Shown here: piece after piece, positions 1 to 64,000 of the stretch
How positions within the stretch are numbered: the stretch's first letter is position 1
Layout: every line of letters begins with the position of its first letter
From: Patescibacteria group bacterium
GTDB taxonomy: Bacteria > Patescibacteriota > Patescibacteriia > UBA10025 > JBIOWE01
NCBI GenBank assembly: GCA_044868145.1
Contig: JBIOWE010000004.1
Coordinates: 333,860-397,859, forward strand
Length of the DNA stretch: 64,000 bases
Direction: 5' to 3'
Notes under the pieces: generated by a model
Told to the model about the DNA's origin: nothing
The model's database searches: none
Seen by the model: only the letters and a program-made list of their open reading frames with translations
Position numbers and translations under genes: made by a program

Positions 1-303
1 CGCGTTCTTCAGGGAAGGAGGGTAGCCATGATTATATTCCGGGGTTACGATAATGAATCCATCCGCCGAATTTACTTTTTCTACCCATGCCCGTTCACCT
101 TCGTCCGTATATGACTCCTCTATTTCTTTGGTGTCTTTTGCATAGTGATACAACGGTAGATCGATTGCCTTGAGGTCAACGAGTTCAGCATGCATGTCAG
201 TGCGTTTTGCGGCCAGATTGTGTATCCACTGAGCAACGCGTTCACCCGCCCGTACTTCACGAATACTGGAAAGTATGATGAGAATTTTTGGAGACTGGCC
301 CAT
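1..303 (-). CDS. NADPH-dependent FMN reductase family protein (partial; C-terminus lies beyond the window edge)
   Basis: Reverse-strand translation from the ATG at 303 reads MGQSPKILIILSSIREVRAGERVAQWIHNL...ADGFIIVTPEYNHGYPPSLKNA, a flavodoxin-like NAD(P)H-dependent FMN reductase signature. It is absent from the ORF track because no stop occurs within the window. It lies directly downstream of MarR, suggesting an operon. Confidence 0.6.
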   Translation of the reverse strand, partial: MGQSPKILIILSSIREVRAGERVAQWIHNLAAKRTDMHAELVDLKAIDLPLYHYAKDTKEIEESYTDEGERAWVEKVNSADGFIIVTPEYNHGYPPSLKNA

Positions 304-308
304 ATGCT

Positions 309-773
309 TTACGATGCCAATGTAAATTTTTCTTCTTTTGTTTCGGCCGATGCGAGTAATTTTTCAAGACTTACCTCGAAATCGTTTTTTTGTTTTGCGC
401 TCAAAACGCCAAAGAGTGTTGACAGTTGCTCATTGATTGTTTTAATCGCCTTTTCAGCGGTTGCGTGTCCTTCTTTGGTAAGCGTGAGCATGCGTTCTCT
501 TCGATTGTTCTGGTTCTCCGTGCGAAGAATTAATTTTTTCTCATGCAGAATCTCAATTTGCCTGCTTACGGCTGCTTCGGTTAAGCCGTGGAATCGAGCA
601 ATATGCTTCTGGGTGACCTGCCCGCGTTTCCGGAGCGCCATCAACATCCGAAATTGGGAAAATGTTAAGTCGAGCTGAACGTGCAGTTCGTGTGCTGCGA
701 TGCGGCCCAACACACACGTCAGCTTATGGAGCTTTACGCTAATATCCTTATTGTTTGAAGGGATTGAGACCAT
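309..773 (-). CDS. MarR family transcriptional regulator
   Basis: 154-aa winged-helix protein. The segment LRKRGQVTQKHIARFHGLTEAAVSRQIEILHEKKLILR...RRERMLTLTKEG is typical of the MarR recognition helix and wing. Confidence 0.75.
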   Translation of the reverse strand: MVSIPSNNKDISVKLHKLTCVLGRIAAHELHVQLDLTFSQFRMLMALRKRGQVTQKHIARFHGLTEAAVSRQIEILHEKKLILRTENQNNRRERMLTLTKEGHATAEKAIKTINEQLSTLFGVLSAKQKNDFEVSLEKLLASAETKEEKFTLAS

Positions 774-944
774 GGTTATCCACAGTATAGATGTTAATAG
801 TTAACAAGTCAAGTATTAATCTTAACGAGAAAAACATCGAGACAATTGCTTTGTATTTTTTTTTCGAAAACGTCGGCTCATGAGATTCTTGACAAAAACG
901 AACCATGGATGTATCATACACAATACCCCCTAGGGGTATACACT

Positions 945-1208
945 ATGAAAGAAAATAACGAAAATAAGGTATTTCCGCTCCTCCATCGAATTATCGGCCA
1001 GCTTAATGGGCTTGAGCGGATGATGAAGGAGAAACGGGATTGTCAGGAAATTATGAATCAACTCATGGCCAGTCGCGCCGCGCTTGAGAAGCTGGGCATT
1101 CTTGTTTTGCAAGATGAATCAAGCTACTGTTTTGTCGGCAAAGGTGACGCGAAGAAGCGGATGAAGAATCTTGAGAATATTACAAAGCAATTATTCAAAG
1201 TGACCTAA
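945..1208 (+). CDS. CsoR/RcnR/FrmR-family metal-sensing transcriptional repressor
   Basis: About 87 aa from the ATG at 945. HRIIGQLNGLERMMKEKRDCQEIMNQLMASRAALEKLG matches the DUF156/CsoR four-helix pattern with conserved C and H residues. The upstream part of the ORF track call (846) is probably not coding. Confidence 0.6.
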   Translation: MKENNENKVFPLLHRIIGQLNGLERMMKEKRDCQEIMNQLMASRAALEKLGILVLQDESSYCFVGKGDAKKRMKNLENITKQLFKVT

Positions 1209-1273
1209 TCTCCGCGTATTCAGAACGGAGCAAGCAAGTCAAAGTATATTCCGCAATCGTCTTAATATACCAT

Positions 1274-1396
1274 TGTCATTTCGAGCACCGACCCTGAGTT
1301 TGTCGAAGAGGAGGAGCGAGAAATCCCCATGCGAAAAGGTAGGGCAAGGAGATTCCTCGTCGCCTCTCGACAAGCTCGAGACTCCTCGGAATGACA
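1274..1396. repeat. MITE-like repeat, family B copy 1 (terminal inverted repeats TGTCATTYYGA...TCRGAATGACA)
   Basis: About 123-bp non-coding element with terminal inverted repeats (tgtcatttcgagc ... ctcggaatgaca). It shares its ends and internal blocks (gaaatccccatgcgaaaaggta, acaagctcgag) with the second copy at 21247-21372. Confidence 0.55.
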
Positions 1397-1439
1397 ACAA
1401 GAGAGCATAGTCGACTATTTATTGTTAATCTTAAAACGT

Positions 1440-1760
1440 ATGGCAAAGATTATCTTTACCGACCAAAATTTTCAAGAAGAGGTTTTGAAGTCTGATAAAC
1501 CAGTACTCGTTGATTTTTGGGCTGAATGGTGCGCACCATGCCGCATTCAAGGACCGATTATTGAGAAGCTGTCGGATGAACTCTCGGCAAAAATCAAAAT
1601 TGGCAGCATGGATGTAGACGCACATCCGCAGACATCGCAGCAATACGGCGTGTTGAGTATCCCGACGCTGTTGTTATTCAAAGGCGGCAAGGTTGTCTGG
1701 CAGGGCGTTGGCCTGCATCATGAGCCAAAAATTCGAGAGGCAATTGAGGTAGCTGTGTAA
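1440..1760 (+). CDS. trxA: thioredoxin
   Basis: 106 aa with the VLVDFWAEWCAPCR active-site region and full thioredoxin fold signature. The ATG at 1440 is preferred over the TTG at 1422. It sits directly upstream of trxB. Confidence 0.85.
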   Translation: MAKIIFTDQNFQEEVLKSDKPVLVDFWAEWCAPCRIQGPIIEKLSDELSAKIKIGSMDVDAHPQTSQQYGVLSIPTLLLFKGGKVVWQGVGLHHEPKIREAIEVAV

Positions 1761-1763
1761 TCT

Positions 1764-2687
1764 ATGGAGAAGCTCCTTATTCTTGGCTCGGGCAATGCCG
1801 GATGGACGGCCGCGCTCTACGCAGCCCGTGCAAATTTAAATCCTCTTGTTATCACGGGTGAACAAGAAGGTGGTCAACTGACTACAACAACGCTCGTGGA
1901 AAATTACCCGGGCTTTCCAGATGGTGTCCAGGGTCCAGAATTGATGGAAATATTCAAAAAGCAGGCGCTCAAGTTCGGCGCCCGTGTCAAAACCGCGCTT
2001 GCGACTTCGTTCAAAAACAAGAGCGGGTCGTTTGCCATTGGTTTGGACGATGGCGCAACCATAGAAGCTAAAAGCGTGATTATTGCCACTGGCGCGTCGC
2101 CGAAGAAACTTGGTGTGCCTGGCGAACAAGAGTACATGGGCCGTGGAGTCTCCACGTGTGCCACGTGTGACGGCTATTTTTTCCGCGGTAAGACCGTGGC
2201 AGTCATTGGCGGCGGCGATAGCGCAGCCGAAGAATCCACGTTTCTCGCGAAAGTCGTGGGAAAGGTGTGTTTGCTCGTCCGGAAGGATGTGCTACGAGCA
2301 AGTAAGATTATGCAAGAACGCGTAATGAAAAACTCCAACATTGAAATTATGTGGAATACGGAAGTTGCGGAAGTGATCGGCGATGGCAAGAAAGTGCGCG
2401 GCCTCCGTATCAAAGACAGCAAAACGAATGACGAGCGTGAACTTGCCGTTGATGGAATGTTCCTCGCTATCGGCCACATACCAAACGTAAGCATCTTCCA
2501 AGAATGGATTAAACTGAACGAGCTCGGTTATGTAGAAACCGATAGGCGGATGCACACCAATCTGCCCGGCGTGTTCGCGTCCGGCGACGTGCAGGACCAT
2601 TTGTATCGTCAAGCGGTGACCGCCGCCGGCACCGGGTGCATGGCAGCGATTGAGGCGGAGCGATACCTTGAACATCTTGACCGATAA
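1764..2687 (+). CDS. trxB: thioredoxin-disulfide reductase
   Basis: 307 aa. It has an N-terminal GSGNAGWTAALYAA FAD-binding motif, the redox-active CATCDG, a GGGDSAAEE NADPH motif and a C-terminal GDV...AAGTGCMAA region. Confidence 0.9.
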   Translation: MEKLLILGSGNAGWTAALYAARANLNPLVITGEQEGGQLTTTTLVENYPGFPDGVQGPELMEIFKKQALKFGARVKTALATSFKNKSGSFAIGLDDGATIEAKSVIIATGASPKKLGVPGEQEYMGRGVSTCATCDGYFFRGKTVAVIGGGDSAAEESTFLAKVVGKVCLLVRKDVLRASKIMQERVMKNSNIEIMWNTEVAEVIGDGKKVRGLRIKDSKTNDERELAVDGMFLAIGHIPNVSIFQEWIKLNELGYVETDRRMHTNLPGVFASGDVQDHLYRQAVTAAGTGCMAAIEAERYLEHLDR

Positions 2688-2692
2688 CAATA

Positions 2693-3955
2693 ATGGAGAC
2701 GAATTTGTACGCAGGCGCTCTCGCGCAGCTCGCAAAAGCAAAGCAACACCTTTCGCATCATGAGGATGTATCCGCGCGTCTGACAAAACCAGATCGCGTT
2801 CTTCAATTTCCCATTCGCGTCCAAATGGATAACGGAACCGAGCAGTCGTTTGAAGGATATCGGGTGCAATATAATAATAGCCGCGGGCCGTACAAAGGCG
2901 GTATCCGTTTCCATCCGCAAACGAACCTTGACGAAGTGAAGGCGCTCGCATTTTGGATGACAATGAAATGTGCAGTGGTGAACATTCCATTCGGCGGTGG
3001 CAAGGGCGGTGTTACTGTCGACCCAAAGAAATTGAGCGAGACCGAACTCGAAGGGTTAAGTCGCGGCTGGGTGACTGCGTTTGCGGAGTACATTGGTCCG
3101 GAAAAAGATGTGCCTGCGCCGGACGTGTACACTAACCCCAAGATTATGGCGTGGATGGTTGATGAGTATTCCAAAATTGTCGGTAAATGGTCGCCTACCG
3201 CATTCACTGGGAAGCCGATTGATAAAGGCGGGTCTGCCGGCCGTGAATATGCGACGGGCCAGGGTGGCTATTACGCCCTGCATGAGCTTGCGAACCGGCT
3301 TGGGCTTGAGCCAAAAAGCACGCGAGTCGCCATTCAGGGGTTTGGCAACGTTGGCTATTACACCGCCAAGATTTTGGACGCCGCTGGCTATAAAATTATC
3401 GCCCTTTCCGACTCAAAAGGCGGAATTTTAGACTTGCGCGGGCTCGGCATGGATCCGGAAAACGTTATGAAAACCAAGCAAGAAAAGGGGATGATTGAAG
3501 GGTGCTATGGTGTTGGGTCGGCTTTAGATTGTGAGAACTATAAGAAGATATCAAATAAAGAATTATTGACGCTTGAGTGTGATATCCTCGTTCCGGCGGC
3601 GCTTGAGAATCAAATTACAAAAGAAAACGCGAACCAAATGAAGGCAAAGGCCATTCTTGAAATGGCAAATGGTCCTGTTACGCCGGAAGCGGATGATATA
3701 CTGTTCGAAAAAAAGATCCACGTAGTTCCGGACATTTTGGCGAACGCAGGCGGAGTCACTGTTTCCTATTTTGAGTGGGACCAGAATATGAAGAACGAGC
3801 ATTGGTCAGAGCGAGACGTGCTGGCCAAACTTCAGTCCATCATGGTTCAGTCATTCCAAGAAGTTTGGAATATTGCGCAAGAAAAAAGGGTAGACATGCG
3901 AACCGCGGCATACGTTCTCGCCGTTCAGCGCATTGGGAGTGCCATCAAAAAGTAG
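2693..3955 (+). CDS. gdhA: Glu/Leu/Phe/Val-family glutamate dehydrogenase
   Basis: 420 aa. It carries the catalytic KGGIRFHP and GGGKGG motifs and a C-terminal Rossmann GFGNVG. Confidence 0.85.
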   Translation: METNLYAGALAQLAKAKQHLSHHEDVSARLTKPDRVLQFPIRVQMDNGTEQSFEGYRVQYNNSRGPYKGGIRFHPQTNLDEVKALAFWMTMKCAVVNIPFGGGKGGVTVDPKKLSETELEGLSRGWVTAFAEYIGPEKDVPAPDVYTNPKIMAWMVDEYSKIVGKWSPTAFTGKPIDKGGSAGREYATGQGGYYALHELANRLGLEPKSTRVAIQGFGNVGYYTAKILDAAGYKIIALSDSKGGILDLRGLGMDPENVMKTKQEKGMIEGCYGVGSALDCENYKKISNKELLTLECDILVPAALENQITKENANQMKAKAILEMANGPVTPEADDILFEKKIHVVPDILANAGGVTVSYFEWDQNMKNEHWSERDVLAKLQSIMVQSFQEVWNIAQEKRVDMRTAAYVLAVQRIGSAIKK

Positions 3956-3982
3956 TGCGCACTCTTTCAAAATAAAAACCGC

Positions 3983-4012
3983 CCTTCGAAAACTTCGAAA
4001 GGCGGAATGTTG
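3983..4012. terminator. bidirectional hairpin terminator between convergent gdhA and the TenA-like gene
   Basis: ccgcccttcgaaaacttcgaaaggcgg forms a nested palindrome (ccgcc/ggcgg with an inner ttcgaa/ttcgaa). It is flanked by an A-run on the + strand, which becomes a T-run on the - strand. Confidence 0.5.
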
Positions 4013-4021
4013 GGATAGCGG

Positions 4022-4651
4022 TCATGCCGCAAGCGTTTCAAAATAATTCAGCATATTCCACTGCGCGCTGAGCACTTCGCGCGCTTGAAGGAGCGCAACC
4101 GGATCAGGGGGCATTGCCTCTAAAATTTGTAGGGCGAACCCAATGTGCTCATGTTCATTCTCCGCGTGAACCCGGAAGAATTCCGTGGCAGGTCCATCGG
4201 TAAACCCATAGTGCTGGATGAGGCCTTTGCGTTTCAGCGCCATAACCTTTGGCAACTGAACCTCGTACACGTACATTGCCGCCACACCGGCAGATGGGCT
4301 TTTTTGAACTGCCCGTTGCAGACTCTCTGTGACTTTTGACGCAATGGCACGAGTTGCATCGTTCGCCAGATCTTTTTTCGTGAGGCCAAGCTCGAAACAA
4401 AAATCTTTGAACAAACGAACATGTTCCAGCTCATCTTGCGCGTGTTTGGTCAACTGCAAATCATCCAGCCCTTTTCCGCGAAGCCTCTCCATATTCACGG
4501 GGATGCATTCCGTTATTGGTAAATACGCAATGGCGTATTCCTTCAGTACATTCTTACTGATTTTACCATCCACCCACTTTTTATAAAATTGGTGGCCGGC
4601 TAAATCTTTATGGTGCACTGCGCGTTCCAACTGTGCAATCATTCCCTCCAC
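4022..4651 (-). CDS. TenA/PqqC-like (haem-oxygenase-like fold) protein
   Basis: 209 aa, all-helical, resembling the TenA/thiaminase-II/PqqC family from MEGMIAQLERAVHHKDLAGHQFYKKWVDGKISKNVLKEYAI... Assignment rests on pattern memory only. Confidence 0.4.
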   Translation of the reverse strand: MEGMIAQLERAVHHKDLAGHQFYKKWVDGKISKNVLKEYAIAYLPITECIPVNMERLRGKGLDDLQLTKHAQDELEHVRLFKDFCFELGLTKKDLANDATRAIASKVTESLQRAVQKSPSAGVAAMYVYEVQLPKVMALKRKGLIQHYGFTDGPATEFFRVHAENEHEHIGFALQILEAMPPDPVALLQAREVLSAQWNMLNYFETLAA

Positions 4652-4782
4652 TGCTCCTCCTTATTTTGATTGTTAAGTACGGTTTTGGTTTCTTTTTCTA
4701 AAAATAAGTGTAGACCAGTGCCGGAAATTTGTCGAGAGCCGTTCATTTCCGCTTGACACATTGTTCGACCAGGAGTATACTT

Positions 4783-4899
4783 ATGTCATATACAGGGCAA
4801 ATAGCCCTTAAACAAACAACCCCGATCAAAGGGGTATTATCGTGGCACAATGCCACATCATCCCGAATAGGGATAAAAAATATGGGCCTCCACGCGTGA
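4783..4899 (+). CDS. candidate small ORF (38 aa) between a promoter-like element and an intrinsic terminator
   Basis: AGGAG lies 7 nt upstream of the ATG at 4783. The ORF reads MSYTGQIALKQTTPIKGVLSWHNATSSRIGIKNMGLHA and is followed by hairpin ggcctcca-N14-tggaggcc plus a T-tract (4885-4926). TTGACA-17-TATACT lies at 4753-4781. It could instead be a small RNA. Confidence 0.25.
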   Translation: MSYTGQIALKQTTPIKGVLSWHNATSSRIGIKNMGLHA

Positions 4900-4926
4900 T
4901 TGCTAATGGAGGCCTTATCTTTTTCT
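4885..4926 (+). terminator. intrinsic terminator
   Basis: An 8-bp GC stem (ggcctcca/tggaggcc) is followed by ttatctttttctt. Confidence 0.55.
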
Positions 4927-5018
4927 TACGCGACCGTTTACTGTTCTGTGTGGCGGTGATATAATTATCCACAAGCAAAAAGACAAAGGGCACAAAACGC
5001 CTCTTTTTAATTGAAAAA

Positions 5019-5387
5019 ATGGACAAAACATTTGTCGAAAAAATGAGAGTAAGGCTGGAAGAGGAGCGAGAACGGCTTGCACAGCAACTAAAGCAAATGA
5101 CTGAAGCAAGAAAACTCAACCCGGACCAAATTCAGGTAAAGTGGGACGATGTTGGTTCAAAGGATGAAGACAATGCCGTTGAGGTCGCGAATTTTCAAGA
5201 CGAACTTTCCTTGGAGAAGAACTTGGAAAAAGCGCTGGAAAAGGTTAACCTTTCCTTGAAAAAAATCGAAGCCGGAACGTATGGGATCTGTGAACAATGC
5301 GGCAAAGATATCGAAGAACGCCGGCTCGAGGCATATCCCGCTGCTACCATCTGCATGCGGCATAGCGTTCAGAATGGCGGCGTATGA
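5019..5387 (+). CDS. DksA/TraR-family C4 zinc-finger protein
   Basis: 122 aa with a coiled-coil N-terminal region and a C-terminal CEQCGKDIEERRLEAYPAATICMRH C4 finger. Confidence 0.7.
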   Translation: MDKTFVEKMRVRLEEERERLAQQLKQMTEARKLNPDQIQVKWDDVGSKDEDNAVEVANFQDELSLEKNLEKALEKVNLSLKKIEAGTYGICEQCGKDIEERRLEAYPAATICMRHSVQNGGV

Positions 5388-5848
5388 GGCGTTTGCCATC
5401 GTGGTTTTTTGTTGGCCACGGCATTGTCGTTGGCCTGTTTATTCTTGATCGGATCGCCAAATGGTTCGCAATGCATCTCCTGCCTGACGCAGGAGTTTTT
5501 CTTTTTCCGGGCGTTGGGTTTGTACTTGAACGAAACCTCGGCATTGCATACAGTCTCCCACTTCAAGGCACGCTGTTGATTGTCGTTTCGTTTTGCTTGT
5601 TCATTATCCTTGGTTTTTTATTTCGTCGTGCGTTCGCACGCGGCGCAATCGCAGAGACGGTCGGGTATAGTCTGATCATCGTGGGAGCATTTTCAAATTT
5701 ACTCGACCGTTTACATTTCGGTTTTGTGACCGACTACATGACACTGACCGGCTGGCCAGTATTTAATCTCGCGGACGTGATGATTCTCAGCGGCACAGTT
5801 TTGGTTTTGACCAAAGTAATTTTTATGCGTGATACGTATCCCATGTAA
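5384..5848 (+). CDS. lspA: lipoprotein signal peptidase (signal peptidase II)
   Basis: 154 aa with 4 TM segments, the conserved NLGIAYSL region and the FNLADVMI (FNxAD) motif. Its ATG overlaps the dksA-like stop (ATGA). Confidence 0.75.
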   Translation: MRRLPSWFFVGHGIVVGLFILDRIAKWFAMHLLPDAGVFLFPGVGFVLERNLGIAYSLPLQGTLLIVVSFCLFIILGFLFRRAFARGAIAETVGYSLIIVGAFSNLLDRLHFGFVTDYMTLTGWPVFNLADVMILSGTVLVLTKVIFMRDTYPM

Positions 5849-5891
5849 CTTTACTGACTTGTTATAACGCTCTACAATAGAGACAGGACGT

Positions 5892-6902
5892 ATGAAAGCA
5901 ATTGTCTACAGAGGTAAAGAAAACGTAGTATTAAAAAATATTCCGAAACCAAGCATCGGCCATTTTGACGTGTTAATTCGTATTCGAACAGTTGGTATTT
6001 GCGGTACTGATTTACACATTTATCACGGGGGCATGAAAATGAAGCGAGACGCGGTCATGGGTCACGAATTCGCAGGTATGATAGCAGCCGTTGGGCGACA
6101 CGTAAAAAGCCTGCGAATAGGTGATCGCGTTGTCGCCGAACATATTATTGCATGCGGTCAGTGCGTATATTGCCTTGCAGGCAAGCCGAATCTTTGCCTG
6201 CGCGCGGAAGTGATCGGTTTTCACCGCCAAGGCGCACTTGCCGAATATCTTGCCGTGCCCGCCAACTTGGTGCATAAGGTGCCTAGGTCGGTCAGCATGG
6301 AAGAAGCAGCCATGATTGAGCCCCTTTCCATCGCTGTTTACGCTGTTCGCGAAGCCGGTTCGCTCATTGGCCGGAACACCGCAGTGGTTGGCCAAGGCCC
6401 GATTGGTCTATTGGTTGACCAAGTTCTTCATGCCGCAGGAAGCCATGTGGTAGGCATTGACGTGCGAGACGTTTCACTGAAATTCGCGAAGCGAAAGGGA
6501 TGGATCGATTACGCTATAAACGCGAGCCGCGGGAAAGTTCAAAATGCCATAAAGAAGTTATTCAATGATGGATTCGACGTTGTATTTGAAGTCGTTGGTA
6601 AAGAACAAACGGCTCAGCTCTCCATCAATATCGCGCGCCGAGACGGCGACGTATACTTCCTGGGAGTATTTGGAGCGCCGGCGTCACTCAATGTCATGGA
6701 AATTGTGGAAAAGGAACTGAACATCTACGGTGTCTGGCGATGCGCGTTTAGCTTTCCTGAAGCAATCGACCTTGTTGCGAAAAAGAAGGTTGACGTGAAG
6801 AGTCTTATTACGCACGTGTATCCGATTGAAAAAGCGGAACAAGCCTTGAAAGACGCAAGCGCCTACGCCGGCAATCGGATTAAAACGATTATTCGTTTTT
6901 AA
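5892..6902 (+). CDS. zinc-dependent alcohol dehydrogenase (MDR superfamily; threonine/sorbitol dehydrogenase-like)
   Basis: 336 aa with GICGTDLH, GHEFAG, structural-zinc cysteines C-x2-C-x2-C-x7-C and a Rossmann GQGPIGL. Confidence 0.8.
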   Translation: MKAIVYRGKENVVLKNIPKPSIGHFDVLIRIRTVGICGTDLHIYHGGMKMKRDAVMGHEFAGMIAAVGRHVKSLRIGDRVVAEHIIACGQCVYCLAGKPNLCLRAEVIGFHRQGALAEYLAVPANLVHKVPRSVSMEEAAMIEPLSIAVYAVREAGSLIGRNTAVVGQGPIGLLVDQVLHAAGSHVVGIDVRDVSLKFAKRKGWIDYAINASRGKVQNAIKKLFNDGFDVVFEVVGKEQTAQLSINIARRDGDVYFLGVFGAPASLNVMEIVEKELNIYGVWRCAFSFPEAIDLVAKKKVDVKSLITHVYPIEKAEQALKDASAYAGNRIKTIIRF

Positions 6903-6977
6903 TCTAATGAAATTTTTTGTAGGCCTTTGTTCACGAAAGGCACTGTTTTTTGTTATTCCTTCAACCTGGCTCTTTGA

Positions 6978-7006
6978 TTGACAGGCTAATGCTTCGGCGC
7001 TACTCT
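6978..7006 (+). promoter_or_regulatory. sigma70-like promoter (TTGACA-17-TACTCT) plus AAGGAGG RBS for the small ORF at 7027
   Basis: ttgaca at 6978-6983, tactct at 7001-7006, aaggagg at 7014-7020. Confidence 0.45.
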
Positions 7007-7026
7007 GGAAGCAAAGGAGGTACATC

Positions 7027-7218
7027 ATGAGCTTATTGCCAAACTCTGATGAGTTGCAAATCTTGCACAGCTGCGGCACCCTGGTAACGGTCCGCATTGA
7101 AGGAACGTTTGCAGGACCAATGGCCATGCCCGAGAAGTGTCCAAAATGCGGTAAGCCAGTGCAAGACGAGCGAATTAGTGATGCGTTGATCGCGTATGCC
7201 AGCAAGCATATACACTAA
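7027..7218 (+). CDS. small Cys-containing (CPKCGK) protein, zinc-ribbon-like
   Basis: 63 aa with a strong SD (AAGGAGG, 6 nt spacing), an upstream promoter and a downstream hairpin terminator at 7236-7274. Confidence 0.45.
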   Translation: MSLLPNSDELQILHSCGTLVTVRIEGTFAGPMAMPEKCPKCGKPVQDERISDALIAYASKHIH

Positions 7219-7235
7219 AAAGCATACGTGAAAAC

Positions 7236-7274
7236 AAAAAAGAGAGCGTCTTATGAAGAGCGCTCTCTGATTTT
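7236..7274. terminator. bidirectional hairpin terminator
   Basis: gagagcg-tcttatgaaga-cgctctc, with an A-run upstream and a T-run downstream. Confidence 0.5.
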
Positions 7275-7290
7275 TATTAAAGCTCCGGTG

Positions 7291-7600
7291 TTACACCGGC
7301 GCCAGTAGTTCACCGGCCTTTTCCCGAATCATTCCTTCAATTTTTCCCTTGAAGAAACTAACAAGAAAAGGTAGCTTACCTGAGACATCGATTGTCGTCG
7401 GTGTCACGCTGATACTCCCTGTTATATCATAGCCTTGTGCCGTAAACTGGAATTCCGCGGAATTTCCGTTCCATAATTCCGATGCCCCGCTGATGTATTC
7501 CGCGTACTGCTCCTTAAGCTTGGGCAGCAGCTGTTGAATGCGCCTTACTGCTTCTTCCTGCCCCCAGGGTATGGGGAATAGAAATGAACATTGAACCCAT
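7291..7600 (-). pseudogene. PHA-granule-region-like (PHA_gran_rgn/TIGR02610-like) small protein with an apparent +1 frameshift in a G5 run; or a sequencing error
   Basis: The ATG at 7600 (or 7591) follows AAAAGGAGGA and reads M(GS)MFISIPHTLG, then shifts frame at ctggggg (the + strand ccccc run at 7561-7565). It continues in the ORF-track frame as QEEAVRRIQQLLPKLKEQYAEY...WNGNSAEFQFTAQGYDITGSISVTPTTIDVSGKLPFLVSFFKGKIEGMIREK. A TTGACA-16-TATACT promoter lies at 7635-7662 on the - strand. Confidence 0.5.
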
Positions 7601-7757
7601 CGAGCATCCTCCTTTTGTTTTATTTTGAAACGGTAGTATACGGTAAATGAAGATTTTGTCAAGCGCTGATTGACAAAAAAGCTCCTATTACTATACAATA
7701 AAGGCGATATATTAATAAAAAGCCTTCCCAAAAGCTATTTGTGGAAGGTTTTTGTTT

Positions 7758-8351
7758 ATGGCGCATTTGCCAAAATTCAACATTTTCGGTCACGCACATT
7801 TTGTAACGACCAATACACATCATCGCAGGCATATTTTCCGTAATGAGAAATGTTGTGAAATTTTGATATCCGAGATTAATTTCTATCGCAACAAGTTAAG
7901 GTTCAAATTAATCGGATACTGTATTATGCTAGATCATTTGCACATGATAATTTGGTGGGATCCGGGGACCGTACCGCATTTAGTGGTCTCAGCAATTATG
8001 CATCGTATCAAAAACCATTCCGCCCGCTCGATCATCGATTCTGTATATCACACGGGTGGGCAAGGTCCCTTGACCTTGCCGCCGCGTGTGCGCCTGGGTC
8101 AAGGGACCCAGGCTACCCGAGCGGAATATCCACACAAGAGAATGAGCAGACAACAATATCAGGTATGGCAACCCTCTTTCTATGACTTTAATATTTATTC
8201 AGAGGATATGCTACATCAAAAATTAGATTATATTCACCTGAATCCTGTCCGTGCCGGGCTTGTGCGCGATCCTGTTGACTGGAAATATTCCTCTGCCCGA
8301 AATTACTATCTAGGAGACGAGTCAATGTTAAAGATTGATCGACTATTATAA
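7758..8351 (+). CDS. REP-associated tyrosine transposase (RAYT; IS200/IS605-like Y1 HuH transposase)
   Basis: About 197 aa with N-terminal GHAHFVTTNTHHRRHIF, the HuH motif DHLHMII and C-terminal LDYIHLNPVRAGLVRDPVDWKYSS, which is characteristic of RAYTs. A GGAAGG RBS sits 8 nt upstream of the ATG at 7758. GTAG-initiated palindromic REP-like repeats occur elsewhere in the window. Confidence 0.75.
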   Translation: MAHLPKFNIFGHAHFVTTNTHHRRHIFRNEKCCEILISEINFYRNKLRFKLIGYCIMLDHLHMIIWWDPGTVPHLVVSAIMHRIKNHSARSIIDSVYHTGGQGPLTLPPRVRLGQGTQATRAEYPHKRMSRQQYQVWQPSFYDFNIYSEDMLHQKLDYIHLNPVRAGLVRDPVDWKYSSARNYYLGDESMLKIDRLL

Positions 8352-8355
8352 GCAT

Positions 8356-9879
8356 ATGTCTTCAAAAATTCTGACAGCGGCAATTGTCGGTCTTGACGCG
8401 CAAGTTGTGGAGGTCGAGGCGGATCTGACGTTCGGCTTGCCGCGCATGTTTATCGTGGGCTTGCCCGACGCCGCGGTTCAGGAGGCTAAGGAGCGCGTAC
8501 GGTCCGCGCTGAAAAACAGCGGCAATGAATTTCCGCGCGGCAATGTTACGGTAAATCTTGCGCCTGCGGATTTAAAAAAAGAAGGCCCGGCCTACGACCT
8601 ACCCATCGCGCTCGCGATTCTCGCGGCGCAAGGAGTCGTGCCGGCGTCTGCAAGCGAGCGTCGCCAGTTGTTTGTGGGTGAACTCGCGCTTGACGGAACG
8701 ATTCGCGGGGTGCGCGGCGTTCTTTCTATTATGCTTATGGCGCGTGAGCTGGGCGTTCGCGATCTTTTTCTGCCCGCGGAAAATGCCGAGGAGGCGAGCA
8801 TTATTCCTGGTGTAAAGATTTTCGCGGTTGACCATCTCCGGCTGTTAATACAACACCTGCGCGGCAAACGACAACTTGCGCCGTATCGCCATCATGGTGA
8901 AACACGGCAAGCGCCGAAGCAAGAGTACGCAATGGACATGGTGTACGTGCGCGGCCAGGAACATGCGAAGCGCGCCCTCGAAATCGCCGCGGCCGGCGGT
9001 CATAACCTGCTTATGACGGGTCCTCCGGGCTCGGGAAAAACAATGCTCGCGAAAGCGCTCAGGACGATTTTACCGCCGCTCACGTTGGAAGAATCGCTCG
9101 ACGTAACCCGTATTTATTCGGTTGCCGGACTTTTACCCAAACGTCAGCCCCTGTGGCGCGACCGACCGTTTCGCTCGCCGCATCATACGGCGTCATCCGT
9201 GGCGATTGTCGGCGGTGGCTCATGGCCAAAGCCCGGTGAAATATCGCTGGCGCATCGAGGTGTGCTGTTTCTGGACGAATTCCCGGAATTCCAGCGACAG
9301 GTTCTGGAAAGTTTGCGTCAGCCGCTCGAGGAAGGCGTTGTGGTTATCTCGCGCGTGGCAAACACCCTGCAATTTCCGAGCCGGTTCATTCTCGTGGCAG
9401 CGCAAAACCCCTGCCCATGCGGGTTTAGGACCGACCCTAGCCGTCAATGTACCTGCAGTGCGGCTGAAATTGTGAAATATCGAAAAAAAATATCCGGGCC
9501 ATTGCTTGACCGCATTGACCTGCACGTTGAAGTACCTCGCGTTCCCTATGAAAAGCTTACTTCGGCTGTTGCGGGCGAATCGTCAAGTGTTTTTCGCGAC
9601 CGTGTGGCAAAGGCCCGCGATGTGCAATCGGCTCGCTTCCGCGGCGCGAATATACAAACGAACGCCGAAATGCCGATTGCGGTGATGAAGGACTATTGTC
9701 GCCCTGATACTAAAGGCGCAGAATTGTTGCGACAAGCTATGACATCATTGAATCTCTCCGCGCGGTCGTATCAACGCATACTCAAAGTGAGTCGGACCAT
9801 AGCGGACCTTGCCGGATCGGAATCCGTAACCGCCACTCATATAGCGGAGGCATTGCAGTATAGGGAAAAAAGTCAGTAG
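8356..9879 (+). CDS. comM: YifB/ComM-family Mg-chelatase-like AAA+ ATPase
   Basis: About 507 aa with an N-terminal Lon-like domain (AAIVGLDAQVVEVEADL), Walker A GPPGSGKT and a C-terminal Mg-chelatase ChlI-like region. Confidence 0.85.
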   Translation: MSSKILTAAIVGLDAQVVEVEADLTFGLPRMFIVGLPDAAVQEAKERVRSALKNSGNEFPRGNVTVNLAPADLKKEGPAYDLPIALAILAAQGVVPASASERRQLFVGELALDGTIRGVRGVLSIMLMARELGVRDLFLPAENAEEASIIPGVKIFAVDHLRLLIQHLRGKRQLAPYRHHGETRQAPKQEYAMDMVYVRGQEHAKRALEIAAAGGHNLLMTGPPGSGKTMLAKALRTILPPLTLEESLDVTRIYSVAGLLPKRQPLWRDRPFRSPHHTASSVAIVGGGSWPKPGEISLAHRGVLFLDEFPEFQRQVLESLRQPLEEGVVVISRVANTLQFPSRFILVAAQNPCPCGFRTDPSRQCTCSAAEIVKYRKKISGPLLDRIDLHVEVPRVPYEKLTSAVAGESSSVFRDRVAKARDVQSARFRGANIQTNAEMPIAVMKDYCRPDTKGAELLRQAMTSLNLSARSYQRILKVSRTIADLAGSESVTATHIAEALQYREKSQ

Positions 9880-9924
9880 ATTCAAAATTCGAAGCTCGAA
9901 ATACAAAATTCGAAACAAATTCAA

Positions 9925-10290
9925 ATGACCAAATTGCAAAATCCAAAACTATTCGACCTAGAACAGCGCACTCTATTGTTTGCAAAAAACGTGCGATTCT
10001 TTTTCGAGAAATTACCAAGAACCATCATGAACATTGAAGATGGGCGGCAGCTTATACGGTCCTCGGGTTCAATTGGCGCAAACTATATTGAAGCCAATGA
10101 GTCACTAAGCAAAAAAGATTTTCTCATGAGAATAAAAATATGTCGGAAAGAATCAAAGGAATGCAGGTTCTGGCTTCAGCTTTTTGATTTGAGGGGCCAA
10201 ACCAACCTTGAACGGGAGAGGGCTTTGTTCATCCAAGAATCTACCGAATTAATGATGATCTTTGGTTCTATCATACGAAAGTTAGAATAG
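9925..10290 (+). CDS. four-helix-bundle protein (TIGR02436; 23S rRNA intervening-sequence protein family), copy 1
   Basis: 121 aa. FDLEQRTLLFAKNVRFFFEKLPR...QLIRSSGSIGANYIEANESLSKKDFLMRIKICRKESKECRFWLQL matches the family signature. It is flanked by AAATTCGAA / TTCGGATTT short inverted repeats. Confidence 0.75.
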   Translation: MTKLQNPKLFDLEQRTLLFAKNVRFFFEKLPRTIMNIEDGRQLIRSSGSIGANYIEANESLSKKDFLMRIKICRKESKECRFWLQLFDLRGQTNLERERALFIQESTELMMIFGSIIRKLE

Positions 10291-10378
10291 GTTTTGGTCA
10301 TTGGGATTTTAGAAAATTCTTATTGTTTCGGATTTCGATATTCGGATTTCGGATTTATCCTCGATGGGTTTTTACGCC

Positions 10379-10951
10379 TTACTGGACGATGACCGTCCCG
10401 ACTCGTGAGGGGTTTAGATGGTCATGGTACGAGTAGGTGCCGGCTTGAGCGAACGTGAAGGAGTATCGTTCGCCCGGGCCAATGTTGCCTGTGCCGTCGT
10501 CATCCCAGATGCCCCGGTAGCGCAGGTGCGAGGGATGAAAGTCGGGCGCCACGTACACAGCGCTCGATCCGCTATTTGTCCAGGTCACTGTCCCGCCAAC
10601 GCCTATGGTTACCGACGCCGGCGAAAAACCTGACGATGAAACAGACACCGAGGCACTTTGCGCCAACGCCGATACGTTTGTATTGGTGTTCACGGTCGGC
10701 GCTGTGTTAACATTTTTATTTTGATTGATAGTGGTAACAGTATTCACGTTTTTATTTTGATTGACGGTGCTGTTCGTCATTGTTATGTTTGTGTTAAGCG
10801 CAGTACCGTTGATACTAACCATGCTGTTTATCGACGTATTTGTCGTATTAACATTTACTTCGGGTGGTCTTTTTGAAGATAGGTAGAAGCCTCCGCCGAT
10901 GATCAGCGCGATGGCGGCAATGATTCCTATCCATAGTAATGGTTTATTCAT
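10379..10951 (-). CDS. membrane-anchored secreted protein with Asn/Thr-rich repeats and a C-terminal cupredoxin-like domain
   Basis: Signal-anchor MNKPLLWIGIIAAIALII, TVNQNKNVNT repeats, and C-terminal GGTVTWTNSGSSAVYVAPD...GERYSFTFAQAGTYSYHDHLNPSRVGTVIVQ, a plastocyanin/amicyanin-like fold that apparently lacks the Cu-ligand Cys. Confidence 0.45.
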   Translation of the reverse strand: MNKPLLWIGIIAAIALIIGGGFYLSSKRPPEVNVNTTNTSINSMVSINGTALNTNITMTNSTVNQNKNVNTVTTINQNKNVNTAPTVNTNTNVSALAQSASVSVSSSGFSPASVTIGVGGTVTWTNSGSSAVYVAPDFHPSHLRYRGIWDDDGTGNIGPGERYSFTFAQAGTYSYHDHLNPSRVGTVIVQ

Positions 10952-11055
10952 GGAAGAAACTAAGGTAAACAAGCAAAAAAGAGTATAACAAATTCCTGCG
11001 CAGACGACCATTTTTACTGGACTTTTTGGTTAATTTGTGCTAAAATAAAAAAGAA

Positions 11056-12480
11056 ATGGCAACACAAACGCATGTCGGTCAAAATAAAAATAAAAAGGAC
11101 GAGAAGCTGATCTTGCTTCTTGAAGAGCGCGAGAAGCAAAGGCGATTACAGTGGTCGGTGTACGTTCGATACATCGTCATCGTGGTCATTGTTGCGATCT
11201 CGCTCATGGGGGCGCAGTTTCAATTGAACTACGATCTCAGGGGGATATTCCTCGCCGTCGCGCTCGCGTTCATCTTTAACATCGCTTCTAGCTTTGTATA
11301 TCGCTCAACGCGGTATCCAGAGTTTTGGCCCTATCTCGGGATCTTTTTCGACATGATCGTAATTACGATCGTGGTGCATTTCACGGGCGGTATCGAAAGC
11401 GTGTTCTTGCCGTTGTATCTGTTGCAGCTCGTAGGGACTAATTTGCATTTTTCAAAAATCGCTGGCCCTTTGAATTTTATTTTTGGCGGTAACCTGTTCA
11501 TTTTTCTTGTCCTTCTTGAACAAGCTGGCGTTATTCCGCACTACGCAACGGGTTTCTTCCCTCCTGATGCGTATCAGAATCCTCAATTTATCCTCATGGT
11601 TTCGATCACGTTGATTGCGCTCATGGGTATTTCCACGTACCGCTCGGGTCACGTTGTCTGGAGTTTACAATCTGTTGAGCGAAAATTATTCGAGCTTAAT
11701 GAAGACTTGTCTCGGATGAACCAGGCGCTAGCGGAGGCGAACAAGCGTTTGAGTGATGCAGACCAAATAAAAACGGAATTTATTTCCGTCGCCTCTCACC
11801 AGATGCGGACCCCGTTGTCTGCAATCAAATGGTCGCTTAAAATGGTCATGGATGGGGACATGGGACAGTTATCGCCCGAGCAAAAAGACGTACTACGGAA
11901 AGGCTACATGAGCAATGAGCGGATGATTGGATTGATTAACGACTTGTTGAACGTATCGCGCATCGAGGAAGGGCGCTTTCAATATCAATTTCAGCCAACC
12001 CAACTTGAAGAAGTTGTGGATCATGCGCTTGAGGAGTTGCGCTCGGAAATTGAGACTCGCAAGATTCAATTTTCCTATGCGCCTCCTCGGGAACGGTTTC
12101 CTCCGCTGAATCTTGATGAGCAAAAAATTAAGCTGGCCTTGCAGAACGTTCTCGACAACGCCTTCAAGTATACGCAGAAAGGCGGAAAAGTATGGCTTTC
12201 TCTTGATCGCGAGGACGGCCAACTACACATACGAGTGCGGGATTCAGGTGTGGGTATCCCGCAGCACCAGCAACACAGAATTTTTTCAAAATTTTTTCGG
12301 GCGGATAACGTCATTCGGATGCAAACGGAAGGATCAGGACTCGGCCTTTTCATCGTTAAGAAGATTATCGAACATCATGGCGGACGCGTTTGGTTCGAAA
12401 GCCGTGAAGAACACGGCACGACGGTTCATATGACGATTCCGCTGGTTTTTAAGCCAAGTACTGCACAAACAAGATTATGA
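11056..12480 (+). CDS. sensor histidine kinase (membrane-bound)
   Basis: 474 aa with multi-TM N-terminus, H-box ISVASHQMRTPLSAIKWSL, N-box LQNVLDNAFKY and G-boxes DSGVGIP / GSGLGLFIVKKIIEHHGG. Confidence 0.85.
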   Translation: MATQTHVGQNKNKKDEKLILLLEEREKQRRLQWSVYVRYIVIVVIVAISLMGAQFQLNYDLRGIFLAVALAFIFNIASSFVYRSTRYPEFWPYLGIFFDMIVITIVVHFTGGIESVFLPLYLLQLVGTNLHFSKIAGPLNFIFGGNLFIFLVLLEQAGVIPHYATGFFPPDAYQNPQFILMVSITLIALMGISTYRSGHVVWSLQSVERKLFELNEDLSRMNQALAEANKRLSDADQIKTEFISVASHQMRTPLSAIKWSLKMVMDGDMGQLSPEQKDVLRKGYMSNERMIGLINDLLNVSRIEEGRFQYQFQPTQLEEVVDHALEELRSEIETRKIQFSYAPPRERFPPLNLDEQKIKLALQNVLDNAFKYTQKGGKVWLSLDREDGQLHIRVRDSGVGIPQHQQHRIFSKFFRADNVIRMQTEGSGLGLFIVKKIIEHHGGRVWFESREEHGTTVHMTIPLVFKPSTAQTRL

Positions 12481-13154
12481 ACATCCCTCTCTCACCGCTT
12501 CTATTATTCTTGAACACGATAGTATGCTTTGCGTGCGGAGGAAAATTGTATGGCGTGTACCGTCGAGATCAGTCTAATAAGGTTGTGGACCATTTCGTCA
12601 AGGCGTACATTTTTTTCGCCGTTGCGTATCTCTTTTTTTCACTGCCCTGGCTCTTGATACCCCAGGAACGTTTTTATCTCGGCGTCATGATGATTTTGGG
12701 CAGCCTCTTTTTGTTCATAGCGTACGGCTACCTTACGATGACGACAACATTTTTTCTCGACCCGCTGCGGTATCGCGTCTCATTTTTCCTTTTCCTGCTT
12801 TTAGCATCGGTCGTGCTGTTGGTTGATATCGCATTTTTTTCCTTTCCTCTCTTTGATAACGCCAGCGGTCTTTTGGACTGGAACTTGGATACTGTTCCCC
12901 GAATAGCCTCCGCGGTCCTCCTGCTTTCCGTCGTTGTCCCTTCCGCGCTGTATTTTCTTTTGCAATCGTTTTCGAGCCCAAACCCTATTGTTCGAACACG
13001 ATCGCTCTTGCTTCTATTTGGGTTTTTATTATTGAGCGCTGCCGCTGTTTTGGTTTACAGTGTCAAACCTTTGCCGCTCTTAATTCTCGCGACCAGCCTG
13101 TCGACTCTCGCTTTTCTGGTCTTATTCCTCGGCGTATATTACAAAAGGCAATGA
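12477..13154 (+). CDS. polytopic membrane protein of unknown function
   Basis: 225 aa with 6+ predicted TM segments. Its start overlaps the HK stop (ATGA), and it lies between the kinase and the response regulator. Confidence 0.5.
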   Translation: MNIPLSPLLLFLNTIVCFACGGKLYGVYRRDQSNKVVDHFVKAYIFFAVAYLFFSLPWLLIPQERFYLGVMMILGSLFLFIAYGYLTMTTTFFLDPLRYRVSFFLFLLLASVVLLVDIAFFSFPLFDNASGLLDWNLDTVPRIASAVLLLSVVVPSALYFLLQSFSSPNPIVRTRSLLLLFGFLLLSAAAVLVYSVKPLPLLILATSLSTLAFLVLFLGVYYKRQ

Positions 13155-13173
13155 AAAAGAGTTCCCTCATTCT

Positions 13174-13554
13174 ATGATTCATGTACTTATTATTGAGGAC
13201 GATCAATTCCTTCGAGATTTGCTCAAGACGAAACTAGAGAAGGAGGGTTTTCGCGTTACGACAGCAATAGACGGACCTGAGGGTTGGCAAAAACTGCAGT
13301 CGGAACCTGTCGATGTTGTGCTGCTCGACATTATTCTCCCAGGATTTGATGGTTTTGAAATCCTGGCGCGCGCGCGAAAATCACCGGATGCGCAATGGAC
13401 AAAACTTCCCATTATTCTCCTCACGAATCTTGGACAAGAGGCGGACGTGGCAAAAGGAAGAACGCTTGGTGCAAACGATTACCTCATCAAGTCCAATTTT
13501 ACGCTCGACGAGATTATTCAGAAAATAAAAAAGCTGCTTGGGAAGGAGAGGTAA
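13174..13554 (+). CDS. response regulator, stand-alone receiver (CheY-like) domain
   Basis: 126 aa with the acidic pocket IIEDD, phospho-acceptor VLLDIILPGFDG and a T/K pair (LLTNLG...DYLIK). No output domain. Confidence 0.8.
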   Translation: MIHVLIIEDDQFLRDLLKTKLEKEGFRVTTAIDGPEGWQKLQSEPVDVVLLDIILPGFDGFEILARARKSPDAQWTKLPIILLTNLGQEADVAKGRTLGANDYLIKSNFTLDEIIQKIKKLLGKER

Positions 13555-13659
13555 CCCAGCACCACTTTTACAGCATTATATTTCATAGAAAATAAAGAAC
13601 GTTCATTTTGATAAATGAGCGTCTTTTTGGCCAAACAGCAAGGTAAAAGTGGTGCTGGG

Positions 13660-15111
13660 TTAGAGGTAGCTCAACGGATTCACCGGTCTGTTGTTGATGC
13701 GCACTTCAAAGTGAACATGTGTGCCTGTGCACCAACCAGTGCATCCCATCATCGCGAGTACTTGGCCACGAGATACTCGCTGCCCCGCCCGCACAAAGAT
13801 TTTGCTGGCGTGCGCGTACAAGGTTTTCATGTTGCCACCATGATTGACGATAACATTGAGTCCGTAGCCGCGGCCTGCGTTGTTCACCGATTCCACAATG
13901 CCGTCGCTCGCCGCGTAGATGGGCGAAGAGTAGTCGCCGTCAATATCAATTCCGGTGTGGCCGTAGCGGAAATATTGGTTAATGCGATGCGATGGGGTTG
14001 GCCAGAGCAATCTACCGGACGAGGTCACCCGCGCAGGCGGCGGAATATTTTGGTACGCGTACCGCGATGGCGTATACGTATTTGTTGACTTTGGCGCTTC
14101 CGGCATTGTTCCACCAGGGATAAGTAGAATTTGTCCTTTCTCGATTGCGGTTGCGTCGGCAAGGCGATTGTATTCAATGACCTCGTCAGCGCTCACGCTA
14201 TACTTTTGGGCAATTTTTGCAACCGTATCGCCGGACTGTACTTGATGGGATAACCCCGAGGCGGGCAGAATGGTTAGCTTGTCTCCCGGTCGAATATAGT
14301 CACGACTCCCGAGCCGGTTTTCCCAGAGAACGGTGTTTCCGCTTATGTGGAATTTTTCCGCTATGGTCGAGATTGTGTCGCCGGGCTCGACGTAATAATA
14401 CACAACACGGCTGCGCGGGGATTGATCGTCCGGCTCAATGAGGCCGCTCGAAACAACAGCGCCCGACACCTGCGACGTAATAACGGTCGGTTCGATAGCT
14501 TCGGCAACTTCGCCGACCACTGGCTCTTTGTTCGCGGCGGCAGCCGATTGTATCGGCTCTCGTATTGGTGCTTTAGCCGCCGATGTATCCTCAGTGAGTT
14601 GTTCAAGCGAATTATTGATAAATGTGTTAACCAGGCTGCGCTTGCCAAAATCTTCCGCACGGACTTCCCGGGCCAATACATTGTTAGAAAGCACAATGAT
14701 TCCCAAAAGAAAGACCACAATATGAATTGCTGTATTGCGCGTAAAGGGGAATGATATCGTGCTTTTTGCGGGTAGCAATTTTTTCATCATCCAGACCTTC
14801 ACGATGCGGTAGACACGGTAAAGCCGAACCAGAATATGCCGGAAGATGAAATCAGCCACAATGGTGATTGGGCGGACGATTACTAGCAGTAAGAAAAAGC
14901 CTACAGCGCGCACGCCGTAGGAAAGGAGCCGTAGGACTCCAACGGAAAGCTGAATAATGAATTTTTTGATGTGGATACGAATAGGTTGACCTCTTGTAAG
15001 TGTGTTTTTTCTTACGAGTCGCTTCGCATGATGTTTTTCCCTTGCCAGAGCGCCCTTTGCATGCTTACAGAAGTCAAGGTATAGACTACCATATTGTGAA
15101 AATACCGTCAA
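13660..15111 (-). CDS. M23 family peptidase with two LysM domains
   Basis: LysM1 is YYVEPGDTISTIAEKFHISGNTVLWENRL and LysM2 is HQVQSGDTVAKIAQKYSVSADEVIEYNRL. The C-terminal M23 region is GHTGIDIDG...GNMKTLYAHASK...GTHVHFEV. The N-terminus has two TM segments. The true start is uncertain; the internal MMKK at about 14790 is possible. Confidence 0.8.
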   Translation of the reverse strand: MTVFSQYGSLYLDFCKHAKGALAREKHHAKRLVRKNTLTRGQPIRIHIKKFIIQLSVGVLRLLSYGVRAVGFFLLLVIVRPITIVADFIFRHILVRLYRVYRIVKVWMMKKLLPAKSTISFPFTRNTAIHIVVFLLGIIVLSNNVLAREVRAEDFGKRSLVNTFINNSLEQLTEDTSAAKAPIREPIQSAAAANKEPVVGEVAEAIEPTVITSQVSGAVVSSGLIEPDDQSPRSRVVYYYVEPGDTISTIAEKFHISGNTVLWENRLGSRDYIRPGDKLTILPASGLSHQVQSGDTVAKIAQKYSVSADEVIEYNRLADATAIEKGQILLIPGGTMPEAPKSTNTYTPSRYAYQNIPPPARVTSSGRLLWPTPSHRINQYFRYGHTGIDIDGDYSSPIYAASDGIVESVNNAGRGYGLNVIVNHGGNMKTLYAHASKIFVRAGQRVSRGQVLAMMGCTGWCTGTHVHFEVRINNRPVNPLSYL

Positions 15112-15196
15112 GACTCTCTGTGAGTTGGGCGCCTTTTGCTCACGGTTTGAAAGCGAGTGGAAAACAATGGTAAACTTAATGATAAGCAGATTACGT

Positions 15197-17641
15197 ATGA
15201 GCGTTTTTGAACATCGGACTATTGAACCAAAATGGCAAGCGCGGTGGGAGCAGGCGCACGCGCACGAGACTGATCTTAAGCATTCCCAGAATAAGTGTTA
15301 CTGCTTGGTGATGTTTTCCTATCCATCAGCGAAGAAGCTGCATATCGGGCATTGGTACAATTACGGACCAACCGACACCTGGGCTCGCTGGAAGCGCCTA
15401 CAGGGATTGAATGTGTTTGAGCCAATGGGATTTGACGCATTTGGATTGCCCGCGGAAAACCAGGCAATCAAGGAACAAAGGCACCCCCGGACCATTACCT
15501 ATGAGAGTATTGATCAGATTCGCGGCCAGCTGAAACAAATTGGCGCAATGTATGATTGGTCGAAAGAAGCCATTACATCGGAGCCAGAGTATTATAAGTG
15601 GACACAGTGGATCTTTTTGCAGTTGTTCAAGCATGCGCTCGCCTACAAAAAAAAAGCGCCAGTGAATTGGTGCCCCACCGATAGAACCGTTCTGGCGAAC
15701 GAACAAGTCATTGACGGATGCTGCGAACGATGCGGTACCCCCGTCGAGCAGAAAGAACTTGAGCAATGGTTTTTTCGCATCACCGAATACGTGGAAGACT
15801 TATTAAAGTTTGACCATCTTGATTGGCCGGAGCGGACCAAGCTCGTACAAAAAAATTGGATTGGCAAGAGTGAAGGCGCCAACATTGTGTTTCAGACGGA
15901 AGACAAGAAACATCAACTTCGCGTTTTTACGACACGGCCAGACACGCTTTTTGGCGCTTCGTTCCTTGTTCTCGCGCCTGAGCATGAACTGGTTGAAGCG
16001 TTAACCCCCCCTGACCGCCGCGAGGCAGTGGCCGCGTACCGGGAGCAAGCGGGAAAGCGCACAACCGCGGAGCGCGAACTCGCTGATCGAGAAAAAACAG
16101 GAGTTCCCCTTGGCAGCTATGTGATCAATCCAGCCACAAAAACAAAAATTCCCATCTGGATCGCGGATTACGTCCTGCTTACCTATGGCTCAGGAATCGT
16201 CATGGCGGTGCCGGGCCACGACACGCGTGATTATGCCTTCGCGAAGAAATACAAGCTGCCGATTGTAAAAGTTATTAATCCACCAGGCGTTATGCCGAAG
16301 CGCCCGCTAGAAGCTGGATTAAGCGCCGGAGGTTTAGGCTATCTTGCTTCTGATCTCGAGGCGGAATGCTGGACAGGAGAAGGCACAATGATCAATTCAG
16401 GCCATTATAACGGCCTTTCCACGGAGCAAGTGCGTAAACGGATTGTTACCGATCTTGAGCGTTCCGGTCAGGCGTCGTTCGGGACGTCGCACCGCTTGCG
16501 TGATTGGCTGGTGTCGCGTCAGCGCTATTGGGGCGCGCCGATTCCCGTTATCTATTGCGATGAGCATGGAGCCGTGCCTGTACCGGAAAAGGACTTGCCC
16601 GTTTTATTGCCAGATGATGTTGATTTTCAACCAACCGGTGAGTCGCCGCTCACGCGGTCCGCATCGTTTGTTACTACCACGTGTCCTCTTTGCAAGAAGC
16701 CGGCGCGACGTGAAGTTGATACGCTCGATACATTCGTCGATTCATCGTGGTACTTTTTTCGTTATCTTTCGCCACACGACCCGTCGCAACCGTTTGACAA
16801 GAAGCTTGTAAGAAAATGGATGCCGGTTGATCTGTATGTCGGCGGCGCGGAGCATGCAACCTTGCACCTCCTGTATGCCCGGTTCATCGCCAAGGTGTTG
16901 ATGCGCGATCGCGCCTATGAACCGTTTCACAGATTGCGGCATCAAGGCACGATAACGAAAAACGGCGCCAAGATGTCGAAATCGAAAGGCAACGTGGTGA
17001 ACCCGGACGCATTCGTCGAGCAGTTTGGTTCAGACACCTTCCGCATGTTCCTGATGTTTATGGGCCCATACGAAGACGGGGGAGATTGGAGTGATCGCGG
17101 CATTCTTGGGATTCGTCGGTTTCTTGACCGCGTCTATACTGTCTACACGTCAGCGCCCCTCGTCGAAGCTTCTGCCCCAATCCTGGCGCGTCAATTGTTG
17201 CACCGGACCATCCACAAGGTAAGCGCTGATTTGGACAAGATGCATTTTCACACGGCCATCGCCAGCCTTATGGAATGTTTAACCGGTTTGACCAAGCTGG
17301 GCGGGCTTACCAAGGACCAGGGCCAAACCTTTCTCACCTTGCTGGCGCCGTTTGCACCGCATCTTGCCGAAGAACTCTGGGAGCGTATTGGTCATGCAAA
17401 CTCCATTTTCACAGAACACTGGCCTTCGTTTGACCCTAGTGCAATTGAAGAAACGACGGTGCCACTGATCCTGCAAGTGAACGGAAAACTGCGCGACACG
17501 CTCACGGTCGAAAAGGGACTGAATGATCAAGAGCTTGTTCGCCTTGCGCAAGGCAGCCAAAAGGTGCAAAAATACATTAGTGGCAAAACAATCCGCAGAA
17601 CCATTGTAGTAAAAGATAAACTGGTCAATTTCGTCCTATGA
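15197..17641 (+). CDS. leuS: leucine--tRNA ligase
   Basis: About 815 aa with the class I HIGH-type motif (AKKLHIGHWYNY), CP1 editing domain, the zinc motif CERCGTP and KMSKS (AKMSKSKGN). Start is at MSVFEHRTIEPKWQARW (15197); the ORF-track upstream extension is unlikely. Confidence 0.9.
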   Translation: MSVFEHRTIEPKWQARWEQAHAHETDLKHSQNKCYCLVMFSYPSAKKLHIGHWYNYGPTDTWARWKRLQGLNVFEPMGFDAFGLPAENQAIKEQRHPRTITYESIDQIRGQLKQIGAMYDWSKEAITSEPEYYKWTQWIFLQLFKHALAYKKKAPVNWCPTDRTVLANEQVIDGCCERCGTPVEQKELEQWFFRITEYVEDLLKFDHLDWPERTKLVQKNWIGKSEGANIVFQTEDKKHQLRVFTTRPDTLFGASFLVLAPEHELVEALTPPDRREAVAAYREQAGKRTTAERELADREKTGVPLGSYVINPATKTKIPIWIADYVLLTYGSGIVMAVPGHDTRDYAFAKKYKLPIVKVINPPGVMPKRPLEAGLSAGGLGYLASDLEAECWTGEGTMINSGHYNGLSTEQVRKRIVTDLERSGQASFGTSHRLRDWLVSRQRYWGAPIPVIYCDEHGAVPVPEKDLPVLLPDDVDFQPTGESPLTRSASFVTTTCPLCKKPARREVDTLDTFVDSSWYFFRYLSPHDPSQPFDKKLVRKWMPVDLYVGGAEHATLHLLYARFIAKVLMRDRAYEPFHRLRHQGTITKNGAKMSKSKGNVVNPDAFVEQFGSDTFRMFLMFMGPYEDGGDWSDRGILGIRRFLDRVYTVYTSAPLVEASAPILARQLLHRTIHKVSADLDKMHFHTAIASLMECLTGLTKLGGLTKDQGQTFLTLLAPFAPHLAEELWERIGHANSIFTEHWPSFDPSAIEETTVPLILQVNGKLRDTLTVEKGLNDQELVRLAQGSQKVQKYISGKTIRRTIVVKDKLVNFVL

Positions 17642-18252
17642 ACATGGTCAGCATTGATCCCAAGAACCCGCAGGCAAGCGTCATTGCCCAGGCAGTGCGC
17701 ATCCTCCGGCAAGGAGGCGTGGTCGCATACCCAACGGACACGGCGTACGGTCTCGCATGCGACGCACTCAATGAAGAGGCGATTGGTAAGATATTCATTA
17801 TGAAAAAGCGGTACCAGAAACCGCTTCCGGTTGCGGTAGCGAATATGAAAATGGCTGAAACGGTCGCAATAATGAGCGAGCAAGAAAAAAAGATTGCGAA
17901 GAAGTATTGGCCAGGCCCTTTGAGCATTATTGTGCAAAAAAAAGATTCAGTACCGCCCGCGTTAACGCTTGGCTTGCAAACCATTGGCGTGCGCATCCCC
18001 AACCACCCTGTTGCGCTGGCGCTGGTTAGTGCTTTTGGCAAGCCGATTACCTCCACGAGTGCCAATATTACCGGTCAGGGGAATTGCTATAACGCGGAAT
18101 GCGTGCATAGAAATTTCCGTTCTGAAATTGCAAAACCTGATCTCATCCTCGACGGCGGAGAATTACCCGAAGTGCCGGTCTCGACCGTCATCCAAGTGCA
18201 AGCCGGAAAGGTCCACATCGTTCGTGAAGGACCGGTGAAGGTTGGTTTCTAG
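17638..18252 (+). CDS. tsaC: L-threonylcarbamoyladenylate synthase (Sua5/YrdC/TsaC family, short form)
   Basis: 204 aa containing VVAYPTDTAYGLACDA and KKRYQKPLPV. Its ATG overlaps the leuS stop. Confidence 0.8.
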   Translation: MNMVSIDPKNPQASVIAQAVRILRQGGVVAYPTDTAYGLACDALNEEAIGKIFIMKKRYQKPLPVAVANMKMAETVAIMSEQEKKIAKKYWPGPLSIIVQKKDSVPPALTLGLQTIGVRIPNHPVALALVSAFGKPITSTSANITGQGNCYNAECVHRNFRSEIAKPDLILDGGELPEVPVSTVIQVQAGKVHIVREGPVKVGF

Positions 18253-18255
18253 CAC

Positions 18256-19446
18256 ATGCCGCGACATTTCCACGCCCATCTCCCGCATTATTTTTCCAAG
18301 CACCCCTCGCGTTCGCTCGTAGAACTCTTTTGGTCAGTGGGCATTCTCGATTTTGCGACCGCAGCAGTTTCGCTCTTCGAGCCGATTTTTTTATACGTGA
18401 TCGGCTACTCGCTTGCCCAGATAATGTTGTTCTATCTGATCACGTACGGGGCGTACATCTTACTTCTGCCGTTCGGCGCGAAGATCGCGGGAAAGGCAGG
18501 ATACGAGCATGCGATTTTTTATAGTCAATTTTTCTTTATCGCCTACTACCTCTGTCTGTTCGCCATTCCAAACGTCCCGGCATTCTTTTTTGCCGCGCCG
18601 ATTATTTTCGCAATCCAAAAGGCGCTCTATTGGCCAGCGTTCCATGCGGACGTCACCGTATTTTCCCAAGCCGGACAGCGCGGCCGTGAATTAGGGAGCA
18701 TTATAACGATAAGTCGTGTGGCCTACATCCTCGGTCCCGTGGCAGCTGGATTTTTACTGGAGCGTGCTAATTTTAGCGTACTGTTTATCGTGGCGTCTTG
18801 TTTGTTTCTGGTTTCCACCATCCCCCTGTTTCGCATGCATGAGGTGCGCGAGACGACGTCTTTTTCGTATCCCAAAGTATTTCGCACCATGCGGGAAAAA
18901 ACTCATCGACGTAATTTTTTCGCGTTCCTCGGTTTTGGCGAGGAACTCATCGTGTTAACGCTTTGGCCGATCTTTATCTACACAATCGTTGGTGATTTTC
19001 TTGAGCTTGGTTCTTTGGTCGCGCTCGCAACTGTCACCACGGCTCTTTTTGTGCTGCTTTGGGGTAAAATGGCCGATAGGCAATCAAAGCAGCGTGCGCT
19101 TTCTGTGGGCGTTCTTTTTGCAGCGATTGCGTGGATTTTGAGAATTTTCGCACGCAGCGTGCCTCACGTTTTTGGGATTGACACGCTCTCGCGGTCATCG
19201 AAAGAAGCCTTGGTTATACCGCTTTTTGCCCAAGTATACGAATACGCCAGACGCGAAGGTCCGCTTACCTATATGGTGTTTTTCGAGTCGTCGCTAGGGA
19301 TCGGAAAATTTCTTACTGCGCTTTTGCTATTCATCCTTTTTTCGCTGACGTCGATTTCATGGCCAACGGTGTTCATTATTGGAGCGGCCCTGACGCTACT
19401 GTACCTCTTGTTTAAGCCGGCGGAGTCGAACGAACCCATTTCATAA
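18256..19446 (+). CDS. MFS-type transporter
   Basis: 396 aa with about 12 TM helices and basic loops between TM2/3 and TM8/9. Confidence 0.6.
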   Translation: MPRHFHAHLPHYFSKHPSRSLVELFWSVGILDFATAAVSLFEPIFLYVIGYSLAQIMLFYLITYGAYILLLPFGAKIAGKAGYEHAIFYSQFFFIAYYLCLFAIPNVPAFFFAAPIIFAIQKALYWPAFHADVTVFSQAGQRGRELGSIITISRVAYILGPVAAGFLLERANFSVLFIVASCLFLVSTIPLFRMHEVRETTSFSYPKVFRTMREKTHRRNFFAFLGFGEELIVLTLWPIFIYTIVGDFLELGSLVALATVTTALFVLLWGKMADRQSKQRALSVGVLFAAIAWILRIFARSVPHVFGIDTLSRSSKEALVIPLFAQVYEYARREGPLTYMVFFESSLGIGKFLTALLLFILFSLTSISWPTVFIIGAALTLLYLLFKPAESNEPIS

Positions 19447-19449
19447 CGC

Positions 19450-19476
19450 GTAGGTCGGGGCCAGGCCCCGACCTAC
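19450..19476. repeat. REP-like palindrome, copy 1 (GTAGGTCGGGGCCAGGCCCCGACCTAC)
   Basis: Perfect 12-bp arms around AGG with GTAG...CTAC termini, the form associated with RAYT transposases. It lies intergenic between the MFS gene and rsmA. Confidence 0.65.
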
Positions 19477-19491
19477 CGGGGTATTTTCGGT

Positions 19492-20346
19492 ATGACTATC
19501 GCATTAGAACAAACAATAAAAAATCTCAAGGCAGAGTATCGTTTTAGACCATCGCGATCATCCGGACAAAATTTTTTAATTGATGCCGAAACGCTTCAGG
19601 TCATGGTGCGTTCGGCAGATCTTCATCCTGATGACGTCATTTTGGAAATTGGCGCGGGGTTCGGCACGCTTACGTTTGAACTTGCGAAACGTGCGTCGCG
19701 CATGATTGCCGTTGAACTTGACCGTCGGCTCGCTGCGGCGCTTGCCACGGAAGTACAAAAACGGTCAGCCGCCAATATCGAGGTGATACCCGGTGATATT
19801 TTTTCACGATGGCGCGAATTGCATAAAACGGTCCACGACCTCGGTTACAAAATCGTGGCAAATCTTCCATACAATATCACCTCGCGCGTTCTTGGCGAGT
19901 TCGTCAGCATAAAACCCCGACCGTCCTCTATGACGGTTATGGTTCAGAAAGAAGTTGCCGAGAGAGTTGTTGCTGCGCCGGGCAAAACAAGCGTGTTGTC
20001 TATTGTCTGCCAATTGTACGGAGAACCGAGGATTGCGTCTACCGTGCCCGCTTCGCATTTTTGGCCCCAGCCCTCGGTCGATTCCGCCATACTGCATATC
20101 GCACAGATCGGTCTGCGCCATTCAAAGGTCCTGGGAGCGATTCCGGAAAGGAAATTTTTCCAAATCGTACGGATTGGGTTTGCCGCCCGGCGTAAACAAC
20201 TGCAAAACAATCTTGCAAACGGTTTCCGCGCTTCCCGTGACCGAGCAAAGGAATGGCTGCGCTTGGCGAATCTTTCCGAGACTGTTCGTGCGCAAGATTT
20301 GTCAGTGCAGGACTGGACTAAACTGGCCAAAATCATTGCCAAGTAG
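19492..20346 (+). CDS. rsmA: 16S rRNA (adenine1518/1519-N6)-dimethyltransferase
   Basis: 284 aa with GQNFLID, SAM-binding EIGAGFGTLT and NLPYNITS. Confidence 0.9.
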   Translation: MTIALEQTIKNLKAEYRFRPSRSSGQNFLIDAETLQVMVRSADLHPDDVILEIGAGFGTLTFELAKRASRMIAVELDRRLAAALATEVQKRSAANIEVIPGDIFSRWRELHKTVHDLGYKIVANLPYNITSRVLGEFVSIKPRPSSMTVMVQKEVAERVVAAPGKTSVLSIVCQLYGEPRIASTVPASHFWPQPSVDSAILHIAQIGLRHSKVLGAIPERKFFQIVRIGFAARRKQLQNNLANGFRASRDRAKEWLRLANLSETVRAQDLSVQDWTKLAKIIAK

Positions 20347-20369
20347 GTCGGTGCCAGGCTCCAACCTGC
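20343..20369. repeat. REP-like palindrome, copy 2 (degenerate: GTAGGTCGGTGCCAGGCTCCAACCTGC)
   Basis: The 5' arm matches copy 1; the 3' arm carries substitutions. Its GTAG overlaps the rsmA TAG stop. Confidence 0.5.
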
Positions 20370-20395
20370 CGTGTTGTAATGAGAATTAATTTTGT

Positions 20396-20424
20396 TTGAC
20401 ACAACGACCCTTCTGTGATATAAT
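20396..20424 (+). promoter_or_regulatory. consensus sigma70 promoter (TTGACA-17-TATAAT) at the head of the giant-protein/T4SS-like operon
   Basis: ttgaca at 20396-20401, a 17-nt spacer, and tataat at 20419-20424. The first ATG of the downstream gene is at 20459. Confidence 0.6.
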
Positions 20425-20458
20425 TTTTGTACTAAACGAGAAAAAAATCAAGACAAAA

Positions 20459-21235
20459 ATGACCCCTGTGCCCGAACAAAAAAATGAACAAACGGAAGGG
20501 GTAAAAAATTTTAGTACGGGGCAAAATCTTTCGAAGAAACAACAGAAATTCGCACTTCTTCTCGTTGCGTTCATCGGTTTTTTGGCGATTGGTATCGCGG
20601 TGTATCAATTTTTTCATACCTTACGCGCGCCGTTTGCCATCAAAAACGTTGCTCTTAATATCAACGGTCTTACCACGCAACAAGCATTGATCGAGGGATT
20701 GCGCACGAAAGACACGGACGAGGACGGCATTTCCGATTACGACGAACTGTATACATACCGAACAAGCCCCTATCTTGCGGATTCGGATAGCGACAAGATT
20801 TCGGATAAAGACGAACTTGCCGCAGGAAAAAATCCAAATTGTCCGGAAGGGAAAGACTGTCTTCAGCCGAGCATTACCAATACTAATTCTCTCGTTGTCA
20901 TCCCGGGCACGCCCCAGGCAAGCGATATTCCGATAGCGACATTGCGCCAAACATTGAAAGACGCGGGCGCGCCGGAAGACGTTTTGAATGGTATGTCGGA
21001 CGACGAACTGCGCCAACTCTATCAAGAGGTAGTCCAGGAGCAAGGCGGCGCACAAAATCTGAACGCCGGCGCATCTGACGCAACAATATCTCTCAGTACG
21101 CTTCAGAATCTTACTCCCTCAGAAATTCGGCAGTTCTTAATCCAGAGCGGCATTTCTGAAAGCACACTCAATGACGTGAATGACGAACAGTTACAAGCCA
21201 TTTTTCAAGAGGCATTGGCACAATATACGCAATAG
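20459..21235 (+). CDS. membrane-anchored protein with Asp-rich Ca-binding-like repeats (DTDEDGISDYDE / DSDSDKISDKDE)
   Basis: About 258 aa with TM helix FALLLVAFIGFLAIGIAVY and thrombospondin-type-3-like D-x-D-x-D-G motifs. It is the first gene of the operon that leads into the giant protein. Confidence 0.5.
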   Translation: MTPVPEQKNEQTEGVKNFSTGQNLSKKQQKFALLLVAFIGFLAIGIAVYQFFHTLRAPFAIKNVALNINGLTTQQALIEGLRTKDTDEDGISDYDELYTYRTSPYLADSDSDKISDKDELAAGKNPNCPEGKDCLQPSITNTNSLVVIPGTPQASDIPIATLRQTLKDAGAPEDVLNGMSDDELRQLYQEVVQEQGGAQNLNAGASDATISLSTLQNLTPSEIRQFLIQSGISESTLNDVNDEQLQAIFQEALAQYTQ

Positions 21236-21246
21236 CCAAAAACCAG

Positions 21247-21372
21247 TGTCATTCTGACCCCGCCGAATGGCGGGGGAAGAATCCCCAAGCAAAAACGTAT
21301 TGGCAGGGAGATCCTTCGACTCCGTCCCTCCCCCTCGGCAAGCTCGAGGTCGGGACTTCGCTCAGGATGACA
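21247..21372. repeat. MITE-like repeat, family B copy 2
   Basis: tgtcattctgacc ... ctcaggatgaca termini. It shares internal blocks with the copy at 1274-1396 and contains the hairpin ccccgccgaatggcggggg, which is also found in the 46.3-46.6 kb cluster. Confidence 0.55.
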
Positions 21373-21390
21373 GCAACATAGCAAGCCCAC

Positions 21391-24300
21391 ATGTTTAGCA
21401 AAGAGAAAAAAACTAAACGTACCATACGATTCATCGCTGGTTTCATCCTGGTGAGTATACTGTTTATCATCGGTGGGACCGTGTTTTTGTATACGAGAAG
21501 CGCTCAGGCGCAGTTTGGTATTCCCGGCGTTCCACAGCCCACGATAGTTGTTGAGGACGTTCCGGCAAAAGTATTAAACGCGATCAATAAAGCGATAAAA
21601 ACTGCGGCCGATGTTGCGTTCAAAAACGTGCTTCGGCAGTTTTTGAATAAAATTGCGTACGACGCGGCGGTGTACGTCGCCTCCGGCGGCAAAGGCCAAA
21701 AGCCATTGTTTTTGACGAACCCCGGCCAACTCCTTGAAAAAACCGCGGACAATGCGTATGGCGAGTACCTCGATAATCTTTCAAAACAGGTTTGGGGAAA
21801 ATCATTGTGTGATCAGCCCCCGTTTATTAAAGCGCGTTTGGATGTTTGGGCGCGCCAGGTGAAAGACCCGAAGATCACGCAGGCAACCTGCCCTGTGTCC
21901 GCGGCTGTCGCGAACATTCAACGCAGCACGCATGAGCAACTTGTTGACTTTTCAAAAAAATTCAATCCGCAAGCTTCTGAATTTGGGGCGTATCTCTCTA
22001 TTATTTCCGGCGCGGAACAATTCAGCTCGAAGCAAGTTGAATCAACGAAATTCGTTAAGCAACTCGAAGGGGAGTTTGAGTCCGTGAAGAGTACGATCAC
22101 CGGAGCGGTGAAGACGCCCGCGCGCACCGTTGGCGACGCGCTTTCCAGCATCGTGCCGGAATCCATTAAACCGTATGCGACCTATACCGGTACGGCGATA
22201 GCCGACGCTATCGGCGTGTTCACGAATACGCTTACGAGTAAATTGATTGAGCGGATATTTAAAAAAGGTTTTAACCCGGAAGCAGACACGAGCTTTAGAG
22301 AATTTGTCGGCACATCTTCCTCCGGCGTCGCGGCGGCACGAACATTGTTTGCCTCACTCAATCAGCCGGATTTTAATGTTGGGGGATCGCAAGACATTCT
22401 CAATATACTCGCTTCTTGCCCGCCGACCCCAGCCTATAATAATTGCATTATCGATGAAAAATTCCGCATTGCCATTGAGCAGGAGTTAACCGTTGGAGAG
22501 GCATTGCAGCAAGGACTGCTTGATAGTTCAAAAATTTTCGGTTTCGACGCGCAAGGGCGCGAACCGACCTTTCGAAATGGCTATCCATACCGAAGCTTGC
22601 TCGTTTTGCGGCACTATAGAATTATTCCTGCCGGATGGGAGCTTGCTGCGGGGTACATTCAGAAATTTGAACCCGGCAACTACACGCTTGGCGGTCTGGT
22701 CGCGCAGTATGAACAGAAAGAGAAGTCGCCGGGCCAGCCAAATCCGTTTTATCATCTGATTGACCCGAACTGGGTGTTGAAAGCTCCGGAATTATTTTGT
22801 CGCAGGCAGGGCGCGGGCGAACAGGTGACCAACGAACAATTTAGCCCAACCTTTAATCTGGACGACCCAAACAATCAAATTTCCACCCGACAAGTGCAGC
22901 GAGCGGATTACTGCGCGGACGAGCAAACGTGTCTTTTTGAAAACGAGGACGGTTCGTGCAAACGGTTCGGCTATTGCGTCGAAGAAAAGCCAATCTGGCG
23001 GTTCCAAGGGACGCAATGCGCCTCCCAGTTCTCAACGTGTCAGGCATTTCAGAAACAAGACGGCACATCAGTCGCATACGTGCAAAACACCATTGATTAC
23101 AACAGTTGCAACGCGAACAACGCCGGCTGCCAAATTTATTGTACGGAATTCAACACCTCGACGAATCAATGGCAATGCGACACGGGCGACAATCTTAGTA
23201 CGGGAGAAAGTAATATCATCAGCTTCAACGGTCAGGTGCAATCGTGTAATGCAACCGCTGCGGGGTGCAGTGAATTCATTCGCACAAAAGACGGGCTCGG
23301 CACGAACATTCTTGCGAACGGAAGTTTTGAAAAATTCTCCGGCACGATTAATGACCAAACAAAGGATACCGTAGACCAATGGGGACTTGCTGACGTTTCG
23401 TCTGAAGCGTTTTCTGGACTTGCGGCCGCACAGATTGTTCCGAATGATTCCATTGTGAGCGTACCGCTTGCTACGGGCTTTGCGGTTGGAGGTCGGACAT
23501 TTACGTTGTCGTTTCATGGGAAGCGTATTAGTGGCGATTGCTCGAGCGGCAACACCTATTCACTCGAGACTCAAGGCGCGCCAAGCCCGGAACTTTCGAC
23601 CTCGTTCACCTATTTCGATTCATGGACCAGGTATGCGGGCACTATCACGTTCCCCGTTGGCACGCCCGCGACGAACTTGGTTGTCCGCGTTGGCAATAAT
23701 GCGACGTGTACGAGCGTGGTTGACGCCGTACAGCTCGAAGAAGGCAGCCAGCCCAGCGACTACAAGGACTACGGGTCAGTGAACAAATTATATTTGAATG
23801 GCCAGCGTATTTCCTGTTCTGATGAAGAAGTGGGCTGTGAGCAGTACACGTCCGTTACGACAGGCGAATCAATCCCAGGCAAAGTAACGAACCCCCAGAT
23901 TTGCGATCCGAATGACCCAAGCTCTTGTGACCAGTGCCCTGTTCAGTACTTGGGGTGCAAGGCCTATCGAGAAATGCCAATCACGAATACACCGCAACGG
24001 CCAGGGCAAGATATTATTTCCTTTATTGCTTCCACGGGCCAAGCGTGCCCCGCGTCAGCCGTGGGCTGCGAAGAGTACACGAATCTCGACGAAGTGGCGG
24101 GTGGCGGCGAAGGTCTGGAATATTACAGCTTGATTCGACAGTGCGTGAAAGACGATGCACCGAACATCGGCACCTACTACACGTGGGTCGGTTCGGATGA
24201 ATTCGGATATCAATTGAAAAAATTCGAGCTGAAAAAAAGTAACTTAGGCGGTGCGCCCTGCACGAACCTCGGCATTGACAACCCGAGTTTGCCCGGCCAA

Positions 24301-27300
24301 TATCAGTGGCCGAATTGCGTTGACGGACAAACGTTTGATGAAAACGGCGACGGTATATCCGAAACCCACGATGCGGCAACGTGTCCATTGAACCAGGTTG
24401 GGGTAAATCCAGATTGTACGCAGTTTTATGACGATATCGGCAACACCTACACAGTGCTCAAGTCAAGAATCGCCTACGCAGATGCGAACTGCCACCCATA
24501 CAGGAACACTATAGACGGACAGGCAGTGACGTACCATCTTATTCCTGGCCAGGGCATTCAGTGCTCGGCCCAGTATGCGGGCTGTCGCGAGTACAAAGGC
24601 AACGCCGGAACGAACATCCGCACACTTATTTCATCCGACTTTGAGTCCGGCTCCATTAATCCGTGGGCGTCTGATGCGCCGGGGAACTTGAACCCCAGCA
24701 CGGAATCAGTGCAAGTGGGCGGGCACTCCATGCTCGTGTTGACAACCGCCTCGACGAATGTGGAGACGCTCATAACGCAAGGGAAATCGTATCTCATTTC
24801 ATTCTGGGCAAAATCAGACAGCGCGGATACGATTGTGCGCGTTGGCTTTACGAATCCGAATATCGTTTTCCCGGGTCAGGCAGCCGTGAAAGTCCAGGAT
24901 TGGAACCGCTATCAAATGGGTCCGGTATTTTTGAACCAGCCAGTAACCGCGGGCGCGAAGCTTTCCATTTTCTCGGCTGGCGATGCATTCTTTGTTGATA
25001 ATATCATCGTCCAGGAAGTGGTCGATAATATTTATATGATCAAGGGTTCCTACCAAGAATGCGCCGGCTATGAAAACTGCGATGCGTACCGCGACCGCGA
25101 CAACCAAACCCATTACCTGAAATCCTTCTCGAATTTGTGCGCGTCCGATAAAGTCGGCTGCGAAGCAATGATTGACACGAAAAATTCAAGCTCGGCGTTC
25201 AGCGAACAGTTTACGGCGAATCCGGAGCGCGGGGATATGAATGGCGATGGCAAGTACACGTTCGAAGACGGTGAGTACATTATGAATTACATATTTAATC
25301 GGGATGGGCCAAAACCGTATCCAGTACTGCTTGCGGATGTAAACGGTTCTGGCACGATCTCGCTTAGCGACCAAATCTATCTTGTGAATTATATTAATGG
25401 AAACGGCCCCGCACCCGTGCCCTACAATGCGACAAAGCGAACAATCCCTGACGATAGCTACGTGTACATGGTCAATGACCCTGCAAAATACTGCGATGCC
25501 CAAGAAAAAGGCTGTTCAAGACTGGGGACCGTTAACTTTAATTTGAACAATCAGGTTTCCGGATACGCTGATACGTACCTCATCAATAATCCCGATACCT
25601 ATGGTCAGACGCTGTGCAAGTCCTCCGAGCAGAGTTGCGCCGCATTCAACACGGGCAGCGGTACGTCATACTTTAAAGATCCCAAGCGTCAATGTGAATA
25701 TCGAGATGTTGGTGCCGGCCGAACCGGCTGGTACAGAGTAGGGAGTGCGTCATTGACGCCGGATTGTCCGGTCGCGACTGGTTTTTGTTTCGGCGGCGCA
25801 AACGCAGGCGCTGCGTGTGACATCGATAGTGATTGCGGAAGCAACATATGCAAATCTTCTTCGGAAGGCCTTTCTCAGCCGACGAACGGGTGGGTCGGAA
25901 TCTGCCCGGCGGGCCAATCCGGTTGCCAGGAATACAGCGACCCGACGGAATCGCTCGATGCCTCCGTTGGGCAGTGCAAGGTGAATTTGAATACTGGGAC
26001 ATACGAAACGGTGTGTACCGCGGGCGACGGAGCTGGAACGACTAATTGCGATCCGAGCAATCCTGCGCCAGTCTGCGATCCGGATGCTGATGGTGTGAAT
26101 GGCGTCTGCAGCGTCAGCGCAGTGTCTTGCAAACCATATTACTACGTTAATCAAAGCATTGACACCTCATCTTGCTTCGGAACCGTGGACCCGCGTATCG
26201 GGTGCCGTCTGTTCTATGATAGCTCGCAAGGCGCAGCAACGTATGACAGCAGGGCGACCTATACAGAGGTAGATCGCATCAAGCAGCCAACAGCGCCAGT
26301 CACCTGCGCCGATCCAAACAATTGCGATTCAAACCTTATCGTCAAAGTCCGGAACGATCGGGAATGCGGTAAATGGCTCGAATGCGCGACGTCGACTAGA
26401 GTAACGAATACCCGTGGAGAGGTGGAAGAGCTCTGTTTCGATATTAAGGCGTGCAATAAGATTGATCCGAAAACAGGCGCATGCATAGGTACGCGTGCGT
26501 GCTCAAATGATTCGACAAAGAGTTGTACGACCAACGCGGACTGCACGGGAGGTGGAACCTGTGTAGAGCTTGATATTCAGAATTCTAACATTACGCCGCA
26601 CGCCTCAACAAACGTTGATGTCATTAAAAATTCGTCCGGTATTGTTAAGGCAGGCGTGAACTGGGGTTGCTCTAACGATCCTGCCATTGTATGTAAAATA
26701 GATGCGGACTGCGGCTTGGGTAATAAGTGTCAAATCATCAGCGGATTTTACCCCGTGCGCGCCATGACCGAGATTGGGTTAGGAGGCGCTAGCGACGTTG
26801 ATCTTGTAGCCACCGGCGACATGGGGGATATTGATCTGAACGAAGGGTACAAGAAAACGTTTCCAGCCGGTTGGGAACGATCAGGGGCGGACCTCACGCG
26901 GGTGATTGAAGAGGCCTTGGACGGGACGCCGGATCGAGCAAAGATTGACGAAAATAACGTGTTGGTGGTGGACACGAACAGCACCGTCGCCGGGGAAGGC
27001 GTGCAATACCAGCTAACCGGTGTTGGTTCGGCGGAATACGTGGTTTCGCTCAATGCTCGATTCGATGCAACCCCTGAACCGGACGACATGATCGCCGTGA
27101 AGCTTGGCTATTTTAATTCGCTAGGCGTGCTTATTGGTTCGCAATTGATTGGGGACCGTATTCAGCCGACCACCTCATGGGCAAAGTTCGTGTTCGGTCC
27201 TTTGACGCCGAATATTCCCGCGAGCACGGACTCGGTAAAACTGCAGATTGTGCAGGAATCAGCCTCAGGAGGAGACGTGCAAAACGGCATAACGTTTTAT

Positions 27301-29271
27301 CTGGATAACGTTTCCATGAAACCAACGCTCGAAGTGCAAAGCGATCCGCCGAACCCTTCCAATAAGTTAACGCGGACGTGCCGCATGTACCCGCGCTCGG
27401 ATTCAACCCTCTGTCGGTACATTGATAGTAATGGAGCGGAATACAAAGGGTGGTTCGGCTATTGTATTGAACAAGACCCGAAGAATCCGAGCCAATGCAT
27501 TACCTGGTGGCCCGTTGATATTATCGCCGGAGAGTCGAACGTGTTCGGTGCCGGCGTAAAAGCCGGGTATGCGGATCGTGCTCCCTTATATATGTGCGTG
27601 GATTCAAGAGGCAATTATAACCGCGCCGGCAACAAGTATATAATCACAGCTAATGCATATTCCATGTTTTATCTTGACGGCGACTCGTGCGGTAATTCTT
27701 CCGGGGTTGGAAGTTGCGGTCCGACTGCCACGGATATCTACGGTCGGAGTTATTCATATAATTGTAAAGTCAATGGTGCAGGGTTTACATTCGGCGGATG
27801 TGTGCGTAATGCGAGCGGAGGCGGACAAGCGAATTATCGCTATTGGAATATTCCTTCGGCAGGGCAACCAGAATATGGTCTTTTTGATTACGAAATCGAA
27901 CGTGTACTAGGCAGAAAAGTGTCAAATCGCGGTGAATATCCGAACTCCTTCGTCTTAACTGCCAACGATGCCACCACTGACCCAGACCCGGACTTTGTTG
28001 GCCTGCAAGGTAACCTTCCGCTTAACGGTTCCGCATGGGTGTTTAAGTGTTCTCACACCGATGCAGTTTGCGGCGGGCAAGATTTACGCGTTGCCCTAGT
28101 ATTCGACGGTCAGCATCGCTTAATTCGCTACTATGTCTACCTGGATGACTGGACGGGAAGCGAAAACGAAGCCGGAGCGTTCACTCTTGATTTTTATCTC
28201 CGTGAGCAGTGCGAAGCGCTCGCGCAAGTGGTAAAGTCCGGCGGCGATAACGTTGCTTGGGCTGGCAGGTCCTCTTCAGGGTCGCCGTATACCGCTCAAG
28301 ATTTGCAATATAATTATCTGACTGATTTTGCACCATTCGGCGGTGTGCTACAACCAAAGCCGGAAGGCAGCACGCCGGATAGTTGGGCAGTCCCTGTCTA
28401 CGCGGAGCAACGCCAAAATCCGCGAGATACTTCGACGGCTCGGGCGGGCAGCGCCTATGCGTGCGATAATGGTAACTGCAGCACGCGCATGTGCAGTAAT
28501 AGCAGCACGAACGATTGTTCGGACGATAATAAGATTAACACGTGCTTGAAAGGCCAGGATGGTGTGGTGAATACGGCGGATGATGGCTACTGTATTGGAC
28601 TTGGTCCATACCCGCCTGGCGGCACGGGCGGCGGCGTGTGGGCGAGCGGCAAAACCATTGCCCTGGGCATTGATCGCCTCAAGCGTCTATTCGCCGACGT
28701 ATACGTAAGTTGGGCATGGGACTATGCGCAGGGAAAATACGTTATTCAGCAGCCGATTATCAATGCATGGCAGGCTAGCTTTGACGGGATGAGTGAATGT
28801 CCCGGAGCACGCCCGGGTTACCCCAACGATTACTGCGGCATTCGGCCGCAAGCCGGCAACTTACGCATTGTTGCGGGCGGCTCTTCGTATAAATCCGGAG
28901 ATATTACGATCCAGAGCGGTGACACAATACAACTAACATTCACGAGTACGGCAGATCGCGAGCAACTACCGTTGCAGCGCATTCGCATCGATTGGCAGGG
29001 GAATGGCTTTAATACAAATCCCAACGATGGCGATGTTGATGAACCGTGGGGCTTTGCACCCAAAGGCGACCCCGCGAACCCGCATTGGTATAACCACACG
29101 TATACTTCCATTGACGCGGCCACCTGTCCGGGCACCGGCTGCAAGCCGACAATTCAACTAATCGACAACTGGGGTTGGTGCAGTGGTGGATCCGGTGTGG
29201 ACAGGCGGAACGTTCCGGACGGAGTATGTACGTCCGTTGACACCTATCCGGATGATATTATTGTCCAGTAG
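21391..29271 (+). CDS. giant (2626-aa) cysteine-rich extracellular protein with an N-terminal TM anchor and a dockerin-type Ca-binding repeat pair
   Basis: Single long ORF with N-terminal TM RFIAGFILVSILFIIGGTVFLY and more than 100 Cys in recurring C-x-C / CxxC contexts. A dockerin-like tandem (DMNGDGKYTFEDGEYIMNYIFNRDG...ADVNGSGTISLSDQIYLVNYINGNG) lies at about 25234-25410, with Gly-rich C-terminal stretches. The stop is 5 nt before the VirB6-like gene. Confidence 0.7.
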   Translation: MFSKEKKTKRTIRFIAGFILVSILFIIGGTVFLYTRSAQAQFGIPGVPQPTIVVEDVPAKVLNAINKAIKTAADVAFKNVLRQFLNKIAYDAAVYVASGGKGQKPLFLTNPGQLLEKTADNAYGEYLDNLSKQVWGKSLCDQPPFIKARLDVWARQVKDPKITQATCPVSAAVANIQRSTHEQLVDFSKKFNPQASEFGAYLSIISGAEQFSSKQVESTKFVKQLEGEFESVKSTITGAVKTPARTVGDALSSIVPESIKPYATYTGTAIADAIGVFTNTLTSKLIERIFKKGFNPEADTSFREFVGTSSSGVAAARTLFASLNQPDFNVGGSQDILNILASCPPTPAYNNCIIDEKFRIAIEQELTVGEALQQGLLDSSKIFGFDAQGREPTFRNGYPYRSLLVLRHYRIIPAGWELAAGYIQKFEPGNYTLGGLVAQYEQKEKSPGQPNPFYHLIDPNWVLKAPELFCRRQGAGEQVTNEQFSPTFNLDDPNNQISTRQVQRADYCADEQTCLFENEDGSCKRFGYCVEEKPIWRFQGTQCASQFSTCQAFQKQDGTSVAYVQNTIDYNSCNANNAGCQIYCTEFNTSTNQWQCDTGDNLSTGESNIISFNGQVQSCNATAAGCSEFIRTKDGLGTNILANGSFEKFSGTINDQTKDTVDQWGLADVSSEAFSGLAAAQIVPNDSIVSVPLATGFAVGGRTFTLSFHGKRISGDCSSGNTYSLETQGAPSPELSTSFTYFDSWTRYAGTITFPVGTPATNLVVRVGNNATCTSVVDAVQLEEGSQPSDYKDYGSVNKLYLNGQRISCSDEEVGCEQYTSVTTGESIPGKVTNPQICDPNDPSSCDQCPVQYLGCKAYREMPITNTPQRPGQDIISFIASTGQACPASAVGCEEYTNLDEVAGGGEGLEYYSLIRQCVKDDAPNIGTYYTWVGSDEFGYQLKKFELKKSNLGGAPCTNLGIDNPSLPGQYQWPNCVDGQTFDENGDGISETHDAATCPLNQVGVNPDCTQFYDDIGNTYTVLKSRIAYADANCHPYRNTIDGQAVTYHLIPGQGIQCSAQYAGCREYKGNAGTNIRTLISSDFESGSINPWASDAPGNLNPSTESVQVGGHSMLVLTTASTNVETLITQGKSYLISFWAKSDSADTIVRVGFTNPNIVFPGQAAVKVQDWNRYQMGPVFLNQPVTAGAKLSIFSAGDAFFVDNIIVQEVVDNIYMIKGSYQECAGYENCDAYRDRDNQTHYLKSFSNLCASDKVGCEAMIDTKNSSSAFSEQFTANPERGDMNGDGKYTFEDGEYIMNYIFNRDGPKPYPVLLADVNGSGTISLSDQIYLVNYINGNGPAPVPYNATKRTIPDDSYVYMVNDPAKYCDAQEKGCSRLGTVNFNLNNQVSGYADTYLINNPDTYGQTLCKSSEQSCAAFNTGSGTSYFKDPKRQCEYRDVGAGRTGWYRVGSASLTPDCPVATGFCFGGANAGAACDIDSDCGSNICKSSSEGLSQPTNGWVGICPAGQSGCQEYSDPTESLDASVGQCKVNLNTGTYETVCTAGDGAGTTNCDPSNPAPVCDPDADGVNGVCSVSAVSCKPYYYVNQSIDTSSCFGTVDPRIGCRLFYDSSQGAATYDSRATYTEVDRIKQPTAPVTCADPNNCDSNLIVKVRNDRECGKWLECATSTRVTNTRGEVEELCFDIKACNKIDPKTGACIGTRACSNDSTKSCTTNADCTGGGTCVELDIQNSNITPHASTNVDVIKNSSGIVKAGVNWGCSNDPAIVCKIDADCGLGNKCQIISGFYPVRAMTEIGLGGASDVDLVATGDMGDIDLNEGYKKTFPAGWERSGADLTRVIEEALDGTPDRAKIDENNVLVVDTNSTVAGEGVQYQLTGVGSAEYVVSLNARFDATPEPDDMIAVKLGYFNSLGVLIGSQLIGDRIQPTTSWAKFVFGPLTPNIPASTDSVKLQIVQESASGGDVQNGITFYLDNVSMKPTLEVQSDPPNPSNKLTRTCRMYPRSDSTLCRYIDSNGAEYKGWFGYCIEQDPKNPSQCITWWPVDIIAGESNVFGAGVKAGYADRAPLYMCVDSRGNYNRAGNKYIITANAYSMFYLDGDSCGNSSGVGSCGPTATDIYGRSYSYNCKVNGAGFTFGGCVRNASGGGQANYRYWNIPSAGQPEYGLFDYEIERVLGRKVSNRGEYPNSFVLTANDATTDPDPDFVGLQGNLPLNGSAWVFKCSHTDAVCGGQDLRVALVFDGQHRLIRYYVYLDDWTGSENEAGAFTLDFYLREQCEALAQVVKSGGDNVAWAGRSSSGSPYTAQDLQYNYLTDFAPFGGVLQPKPEGSTPDSWAVPVYAEQRQNPRDTSTARAGSAYACDNGNCSTRMCSNSSTNDCSDDNKINTCLKGQDGVVNTADDGYCIGLGPYPPGGTGGGVWASGKTIALGIDRLKRLFADVYVSWAWDYAQGKYVIQQPIINAWQASFDGMSECPGARPGYPNDYCGIRPQAGNLRIVAGGSSYKSGDITIQSGDTIQLTFTSTADREQLPLQRIRIDWQGNGFNTNPNDGDVDEPWGFAPKGDPANPHWYNHTYTSIDAATCPGTGCKPTIQLIDNWGWCSGGSGVDRRNVPDGVCTSVDTYPDDIIVQ

Positions 29272-29275
29272 CGCG

Positions 29276-32053
29276 ATGAAATCGCTCGCAGGCATATTCG
29301 CTTCTCTGAATCCACGCGGCCAAACTTTGCGCCGCGGTATGGTTTTATTGGCCGGCGTTGCTGTCGCGGGAGGCCTCCTGCTCGTTACCACGCAGCCAGC
29401 GCATGCCTCTATTTTGGGAGACGTTGGCGATAAAATCGCCGGATGGATTGCCGGCATTCTTTTTGCCATAGCCACTGTTCTCGGCAAGCTCTTGCTTGTG
29501 GCGATAGAGTTGTTGTTGGCTATTGTGACCTATAATAATTTTACGGACACGGATGCCGTAGTTCGTGGATGGGTGATTGTACGTGATATTGGCAACATGC
29601 TTTTTGTACTGATTTTGCTGACGATGGCATTTGGTACAATCTTGCGTATTCAAACGTACCGGTGGAGTCGGCTCTTAGGTCGCATCATTATGATGGCGAT
29701 TCTGATCAACTTCTCACGAATGATCGCCGGATTCTTCATTGACATTGCGCAGGTGATCATGCTCACGTTTGTTAACGCGTTTGCCCAAAACGCGGCAGGT
29801 ACGTTTACGAACGTCTGGGGCTTAAACGATCTTCTGTCCTTTCTAGATCAACCGAATCCACCTGCAGGCGTTGAGTTACTCGGCTCGGCTTTTTTTATGA
29901 ATGTGTTGCTCGTCGTCGCCATTGTCGTGATGTTCGTTATGGTACTGGTCTTTCTCATGCGCATTATCATGCTCTGGATTCTGGTGGTTCTTTCGCCCAT
30001 TGCGTACCTGCTCTACGCCTTCCCGGCCGGACAGCGTTATGCAAGTCAGTGGTGGGGCGCGTTTGGCCGGTACGTGGTGATTGGCCCGGTCCTTGCGTTT
30101 TTTATCTGGTTCTCGCTCTATATACTTGGTCAATTTCCTGCAGAAGCTTTGTTGAATAAGCCTAGAGCCAGTGTTTCCGGACAGACCGAAGAGCTTTCCG
30201 CAACAGTTATCAAGGCAGGTAGTTCCACAAATATTTTAAATTTCATTATCGCGACTGCCATGCTTGTTGGCTCATTGATGGTGGCGAGACAGATGGGCGG
30301 AATGGCGGGCGCTGCGGCAAGTACGGCCATCGGTAAACTTCGCGCAGCTGGCGCCGGCGCGATCCGCGCGCCGTTGCGCCTTGGCCGCGCTGCCCTGCGT
30401 GGCGCCGGCCAGGTGACTGCCGGAGGATTTGACGCACTGTCGCGGGCAAGGCCTGTGAGAGAGGGGCTCGCGAGAGTTGGCGCATCAGGCATTCCATTGG
30501 TTCGTGACCTTGCTGCCAGAACCCTTGTCGCTTCCGCACAAAGAGAAAAGTCCTATGAAGAACAGGCTGAACGATACGCCAGATTTGTACCTGACACACG
30601 CGTACGAAGTCGATATGCTAATGCTAGATTTGCCATTACGCCGAAACAACGAGCCATGCAACGGGCCTTTCGTAAGCAATCTCCCAGTACCATTAATAAA
30701 GAAGACGAGTTAATAAAATTTGTTGAAGGAATGGATGATGAAGCACTGCGTAAAGTTAAAGACGCAGAGTGGGCAGCAATCGGTAGGAGAGGAATACGAT
30801 TAGGCGCACTAGGACGCGGAGATACGATCATCCGTAAAGATCGCGATGCGCTTGGCGCGTACAATAGGGGTCGAAGCGAATTTTTTACAGCAAAAGGGTT
30901 ACCAGATGGTCTTGATACAGTGGGGGAGGTAGGCCTAAACCAAAACAACCGACCATTAACGGGTTCGAACCGCTTTGGCAACGTACCGAGTCCGGGAACC
31001 ACATATTACGATCGGGTTATGCGGGAAGGGAAGTCTAAGCATCAATATAGATTGGTAGAAGACGAAGAACGGCCAGCAGCAGCAAAGGCAGCAAAGCGCG
31101 GAGAGGGGAATCTGAGCGTTGGTAAATTTGATACAGGCCAAAGCAATGCTCTTGCCGTAGATTTTGACAAATTAGGACTGGAATTTTTGCGTCCGACTGC
31201 TACCCAAAAGTTTAGCCAGACAAAAGGCATTAATATTGATGATCGTGGAGAGATCAGGCAAGTCGCCTCAAAAATGGTTGGCGTTCTTGATCAGGAAATT
31301 GGTAAATTGCGACAACAAGGGGGTCAAGATCGGCGCATTCAAGAGCTTGAACGTTCCCGCGAACGTTTCAGTAAGCCAGAGTCATTTGATCGATTGAATC
31401 TGCTTAACTCAAGTAGCGAAGGTTACGGTGTGCGTGACTTAATGAAAACGCATGTTCATGAAGACTACCATGCAACAGGTGTCAAAGATGAAGAATCCGT
31501 GACGCGCCTAACCGAGCACACGATGCAAAACAGGATTTATAGTCTACGCAAAGGCATTGGAGGGAGCGTCGCAGCAGGCGAATCGAACGTTAATGACATT
31601 CTTACTAAAGAGCGGGGAAGCTTGCGTGCTGAATTCAGCGCGCGACCAAGAACCCGCATTCGAACGGAAACGCCACCAGTCAGCGAAAATGTTGGGAAAC
31701 AAGTTCAGGAGGCCGCAGACTTTCATGGACAATTAGAACAGATGCCGGTGGAAGAGTTTGCGAAGAATGCCAATGAAATAGCAGAACAAGTAAAGAAATT
31801 ATCAGAAGGCCTGAAACAACTGGGAGGCAAGATTGAGGGAGTGCCTAATGTCAATACTCTTGAGAATCAAGTTCGCACCGGTCAATTTACGCCTGAACAA
31901 TGGAAAATCTTTACGAATGATTTTGGAAAGCTTGCGAAAGCTTTGGAAGAACGAACCTCTGCAACGGGGCAAAAACCAACGCAGCCAAAACCTCCACAGC
32001 CACCTGCAAGCAAACCGCCTGAAGAAGAAATTTTTGAATCACCATTTGCATAG
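29276..32053 (+). CDS. VirB6/TrbL-like polytopic T4SS membrane protein with a long hydrophilic C-terminal tail
   Basis: About 925 aa from the ATG at 29276. The N-terminal 330 aa have 6-7 TM helices arranged as in TrbL/VirB6 (LGKLLLVAIELLLAIVTYNNFTD...NMLFVLILLTMAFGTILR...FFMNVLLVVAIVVMFVMVLVFLM). The tail is charged and coiled-coil-rich, ending in Pro-rich KPTQPKPPQPPASKPP. Confidence 0.55.
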   Translation: MKSLAGIFASLNPRGQTLRRGMVLLAGVAVAGGLLLVTTQPAHASILGDVGDKIAGWIAGILFAIATVLGKLLLVAIELLLAIVTYNNFTDTDAVVRGWVIVRDIGNMLFVLILLTMAFGTILRIQTYRWSRLLGRIIMMAILINFSRMIAGFFIDIAQVIMLTFVNAFAQNAAGTFTNVWGLNDLLSFLDQPNPPAGVELLGSAFFMNVLLVVAIVVMFVMVLVFLMRIIMLWILVVLSPIAYLLYAFPAGQRYASQWWGAFGRYVVIGPVLAFFIWFSLYILGQFPAEALLNKPRASVSGQTEELSATVIKAGSSTNILNFIIATAMLVGSLMVARQMGGMAGAAASTAIGKLRAAGAGAIRAPLRLGRAALRGAGQVTAGGFDALSRARPVREGLARVGASGIPLVRDLAARTLVASAQREKSYEEQAERYARFVPDTRVRSRYANARFAITPKQRAMQRAFRKQSPSTINKEDELIKFVEGMDDEALRKVKDAEWAAIGRRGIRLGALGRGDTIIRKDRDALGAYNRGRSEFFTAKGLPDGLDTVGEVGLNQNNRPLTGSNRFGNVPSPGTTYYDRVMREGKSKHQYRLVEDEERPAAAKAAKRGEGNLSVGKFDTGQSNALAVDFDKLGLEFLRPTATQKFSQTKGINIDDRGEIRQVASKMVGVLDQEIGKLRQQGGQDRRIQELERSRERFSKPESFDRLNLLNSSSEGYGVRDLMKTHVHEDYHATGVKDEESVTRLTEHTMQNRIYSLRKGIGGSVAAGESNVNDILTKERGSLRAEFSARPRTRIRTETPPVSENVGKQVQEAADFHGQLEQMPVEEFAKNANEIAEQVKKLSEGLKQLGGKIEGVPNVNTLENQVRTGQFTPEQWKIFTNDFGKLAKALEERTSATGQKPTQPKPPQPPASKPPEEEIFESPFA

Positions 32054-32055
32054 CC

Positions 32056-33402
32056 ATGGCATACATAGACGACATCGCACAAAAGTATAATGCGTTGCCT
32101 ATGGAAGTACGCACGAAACTGCAAACACAGGACGTTCGGCAGGAAATTTTCGGATTGGAAAGGCGGTACGCCGTGAAGCTGAATTTCTTGCTCATGCTCG
32201 TTTTGACGGGAGAATTGGCGATCGAAGATATTCCCGAATACATGCAAAAACGATTTCAGTTGACGGATGAAGACAGTATCGCTTTTAAAAAGGCGCTCAT
32301 TGCCCGCGTATTGAAAGCATTTCTCGAGCCCGAAGACTTGAAGCAGCTCACGCCGACAAATGAAATGAAAGATATACTGCAAGGCAAGCTTGTGCAAATT
32401 TTTGAGGGTACGGAAGAAGCGAAAGCGGAGTTCAACGAAAAGATGGCGTATGCTCTTGTCGCGGACGACGATGCGGAACCCGATGAACTTGCAAAGCTGT
32501 TATACGCGAATCAAGAACGTCTAACGCAAAAACGCCTAACACTGGAGGACAGGCCGCAAGAGCCTACCATCGCGAACTGGCTCAAGGACTTTATCCTTTT
32601 TGCCGGCGCGATGACGTTCGATAACGTGACGCTGACTCGCTATATGACCACGTCCGCAAACGTCCAAGTACTCGATCCAGGTGAGCGAGAGCGCGTGGCG
32701 AAACTGATGAAATTGTATCGAGCTGTGAAGTTCTATCCTGCTAGTATGCCCAACGACCCGAACGAATGGGAGTTTATTGCGGAAGAGCAGCAGGAAGAGT
32801 TGACAAAAACTCGCCCCGGCGCGGTTTTCACACCCTATTTCCCGTCGGCAGAAAGGATCCCCTCGCTTGGTGAGCGCTTTCGAGCGCACGAAAAAAAGTT
32901 TGAAACGATTCTCAAAAAAGAGGACGAGTTACTTGCGAGCACACAAGGAGACGTCGAGCGTATCAAGCGCGAGCTTGCAAACGCGGCGCGCAGTGGTGAT
33001 GAGGTAACACTTAGCGCGTGCATGCAGCTTCTCGCCCGCGCGGGCATGCTCATGACCATTCTGAAGCAACAACCCGCATGGCTTGATGCGACGCTTGCAT
33101 CAGTTCGTAGAAAATACGAATCGACGATTGGTAAAGTAGCCCTGGATCAACTTATTGAGAACGCAAAAATCAACCCGGTTTCCTTGCCGCTTCTTTCAGA
33201 ATTCCTTCAATATCTCTTGAAAGAGCGCGGCAAGATGAGTGAAAGCGAATCTGCGCTCGTCGGCGTGCATATTGGCCAAACCGTGCAAGGGGAAAAACAA
33301 ACCCTGGCGTTCGGGAACGAAGCAACGGGTGAATTTGAATGGGTGAAGAACCGCGTCGAGGGCGGCACGTTGGTGAGCGAGCTGACGCAAAACCCGTCAT
33401 AG
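32056..33402 (+). CDS. hypothetical protein (448 aa), last gene of the first T4SS-like operon
   Basis: Soluble, helical, no recognisable motif. Its start is 3 nt after the VirB6-like stop. Confidence 0.4.
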   Translation: MAYIDDIAQKYNALPMEVRTKLQTQDVRQEIFGLERRYAVKLNFLLMLVLTGELAIEDIPEYMQKRFQLTDEDSIAFKKALIARVLKAFLEPEDLKQLTPTNEMKDILQGKLVQIFEGTEEAKAEFNEKMAYALVADDDAEPDELAKLLYANQERLTQKRLTLEDRPQEPTIANWLKDFILFAGAMTFDNVTLTRYMTTSANVQVLDPGERERVAKLMKLYRAVKFYPASMPNDPNEWEFIAEEQQEELTKTRPGAVFTPYFPSAERIPSLGERFRAHEKKFETILKKEDELLASTQGDVERIKRELANAARSGDEVTLSACMQLLARAGMLMTILKQQPAWLDATLASVRRKYESTIGKVALDQLIENAKINPVSLPLLSEFLQYLLKERGKMSESESALVGVHIGQTVQGEKQTLAFGNEATGEFEWVKNRVEGGTLVSELTQNPS

Positions 33403-33686
33403 GATATTCTTTAGACAGAAAAAGCCCTTCCCACCGAGGGTTTTTGTTTTTATAGTTATCATCGCCCCTCCGGGAGTGTACGCGCCTGTACAAGGTTCGC
33501 AGGACTCCCCTCCTTACCAAGGAGGGGAAGAACGGACGACACAGGCTTCGACCCAAGATAGTTTCTCAAGGGGAGGTCCGAGGGGCAGTCCAAAACCATA
33601 TGACGACCCTCTTTAATAGAAAGTTATTACCTTAAAACGCGGCCTTTTCGCATTAAAAAATGCTCCTTACGGCAATAAATCCCGGT

Positions 33687-33715
33687 TTGATTTTTTTGGC
33701 AACTTCTGATATAAT
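33687..33715 (+). promoter_or_regulatory. sigma70-like promoter (TTGATT-17-TATAAT) for the second T4SS-like operon
   Basis: ttgatt at 33687-33692 and tataat at 33710-33715. A 13-bp tandem duplication, tttcatggttgaa x2, follows at 33739-33766. Confidence 0.4.
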
Positions 33716-33763
33716 AAACTCCGCAGCACGTGGTAAAAAAGCACTATTTCATGGTTGAATTTC

Positions 33764-34894
33764 ATGGTTGAAACGATGAACAATTTGCCAGACGGCATGC
33801 TCATCCGCACGAAAGACGGAAAATATAAAATTGTCCAGCATGGCGAGCTTGTTGCCTATCAACCGTCCGTAACCGTTGCAGCGTCAATCATGACGCAAAC
33901 GATACCACATCCGAACGAGCCGACTGCACCGCTTGCGCCGCGGTTCGCTAAAACGACCGCAGCGTTTTACATGCATCCTGACGACGAAGAAGAGATACGC
34001 CGCCACGAAGAGAAAGTACAGATGGTGACCGAGGAGGAGTCGGTGCACGAGATCGATCCAATTATCACCGGCATTGTCAGTAAACACAACTTGACGTTTC
34101 CCGACGACGTGTTGCGGAAGCGATTTTGGAGCATCGCGTCCTCTCGCTTGACGCAAATGCGTGATTCGTTGGAAACCCATGATGCGCTTACTCGGCCCGC
34201 GAAAGTTGGCGGCATGGGATACGATGAGGTCTTGAGTCAAAACATTCTGAGTACCTTGGAGCAGGAGTCATCAAACATTCACGACACAATGCAATCCGCG
34301 CCGCGGTCTCATGCACCGGAGCCGCCAGCAGGTCGCCCAACCGGAGCCCTCGAGCAGCAGCCGATGCGCCCGACTATTCCGCAAGCCCTAGCCCGGCCCG
34401 TGCAGCCGCTAAGAATGCAACAGCCCGAACCTCGACCAGTACCCCTGCCGCAACCGATTATGCCACCAGTGCGATCAGTAGATCGTCCAGTACCGCAGAT
34501 GCCACGCGTGATGCGCGAAACGATCATGACGGAACGACAGCCGGTCGTTGACATACGAAGACCAACGCGCGTTGTTGGACCAGTCGAAGAGCTGAGCGTA
34601 ACTTCAGTTGAAGATTTTCGAAAGCTCGGACGATCGCTTGAGGAACAAACAAAAAAAATGTTACAAAAGTTTGATCTACTTGCTGATGAATCTCTTTTGA
34701 AAAAAGCCGATGGCATTACCGCATGGCACACCTCGCCGATGTATCAATTATACGTAGACGTTGGTAGGGAGAGCATTGAGAGTGGTAAGTCAATTGCGGA
34801 TGTTGTGGCAGGGCGCGCTGCCGCGTCAAAACCAACTATAGCTGCGGAGGAATTCTATGCGATTGCCGACATGAATAAACGTTTGAGATTTTAA
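33764..34894 (+). CDS. hypothetical protein with a central Pro/Gln-rich linker
   Basis: About 376 aa containing PEPPAGRPTGALEQQPMRPTIPQALARPVQPLRMQQPEPRPVPLPQPIMPP. Start ambiguous among 33755 (TTG), 33764 and 33776. Confidence 0.4.
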   Translation: MVETMNNLPDGMLIRTKDGKYKIVQHGELVAYQPSVTVAASIMTQTIPHPNEPTAPLAPRFAKTTAAFYMHPDDEEEIRRHEEKVQMVTEEESVHEIDPIITGIVSKHNLTFPDDVLRKRFWSIASSRLTQMRDSLETHDALTRPAKVGGMGYDEVLSQNILSTLEQESSNIHDTMQSAPRSHAPEPPAGRPTGALEQQPMRPTIPQALARPVQPLRMQQPEPRPVPLPQPIMPPVRSVDRPVPQMPRVMRETIMTERQPVVDIRRPTRVVGPVEELSVTSVEDFRKLGRSLEEQTKKMLQKFDLLADESLLKKADGITAWHTSPMYQLYVDVGRESIESGKSIADVVAGRAAASKPTIAAEEFYAIADMNKRLRF

Positions 34895-34897
34895 CAC

Positions 34898-35320
34898 ATG
34901 CAACAGTTTGTTGTTCCACAATTCATTGATGTAGAAAGCAAAATTATCGGTCCACTGACTGTGCGGCAGTTTTTGATTTTCTTATTGGCCGCCGGTCTAA
35001 TTTTTGCAACGTTCAAGATTTTTTCCTTTGCGCCAGCGGCCGTGCTCACTATTCTGATATTCGCAATCGCGGTTGTCTTCGCTGCGGTCAAAATTAACGG
35101 TCGGCCATTCCATTATTTTATTATTTCGCTTATCCAAACGAGCAAGCGGCCCCCACTGAAAATATGGGAAAAACAATTGACGCAACATGAGCGAAAACGC
35201 AAAGACAAAGAAAAGACTGAACGAACCGAGATTATTGTGGCAAAGAAACCATTGACAAAATCGCGCCTGACCGAACTTTCCCTCATCGTCGACACCGGAG
35301 GCGCGTTTAAAGAAGAGTAA
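34898..35320 (+). CDS. PrgI-family (VirB3-like) T4SS membrane protein
   Basis: 140 aa with the N-terminal signature MQQFVVPQFIDVESKIIGPLTVRQFLIFLLAAGLIF, followed by a second TM helix. Confidence 0.65.
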   Translation: MQQFVVPQFIDVESKIIGPLTVRQFLIFLLAAGLIFATFKIFSFAPAAVLTILIFAIAVVFAAVKINGRPFHYFIISLIQTSKRPPLKIWEKQLTQHERKRKDKEKTERTEIIVAKKPLTKSRLTELSLIVDTGGAFKEE

Positions 35321-35324
35321 GAGT

Positions 35325-36002
35325 ATGGCAAAAGACGAAAAAAAACGAAAAGAAGCTTATTCAACCCAGCGTTATTTGGACATTTTGGAAATCAAAGACG
35401 ACTGTGTTGTTTTGAAGGATGGCACGCTCCGCGGGGTTATGCTGGTTTCGTCGATCAACTTTGCGCTCAAGTCCGAAGAAGAGCAGAATGCTGTTATATC
35501 CGGGTACATGCAGTTTTTGAACTCACTGGATTTTCCCATTCAGATCGTCGTTCAATCACGCAAATTGAATATTGACGAATACATTGAACGACTCAAAGAT
35601 ATCGAGAAGCGGCAAACGAATGATCTCTTACGCATCCAAACGCAAGAATATCGTCAGTATATCGGTGAACTTGTCGAACTATCGGATATCATGAGCAAGA
35701 AGTTTTATGTTGTCATTCCATTCGCACCCGGCAAAGGAGGCACGAAGAAATTCTTTTCCGTGTTCCGAGAAGCGCTCTCACCGACGTCGGTGATCCATTT
35801 GAAACAAAAAAAATTCGAAAAGTATCGGGACGAGCTTGGTAAGCGTGTCGGATACGTTTTGAGCGGACTTTCTTCAACCGGCTTGAATGCGGTTCAGCTT
35901 GACACCCAGGGTCTCATTGAGCTGTATTACGACACGTACAATCCGGAAATCGCGCCCCAACAAAAATTTGTGGAAGCGAATAAACTTAATCTTGAAGCAT
36001 AA
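35325..36002 (+). CDS. VirB4/TraE-like conjugative ATPase, N-terminal fragment (split gene)
   Basis: 225 aa. LDILEIKDDCVVLKDGTLRGVMLVSSINFALKSEEEQNAVISGYMQFLNSLDFPIQIVVQSRKLNIDEY matches the N-terminal region of Gram-positive VirB4 (PrgJ/TraE). It ends with a TAA 2 nt before the ATG of the next ORF. Confidence 0.6.
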   Translation: MAKDEKKRKEAYSTQRYLDILEIKDDCVVLKDGTLRGVMLVSSINFALKSEEEQNAVISGYMQFLNSLDFPIQIVVQSRKLNIDEYIERLKDIEKRQTNDLLRIQTQEYRQYIGELVELSDIMSKKFYVVIPFAPGKGGTKKFFSVFREALSPTSVIHLKQKKFEKYRDELGKRVGYVLSGLSSTGLNAVQLDTQGLIELYYDTYNPEIAPQQKFVEANKLNLEA

Positions 36003-36004
36003 TT

Positions 36005-37918
36005 ATGGTTGAATTTTTCCGAAAACGCACGCCATTGCCAACGGAGCCCCTTGGGCAGCTGACGTCCGAAGAGCAGCGTCGGCTCCGGGAGCAAACGATT
36101 GAGGAAAAAAAGGAAACTCTGGAAGCCGAGCAGGTGTACAGACGCGGTGTTGTCACCGTTCGGGATTTGATCGCGCCTTCGGCGATGAAGGTAGAACCAC
36201 GGTACATGGAGCTCAATGGCAGGTTTGTTCGGACGATTTTCGTCGTCGCCTATCCGCGCTACATTAGCGTTGGCTGGTTCGCGCCGATCATCAATTTAAA
36301 CACGCCGCTTGATATTTCAATGTTTTTTTACCCGCTTGGCTCCGAGGTCATTTTGAAGCAGCTAAGAAATAAAGTTGGCGCGTTGCAAGCGCAAATTCTC
36401 TCGGACGCGGAAAAAGGCGCGCCGCGCGATCCTATACGCGAAACTGCGCTTCGCGACATAGAAAAACTTCGCGACGACTTGACGCAAGGAATTGAGAAAT
36501 TTTTTCAATATGCGCTCTATGTAACGTTGTACGCGGATTCAAAGGAGCAGCTTGAACAAATTTCGGAAAAAGTGGAAACGCTGTTCGGAACCCGACTCAT
36601 TTATACCAAACGCGTTCTCTATCAAGCAGAGCAAGGTTTTAATTCAACCCTGCCCCTTGGAACGGACCAGCTCATGATTGCGTTTAACATGAATACGTCG
36701 CCATGCGCGTCGTCGTTTCCTTTTATTTCTTCCGAGCTTACGTCTGACAATGGTATTTTGTACGGTATTAACCGTCATAATAACAGTTTGATACTTTTCG
36801 ACCGGTTTTCGCTGCAAAACGCAAATTCCGTGGTGTTTGCGACGTCAGGCGCCGGCAAGAGTTACGCAATCAAACTCGAAGTGCTCCGCAGTATGATGCT
36901 CGGAACGGACGTTATTATTATTGACCCGGAACGCGAGTACAAATATTTATCCGATGCAGTAGGAGGGACGTACATAAACATCTCACTGAACTCGGAAAGT
37001 AAGATTAACCCCTTTGACTTGCCGAAAAATCCAGGCGACGAAAAGCCGGCAGACATCATTCGTTCGGCGGTCATTGCGCTCAAGGGTCTTGTTCGTTTGA
37101 TGCTCGGGGAGCTTTCCCACGAAGAGGACGCGATTGTTGATCGTGCGCTCATCGAGACCTATGCCAAAAAAGACATTACACCGGACGCGGACCTTTCCAA
37201 AGTCGAATCGCCTCTTATGAGCGACTTTCAGGAAGTGCTTTCCGGCATGGCTGGAGCGGACAATCTCGTTACGCGGCTGCGAAAGTTCACCGAAGGCACG
37301 TTTTCCGGGTTGTTCAATAGTCCGACAAACGTGGAGATTAATAATCAACTGGTTGTTTTCACTGTACGGGACTTGGAAGATGAGCTGCGACCTATCGGGA
37401 TCCAAATCATTATTGCGCATATTTGGAACGTCGTCCGCTCGCAACTGAAAAAACGCATTCTTGTTATTGACGAAGGATGGTGGCTGATGCAGCATGAAGA
37501 TTCGGCCAAGTTTATTTTCGCGCTCGTGAAGCGATGCCGAAAATATTACCTCGGCATTACGACGATTACGCAAGACGTCACTGACTTTTTACGGTCGCCG
37601 TATGGCCAAGCCATAGTGACCAACTCCTCCATTCAGTTGCTTATGAAACAGTCGCCCGCGGCCATTGATATCGTCGCGAAGACTTTTTTACTCACGGAGG
37701 GCGAACGGTACCTGCTCCTCGAGAGTAACGTTGGCGAGGGAATTTTCTTTGCGGGCGCCAAGCACGCCGCCATTAAGGTGGTTGCCTCCTACACCGAAGA
37801 TCAGGTGATTACGTCTGACCCGCGCCAGCTCTTAGAAATCGAGCAAGCAAAAAAGGAGTTTGAGCAACAGTTTGCAGAGCAAGGCGCTGAACGCCAGCCC
37901 CAGGCTGCCGCAACATAA
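36005..37918 (+). CDS. VirB4-like T4SS ATPase (central and C-terminal ATPase domains)
   Basis: 637 aa with Walker A FATSGAGKSYAIK and Walker B/helical region ILVIDEGWWLM. It continues the VirB4 N-region homology (GRFVRTIFVVAYPRYISVGWFAPIINLNTPLDISMFFYP). Confidence 0.8.
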   Translation: MVEFFRKRTPLPTEPLGQLTSEEQRRLREQTIEEKKETLEAEQVYRRGVVTVRDLIAPSAMKVEPRYMELNGRFVRTIFVVAYPRYISVGWFAPIINLNTPLDISMFFYPLGSEVILKQLRNKVGALQAQILSDAEKGAPRDPIRETALRDIEKLRDDLTQGIEKFFQYALYVTLYADSKEQLEQISEKVETLFGTRLIYTKRVLYQAEQGFNSTLPLGTDQLMIAFNMNTSPCASSFPFISSELTSDNGILYGINRHNNSLILFDRFSLQNANSVVFATSGAGKSYAIKLEVLRSMMLGTDVIIIDPEREYKYLSDAVGGTYINISLNSESKINPFDLPKNPGDEKPADIIRSAVIALKGLVRLMLGELSHEEDAIVDRALIETYAKKDITPDADLSKVESPLMSDFQEVLSGMAGADNLVTRLRKFTEGTFSGLFNSPTNVEINNQLVVFTVRDLEDELRPIGIQIIIAHIWNVVRSQLKKRILVIDEGWWLMQHEDSAKFIFALVKRCRKYYLGITTITQDVTDFLRSPYGQAIVTNSSIQLLMKQSPAAIDIVAKTFLLTEGERYLLLESNVGEGIFFAGAKHAAIKVVASYTEDQVITSDPRQLLEIEQAKKEFEQQFAEQGAERQPQAAAT

Positions 37919-37924
37919 ACATCT

Positions 37925-38509
37925 ATGAACAGAAAATATCTTCTTTTTCTCGGCATCTTCGTCGGTTTGCTCCTTATTGCCGCGGCCGTTTTATTTTTTT
38001 TGAATCGGCAGCCAGCGGCAAACCAGAATACCGGCAATCAGAATACAAATACCCAGATCGTGGTGAATACTAATGTCACCAATACCGCAACGAACGTGCA
38101 AGCCGTTAATGAGCAGGAGAAGACGAAGCTCGAATTAAGCCGGATCGCTCTTTCATTCGCTGAACGGTTTGGGACATATTCGAATCAGTCGGATTTTGAA
38201 AATGTCGAAAGCCTGAAAGTGTTCATGACCGGCAGCATGCAAACGTGGGCCGACGGATTTGTGGCCAGCGCGCGCCAGCAGAACGCCGACTCCTCAATTT
38301 ATTACGGTGTCACCACAAAAGTCATTACGTCAAAGAATGTCCGTTTTGACGAAACGCACGCGGATTTTGTCTTTACGACCCAGCGAATAGAATCAACCGG
38401 CACGACGGATAACAATCGAGTTTTTTTCCAGGATATTTCCATCAAGTTCGTGAAAGAAGGATCGCAATGGAAAGTAAACGAGGCAACGTGGCTTGATATT
38501 AAAGCTTAG
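37925..38509 (+). CDS. membrane-anchored protein, possible VirB8-like (NTF2-fold) component
   Basis: 194 aa with a single N-terminal TM (LLFLGIFVGLLLIAAAVLFFL), an Asn/Thr-rich linker and a roughly 130-aa globular domain. Its position after VirB4 suggests a PrgL/VirB8 analogue, but this is inference only. Confidence 0.3.
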   Translation: MNRKYLLFLGIFVGLLLIAAAVLFFLNRQPAANQNTGNQNTNTQIVVNTNVTNTATNVQAVNEQEKTKLELSRIALSFAERFGTYSNQSDFENVESLKVFMTGSMQTWADGFVASARQQNADSSIYYGVTTKVITSKNVRFDETHADFVFTTQRIESTGTTDNNRVFFQDISIKFVKEGSQWKVNEATWLDIKA

Positions 38510-38510
38510 T

Positions 38511-39095
38511 ATGGCGAACGACATCGATAGCCTGCAGTCCGGACGAAGCCCGGGTTCGCGCGAGGAGCAGAAAACGATCGCGCAACAGCTTGAAAAAGAA
38601 ACGGCGCGCAAGATGTACCTGAACCGCCGCGCAACAGAGCAAACAACGCTTCGCGAGCTGCCGTCGAGTCGAACAACAAAACCAGAACAAGAAGAAGCGC
38701 GGTCCGAGGAAGAAGAATCTAGCCAGTCGTTCGTTGAGAATGAAGACCAGTCGAATGTGTCGCAGGGCCAGGAACGATCCGTGGCCAGTTCTTTTCAGCA
38801 AAAACTACAGATGGCCCGACAGGTCGCGAGCAAGGAGGTAAAAACAGAGATGTCAGTTGCTGCCGAAGCTACCGCAAAGGCTGCATCACGAGCCGCTGTT
38901 ATGGCTGTGCGAGGCGCGGCGCTTGCCGTGATCAACGCAGTCGGCGCGGTTATAGGATTTATTGCGGGGTTTGGCTGGCCGGTGTTACTTGGAATTTTAA
39001 TAGTTATTGTGCTTGGCTTTCTCATAAGTGATCCAGTATCTGCTTCCAAACTTGGCGTGTGCTTCATTGTTGAAGCCCTGGGCTTTAGTTGCTGA
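38511..39095 (+). CDS. hypothetical protein with an acidic N-terminal region and a C-terminal two-helix hydrophobic hairpin
   Basis: About 195 aa from the ATG at 38511. The C-terminus reads AAVMAVRGAALAVINAVGAVIGFIAGFGWPVLLGILIVIVLGFLI. Confidence 0.35.
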   Translation: MANDIDSLQSGRSPGSREEQKTIAQQLEKETARKMYLNRRATEQTTLRELPSSRTTKPEQEEARSEEEESSQSFVENEDQSNVSQGQERSVASSFQQKLQMARQVASKEVKTEMSVAAEATAKAASRAAVMAVRGAALAVINAVGAVIGFIAGFGWPVLLGILIVIVLGFLISDPVSASKLGVCFIVEALGFSC

Positions 39096-39100
39096 TAGAT

Positions 39101-40075
39101 ATGAATCATCGAACCAGAATTTTCCTCTTTTTTCTTGCAATCTTTGTTCTTTCTCTTTTTGTATTGCCGCACGCAGCCTCCGCCCAACTCCAGACGCTCA
39201 CGGACGTCTGCAAAGTGACAAATGAAAAGGACGCGATCCACCTGAATGTCGGGTTTTCGGTACCGGGCGTCATTTTCGAACTGCCCGCGGGCAGCGGCGA
39301 ATTTTACGTGAAGAATTTCGGATGCTATATCGGCGGGTTTTATCGTTACTTTGCCGGCGTGGCTGGCATTCTCGCGGCCGTGCTTATCATGTGGGGTGGG
39401 TATAAATACGTTACATCGTTCGGCAACCCTAGTAGACTCTCCGATGCGAAAGACACGATTCAACAGGCGTTGATTGGGCTCGCGTTCGTGCTCGGCACAT
39501 ACATTATTCTCTACACTATTAATCCGAACCTTGTCATTCTGCAAACGCCACAGTTGCCTATCATTCCTTCCGTTGAGCTCACCAAATCTTACGACTGGGA
39601 AAATGTACGATTCTGTCGAGAAAAAGCACAGTTTACAACTGCCAGCTGCGGAGGAATCTTCAATGCGGGTAAGACTGATGAGTGCCGAATGGTCAGCAAC
39701 GGTTGCAAGAATTCGAACGGCATTTGCGTGGCGGCCAAGAACAGTTACGCTGGATTAACGCGACCAGCCGATCTAAAACAAGGTGATATTTTCATCAATT
39801 GTCAGGAGTCAATATTGTTGTCCTACACAAAACCCGGGGAGTCCGAGGAGAAAGAGAGAACCTTGGTTGGAGATCCGAACGTGGACTGTGGCTACATCAA
39901 AGATGATATCGGCGGTCTACATTTAACCGGAAATCGAGGCGTTGGCATGAAATGCCCAGCGGATAAATATGGATGTGTGATTATTAATGACGCCGGGTTC
40001 GTGATTTACGGAGCGGGAGACTTACAACCTGGCAATGGAATTATTGGAGCATTTCTCAATGCAACATGCTATTAG
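39101..40075 (+). CDS. secreted protein with a pilin-like two-helix membrane module and a Cys-rich C-terminal domain
   Basis: Signal peptide MNHRTRIFLFFLAIFVLSLFVLPHAASA. The module GGFYRYFAGVAGILAAVLIMWGGYKYVTSFGNPSRLSDAKDTIQQALIGLAFVLGTYIILYTINPNLV is paralogous to the N-terminal region of the VirB1-like protein at 41346. The C-terminal domain carries about 12 Cys. Confidence 0.5.
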   Translation: MNHRTRIFLFFLAIFVLSLFVLPHAASAQLQTLTDVCKVTNEKDAIHLNVGFSVPGVIFELPAGSGEFYVKNFGCYIGGFYRYFAGVAGILAAVLIMWGGYKYVTSFGNPSRLSDAKDTIQQALIGLAFVLGTYIILYTINPNLVILQTPQLPIIPSVELTKSYDWENVRFCREKAQFTTASCGGIFNAGKTDECRMVSNGCKNSNGICVAAKNSYAGLTRPADLKQGDIFINCQESILLSYTKPGESEEKERTLVGDPNVDCGYIKDDIGGLHLTGNRGVGMKCPADKYGCVIINDAGFVIYGAGDLQPGNGIIGAFLNATCY

Positions 40076-40089
40076 AATAATAACGTACT

Positions 40090-41346
40090 ATGCGTAGAAT
40101 TTTTGTCATCGCTGGCTTCGCACTCCTTGTGGTAGGCATTGGTATTGCCATTTATTTTGTATTTTTCCGCGGCGCTGGTGGACCCACGAATAACGCGAAC
40201 GTCGGAAACGCGAACACGAACATTGGCGGTTTTCCTGTCACCAACGGCAACGTGAACGGCTCCATTGTAAACTTTACGGTTAACGGAAACGTCAACGTGG
40301 GAGGTCCAATTACGAATGCAGTCTTGCCGGAAATAGATACCATCGCTCGGGGAGGAAAAACGCTCACGAACGATCTTTCCCAACAAAGCATCATGGCTCC
40401 GTCGATCGGGCCAGACGGCAAAAGCGTCGTGTTTTACGATCCGATCACCGGACTGTTTTATGAGCTGTCGCCTGACGGAAAAACGAAACGACAGCTTTCC
40501 GACCAACGTTTTCCGAACGCCGAGAAAATATCCTGGGCGCCAGACGGCACCCGCGCCATTGTTACGTTTCCGGACGGAAGCAAAGTGCTGTACGATTTTT
40601 CGACCAAGCAACAAGTAACGCTCCCGCGCGAATGGGACAACATTGTGTTTTCCGGCGATGGAACAAAAATAGGGTTTAAAGACTTGCAGGAAAACGTGGA
40701 TAACCGGTGGCTCTCAATTGCGAATCCGGATGGGTCAAGCGTGCAATCGATTGAGCCAATTGGCGACAAAGGGGACGACGTTCAGGTTGCCTGGTCGCCG
40801 ACGAGCCAGGTGATAGCTTTATTCCGCGAGGGCAGTTCGGGTTCAACCCAGGAAGTGTTTCCCATTGGGCAGCACGGTGAGAACTTTAAATCCTTTGCCG
40901 TGGATGGCCGGGGCTTTGAAGGCGCATGGTCTCCGAAGGGCGACCGCTTGCTCTATAATGTGTTTAACGCGGGTTCGGACTACAAACCGACCCTTTGGAT
41001 CGTGGACGCATCGGGCGATAACATCGGGAACAACAACCGCGCTCTGGGCGTGCAAACCTGGGCGAATAAGTGCGTTTTCTCGAGCGATAACGTCACGATA
41101 TTTTGTGCGGTGCCGAGCGATTTACCAGAGGGAGCTGCGTTGTATCCGGACATCGCTCAAAACGTGCCGGATACGTTTTATCGCATCAATACACAAACGG
41201 GTTTGAGGACGGTTCTCGCGCAACCCGTCAATGCTCAAGGCGGCGGTTCGTATACGGTTCGATCGCCTTTTCTATCCGAAGGTGAACAGAATTTGTACTT
41301 CACGGATTCGTTGAGCGGGCGCCTCTATACAATTCAATTAAAATAA
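40090..41346 (+). CDS. TolB-like PD40/WD40-type beta-propeller protein, membrane-anchored
   Basis: 418 aa with N-terminal TM and repeated SWAPDGTRAIV / VFSGDGTKIGF / AWSPTSQVIAL / AWSPKGDRLLY blades. Confidence 0.55.
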   Translation: MRRIFVIAGFALLVVGIGIAIYFVFFRGAGGPTNNANVGNANTNIGGFPVTNGNVNGSIVNFTVNGNVNVGGPITNAVLPEIDTIARGGKTLTNDLSQQSIMAPSIGPDGKSVVFYDPITGLFYELSPDGKTKRQLSDQRFPNAEKISWAPDGTRAIVTFPDGSKVLYDFSTKQQVTLPREWDNIVFSGDGTKIGFKDLQENVDNRWLSIANPDGSSVQSIEPIGDKGDDVQVAWSPTSQVIALFREGSSGSTQEVFPIGQHGENFKSFAVDGRGFEGAWSPKGDRLLYNVFNAGSDYKPTLWIVDASGDNIGNNNRALGVQTWANKCVFSSDNVTIFCAVPSDLPEGAALYPDIAQNVPDTFYRINTQTGLRTVLAQPVNAQGGGSYTVRSPFLSEGEQNLYFTDSLSGRLYTIQLK

Positions 41347-42356
41347 TGGTCATAAGATTTTCTTTTCGCAAGGCCGTTCTTATTGGGCTTGCATTGGTTT
41401 TTGCATTCGTTATGTTCAACGTCCTTGCGTTAGCCGCGCACGCTCAACAGGATACGTCAAAGGGCGCAACTTTTCGTCCGAACATCACTATTCCCGGCTC
41501 CAAGTTTATCGCAGGCCAAGAAGTCGTAATTAACGGTGATACCATCGGCGAATGGATCGCCGCGTTTTACGTATTTTTTGTCGGCATCGCCGGCATACTT
41601 GCCACAGTCATGATTATGTGGGGCGGCTACAAGTATATTACCTCATTCGGCAATGCAACGCGCACGCAGGGCGCAAAAGATACGATCACCCAGGCGCTCA
41701 TCGGTTTAGCAATGACGCTCGGCGCTTACATTATCCTCCTCACCATCAATCCGAACCTCGTGCAGTTTAAAAGCTTGACGTTGGCGCCGATTCCCTCTCA
41801 CGAACTTGGCGAGCGCGGGGAAGCAAGTCTCAAAGGCGCGGCGCACTGGGACGGCAATAACGTGGCGACCTACGACAATCTCTTGAGAGCTGCGGCGGAT
41901 AGCTACGGACTTGACCGCGATTGGATGAAAGCAATTATGCTTGTTGAGTCAGGCGGGAATCCGAACGCGGTGTCGCCCGCGCAGGCATGCGGGCTTATGC
42001 AGCTTCTGCCTTCCACGGCGAACTTGACGTGTGAGCAACTAAAGAATCCCGCAGCAAACATTGACGCGGCAGGGAAGTATTTGCGAAGCCTGACGAACCT
42101 GACGTGCCCGCAAAATGCAACGTTGAGAGACAATACGGCTGTTTCCTGTGATCCGAGAAAAACGAAATGTCGAAACGGCGATATTCATTACATCGTGGCC
42201 GCGTACAACGGTGGCGTTGGGGCGAACTGTTCAAGCGTTTCTTGCCCGGGCAGTACCTGGTGGGAATGCCCGGTGAACACAGGATTTGACGAAACGAGAA
42301 GTTACGTTCAACTGGTCCAAACCGCATACGACAAAATAAAGCTGAATGGGTGGTAG
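41346..42356 (+). CDS. VirB1-like lytic transglycosylase (SLT domain) with an N-terminal pilin-like membrane module
   Basis: 336 aa. The N-terminal module IAAFYVFFVGIAGILATVMIMWGGYKYITSFGNATRTQGAKDTITQALIGLAMTLGAYIILLTINPNLV matches that of 39101. The SLT catalytic region is DRDWMKAIMLVESGGNPNAVSPAQACGLMQLLPSTA (ES...GLMQ). Confidence 0.7.
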   Translation: MVIRFSFRKAVLIGLALVFAFVMFNVLALAAHAQQDTSKGATFRPNITIPGSKFIAGQEVVINGDTIGEWIAAFYVFFVGIAGILATVMIMWGGYKYITSFGNATRTQGAKDTITQALIGLAMTLGAYIILLTINPNLVQFKSLTLAPIPSHELGERGEASLKGAAHWDGNNVATYDNLLRAAADSYGLDRDWMKAIMLVESGGNPNAVSPAQACGLMQLLPSTANLTCEQLKNPAANIDAAGKYLRSLTNLTCPQNATLRDNTAVSCDPRKTKCRNGDIHYIVAAYNGGVGANCSSVSCPGSTWWECPVNTGFDETRSYVQLVQTAYDKIKLNGW

Positions 42357-42454
42357 GACGTACGACCGCATATAGCTTATGGCGTATAGTATATAGAAGT
42401 TTGCAAGAAGGTTTTTCTATAAGCCATACGCTATAGGCAAAGATGGTGTGGGGA

Positions 42455-42495
42455 TAAAAAACTCCCATTCGTTATTTTGAATGGGAGTTGAATGA
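42455..42495 (-). terminator. intrinsic terminator for the minus-strand small gene
   Basis: A 10-bp stem aactcccatt/aatgggagtt is followed on the minus strand by TTTTTTATCC. Confidence 0.6.
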
Positions 42496-42512
42496 TGTTG
42501 CCCATTGCGGGC

Positions 42513-42761
42513 TTACTTACCTCCTTTCAAGTAAGCATCGAGGCCATGTTTAACAGCCTCTGATGTCAGTTTTACAGTTTGATGGAGTGTTTCAACTCGC
42601 TGCTTCCAGCCGGGGAGACCGCCGCGAACCGCTATAGGATCATTTTGATCGGTATAAAATTCCTGTGTCTCGGGATTGTAATAGAGTTTACTCGATCCCG
42701 CCGTGGCAGCGAGAAATATTTCGTTGTCTCTTTGCTTTTGCTTCTTCGTTTTGACTATCAT
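42513..42761 (-). CDS. hypothetical small protein (82 aa)
   Basis: Complete ORF with a downstream intrinsic terminator. No recognisable family. Confidence 0.35.
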   Translation of the reverse strand: MIVKTKKQKQRDNEIFLAATAGSSKLYYNPETQEFYTDQNDPIAVRGGLPGWKQRVETLHQTVKLTSEAVKHGLDAYLKGGK

Positions 42762-43049
42762 TGTTCACCACCTCATTTAAGGGCTTTTGGTTGTTGTCAA
42801 TTAAACTTTTTGAAGCAAAGCGTTGTTCTATGGTCCTCTGGTACGATATATTCTACTCCATGTCATAGGCGCCCAACCCTCCTTTCGTTGTAGTCGTAAA
42901 GAACGTTATACAAGTTTTTTCAAAAAGAGTGAGCAGGGTTCCTTCCCGAGGTGGTAAGCCCAGGTCAAAACCGCCGCTTCACTCTTTTCTGATTGTCAAT
43001 GTGTAATACAGTATTATCTTCACCAATGAGCCAGTTTGTCAAGCCCTTT

Positions 43050-45113
43050 TTATTCCATGTGAATTTTTTTGCTGAAGTAAGCCATTTTTTTCTTGAGCAG
43101 CGGATAAAGCGTGAGCTCCGGATCTCTCTGCATAACCCAGTCGCTGGCTTCGCGCGCCTTCTGGATAATCGCGACATCTGTTAATTTTGCCATTTTGAGG
43201 TCGGGAAATCCTGCTTGACGTAGTCCGTACACCTCGCCAGGTCCTCGGAACTCGAGATCTTTTTCCGCGAGCTGGAACCCGTTTTCTGATTCTACGAGTG
43301 CCCGTAACCTTTGCTGCGTTAGGTCGTTCGCAGTTTCGGTAAACAAAAAACATGTGGACTGGTGTTCGCTCCTGCCGATGCGCCCGCGAAATTGGTGTAG
43401 CTGCGCCAGCCCGAATCGTTCCGCGCTTTCGATAATCATGGCGGTCGCGTTTGGAACGTCAATGCCAACCTCAACGACCGGCGTTGCCACCAGGATTTTT
43501 ATGTCGCCTTCTGCGAATGCGCGCATAACATGTTCTTTTGCCTGAATGCGTAATTTTCCGTGCAAGAGACCAAGTGCGATATCCGGGAACACGTTTTTTT
43601 TAAGGCGTTCAAATTCAGCGGTTGCGGCTTTTACACCAAGAACGTCCGAAGGATCAATGAGCGGGCAGATGACAAATGCTTGGTGACCTTTCTTGATTTC
43701 TTCGCGAACGAATGCATACGTCGCCTGCCTGTCTTGGGGCGGCACAATTTCTGTGATGATTTTTTTTCTCCCAGGCGGCATTTCGTCAATGATCGAAAGG
43801 TCCAAGTCGCCGTAGAGCGTCAGCGCAAGTGTGCGCGGAATTGGGGTTGCGGTCATGGACAAAAGATGGGGAAGAAGTCCTTTGGAGCGCTGTTTTAATT
43901 TCTTTCGTTGCTCAACGCCGAAGCGGTGCTGCTCGTCTATAATGACGAGACCGAGCCGTTTGAACTCAACTTTTTGTTGGATCAACGCGTGGGTTCCAAC
44001 CACGCAAGAGAGTTTCCCGCTTGCGATTGCCTTGAGTATCACAGATTGTGTAACATGTTGCTCTCTCATTTTTTTTGATGAACGAGTGAGCAGACCGATT
44101 TCAATGCTCATCGGCGCGAGCAGCTCGCGTACTTTTTTACTGTGCTGCTCGGCGAGAATTTCTGTTGGCGCCATGAGTGCCGATTGAAAGCCGGCACGGA
44201 CCGCGCTCACCATCGCCATCGCCGCAACAACCGTTTTGCCCGACCCAACGTCGCCCTCCAGCAGCCGATTCATCGGCGTACGTTTTTCCATGTCGCGGAG
44301 GATTTCCCACGCGGCCTTTTTCTGCGCCTGCGTGAGTGTGAATGGGAGCGAGCCAACGAATTTCCGTATGTAGTCTTGCTGGTACGGGATCGCCGGCGCC
44401 TGCTCTTGCATCAGGCTGCGCCGTGAAATCCTCGCTTTCAGGAGGAGCGTAAAGAGCTCGTTAAATTTGAGCCGTTCTTGCGCCTTTTGGAGCAGCGCGG
44501 GGTTTTCGGGAAAATGGATTTGTTGAACCGCCGTGCGCAACTCCATGAGTTTATGCGTTTGAACAATATCGGGCGGAAGCCAATCGACAATTTGGCGAAT
44601 GAGCGGAAATACCAACTTAATAAAGTAACGCAGTTGTTTGTTTGTCAGCTCTTCCGTAAGCGAATACACAGGCACGATGCGCGCAGTATGAATTTGTTCC
44701 TTCCGTTCCTTTTCATAGGTAGGACTCACCATCTGGAATCCGTATTCGCTGGATTCCACTTTTCCTGAAAGATAGACGGCGTCGCCCACGTTTAACACTT
44801 TCGTGAGGAACGGTTGATTAAACCATATAATTTTCAGTGACCCCGACGCATCGGAAACAAGCGCTTCCGTCAGCATTTTTCGGCGATAAGGTGATCGACG
44901 ATTCTCGATGAGATTGACCTTAACTTTAATCGTAGCCCGTTGGCCGGGCGCGAGCGCGTTAATCGTATCCACGTGAGAAAGATCCTCGTACCGCATCGGA
45001 TAGTAACCCAACAGTTCCGCGACCGATTCTATGCCAAGGTTGCGCAGACGCCTGGCAATGGTTTTCCCAACTCGCGGCAATTGCTCGACAGGTGATTGAA
45101 GTGTTAGCACCAT
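43050..45113 (-). CDS. recG: ATP-dependent DNA helicase RecG
   Basis: 687 aa with an N-terminal wedge domain, helicase motifs I GDVGSGKT, II DEQHRFG and VI QLHQFRGRIGR. Confidence 0.9.
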   Translation of the reverse strand: MVLTLQSPVEQLPRVGKTIARRLRNLGIESVAELLGYYPMRYEDLSHVDTINALAPGQRATIKVKVNLIENRRSPYRRKMLTEALVSDASGSLKIIWFNQPFLTKVLNVGDAVYLSGKVESSEYGFQMVSPTYEKERKEQIHTARIVPVYSLTEELTNKQLRYFIKLVFPLIRQIVDWLPPDIVQTHKLMELRTAVQQIHFPENPALLQKAQERLKFNELFTLLLKARISRRSLMQEQAPAIPYQQDYIRKFVGSLPFTLTQAQKKAAWEILRDMEKRTPMNRLLEGDVGSGKTVVAAMAMVSAVRAGFQSALMAPTEILAEQHSKKVRELLAPMSIEIGLLTRSSKKMREQHVTQSVILKAIASGKLSCVVGTHALIQQKVEFKRLGLVIIDEQHRFGVEQRKKLKQRSKGLLPHLLSMTATPIPRTLALTLYGDLDLSIIDEMPPGRKKIITEIVPPQDRQATYAFVREEIKKGHQAFVICPLIDPSDVLGVKAATAEFERLKKNVFPDIALGLLHGKLRIQAKEHVMRAFAEGDIKILVATPVVEVGIDVPNATAMIIESAERFGLAQLHQFRGRIGRSEHQSTCFLFTETANDLTQQRLRALVESENGFQLAEKDLEFRGPGEVYGLRQAGFPDLKMAKLTDVAIIQKAREASDWVMQRDPELTLYPLLKKKMAYFSKKIHME

Positions 45114-45265
45114 ATGTTCATTGTACAGATTTCCCGTACGAAAAAATAGAGGTATTACCTCTACTCATTCGTCAGTGCTGTAATTATACATTTCGCGCGA
45201 ACCTACTTTTCCACCCGAGGCGGACCAGCCATTTGGTTGAGAACGGAACTACGGATTTTTTGCCG

Positions 45266-46204
45266 TTATTTAACTTTGATTACCACTTTGCCTTTCGGTT
45301 TCCCTGCCTCAAGATACTTGAGGGCTTCGGCCGTTTCATCCAAAGAAAAGACTTTGTCGATATGCACCTTCACTATACCTCGTTCAACCAATTCGGTTAA
45401 TTTTCCAAGTCGCTCTCCGGTCACCTGGGTAGACTGCGAAATTGCGTTGACTCCGTATTTTTTCATAAGTCCTTGGTTGGGTTGTTCTCCCATGGAAACG
45501 ATCACACCGCCTTTTTGAAGAACTGAAAAAGAACGGGCATAGGTTTCGCCGCCCACAGTATCAAAGACGGCATCGAAATTTTTTACCCCGTCCTCAAATT
45601 TTTGAGACTTGTAGTCAATAACTTGATCTGCGCCCAATCCTTTTACATATTCGGCATCTTCCGCGCTTGCAGTAGCCGCCACGGTCGCACCGAGATGCTT
45701 CGCTATCTGAACGGCAAACGTACCAATGCCTCCAGCACCGCCATGAATAAGAACCTTTTGCTTTTTTTTAAGTTTCATATGCTGGAACAATGCTTGGACG
45801 GCGCTCACTCCTGCCAAGGGCAAACCGGCCGCTTCTTCATGGCTAAGATTTTTAGGTTTTATGGCCACAGATGCTACCTTTGCAAGAGTATATTCCGCAA
45901 ACGATCCTGAACCGCCGCGTAAGAAGCTAGCTCGTCCGTATACTTCCTCACCTTTGCGAACTGTCGTAACCCCAGAGCCCGTTTCCGAGACCACTCCTGA
46001 GAAATCTCCCCCCAAGGTTGCGGGAAATTGCAACGACATCATTTTACTCATCAATCCTTGACGGATCTTCCAGTCAGAGGGATTCACTCCTGCGGCATAT
46101 ACTTCAACCACAATCTCTCCTTCGGAAGCCACGGGCTTCAGCACATTGTTATTAATCTCCACAACTTCACCGCCTCCGTATCTAATGATTTGTGCTGATT
46201 TCAT
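45266..46204 (-). CDS. NADPH:quinone oxidoreductase (MDR/zeta-crystallin-like zinc-independent dehydrogenase)
   Basis: 312 aa with an ADH_N-like domain and a Rossmann GGAGGIGTFAVQIAK. Confidence 0.75.
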   Translation of the reverse strand: MKSAQIIRYGGGEVVEINNNVLKPVASEGEIVVEVYAAGVNPSDWKIRQGLMSKMMSLQFPATLGGDFSGVVSETGSGVTTVRKGEEVYGRASFLRGGSGSFAEYTLAKVASVAIKPKNLSHEEAAGLPLAGVSAVQALFQHMKLKKKQKVLIHGGAGGIGTFAVQIAKHLGATVAATASAEDAEYVKGLGADQVIDYKSQKFEDGVKNFDAVFDTVGGETYARSFSVLQKGGVIVSMGEQPNQGLMKKYGVNAISQSTQVTGERLGKLTELVERGIVKVHIDKVFSLDETAEALKYLEAGKPKGKVVIKVK

Positions 46205-46289
46205 AGGATAGTGTTGAGTTTAATTAATAGGAACGCTAACAGATTTACGCCAGAATCATCTCCGAACAAGTTACATTTGGTGCGTCCAA

Positions 46290-46560
46290 GAGCCTGCCTG
46301 CCCTGTCTGCCGACAGGCAGGTGGCAGGCAGGGATTTGTCACCCCGTGGGTGATCACCCAAAGGGCGGAACCTCACGACAAAAATTTTATTTATTGGTTG
46401 GTTTGGTGCAGTATATACGCGTTGATTCGAGCGGATTTCGCGGGCGGCGGCTAGCGCCCCGGAGTTTATCCCGCCGAATGGCGGGCCCCCGCAGCCGCCG
46501 CCCCTCCAGAGGCGGGCAGGCCGGGCGCGCCTTGGAGTTTATCCCGCACCCTTGCGGTGC
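46290..46560. repeat. cluster of GC-rich palindromic/hairpin repeats
   Basis: Hairpins gcctgccctgtctgccgacaggcaggtggcaggcagg and gtcaccccgtgggtgatcaccc are followed by two tandem units GGAGTTTATCCCGC + hairpin (cccgccgaatggcggg; ccgcacccttgcggtgcgg). The first hairpin also occurs in the MITE at 21247-21372. Confidence 0.5.
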
Positions 46561-46684
46561 GGGGACGATGGCAAGTTTTTCTACGGATTCCGAATTAGTA
46601 CAGATTCGGAATTCGTAGGTAAAGGCTATTCGACTTTACCTTTGGCGGCAAATTCTTTAGTTCTGAAAATCGTTCAACAAAAAA

Positions 46685-47218
46685 CTACTTGTATTCCCTT
46701 GGTCCATACGGAGCGTTATATCTACCCAACATATAACCCCAAGCATTATCTCCAACTTTGGGACTCAAATTCTCGTCCAATAGAAAAAGGATGTCATCAT
46801 TTACTTTCCAATAGTATCGAAAATCTCGGTTAGCATTAGAATCTAGTTCGTACACTACTGCCTGCGGATAATCTTTGACACCATGACGTACCGTCAACGC
46901 TCCTTGTGTGACGATTCTATCGTTTCCTTTGCTCCCGATAAGTCCTAGCCAATATGTAGTTGGGGCTTTAGTTTCTTGATTTTGATACAGCGTAAGCTGT
47001 ACCTTCATCCTTCCACCAACACAGATTACGACTGGGCATGAGACGCGGCCCTCAAAAACGGCAAGAATCGTGTCTCCGTTGGCGTTTACCTCTGGGTATG
47101 GAGGTTCAAAGGTAGTCGGGGCCTTGTGGAAATAACCGTTTTGAAACAGCCAAAAAACAACTCCCAAAATGATAATGATCGGGATAATAAGGATAATAGT
47201 TTTTCGCGATAGTTTCAT
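46685..47218 (-). CDS. hypothetical membrane-anchored protein (177 aa)
   Basis: N-terminal TM IILIIPIIIILGVVFWLF. No recognisable family. Confidence 0.4.
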   Translation of the reverse strand: MKLSRKTIILIIPIIIILGVVFWLFQNGYFHKAPTTFEPPYPEVNANGDTILAVFEGRVSCPVVICVGGRMKVQLTLYQNQETKAPTTYWLGLIGSKGNDRIVTQGALTVRHGVKDYPQAVVYELDSNANRDFRYYWKVNDDILFLLDENLSPKVGDNAWGYMLGRYNAPYGPREYK

Positions 47219-47280
47219 ACTACCGACAAGTTTCGGACAGAGGTGTCAAGCGCCTTATCGATTTTCGCTCATTTTCTGAC

Positions 47281-47305
47281 TGGTGCGCCCAACAGGACTT
47301 GAACC
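47281..47305 (-). other. orphan tRNA 3'-end fragment (T-arm + acceptor + CCA: GGTTCAAGTCCTGTTGGGCGCACCA)
   Basis: The minus-strand sequence ends in a canonical T-loop (TTCAAGT), a 7-nt acceptor strand, a discriminator and CCA. No matching 5' half (GCGCCCA) lies within about 90 nt upstream. Confidence 0.4.
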
Positions 47306-47371
47306 CCGCAAAATTTCTCGCTTTCGCTCGAAATATGCGGGACAAGACTGTGACCGAATCCTTGTTCATAA

Positions 47372-47446
47372 TGCGCTCGGGAGGATTTGAACCTCCGGCC
47401 TCCAGATCCGCAATCTGGCGTTCTATCCGGGCTGAACTACGAGCGC
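47372..47446 (-). tRNA. tRNA-Arg (anticodon GCG)
   Basis: The minus strand folds as a canonical cloverleaf: GCGCTCG TA GTTC AGCCCGGATA GAAC G CCAGA TTGCGGA TCTGG AGGCC GGAGG TTCAAAT CCTCC CGAGCGC A. It has a 7-bp acceptor, 5-bp anticodon stem and 7-nt loop with GCG at positions 34-36. Confidence 0.75.
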
Positions 47447-47646
47447 GTCAAAAAGTTTACTCTATCCGGGCTGCCTGTCCGCCGATCCGAGCTTAGCGAG
47501 GAATAGGCGGAAGCTATGGGCGCATGTAATGGATATGTTGACTAGAACGTATTTTACTCTTGACTGAGTCCCGATGTTCGCCAAAGGCGAAATCGAGATC
47601 CCGACTACCGACTCATCGTCGGAACGTCGGGACTACGGGCGCATAT

Positions 47647-48141
47647 TTAAAGCTTCAAGTATCTCGCCACCGCATCAGACAGCGATTCGTTTTCTCTCGT
47701 AAGGTCTTCTTGGAGGTACTGCAGCAAGATTTTGCGCAGGCGAATTGGGTTTTGATTGACGAGCGAGATGGAAAGATAGGGTCGCAGTGATGACTTAAAA
47801 TCTAGATAGAGTGTTTTTACGTCGGGCGGTTCATAAATAATCCAGAATCCTTTTATTTCTTTGTAAGGGTAAAACGATTCTCCTATCAATATGCCTTCTT
47901 CAGAAATTTGTATGGGCACGTTTAGGGGCTCTCGTTTGTTGCGTATGTATTGAATCAGAATGACCAGGAAAATAATAATGATAAATAGGTAGCTTCTTGT
48001 CCAAATGGAAAAAATAAGAAGGCCGAATATGGCTAGCGCCATCCAGAGAAACCAGCGCCGCGTTCGTTTGTGTTTGATGAATTCGGGAAACGTCCATTCC
48101 GCAAGGACTTTTCCATAGTCAGGTTGTGTTGGCTCTGCCAT
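47647..48141 (-). CDS. hypothetical membrane protein (about 164 aa)
   Basis: Start taken at MAEPTQPDYG (48141), because the ORF-track N-terminal extension overlaps tRNA-Ser. It has two TM helices and a C-terminal globular region (bPH-like, speculative). Confidence 0.4.
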   Translation of the reverse strand: MAEPTQPDYGKVLAEWTFPEFIKHKRTRRWFLWMALAIFGLLIFSIWTRSYLFIIIIFLVILIQYIRNKREPLNVPIQISEEGILIGESFYPYKEIKGFWIIYEPPDVKTLYLDFKSSLRPYLSISLVNQNPIRLRKILLQYLQEDLTRENESLSDAVARYLKL

Positions 48142-48165
48142 AAGATTTATAAATAATACTCTGAC

Positions 48166-48255
48166 TGGCGGAGAGAGAGGGATTCGAACCCCCGATGGCT
48201 TTGCAGCCATAGCGGTTTTCAAGACCGCCCCATTCAACCACTCTGGCATCTCTCC
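48166..48255 (-). tRNA. tRNA-Ser (anticodon TGA)
   Basis: 90-nt class II tRNA on the minus strand: GGAGAGATGCCAGAGTGGTTGAATGGGGCGGTCTTGAAAACCGC + long variable arm TATGGCTGCAAAGCCATC + GGGGGTTCGAATCCCTCTCTCTCCGCCA. CCA is encoded. Confidence 0.85.
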
Positions 48256-48262
48256 CTATGGG

Positions 48263-48357
<95 letters not shown>

Positions 48358-48564
48358 AAAAGTTCAGCTTCGCTGAACTGATTAAATGTGAAGGCCTCGC
48401 GGTTCCGGGGCGTCCTTTAGACGCCCGTGAACTGCTCCCGTAGGTCGCAGTTCACCCGCTCAGCCAACTCTCCATCCAAGATTATGTTTGCTGCCTGATT
48501 ATACCACTTCTTCTTTTTAATTTACACAAAAAGGCACTCAATTCTACAATGTGTCATAGGAGGC

Positions 48565-48673
48565 GTCAACCCCCACACCAATTTCAAAACAATCAACTTA
48601 TTCAGAGCGGGCTCATTTCATAGTTGAGCATCTCTTCTTCGATAAAACATTGATTGAAATTGGTGTGGGGTCA
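48565..48673. repeat. MITE-like repeat, family C copy 1 (TIR GTCAACCCCCACACCAATTTCAA)
   Basis: About 109-bp element with 20-23 bp terminal inverted repeats (gtcaacccccacaccaatttcaa ... ttgaaattggtgtggggtca), between the tRNA cluster and the hisS 3' end. Confidence 0.6.
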
Positions 48674-48679
48674 AGTGTT

Positions 48680-49993
48680 TTACGGTAGATGTTTGCGTAG
48701 GTAGGTAGCTATTTGGTTGATTGGCACCGTTTCCTGCTTTGCCGTTTTGAGATTTTTTATGCTTACCGCATCGCTCTCTTTTTCCTTCGGCCCGACGAGG
48801 AGCGCGAATTCGTAATTTTGCTTGCCCGCGTATTCAAATTGTTTGCTCACTGTCGCGTTCTCCAAGTACAGGTCGGTCGCAATGCCCGTCCTGCGCAGCT
48901 CGGTCGCGAGTTGCAACGCATCACTCATAAAATTTTTATTCCATACGAGCGTCAGTACGTTCACTATAGGGCGTTCGTTTCGCTCTTTTTTGTTTGTCAC
49001 AATGTCTGCAATTCGTTCAATGCCGATCGAACAGCCACACGCCGGAATGGTTTTTTTCGCAAACATGCCGATGAGATTATCATAGCGCCCTCCACCGGCA
49101 ATACTGCTTCTCAAATCCGGTGAGAAAAATTCAAAAATGGGTCCGGTATAGTAGTCGAGTCCGCGCGCGAGAAACGGGCGGAAAACAATACTGGCTTTTT
49201 CTACGAACGGTTCCGTCAGTTTCAGAATTTCGTCCACTTCTTGCAATCCCACTCGACCCGTTTCGTTTGATGCTACTTTTTTTCGCACAACGTCCTCGGC
49301 ATCCTTTGTGCCCAAGTCGGCCATCAGTTCGTCAATGACGGTTTGCGCTACCTGTTTGTTCTTGAGTTCTTGCTTGATTTCTTCCAATGAATTTTTTCCC
49401 AGTTTGTCGAGCACGATTAAGACATCATTTTGTTTTGCAGCCTGAACCCCGTAGGCATCTAGCAAACCCGTCAGCACTTTTCTTGAATTGAGGCGAATCT
49501 CAAATTGTTGTATGCCCATGGCGCTGATTGCGTCCGCAATAGCAAGGATGATTTCCGCATCAGCGGCAATGTAGTCTGTGCCGACGGTATCAATATCGCA
49601 TTGCACGAGTTCGCGGTAGCGACCCTTGCCAGGTCGGTCAGCGCGCCAAACCGGCACAATTTGATATCGTTTGAATATCCGCGGCAGCTTCCCTGCGTAT
49701 TCCGCAACGACGCGAGCAAGCGGGATCGTCAAGTCGTAGCGGAGCGCGAGATCTGGCTCGCCGGTTTTTTCTTGGTCACCGCGCTTCAAAATTTTATACA
49801 TGAGTTTTTCTCCCTCCTCACCGTATTTGCCGGAGAGAATCTCCAATCGTTCAAATGCAGGCGTTTCCAAAGGCAGAAACCCATATGTTTCAAAAACCGT
49901 TTTCGCGGAACGAAACAGCGCTTCCCGAAACCGTACGTCTTCGGGAAGAAAATCACGCGTGCCTGATGGCGGTGTTGTGTTTATTTTTTTCAT
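48680..49993 (-). CDS. hisS: histidine--tRNA ligase
   Basis: About 437 aa from MKKINTTPPSGTRDFLPEDV, with class II motifs (ETPAFE...LRYDLT; GGGRYDNL) and a C-terminal anticodon-binding domain. Confidence 0.85.
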   Translation of the reverse strand: MKKINTTPPSGTRDFLPEDVRFREALFRSAKTVFETYGFLPLETPAFERLEILSGKYGEEGEKLMYKILKRGDQEKTGEPDLALRYDLTIPLARVVAEYAGKLPRIFKRYQIVPVWRADRPGKGRYRELVQCDIDTVGTDYIAADAEIILAIADAISAMGIQQFEIRLNSRKVLTGLLDAYGVQAAKQNDVLIVLDKLGKNSLEEIKQELKNKQVAQTVIDELMADLGTKDAEDVVRKKVASNETGRVGLQEVDEILKLTEPFVEKASIVFRPFLARGLDYYTGPIFEFFSPDLRSSIAGGGRYDNLIGMFAKKTIPACGCSIGIERIADIVTNKKERNERPIVNVLTLVWNKNFMSDALQLATELRRTGIATDLYLENATVSKQFEYAGKQNYEFALLVGPKEKESDAVSIKNLKTAKQETVPINQIATYLRKHLP

Positions 49994-49998
49994 ACGCT

Positions 49999-50685
49999 TT
50001 AAACGTTCGATGCCTTTGCTATAACCCATGCAATGACGGTTTCTGTGCCGGCTTTTTTTAAAACGCTTGCACATTCCTCAAGTGTAGCGCAGGTCGTGGC
50101 AACGTCATCGAAAAGTATAACATGTTTCGGCGGCTGCTTGTAGCGCACGATTTTGAAAGCATTGCGAATATTCGTGAGCCGCTCTTCGGACCCAAGCGAA
50201 ACCTGAGGCGCGGTATTCTTCGAACGTATAAGGACTTTTGTCTCAAGTGCAAGATCAAGTGAATGCGTCAGTTCTTTGGCGATAAGCTCTGATTGGTTAA
50301 ATCCGCGTTCCCGCTCGCGCTTACGGTGCAACGGCACAGGCAGTACGATGCTGGCGCGCGCAAGGTCTGTGCCGGATTGTTGCCCCCATTGGGTATGGCT
50401 GCGCAAGAAACAGGTTGCAAGAATTGGCGCAAGCGTAACCACCCCGTTGTATTTCAGAAGATGGATCGCTTCCTGAACGACGTTTTCTTCATACGCAGTT
50501 GCCGCGAACAAACCGTCGAGATAACTGAACGGTCCAGTCTTAAAATATCGCGGCTTCAGGGCTAGTCCTTGTTCGCAGGACGCACAGAGCCAGTATCCAT
50601 CTTTGCCACAGCCCAGGCACGTGATTGGAAAGACTATTTCAAGTAGCACTGCCAATATTTTTTGTATTACTTTTTTCACTGCCAT
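49999..50685 (-). CDS. comF: ComF-family protein (phosphoribosyltransferase domain, N-terminal zinc ribbon)
   Basis: About 228 aa with FPITCLGCGKDGYWLCASCEQ and the PRTase motif HVILFDDVATTCATL. Confidence 0.75.
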   Translation of the reverse strand: MAVKKVIQKILAVLLEIVFPITCLGCGKDGYWLCASCEQGLALKPRYFKTGPFSYLDGLFAATAYEENVVQEAIHLLKYNGVVTLAPILATCFLRSHTQWGQQSGTDLARASIVLPVPLHRKRERERGFNQSELIAKELTHSLDLALETKVLIRSKNTAPQVSLGSEERLTNIRNAFKIVRYKQPPKHVILFDDVATTCATLEECASVLKKAGTETVIAWVIAKASNV

Positions 50686-50746
50686 ATGTTTCAAAAACAA
50701 AACACCTTCCTCTGGGGAAGGCGTTTTCATTATTGATTCGTGACTT

Positions 50747-53263
50747 TTACTCTAGCACAATCTTTTTATCCCGTACAGTCGCAGATACGGTATCGCCGTT
50801 TTGCCATTTGTTATCGAGCATACCTTGCGCAAGCGCGTTCTCTAGTTGTTCCTGAACCGTACGCTTGACGGCGCGGGCGCCTTGTTCAGGTTTATAACTC
50901 ATTTCTGCGATGAACTTCACGATCTTTTTATCGTACTCCAAGGCGAGATCCTGGTCAGCGAGTTTATTCGTCAGCTCCTTGAGCTCGAGCTCAACAATAG
51001 AAAATATTTCTTCAAGCGCGAGTGGTTTAAAAACGATAATCCTGTCAATGCGATTCAAAAATTCCGGACGGAATTTCCGTTCTAAGTCTTTCAATACCTG
51101 CACTTTAATCTGTTCGTATTTTTCCTTTGCCGCACGTTTATCTTCAGATGACTCCGCCGTAAAACCGATGCTCGCAGCCTTATTCAAATTTTCCAATCCG
51201 ACATTCGAGGTCATAATGATAATCGTGTTTTTAAAATTCACTTTTTTTCCGATGGCGTCAGTCAAATGCCCATCTTCCAGTACTTGGAGCAAGAGATTAA
51301 AAACCTCTGGGTGGGCTTTTTCGATTTCATCAAACAGTACAACGCTGTACGGCTTGCGTCGGACCGGTTCCGTCAGCTTGCTGCCTTCTTTGTAACCAAC
51401 GTATCCTGCCGGGGCGCCGATCAGCTTGGAGATATTAAAGCTTTCCGCAAATTCAGACATGTCAATGCGGATGAGCGCATGTTCGTCCTCGAACACTGTT
51501 TTTGCCAGCACTTTCGCAGTTTCCGTTTTGCCGACACCCGATGGCCCCAAGAAAATAAAGGAGCCCAAAGGTCGGTTCGGGTTCGCGAGCCCGACCCGGG
51601 AGCGCCGGATACTGTCCGAGATGGCCTTGAGCGCTTCCGCTTGGCCGACGATTCTTGCGCTGAGTACTTTTTCTAAATGCAGCAACCGCTCCTTTTCCGC
51701 AACAATAAGATCCTGCAAGGGGATTTTGGTTATGCGGGAGATAACCTCGGCTACATCCTTTTCAGTGATTTTACCGATGTACTTGCGGGATTCTTGGGCT
51801 TTTCTCTCGCGTAGAACGGCGAGCTTGGATTGAACAGTTTGTTCTTGCGTTTTAATACGCAGCGCTTCTTCGAACCGTTCTTGATTCACCGCAACGTGCT
51901 TTTTTTGCTGTATTTTGTTCACCTCTTGTTCAAGGGTGCGGATTTCCCGCGTAAGCGAATCGGTTTTTTGGTTCACTTTCATTTTCGAAGCCGCCTCGTC
52001 AATTAAATCAATTGCTTTATCCGGCAAGAACTTATCTTGGAGATAGCGAGTGCTTAACGTGACTGCGGCACGAATCGCATCGTCAGTAATATGGACGAGA
52101 TGATATTTTTCGTAATTTTCTTTGATGCCCTGGAGTACCTCGACAGTTTCTTCCGGCGTTGCCTCTTCGACCATAATCGGTTGAAACCGACGTTCGAGTG
52201 CTGCATCTGATTCTATATGCTTGCGGTACTCGTCCATGGTTGTTGCACCGATCACGCGCACCTCGCCTTTTGCGAGCGCGGGTTTCAAAATATTTGCCGC
52301 GTCCATTGATCCGGATGCTGACCCCGCGCCGATAATGGTGTGTAATTCGTCAATGAACAGGATGATATTCGGATCCGCCTTAATCTCGTCTATGATTTGT
52401 TTTAGGCGGCTTTCAAATTCGCCCCGGTAAATTGTGCCGGCAACCACAAGGCTAAGGTCGAGCTTTAGTATTTTTTTGTTCAGAAGCGCGTCCGGGACTT
52501 CTCCGTGAATGATTTTTTTCGCAAGCCCTTCGACGATTGCTGTTTTGCCGACGCCGGGATCTCCAATCAGTACGGGGTTATTTTTTGTCCTGCGAGAAAG
52601 AATATGGATGAGTCGTTCAATTTCTCGGCCGCGCCCAATCACAGGATCGATGCTGCGCTGGAGCGTTTCGTTCGTCAGGTTCGTCGAAAAGAAGTCCAGC
52701 GCAGAAGATTTTTGCTGATCTTTTTGTCCCTCGCGTTGGTCCAGCTTTTCCAAATCCTTGTCTTGGTCAAAAAATTGGGCAAGATCGGGAAAGCGCGAAG
52801 TGCTCTTCATGACTGTAGCGAGGTGCGCTTTGAGTTGGTTGAGGTTCACCTGGCTTTCTTCCCATAGTTCGATCATCGTTGGGTTATTCACGTTGATCAA
52901 ACTCATCAGAAGATGCTCGGTGCCAATATACTTATGTTTATATTGGTGGGCAAAGAGTGCGGCTTTTTCAATCGTTTTTTTGGTGTCTTCGGACAATTTC
53001 AATTTTCCAGTCTTTGCCTTTTCCGCGTCAACAGTACGGACTGATGGTTTATTGCGTTCAATAACGCTCGAACGCACGCGTTCCGCGGTCAGCTTGAACT
53101 TGGCTAAAATCTCCGCGCCAATGCTTCCCTTCTGCAAAATTAATCCATACACAAGATGCTCGGGGTTCACAGCTGCATGGCCGAGCGACGTGGAAAGCTC
53201 CTGGGCTTTCTTTAGCGCATTCTTCAAATGCGCAGTGAATTTATCTAATATTTTCGGGTACAT
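50747..53263 (-). CDS. clpC: ClpC/ClpB-family AAA+ chaperone (two Clp_N repeats, two AAA+ modules, short middle domain, hence ClpC-like)
   Basis: 838 aa with D1 Walker [10 protein letters not shown]2 Walker [10 protein letters not shown], and sensor/arginine-finger regions. Confidence 0.85.
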
Positions 53264-53301
53264 TTTTGGTCGGAGAGATTATAACACTACTGTATTTTAC
53301 C

Positions 53302-53412
53302 GTCAACCCCCACACCAATTTCAATTAATGTTTGATTGAAAAAGAGGAGGGTAGTTTGTGAAATGAGTTTCTTCTGAATGCGCTGATTGTTTTAAAATTG
53401 GTGTGGGGGTCA
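53302..53412. repeat. MITE-like repeat, family C copy 2 (opposite orientation to copy 1)
   Basis: gtcaacccccacaccaatttcaa ... ttaaaattggtgtgggggtca. Internally it is similar to the reverse complement of copy 1. Its right TIR contains the stop codon of the minus-strand gene at 53410. Confidence 0.6.
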
Positions 53413-54087
53413 TGCCGTTTTGGCCGGTTCCGGTGTTTTTGGCCTTACTGTTCGCAAACTTTCGTACATCATATATATGTAAATGACAACAAACGGCCCA
53501 AAGAGAAGCTCGAGAACATTTCCAAGCAGCGTCGAATATAGACCAATTGAGCCAATGATGAGTGAGATAATGCCAATAAGTACTAATCTCCCAAAGACCT
53601 CCCAAAACCGTCCTTTGACATAGGTGACGCTTTGTTTGATTGCTTGCCAACCGGTCTTCCCCTCTGTTACCACAATCGCCTGGCTAAAAATAAACCACAC
53701 AATCGCCACGATGCCGGGTACAATCAACAGGATGAGTCCAGCGAGAATAATGGCGGCCATGATTACCGATGTCAGTACCATGCTTGGCCATAACGTCCAC
53801 CCTTTTTTCCATAAGGCGGAAAACGAAGGAGGCATTGCGCGCTGTTGCAAGTAATAATAGTACGCTCCGGCTCCCCAAACAGACAATACGACTGAAACCA
53901 CAGACACGAAGATTGACCAATGATTGTATTGATCCGCGGTCACCAGATGGAAAAAAAATCCGAGATCGATCGCAAGAAACGGAGCAGAAACGACGATCGC
54001 GATAAGGACCAGCGTCTGAAAATGCTTTTTATACCACTGAATAGTATCGCGAATCAGTTGATTGATTTGAATAAATTGTTGTTCCAT
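53410..54087 (-). CDS. polytopic membrane protein of unknown function (about 225 aa)
   Basis: Start taken at MEQQFIQINQ (54087), just downstream of the htpX stop. It has 5-6 TM helices. Confidence 0.45.
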   Translation of the reverse strand: MEQQFIQINQLIRDTIQWYKKHFQTLVLIAIVVSAPFLAIDLGFFFHLVTADQYNHWSIFVSVVSVVLSVWGAGAYYYYLQQRAMPPSFSALWKKGWTLWPSMVLTSVIMAAIILAGLILLIVPGIVAIVWFIFSQAIVVTEGKTGWQAIKQSVTYVKGRFWEVFGRLVLIGIISLIIGSIGLYSTLLGNVLELLFGPFVVIYIYMMYESLRTVRPKTPEPAKTA

Positions 54088-54091
54088 ATTT

Positions 54092-54994
54092 TTAGCCCAT
54101 GTGTCGAAGCGCCGCGATTCGTTCCTCGATCGGAGGATGCGTTGAGAAGAGGCGAGCCAGTCCTGACATTGCTTTCGCACCGAAAGGATTCGAGATAAAG
54201 AGATGCGCTGTGGCGTTGTTCGCTCGTTGCATTGGCTGTTGTTCGCGTCCGATTTTTTCCAACGCCTTGGCAAGACCTTCTGGATAGCGCGTCAGCAAAG
54301 CGCCGGACGCGTCCGCAAGCAATTCTCTGCGTCGAGAAACTGCGAGTTTAATTAATTGCGCGATAATCGGCGAAAATATGAGCAAGACCAATCCGATGGC
54401 GAAGAGGATAATCTGTGCTTGACCGCCGCCCCGGTTTCCGCCGCCCCTCCCACCACCGATAAATCGGACGCGGAAAAACCAGTTCCCGAGCAGAGCCACC
54501 ACGCCGACAAGAACGAGGACGATCATCATCAACCGAATGTCGTAGTTTTTGATGTGCGAAAGTTCATGACCAATAACGCCTTCGAGCTCCTCGTTCTCCA
54601 ATTTTTCAATTGCGCCCGTCGTAATGGCGAGAGAAGCGCGCTTTGGGTCACGACCGGTGGCGAAAGCGTTAATGGCCGGGTCATTAATGATATAGACCCT
54701 TGGTACAGGAAGGCCGGATGCAATGCAAAGGTTTTCCACCATGCGATAGACATACGGGTTTTCATCTTTGGCGATCGGATGTGCGCCTGATGCCGCGAGT
54801 GCTATTTTATCGCCGGAAAAGTAGCTGACGAGCGTCATAACGAACGCGATCATTCCCGCAATAATCAACCCTGCATAGCCCGATTCCGACGTCTGGCCGA
54901 ACACCCAGCCCAAGAAGAGAACAAACCCTATGAATAATAGAATGAGTATAAACGATTTTCTCTTATTGGCACCTATGTAGGAATATGTCGTCAT
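54092..54994 (-). CDS. htpX: zinc metalloprotease HtpX (M48 family)
   Basis: 300 aa with HELSHIKNYD (HExxH), a Gly-rich GGGRGGGNRGGG loop and 4 TM helices. Confidence 0.85.
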   Translation of the reverse strand: MTTYSYIGANKRKSFILILLFIGFVLFLGWVFGQTSESGYAGLIIAGMIAFVMTLVSYFSGDKIALAASGAHPIAKDENPYVYRMVENLCIASGLPVPRVYIINDPAINAFATGRDPKRASLAITTGAIEKLENEELEGVIGHELSHIKNYDIRLMMIVLVLVGVVALLGNWFFRVRFIGGGRGGGNRGGGQAQIILFAIGLVLLIFSPIIAQLIKLAVSRRRELLADASGALLTRYPEGLAKALEKIGREQQPMQRANNATAHLFISNPFGAKAMSGLARLFSTHPPIEERIAALRHMG

Positions 54995-55022
54995 CGTGCT
55001 AATCTGTTAAACAGATAATCAG

Positions 55023-55394
55023 TTAATTGGAGGGCTTTTTTTGACGGATCGAGGTAATAAAGCTATTAATTGCCTTGGCCAGATATTGGTACTTGTCGTC
55101 CAGTTCATCAAAGGTTTTCTTATCAATGTATTTTAGCCCTTGTGCTGCGGAAAGATGGCTCCTTGTTTCTTCGACTGATCCGCGAGCTATAACAAGAAGT
55201 TGGATGCGATCTTGATAGCCGTACCGTCCATGACTTTCTGCAATATTTGCCATAATGGATAGGGCGGATTTTTTTAATTGTGCAGTCAGCAAGAAAGTCT
55301 CTTCTTTTGGAAATTGCTTGCAAGCATTATAAACCCTAAGCAGAAGGGCGTATGCTTCTTGCCAAATTCTCAAATCCCGAAAAGAGTCAACCAT
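55023..55394 (-). CDS. four-helix-bundle protein (TIGR02436 family), copy 2
   Basis: 123 aa. DLRIWQEAYALLLRVYNACKQFPKEETFLLTAQLKKSALSIMANIAESHGRYGYQDRIQLLVIARGSVEETRSHL matches the family. It is flanked by CCAATTAACTG / CCGATTAACTGG inverted repeats. Confidence 0.75.
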   Translation of the reverse strand: MVDSFRDLRIWQEAYALLLRVYNACKQFPKEETFLLTAQLKKSALSIMANIAESHGRYGYQDRIQLLVIARGSVEETRSHLSAAQGLKYIDKKTFDELDDKYQYLAKAINSFITSIRQKKPSN

Positions 55395-55437
55395 AAACCG
55401 TTTTGCCGATTAACCGATTAACTGGTTCGCTGATTCG

Positions 55438-56001
55438 CTAAAACTTCACCTTGACCGGTTCTCGTGCAGCACCTTCCGCCTCTTCCAGCTCAAAGAATTC
55501 GAAGGGTTTGAAGCCCATCATGCCGGCGATGAGTGAGTTCGGAAATACTTGCATCGCTGTGTTGAAGTCGCGGACATTGCCGTTGTAGAATCGACGCGCC
55601 GCCTGAATTTTGTTTTCCGTGTCCGATAGTTCGTCCTGGAGTTTTGCGAAGTTTTCGTTTGCTTTTAACTGAGGGTAATTCTCCGCCAGCGCGAACAGAC
55701 TTTTCAGTGCGCCGGACAGCATGTTCTCCGCTTGACCTTTTTCCCCGGCGCCTTGCGCGCCCATTGCTTTCGACCGAGCTTCTGTAACTTTATAGAACAC
55801 TTCCTTCTCGTGCGCCGCGTAGCCCTTTACCGTTTCCATCAAGTTTGGAATGAGGTCGTAGCGACGTTTGAGCTGCACGTCGATGTCGGCCCACGCTTCG
55901 TTCGTCTGATTTCGTTTCCGAATCAGGCTGTTATAAACGCCGACGAGCCAGAATACCACAAGGGCGATTGCAGCGAGGATGATCCATGTAACAGTTGACA
56001 T
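55438..56001 (-). CDS. lemA: LemA family protein
   Basis: 187 aa with an N-terminal TM and the LemA signature NSLIRKRNQTNEAWADIDVQLKRRYDLIPNL. Confidence 0.8.
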   Translation of the reverse strand: MSTVTWIILAAIALVVFWLVGVYNSLIRKRNQTNEAWADIDVQLKRRYDLIPNLMETVKGYAAHEKEVFYKVTEARSKAMGAQGAGEKGQAENMLSGALKSLFALAENYPQLKANENFAKLQDELSDTENKIQAARRFYNGNVRDFNTAMQVFPNSLIAGMMGFKPFEFFELEEAEGAAREPVKVKF

Positions 56002-56048
56002 ATTGTTCTTTTTCCTCGTTCACGATATTCGCGTGAACAAATTAATGG

Positions 56049-56528
56049 TTATTTGATATTGATAAGATAAATAAGATCCGCGTCGACGACAAGTTGTGCA
56101 TTTGCATTTTTCGACGACTGGACGATAACCGTATTGCCGTTATGCAGGTCCGCTTTCTGTACTTCGGTTGTTTGTGAATAAAACGCGTCCGTGTTGGTCC
56201 TCTTGTTTGTCGTATTGATGCGTACGATCCTTGTTGCGTTCGTTATGTTGACCGTAAATGAATAGGAAGTTCGCTTGGCAGTGGATGGATCGGTTACCTG
56301 CACTTTCACGGCTAACGCGTTATCGTTCACGTCGGTAATTTCTCCGCGCCATTGGTACATGGGTTGCTGCGTTTGCTGCGACGCTATGTAAGATTCTATG
56401 GTTTTAACCGTTTGTTCTTCATTCTTTTGCGATCGAATTTCAGTCAGAAGCAGCACAACGACCAAAGCGGCAAAGGTAATGAGGATCGTAATCTCCAATA
56501 AAAATTTTTTATTTTCTTTTCTTGACAT
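56049..56528 (-). CDS. hypothetical membrane-anchored protein
   Basis: About 160 aa from the ATG at 56528 (MSRKENKKFLLEITILITFAALVVVLL). Its start codon overlaps the -35 of the divergent promoter. Confidence 0.4.
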   Translation of the reverse strand: MSRKENKKFLLEITILITFAALVVVLLLTEIRSQKNEEQTVKTIESYIASQQTQQPMYQWRGEITDVNDNALAVKVQVTDPSTAKRTSYSFTVNITNATRIVRINTTNKRTNTDAFYSQTTEVQKADLHNGNTVIVQSSKNANAQLVVDADLIYLINIK

Positions 56529-56550
56529 TTTCAAGAAATCTTGGTACAAT
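56522..56550 (+). promoter_or_regulatory. near-consensus sigma70 promoter (TTGACA-17-TACAAT) for the first YVTN-propeller paralog
   Basis: ttgaca at 56522-56527, a 17-nt spacer, and tacaat at 56545-56550. Confidence 0.55.
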
Positions 56551-56637
56551 GAATCAGTACGAAAAACGGTTTCATGAGTTGATTATCACGTATTTTCGTG
56601 ATTCTGTCAATTTATTTACCATTTTAAAACAAACAGA

Positions 56638-59600
56638 AGTGCGGGAGAGACGAACAAAAGAAAAAACTGTATCAGCATGGGTGCGTGTTTCTCTCTTTTC
56701 TTCTTTTTTGATTGCCATAATCGTTTTCTTTTCAAGCGCTGGAGTCTCCGCGTTAATTCAAGAGCCAACCGACGTACCACCCGGAGACAACCTCTCCGGT
56801 TTTCTTGATGTTGGGCCATTGAGTCAGGCAAAGCGGGGCGCGCTTCGCCTCGGAAGCAACGTAACGTCCAGCACACAGCTTGATGTCAACGGGTCAGGGT
56901 ACCTCAATGCGCTGACCGTCGATCAGAATCTCACCGTGAATGGCAATACGCTTTTTGTTGACTCGCAAAATAATCGGATTGGACTTGGGACGTTGACGCC
57001 TGCGTATACGCTTGACGTCCTCGGGGGTGGCGTGAGCGTTACGACGCCAGTTTCCGGTGCATGGGGAGTCGCCGTCTGGAGCAGTGACCATGATGCTAGC
57101 TATGGAAAAGGCGCTTCTGGAATCCAAGCGACAAACAATCATGGTGACGGTTCCGGCGTGTGGGGATCGAGTGCATCCACATATGGTTTGTTTGGCGAAA
57201 GTACGAATGGTTCCGGCGTTATTGGTCGCGTAACAGGACTAGCCGGCGGATACGGCGTCTACGCGATGAATGCAAACGTCACAACAGGTTGGGCAGGATA
57301 TTTTACGGGACGTCTTTTTTCATCGAACGACGTGATTGGCCGCAGATTTTTGCCGGAACAATTGCAATCGTCGCTTGTGCCATTCGCGCAAGGCCAGGAA
57401 CTTTCCACGCGGAGCACGTATAATTTATACAAACCGCGCGATCTGGCATTCGACGGAACAAACATCTGGGTGTTGCGCGATCAATTCAGCGGCGAAGTTT
57501 CCAAAGTCCGTCCTGAAGACGGTTTGAAGCTTTCCGACGTTTTGCTTGATGATCCCCAAGGCCGCGAGCCAACGCGATTGATTTACGCCGCGAACTACCT
57601 TTGGACGTCGAATAAAAGCGGCACGAATGTGACGCGTATTGACCCTGCGACAAGCACGCAAACGCATTTTTCAACTGTACCGATTGGTGTCAACTGCGCT
57701 GATCTCACCCAATCGGAGGGTACGTATTATGTTGGTTGTAACCCGACTGCGCTGGTGTATGACAGCGCCACTGCGGGCGGCCCATATGTGTGGGTGTCGA
57801 GTTATACTGACCCGCAGCCGTCTAACGGTACGCTTGGCACGAGCAGTATTGTTCGCATCCGCTTGTCCGACGGAGTGCGCACAGGATTCCTTTTGCAAAA
57901 TTCGGGCAGCGTCCTCGGGGTGAATCCCGTGGCCATTGCGTTTGACGGAACAAATATTTGGACAGTCAATTTTGGCATTCACGGAAGTATCGGTACGCCA
58001 AATGCTCCTGTCACCTTGGCTGACAGCGTTACCAAGTTCCAGGCATCGGACGGTGCGTTCCTCGGGACGTTTTCGCTCGGTACGTGCAACTACCCCATTG
58101 ATATCGTTTACGAAAATGTAGGCAGTCGCCTGTGGGTAGTCTGCAATCAAATGCGTTCATGGGAGAATAATGTGATTCGTTTTAATCCATCTTCGAATGC
58201 CGCGGACGGGGCGTTTTTGTCTGGTGGAGATTATCCCAACCGCATTGCCGTGGACAGCATTACCTCGACCGGTCCGTATGTCTGGGTAACGCATCTCCAA
58301 GGCGTCTCGCGACTCAAAGCATCCGACGGATCTGTTGTGGGACCTTTTACAACGGGCGCAAGTCCCGGCGGGATGACCACGGAGAAAACGTACACGCAAG
58401 GTGCGACAACGTATACGTATCTCTGGACCGCCGATAATCTGTCCTATCAACTTTCCAAGTTCAAGTCGAGCGATGGTGTGCTACAAGGCAATTTTGTGAT
58501 CGAGGGAACCGAGGTCGCAGGAATGACTTTTGACGGAACATACGTATGGACCGCGAACAAAAATTCACGCACGGTCTTTAAAATACGCGTGGCTGACGGC
58601 CAACGGGTTGGCGCCTATACGCTGAATGCGCCGAGCCCACGCCAAGTGTTGTACGACGGTCAAAACGTTTGGGTAACACATTTTTACAGTTATACGCAAA
58701 CGTCAATTTCAAAATTGCGCGCGAGTGATGGCACATTACTCTTTGAAAAAGTATTGACACAAGCGCATGCTGATCCGAAAGGTATGTTCCTTGATACGGT
58801 TACGTCCGGTGGACCGTATGTATGGATCCTCGTGGCAGGTTGGGGTATTCCGAATGAAAGCCATCTTATCCGCTACAAAATTTCCGACAATAGCGAAACA
58901 CGTTTCAACCTGGGTCTCAATACCGCATTGAACCCCCAAGCGCCCGCAAGTATGGTATATGACGGGCAATATCTTTGGATAAGCGCATTCTATGATCCGG
59001 ATCCCAATACCATCAATACCGCGGGCGAGACGTCGAGCCTCGTTCGGGTAGATATTCAGAGTTGTTCAGGCTCATGCTCGATCTTCATAACAACTCCTCC
59101 GTCAGGCCATTACTTACCTCTCGGTATTGCATACGACGGTAAATATCTTTGGACCGCTAATTCTGGGGTAGGCAGCGTGAGTAAGTGGAATCCTAACGGC
59201 GATGGCACCGTAACAGAAATCGCTAATTATCCTGTGAATGTGGATACGTCGGCTGGCCAGCCAGTAGACAACCCGCGCCAAGTTGTTTTTGACGGAACGT
59301 TTGTGTGGGTGGGACTCACGAAGCGAATAGACACGAACAATTATCTTTCCATTCTCCGAGCATCCGACGGAGCAGTTGTTAAAAACAATATCCAGTATGC
59401 GAGCTACGTTTCGCCCGCGAGTTTTGCGTTCGATGGAAGTTTTGTCTGGCTCGGCGGGGATTATTTGAAGGGACTGTACAAATTTTACTCTGGTGCTGGA
59501 TATGGTAAAGAAATTATCGAAGGGGTGGTCCGCCTGCAGAACAGCGTACCGGGTGAATTGGACACTGGCAATATCAATGTGAGCGGAATAGGGACAATTG

Positions 59601-59782
59601 GCGGAAACGCGATTGTGGGCGCAAACGTCATCGCTTCGAGCAACGCATGGGGAGGCGCATCAGATACGCTTGTCAATGTCGCTGGACAAGGGACATATAA
59701 CTGTCCCGACGGTTATTTCGTTAAAGATATTGTGGTGGACGGGAGCAATAACCCGACGCAATTAAAATGCAGGCCATTGTAA
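56638..59782 (+). CDS. secreted tail-fibre-like / YVTN-type beta-propeller repeat protein, paralog 1
   Basis: Up to 1086 aa. The start is uncertain: the GTG at 56638 gives MRERRTKEK + hydrophobic signal-anchor, and the ORF-track start lies inside the promoter. It has an N-terminal Gly-rich repeat region (QLDVNGSGYLNALTVDQNLTVNGNTLFVDSQNNRIGLGT...), at least 9 repeats of the motif [AV]FDG[TSQK]x[IVL]W[VT], and the C-terminal tail CPDGYFVKDIVVDGSNNPTQLKCRPL. Confidence 0.6.
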
Positions 59783-59795
59783 TAACCATATCATG

Positions 59796-59822
59796 GTAGG
59801 TCGGGGCCAGGCTCCGACCTAC
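59796..59822. repeat. REP-like palindrome, copy 3 (GTAGGTCGGGGCCAGGCTCCGACCTAC)
   Basis: Near-identical to copy 1. It sits just upstream of paralog 2, and the ORF-track ATG at 59793 immediately abuts its GTAG. Confidence 0.65.
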
Positions 59823-59834
59823 GAAGTCACTGAA

Positions 59835-61838
59835 ATGCAAAAACGAATGAGACAAATGAAAGCTGTATACGCAAAACCCCTTGTTATTATGGGTATGGCT
59901 TCGGTCATAATCGGAATGTCGTTTATTTTACACGCGACGCAAGCCGCGTGGGTTGACCCCGGATCTCCTGCGCCGCAGGACAACATTTATCAGCTTATTA
60001 ATATTGGTTCAACTGATCAGGTACGACAAGGTAAACTGCTTCTCAGCCGAGATTATAAACCGGAAGAGACGTTAACGCTGAGCTACCCGCTTGAAGTTGT
60101 CGGACAGCCGCTTGCCACGGGGTTTAACGTGTCTGGTCTGCTTACCCTGGACGGAAATTTGATCGTTGACACAAACACACTGTATGTAGACAGCACGAGC
60201 AACCTCATCGGCATAGGCCTTGCTCCTGACCCTGCCTACAAGCTGACTATTACAGGTGGTGGAAACGGATTGCGCATCGGCGGCGGTTCAGGGGTCGCTG
60301 GTCCAGCATTGAACGTGAGCGCAGTTGGCAACAGTGCGATTTACGCAAAATCACTTGGGTCAACAGCGACGTACGCAGCGATCTTTGGCGAAGGTGTCAC
60401 GGGCGATGGAATCAACGGAATCAATAACTATGCAGGTGCAGTAACAACAAATATCCCCGCGGGCGCGCGAGGAGCCAACACTGGTGCCAGCCCTGGAGCG
60501 CCGGGAGTTCTTGGGACGACTGCAAGCGCAACTGGCGCAAGCGTGCGTGGTGAACTAACGGATCTAATGAACATCAACGGTTGGGCAGGCTATTTTGCCG
60601 GACGCGTGCGCGCGTCGTCGGACGTCGTTGGTAATAAATTTATTCCATCCGCGTTCCAACAATCCGTGCTTCCATATATCACCGATTATTCGCTGGGGGA
60701 TTACGCTGCGAGCACTTCCCCGTCTAGCCTTGCGTTCGATGGCAGTTCCGTTTGGGTGGCGAACGCTGGCTCGACGAACGTTTCCAAAATCCGCGCTTCA
60801 GACGGAAAAAAGATATTCGACGTGAATATGGGCTTTACCCCGCTCGACGTTGTGTTCGATGGCCAAAATGTCTGGGTATCGTATAACAACAGCGGTGGAA
60901 AATTGGCAAAGCTGAACCCGCAAGATGGTTCTATCGCACTGACGATTGATACCTCGCCGCGGTCGGACCTTCAAAATCTGCTCATTACGTTCGATGGAAC
61001 GCTGAAATATATTTGGGCAGCGTCGTCGAGCGGGAATGAGGTGCGACGGTATGCCGTTGATGGCAGCAGTCTCTGCTCGTATGGCACTAATCTCTCAAAT
61101 CCTCAAGGACTCGCCTACGATGGTACAAACATTTGGATAGCAAGTAGAAGCAACAATACGGTGCACCGCATTCAATCCAGTTGTGCGGTAAGCAATTTTC
61201 TCTCCGGCTCGAATCAAGTCGCCGTGAATGCGCCGAACAGACTCCTGTTCGACAACACGAATATGTGGGTGGTGAGTGACGCTGCGTCGGGAACGGGCAA
61301 CGTTACACGGATTTCATCGAGTGGCGCCACGACGTCTCACTCCACTGCGGTTGCAAGCGCGTTTGACTTGTCGTTCGACGGATCATTTGTCTGGATTACG
61401 CACAACAGCGGCACGATCGTTCGAATGAGCGCTCAAACGGGCCAGGCCGTCAAAACGTTCGATGCGAATGGCGCGTCCGCAAACAATGGCCGAGGTATTG
61501 TCTATGATGGCACATACATGTGGATTGGCTATGACGCTGGAACGACAATTTCAAAATACGTCACAGGAACCGGCTGGTCGCAGCCCGACCTTGCTGGCTA
61601 TCTTTTTTTGCAAAACGTTAGTCCATTTATTACGCAAACCGGCAGCTTCAATATCTCCGGCACTAGTGTTATCGGCACCTCACTGACTGTCGCGGGCAAT
61701 CTCGATGCGACGGCTAATACTTGGAATGGGATCGATGCAACACCTGCGCCGGGCAGCGGGTGTTTGAATGGACAATTCGTTAAAGGATTTACGTTGACGG
61801 GCTCTGGAATTGTGAATTTGATATGTAGACCATTATAA
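59835..61838 (+). CDS. secreted tail-fibre-like / YVTN-type beta-propeller repeat protein, paralog 2
   Basis: About 667 aa from MQKRMRQMKAVYAKPLVIMGMASVIIGMSF (signal-anchor). It has a Gly-rich N-region, FDG..VW repeats (LAFDGSSVWVAN, VVFDGQNVWVSY, LAYDGTNIWIAS, LSFDGSFVWITH, IVYDGTYMWIGY) and the tail CLNGQFVKGFTLTGSGIVNLICRPL. Confidence 0.6.
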   Translation: MQKRMRQMKAVYAKPLVIMGMASVIIGMSFILHATQAAWVDPGSPAPQDNIYQLINIGSTDQVRQGKLLLSRDYKPEETLTLSYPLEVVGQPLATGFNVSGLLTLDGNLIVDTNTLYVDSTSNLIGIGLAPDPAYKLTITGGGNGLRIGGGSGVAGPALNVSAVGNSAIYAKSLGSTATYAAIFGEGVTGDGINGINNYAGAVTTNIPAGARGANTGASPGAPGVLGTTASATGASVRGELTDLMNINGWAGYFAGRVRASSDVVGNKFIPSAFQQSVLPYITDYSLGDYAASTSPSSLAFDGSSVWVANAGSTNVSKIRASDGKKIFDVNMGFTPLDVVFDGQNVWVSYNNSGGKLAKLNPQDGSIALTIDTSPRSDLQNLLITFDGTLKYIWAASSSGNEVRRYAVDGSSLCSYGTNLSNPQGLAYDGTNIWIASRSNNTVHRIQSSCAVSNFLSGSNQVAVNAPNRLLFDNTNMWVVSDAASGTGNVTRISSSGATTSHSTAVASAFDLSFDGSFVWITHNSGTIVRMSAQTGQAVKTFDANGASANNGRGIVYDGTYMWIGYDAGTTISKYVTGTGWSQPDLAGYLFLQNVSPFITQTGSFNISGTSVIGTSLTVAGNLDATANTWNGIDATPAPGSGCLNGQFVKGFTLTGSGIVNLICRPL

Positions 61839-61844
61839 ATATTG

Positions 61845-61873
61845 ACCTTGGTCAGGGCGAGGCCCTGACCTAC
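61845..61873. repeat. REP-like palindrome, copy 4 (variant: GGTCAGGGCGAGGCCCTGACCTAC)
   Basis: Perfect 9-bp arms with a CTAC 3' end, sharing the GCC..GACCTAC architecture. It sits just upstream of paralog 3. Confidence 0.5.
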
Positions 61874-61885
61874 GAGCGTGCTGAA

Positions 61886-63844
61886 ATGAAAAATCGAAAG
61901 CAACAACAGAAAAGAATAAAGAAATTTGCAGTTGTCTGCTTCATGTTTAGCGTTGTCGCAATTGTGTTGTTATTTGGATTCGGCATTGCCCGCGGTCAAT
62001 GGCAAGAGCCGACGGTCCCGCCGCCCGGATCAAATGTATCAGCGCCGATCAGTGTTGACGATCTAGTGGAAGCGAAGCAAGGCGGGCTGCTCATTGACCC
62101 AACGTATGTACTGGGAAGCGCCTTCTCATTACGTGGTGGTTCAAAGCTCGATGTCCGTGGCGAGGTGAAAGTTACGGGCACCTCCGCGGAGGTCGGTGGC
62201 GGCCTACAGATAGACAATTCGAGCGACGATTCTCTTGTTGTCTCGGGTACGCAAGTAGGTATTGGCACGGATGCGTTCGGTGTGGGGTACAAACTGACCG
62301 TAAATGGCGGCGGCATTGGCATTGGTTCGGAGGCGACGCCAGTGAGTAGTGACGGCGTGTATGCCTACAGCAATAATAACTGGGGGATTATCGCCGCCAG
62401 TACGGATGCTTCGGGCCGGGGCGCGGCATACGGCGAATATGCAGCCGGGTACGGCGTGCACGGCAAGAGTACTGCCGGCGCTGGCGTTATGGGTCAGTCC
62501 GCGGTGGGTTACGGCGTGTATGCGCACACAGCAAACGGCGGCACAACGTTACTCGGCGTGAATACGCTCACCGCCGGCAATTTCTGGGCGGGATATTTCG
62601 TGGGCAAACTCGGCGCAAGCGATGAAGTCGTTGGCGCGAAATTTTTGCCGACAAAATTGCAAAACTCACTCGTGCCGTACACGGTTGGTTGGCGGCAAAC
62701 ATTTACAACGGCCGTCGATGGTCCCGCGAACCTCGCGTTTGACGGCACGTACATCTGGGCCGCGAACGTGAACAGCACGACGGTTTCGAAGATTCGCGCG
62801 AGCGACGGGGTGAAAGTAACGGACGTGACCATTGGCAATGGAGTTCTTGACGTGGTGTTTGACGGAAGTTTTGTCTGGGTGTCTCGCTCCGGCGCATCGA
62901 ACCAGTTGGCAAAAGTTAATCCGTGGACTAATGCGATCGTCGCAACCTATGGCATTGACGCGAATGCGGCGAATCTACTTGTAACATCAGAAGGTGCGAA
63001 CACGTTTATCTGGTACGCGTCTACGTCAACGAATGCGGTACGCAAGTTGAACGCGAACGGCGTGCTGCAATGTTCGGCATCCGGACTCTCAACGCCGCGC
63101 GGGCTCGCGTACGACGGGATAAATGTGTGGGTTGCGAACAACGGAGCAAACAATGTTCTACGCATAAACTCAACATGCGGCAGTGTGGGCTCGTCTGTCG
63201 CTGTGACCGCACCGTTCAGACTCGCCTTTGACGGTTCTTACATGTGGGCGACAACGCGCAACGCCAGCTCGACAAACAACGTTACGAAAATATACGGCGC
63301 TGATGGCGTGATTGCGGGAACGTATTCAACGGGCGTGGCCCAGGCGAATGATTTAGCGTTCGACGGAACATTCTTCTGGGTGACGCACGATACCGCGGTT
63401 GTACGCATAGGCGCTGGCGACGGAACCGTGTATCCGGCGTTGACCAACCCGGGCGGTAACGCGTCAGGGGTCGTGTTCGACGGCACATACGCGTGGGTCG
63501 GGAAAGGATCAGGTAATGCGGTTGATCGCTATTACTCTGGCTCTGGCTGGGGTCATACCGACCCTTCAAGCATGGTCCAACTGCAAAGCTCGACGCCAGG
63601 CACTGCTCAAATCGGAGGATTCGCCATCACAGGGTCGGCCACGCTTGGCGGAAGCTTACAAGTCAACACAGGCGATCTGTCCGTGACCGGCAATACCTGG
63701 GGTGGGACAGCTGATCAATCAACTAGCGTTTCCGGAAATTCAGGAACAAATTCCTATAATTGCTCAACGAACGGATATTTCGTGAAAGGCATTGAGGTGA
63801 ACGCGTTCGGGCAAATCGTCAACTTTTTCTGTAGGCCACTATGA
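61886..63844 (+). CDS. secreted tail-fibre-like / YVTN-type beta-propeller repeat protein, paralog 3
   Basis: 652 aa with MKNRKQQQKRIKKFAVVCFMFSVVAIVLLFGF (signal-anchor), a Gly-rich N-region, FDG..W repeats (LAFDGTYIWAAN, VVFDGSFVWVSR, LAYDGINVWVAN, LAFDGSYMWATT, LAFDGTFFWVTH, VVFDGTYAWVGK) and the tail CSTNGYFVKGIEVNAFGQIVNFFCRPL. Confidence 0.6.
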   Translation: MKNRKQQQKRIKKFAVVCFMFSVVAIVLLFGFGIARGQWQEPTVPPPGSNVSAPISVDDLVEAKQGGLLIDPTYVLGSAFSLRGGSKLDVRGEVKVTGTSAEVGGGLQIDNSSDDSLVVSGTQVGIGTDAFGVGYKLTVNGGGIGIGSEATPVSSDGVYAYSNNNWGIIAASTDASGRGAAYGEYAAGYGVHGKSTAGAGVMGQSAVGYGVYAHTANGGTTLLGVNTLTAGNFWAGYFVGKLGASDEVVGAKFLPTKLQNSLVPYTVGWRQTFTTAVDGPANLAFDGTYIWAANVNSTTVSKIRASDGVKVTDVTIGNGVLDVVFDGSFVWVSRSGASNQLAKVNPWTNAIVATYGIDANAANLLVTSEGANTFIWYASTSTNAVRKLNANGVLQCSASGLSTPRGLAYDGINVWVANNGANNVLRINSTCGSVGSSVAVTAPFRLAFDGSYMWATTRNASSTNNVTKIYGADGVIAGTYSTGVAQANDLAFDGTFFWVTHDTAVVRIGAGDGTVYPALTNPGGNASGVVFDGTYAWVGKGSGNAVDRYYSGSGWGHTDPSSMVQLQSSTPGTAQIGGFAITGSATLGGSLQVNTGDLSVTGNTWGGTADQSTSVSGNSGTNSYNCSTNGYFVKGIEVNAFGQIVNFFCRPL

Positions 63845-64000
63845 AGAAAAATTTTTACCGAGCTTCAGCTCAGGGTGCAAGAATTATGGCTTTAGCCATT
63901 ACGAAGCATGCTCAATAAGATAAATCCATATTGGCCAAATAATACTACCTATTTCTTAACTGGCTCTACCTTCCTCCACTATCCTTATTTTAAAGAAGAT

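Follow-up and report, generated by a model that had tools for sequence, protein, structure and literature searches.

The short Cys-bracketed tail that closes three tandem genes of the window (the whole stretch of 64,000 nucleotides analysed here) is best read as an end-cap, serving structure or assembly, that is specific to one family of secreted surface proteins in Patescibacteria (CPR bacteria), and not as a cleaved sorting signal. We put the probability of this reading at about 0.6. In these proteins, which form a lineage-specific family, the tail accounts for the final 25-40 residues and is predicted to fold into a two-stranded beta-hairpin, with strand 1 following the pattern G-x-[FY]-[VI]-K-x-[IV] and strand 2 the pattern [VI]-x-x-[IL]-x-C-R-x-L. 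A putative disulfide would connect the invariant Cys before strand 1 to the invariant Cys at position -4, with the chain stopping exactly three residues further on. As an end-cap, the hairpin would lock the C-terminus of a conserved scaffold composed of the N-terminal module and a module marked by LQNS...NISG, and this scaffold would display a variable, probably adhesive, head outside the cell. Inheritance appears to be vertical, the N-module and the C-terminal cap being kept in all three genes and the middle 'head' domain being exchanged.

All three genes lie on the + strand (Table 1), and each of them terminates in C-x2-3-G-[YQ]-F-V-K...C-R-P-L-stop. The open reading frames exist as described in the original prediction, and the CRPL ending that it had claimed for the three paralogs was found in every one of them. 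In a six-frame scan of the whole window, the C-[RK]-P-[LIVM]-stop ending was confined to these three genes, and so was G-x-F-V-K at a distance of up to 25 residues from a stop. At the nucleotide level, only 34 of about 90 columns are invariant among the three tails and synonymous sites differ, indicating that their similarity is maintained at the protein level; recent gene conversion as its source was rejected on these grounds.

The intergenic gaps within the trio are short, with gene 2 beginning 10 nt downstream of gene 1. For gene 1 itself, 56522 is a doubtful start, and the true start is probably the GTG at 56639; a promoter-like site overlies the TTG start. Gene 1 combines the tail with a signal peptide, an N-terminal module (LIQEPTDVPPGDN...QAKRGALRLG...NRIGLGT), long propeller repeats of YVTN-like type, and the C-terminal module LQNS...NISG. 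By inspection, the N-termini of the trio have what appear to be an n-region, an h-region, and an A-x-A-type site just before a conserved W-x-E-P motif. Pfam N_methyl was not detected in genes 1-3, and these signal-peptide-like N-termini are accompanied by no other obvious anchor. Together with the disulfide parity described below, they suggest that the trio proteins are extracellular.

Table 1. Positions of the three genes, their parts, and their conserved neighbours in the window.
Feature	Position	Strand	Details
M48 zinc metalloprotease, HtpX type, conserved neighbour	54092..54994	-	PF01435 1.7e-32; NCBIfam HtpX 4.7e-99
LemA family protein, conserved neighbour	55438..56001	-	PF04011, 2e-63
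Single-pass membrane protein, conserved divergent neighbour	56049..56549	-	166 aa; no known family; adjoins gene 1 in every locus examined
Gene 1	56522..59782	+	1086-aa longest ORF; P0122, tail profile E 2.6e-12
Gene 1 tail	59702..59782	+	CPDGYFVKDIVVDGSNNPTQLKCRPL, TAA stop
Gene 2	59793..61838	+	681 aa; same N-module, propeller, tail; database P0005
Gene 2 tail	61761..61838	+	CLNGQFVKGFTLTGSGIVNLICRPL, TAA stop
Gene 3	61886..63844	+	652 aa; database version P0001 begins 19 residues later
Gene 3 signal peptide	about 61886-61996	+	
Gene 3 N-module	about 61997-62680	+	
Gene 3 7-bladed propeller	about 62690-63535	+	AF2; Foldseek: YVTN propeller 1l0q, Vgb lyase
Gene 3 C-terminal module	63536-63841	+	
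Gene 3 tail	63761..63844	+	CSTNGYFVKGIEVNAFGQIVNFFCRPL, TGA stop; AF2 beta-hairpin, strands GYFVKGIE and IVNFFCRP

Structure prediction with AF2 supports the separation of tail and propeller. In gene 3, residues 250-531 were modelled as 28 strands forming 7 closed blades (pLDDT above 90), for which Foldseek returned 1l0q (E 9.4e-14) and Vgb lyase (1.8e-12) with TM-scores to the target of 0.59-0.85. The tail of the full protein was predicted as a hairpin with strands 612-619 and 625-632, the 10-residue pLDDT block means being 81, 84, and 68 across residues 611-633, and the C-terminal module modelled alone gave the same hairpin (E80-87/E93-100, pLDDT 77-89). Overall, the hairpin is predicted at a pLDDT of about 64-89 and lies outside the 7-bladed propeller. 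The propeller is complete without the tail, which excludes a role of the tail as the closing 'velcro' strand and bears out the proposal that it is a short hairpin of its own. The N-module and the LQNS module were modelled with pLDDT values below 50.

The hairpin is probably closed by a disulfide, judging from the invariance and parity of its cysteines. AF2 places both tail cysteines on one hairpin of a single chain, and a Cys-Cys spacing of 22 is the most frequent (36 of 59 tails). Of 21 trio proteins, 18 have an even number of cysteines in their mature form (one-sided binomial p about 7e-4), which fits intramolecular disulfides; the number is also even in 29 of 35 database members. More specifically, genes 2 and 3 of the window encode exactly 4 cysteines each, arranged in two local pairs with spacings of 35-36 and 21-23. 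The originally proposed disulfide-bracketed hairpin thus stands as a predicted hairpin whose two invariant cysteines behave as a pair, the bond itself being putative.

To follow the tail beyond the window, a profile of 33 columns was searched exhaustively against 1.84 billion protein representatives. The search returned 55 proteins at E<=1e-3 (best 5.5e-13), nearly all of them matching at the exact C-terminus, which places the motif far beyond chance; real tails at exact C-termini number about 47. Every tail-bearing protein whose N-terminus is present has an N-terminal module of the same type. Conversely, 35 of 37 proteins with the N-module end in the tail, and of the two that do not, one reflects an error in gene calling. 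The apparent C-terminal extension of P0137 was dismissed, the gene caller having read through an in-frame stop codon. The family is undescribed and is without a Pfam or NCBIfam model. Homology searches in alignment mode yielded no matches for the C-terminal module and one fragment for the N-module. The tail itself has no match in Pfam, NCBIfam, or PHROGs and nothing below E 0.4 among PDB sequence profiles, while a Foldseek search with the C-terminal model returned noise only (E above 5).

Conservation was assessed over 62 distinct tails. Cys(-4) is present in all 62, Leu(-1) in 59, and Arg(-3) in 58, and position -2 is Pro or Gly in 52. Conservation within the tail peaks over its final four residues (4.3, 3.9, 2.6, and 4.0 bits), and the length after the second Cys is fixed at three residues. 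Among the endings, CRPL occurs 25 times and CRGL 9 times, accompanied by CRQL, CRAL, CREL, CRSL, CAPL, CGPL, and others. The C-terminal tripeptide, initially described as invariant, is therefore shared as CRPL by the three window genes but is not strictly invariant across the family, whose consensus is C-R-x-L-COOH. In gene 1 of locus L001, the ending ...ITKLLCRPL is kept and the first Cys together with the nearby strand 1 is lost, which shows that the tetrapeptide may survive where the canonical hairpin does not. One significant match outside the family (P0155, E 2e-4) is to a protein of type IV pilin-like character, which has an N_methyl pilin motif and two tandem copies of the hairpin; the hairpin motif therefore need not sit at a chain end.

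The trio is embedded in a conserved gene neighborhood. An alignment of the gene 1 type located 3 genome loci and 4 metagenome loci, and the arrangement of HtpX, LemA, and a protein of about 170 aa, oriented divergently from genes 1, 2, and 3, is common to 8 loci with GC contents of 41-55%. Across loci L003-L007, best matches are position-specific (gene 1 to gene 1, gene 2 to gene 2, gene 3 to gene 3) at the N- and C-termini alike. The window's own genes are more divergent, and their best matches are only mostly positional: gene 1 is closest at the N-terminus to gene 1 of L001 and L004 and at the C-terminus to gene 1 of L004, and the C-terminus of gene 2 is closest to gene 2 of L005, L003, L006, and L004. 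This position-specific orthology indicates that the trio is ancient, and by these sequence comparisons genes 1, 2, and 3 each represent an ancient orthologous group of their own within one conserved cassette. The middle domains of the trio vary and include a YVTN propeller, a BNR/sortilin-like propeller, and LamG (laminin-G). Downstream of the trio there is always a giant protein anchored at its N-terminus, and upstream of the trio a small membrane protein; in other genomes, the gene for the giant protein lies just after gene 3. LemA and HtpX are a widespread pair and form part of a longer syntenic block extending from ComF and ClpB as far as HtpX. A T4SS-like cluster is located at 29-42 kb of the window, with housekeeping genes between this cluster and the trio.

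The original prediction had interpreted the tail as a sorting, anchoring, or secretion signal. A classical tripartite C-terminal signal of the LPXTG, PEP-CTERM, MYXO-CTERM, or T9SS type, cleaved by a dedicated enzyme, would account for exported proteins that share a conserved motif, with its invariant Cys, at the C-terminus, and the tail superficially resembles the Cys-containing signals reported previously (bioRxiv 10.1101/2023.06.07.544157). However, the 62 tails contain neither a transmembrane or hydrophobic segment after the motif (15-residue Kyte-Doolittle maximum in the last 45 aa: median 0.50, highest 1.13) nor a basic cluster, a single Arg being located at -3 and the median number of R+K in the last 10 residues being 2. 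The tail is furthermore restricted to one family. In about 200 kb from 8 loci, it was found on no unrelated protein but only on the three cassette genes of each locus. Of 233 ORFs of at least 100 aa in the window and the 7 other loci, 23 end in C-x-x-[LIMV]; 22 of these are cassette genes and one is a shadow ORF inside ClpB. This distribution comes close to the simple paralogy that the original prediction had set against a wider use of the CRPL ending. As that prediction had held, no sortase, PEP-CTERM, or T9SS motif fits the tail, and neither the three proteins nor 43 tails gave an NCBIfam or Pfam match to a sorting domain, including the T9SS C-terminal domain, a beta-sandwich of about 80-100 aa matching TIGR04183 or Pfam, compared with 25-40 aa here. 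Among those ORFs of the window that were scanned with Pfam, the search for a co-occurring processing enzyme detected no sortase, exosortase, rhombosortase, or CPBP protease, and the only protease near the trio is a housekeeping HtpX. The tripartite reading fails on its defining architecture and is refuted, with next to no probability left to it, and a sorting signal of the usual kind is not supported. A T4SS secretion signal is also unlikely, since the trio carries export signals, housekeeping genes intervene, and no T4SS genes were noted in the flanks of about 10 kb at the other loci. The M48 peptidase lies three genes upstream of the trio in all loci, and in each of the 62 tails a Cys occupies exactly position -4. 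By analogy with Ste24, Cys(-4) might accordingly be lipid-modified and the last three residues cut by this peptidase, anchoring the protein in the membrane. We consider such CaaX-like lipidation extremely improbable: positions a1 and a2 are Arg and Pro/Gly rather than aliphatic, and Cys(-4) always occurs with a partner Cys, the total counts being even. CaaX prenylation takes place in the cytosol, whereas the trio proteins carry export signals. The peptidase matches the HtpX equivalogs of NCBIfam, the best of them at 331 bits, just under the 355-bit cut-off, and belongs to the LemA-HtpX pair and its longer syntenic block, so it was rejected as a dedicated tail-processing enzyme.

Two further alternatives assign the tail a role in contacts between proteins. 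One is a non-classical C-terminal docking or recognition tag, in which a partner would bind the exposed hairpin and the free C-R-x-L carboxyl end for uncleaved surface retention or assembly. Candidate partners would be the giant membrane-anchored protein whose gene follows gene 3 in other genomes, the membrane protein of about 170 aa, or a PDZ-like or cell-wall component. The extent of conservation in the last four residues and the fixed length after the second Cys speak against a simple cap, for which less constraint would be enough, and would be fitting for a tag that a partner recognises. A near-invariant C-R-x-L-COOH at a fixed end position in 62 tails, the survival of the tetrapeptide where strand 1 is lost, the signal-peptide-like N-termini lacking another obvious anchor, and the constant company of the giant and the small membrane protein point in the same direction, albeit to a docking role that is on balance unlikely. 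Against it, the tail never occurs on a protein without the family N-module, which makes it indistinguishable from an ordinary conserved domain end, and the same hairpin is found internally and in tandem in the pilin-like protein. The extended proposal that the C-R-x-L-COOH hairpin is a new uncleaved docking signal of a Patescibacteria clade, with genes 1-3 encoding three different secreted subunits, each bearing a head, that are assembled onto the giant membrane-anchored protein of their operon or onto the 170-aa membrane protein to build a surface appendage for host attachment, appears quite unlikely. The other alternative is a heterotrimeric fiber of the products of genes 1, 2, and 3, whose C-terminal Cys pairs would register the chains through transient or permanent inter-chain disulfides. 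It is consistent with exactly three distinct, co-transcribed, position-conserved paralogs in every locus, with tail-fiber-like motifs (N.VGIGT..P..L.V.GG, matching phrog_5906, and QTGxFNISG), with stalk regions that model poorly as monomers, and with the precedent of C-terminal cysteines in trimer assembly (PMC3357383). Nevertheless, we regard it as very unlikely: a parallel trimer sits poorly with chains whose middle domains are so different and whose lengths range from 650 to 1600 aa, intrachain pairs explain the even Cys parity equally well, and both cysteines fall on a single-chain hairpin in AF2.

Patescibacteria (CPR) are mostly uncultured episymbionts, and the means by which they hold on to their hosts are largely unknown. 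Large Cys-containing extracellular proteins have long been suspected of mediating attachment (PMC4736985). With a fixed N-terminal module, exchangeable heads, a fixed end in the form of a putative disulfide hairpin, and an ancient three-gene arrangement with conserved neighbours, the trio cassette is a concrete and recognisable candidate surface or adhesion module in these bacteria. Taken by itself, the tail is most probably a structural device of an ordinary kind; only proof that its C-R-x-L end is a docking signal would give it greater importance.

We compared the tail with known systems that share some of its features. Cys-containing C-terminal signals combine a motif, an Arg cluster, and a transmembrane helix; they are spread over many proteins of no common family and are paired with an intramembrane protease (bioRxiv 10.1101/2023.06.07.544157). 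Like them, the trio tail has an invariant Cys in a short conserved motif at the C-terminus of exported proteins; unlike them, it has three residues after the Cys, belongs to one family, and is accompanied by no such protease in the window. With the eukaryotic CaaX box (Ste24 (M48)/Rce1), the tail shares a Cys at -4 and an M48-family peptidase encoded nearby, but differs in R and P/G at the 'aa' positions, in export, in the pairing of the Cys, and in the HtpX type of the peptidase. The C-terminal cysteine annulus of the P22 tailspike has cysteines that are implicated in assembly and reduced in the native trimer (PMC3357383). The trio proteins, as putative elongated adhesins, similarly have cysteines near the C-terminus, without sequence similarity and with a trimeric state that is hypothetical. 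In the beta-prism of vitelline membrane outer layer protein I (PDB 1vmo), C-P-x-G-[YH]-h-V...h-x-h-x-C closes a disulfide beta-hairpin much as proposed for the tail, the last unit ending 2 residues after the Cys, in a three-fold prism as opposed to the single unit of the trio. Homology to VMO-I (PF03762) was rejected, with hhalign aligning 10 columns only (CPxGYhV) at 6% probability and Pfam VOMI giving no match. The middle domain of genes 1-3 resembles the 7-bladed YVTN/YncE-type propellers, such as the archaeal S-layer protein 1l0q (Foldseek E about 1e-13). This likeness covers the head domain only, as hundreds of propeller homologues from other phyla carry neither the N-module nor the tail. 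Type IVa pilins such as the PAK pilin of P. aeruginosa end in a C-terminal disulfide-bonded loop, the D-region, which is followed by 2-3 residues after the second Cys and is important for stability, assembly, and adhesion. No sequence homology between the trio and pilins was found, and in contrast to type IV pilins the trio proteins are 650 to over 1000 aa long with propeller heads and have ordinary signal-peptide-like N-termini, with no class III (prepilin) leader and no Pfam N_methyl match. Like the D-region, the trio tail is a Cys-bracketed element, here a predicted hairpin, at the extreme C-terminus of a probably exported surface protein.

All three tandem paralogs carry the Cys-bracketed tail ending in CRPL that had been predicted for them, and a six-frame scan of the 64 kb revealed no further C-[RK]-P-[LIVM]-stop. 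The three proteins share an overall identity of ~34%. The DNA encoding their tails diverges at synonymous positions, with 34 of ~90 nucleotide columns invariant, indicating that the likeness of the tails is maintained at the protein level and ruling out recent gene conversion as its cause. A strong sigma-70-like site (TTGACA-17-TACAAT with TG, 11/12; window 56522-56650) sits exactly on the TTG opening the longest gene 1 ORF. The true start of gene 1 is probably further downstream, at GTG 56639, which would give the protein a leader rich in K/R, as is typical; in the database, this protein (P0122) begins at ATG 56549.

Features of the three-gene cassette and its surroundings, in coordinates of the window or of the related locus named
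Feature	Location	Strand	Remarks
Gene 1	window 56522-59782	+	longest ORF, 1086 aa; end ...CPDGYFVKDIVVDGSNNPTQLKCRPL-stop
Gene 2	window 59793-61838	+	ORF, 681 aa; end ...CLNGQFVKGFTLTGSGIVNLICRPL-stop
Gene 3	window 61886-63844	+	ORF, 652 aa; end ...CSTNGYFVKGIEVNAFGQIVNFFCRPL-stop
Single-pass membrane protein, 166-177 aa	window 56049-56549	-	counterparts in L003-L007 and L011; always between LemA and gene 1, divergent from the trio
Giant protein downstream of gene 3	L001 12132-21122; L003 19874-end; L004 14297-end; L005 17643-end; L006 13263-end; L007 15990-end; L011 12091-end
TrbL/VirB6-like protein	window 29183-32053		T4SS-like cluster
VirB4/TraG P-loop ATPase	window 36005-37918		T4SS-like cluster
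T4SS_pilin-like protein	window 39089-40075		T4SS-like cluster
T4SS_pilin-like protein fused to SLT transglycosylase	window 41346-42356		T4SS-like cluster

The surrounding Patescibacteria/CPR sequence encodes LeuRS, HisRS, RecG, and ClpB. Within it, the region 21391-42356 holds a giant protein of 2626 aa, which has weak matches to CBM_4_9 and dockerin, and, after it, a T4SS-like cluster. We compared the window with seven related loci (L001, L003-L007, L011), two of which bear the title Patescibacteria group bacterium. In all loci, HtpX (M48), LemA, and the ~170-aa single-TM protein, which has no Pfam or NCBIfam family, lie on one strand. ClpB is found further upstream in the window, L003, L004, and L005, the loci with sufficiently long flanks; of these, the window, L004, and L005 also have a ComF-like gene farther out still. 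Exactly three genes diverge from the HtpX-LemA block, and all of them encode a shared N-terminal module (N-module) and a C-x-x-L-COOH end. Across L003-L007, best-hit orthology is position-specific at both ends (g1-g1, g2-g2, g3-g3) and intergenic gaps are short, so that the three paralogs represent an ancient conserved three-gene cassette; the window trio is more divergent, with best matches only mostly positional. L006 (CAYPXF010000005.1) is titled 'uncultured Gammaproteobacteria bacterium', yet shows the Patescibacteria-type HtpX-LemA-trio synteny, and given this shared gene order the contig is probably mis-binned.

In all seven related loci, the gene after gene 3, which it sometimes overlaps, encodes a giant protein (>1200 to 5629 aa) with an N-terminal membrane anchor and matches to fn3, Laminin_G_3, and DUF7948, which does not carry the C-R-x-L tail. 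Counting this protein, the conserved cassette may comprise four genes. At window 63842-64000, no giant protein comes next; a 25-codon ORF overlaps the gene 3 stop (ATGA), and then comes the 5' part of a further ORF (MLNKINPYWPNNTTYFLTGSTFLHYPYF...) resembling the N-termini of IS200-like Y1 transposases. A second Y1_Tnp ORF is located at 7752-8351.

The AlphaFold2 model of gene 3 starts with a hydrophobic N-terminal helix and a beta-rich stalk of low confidence (residues 17-246). A 7-bladed propeller of 28 strands (residues 250-531, pLDDT >90) comes next, then a linker, again of low confidence, and a C-terminal hairpin (strands E612-619 and E625-632); from residue 591 to the C-terminus, successive 10-residue blocks have mean pLDDT values of 71, 64, 81, 84, and 68. 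An 18-sequence model restricted to the final 101 residues gave an identical hairpin (E80-87/E93-100, pLDDT 77-89) with a short strand ahead, while the upstream LQNS...QTGxFNISG stretch (C-module) adopted no confident structure. The prediction thus places the hairpin outside the propeller, as originally proposed. Since the propeller closes without the tail, a role of the latter as velcro strand is ruled out. Foldseek matches to the propeller are of the YVTN, Vgb-lyase, and WD40 types, among them the archaeal S-layer YVTN domain 1l0q.

The N-module consists of a signal-peptide-like leader (judged by eye), followed by W-x-E-P-x3-P-P-x2-N ... Q-x-K-x-G-x-L-x-L ... DTLYVD..N.VGIGT, and is present in all proteins with the tail whose N-terminus is intact. 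The middle domains differ: the window trio has YVTN-like propellers, L001 gene 2 and L011 gene 3 have laminin-G, and in P0010, P0013, and L005 gene 1, BNR/sortilin-like repeats run right up to the tail. The stalk motif TLYVD..N.IGIGT..P.Y.L.V.GGG (g1 residues 125-175, g2 118-163) has matches (E 3.5e-7 and 2.6e-5) to phrog_5906, a functionally uncharacterized family of phage proteins, which hints at kinship of the N-module with phage fibre-like proteins.

A full-length gene 3 search retrieved gene 3 (P0001), gene 2 (P0005), about a dozen relatives sharing both ends, and >100 propeller-only homologues from other phyla without these ends. An exhaustive search of 1.84 billion representative proteins with a 33-column tail profile gave 55 matches at E<=1e-3 (best 5.5e-13), ~47 of them genuine tails at the exact C-terminus. 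The terminal tripeptide, described as invariant, is so in the window trio; family-wide, endings vary among CRPL (25), CRGL (9), and, once or twice each, CRQL, CRAL, CREL, CRSL, CRRL, CAPL, CGPL, CRPI, CQGI, and CRGM. Pooling with the loci yielded 62 distinct tails, with conserved Cys(-4) (62/62), Arg(-3) (58/62), Pro or Gly(-2) (52/62), Leu(-1) (59/62), and Ile or Leu(-6) (54/62), and a commonest Cys-Cys spacing of 22. The final four residues are the most conserved stretch, and the position of the chain end is fixed. The apparent extension of P0137 (L011 8538-12017) stems from two in-frame stop codons read as Q by the gene caller, the true end of L011 gene 3 being ...CSGL-stop; some database extensions beyond the tail are therefore gene-calling artefacts. 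The gene 2 proteins of L001 (5025-9884) and L007 (10171-13734) end in C-x-x-x-D-[VI]-YYNRSG-x3-L-[LM]-CRPL, so that the C-R-P-L end persists despite a remodelled first strand. Outside the family, the N_methyl type IV pilin-like protein P0155 (244 aa; E 2e-4 to the tail profile) ends in two tandem hairpins, CPVGQYVRGINYDASNHTFKISCRD and CPAGQFVRGFSLSGRPQC, showing that the hairpin also occurs as a structural unit elsewhere than at a chain end.

We favor, with a probability of about 0.6, the tail as a beta-hairpin end-cap, specific to this family and stapled by a disulfide, on surface proteins that are secreted and probably adhesive. N-module and C-module would form a conserved scaffold carrying exchangeable head domains, and the tail would cap its C-terminal end. 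The mature parts contain an even number of cysteines in 18/21 cassette proteins and 29/35 database members, and window genes 2 and 3 have exactly four Cys each, as two local pairs. This pattern is as expected for intramolecular disulfides and speaks against Cys(-4) being free, modified, or engaged in an inter-chain bond; of the proposed disulfide-bracketed hairpin, the hairpin is recovered by AlphaFold2 and the bond is suggested by Cys parity. The end-cap does not fully explain the high conservation of the last four residues at a fixed chain end, nor L001 gene 1 (231-4937), which retains ...NAITKLLCRPL without a nearby first Cys. Both observations keep two rivals alive: an uncleaved docking tag, which we consider rather unlikely, and a heterotrimer in which the tails would serve inter-chain assembly in the manner of the cysteine annulus of the P22 tailspike (PMC3357383), which we consider less likely still.

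The tail had been read as a sorting, anchoring, or secretion signal, a reading that the comparison does not bear out. Known sorting signals at protein C-termini have three parts (motif, transmembrane helix, Arg cluster), even where they contain an invariant Cys; they occur on many unrelated proteins and are paired with a dedicated enzyme (10.1101/2023.06.07.544157). In contrast, the tail has just three residues past the Cys, its hydropathy peaks at 1.13 (15-residue window, 62 tails), it contains a single Arg, and within the proteins and loci searched it is confined to one family. Over ~200 kb from the window and the seven loci, 23 of 233 ORFs end in C-x-x-[LIMV], namely 22 cassette genes and one shadow ORF inside ClpB. 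No sortase, exosortase, or CPBP enzyme was present among the window ORFs scanned. A classical sorting signal is thereby essentially excluded. The same holds for CaaX-like lipidation of Cys(-4) with Ste24-like processing, an analogy suggested by the neighbouring M48 peptidase: this scores as HtpX (4.7e-99) and belongs to a common LemA-HtpX pair within the longer syntenic block, Arg and Pro/Gly occupy the 'aa' positions, and the trio proteins, by their leaders, appear exported.

Pfam and NCBIfam returned no significant family for any trio protein, and the tail had no match there or in PHROG or PDB sequences; likewise, no sortase, PEP-CTERM, or T9SS motif fits it, as the original prediction held. 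Foldseek with the small C-terminal model gave only noise, and the VMO-I hairpin units (1vmo), alike in pattern, were rejected as homologues at an hhalign probability of 6%. Type IVa pilins carry a C-terminal disulfide loop, which is the nearest functional likeness of the tail, although the trio proteins are not pilins. The tail family and its cassette appear to be undescribed so far; a terminal disulfide hairpin as such is an already known kind of device on extracellular proteins.
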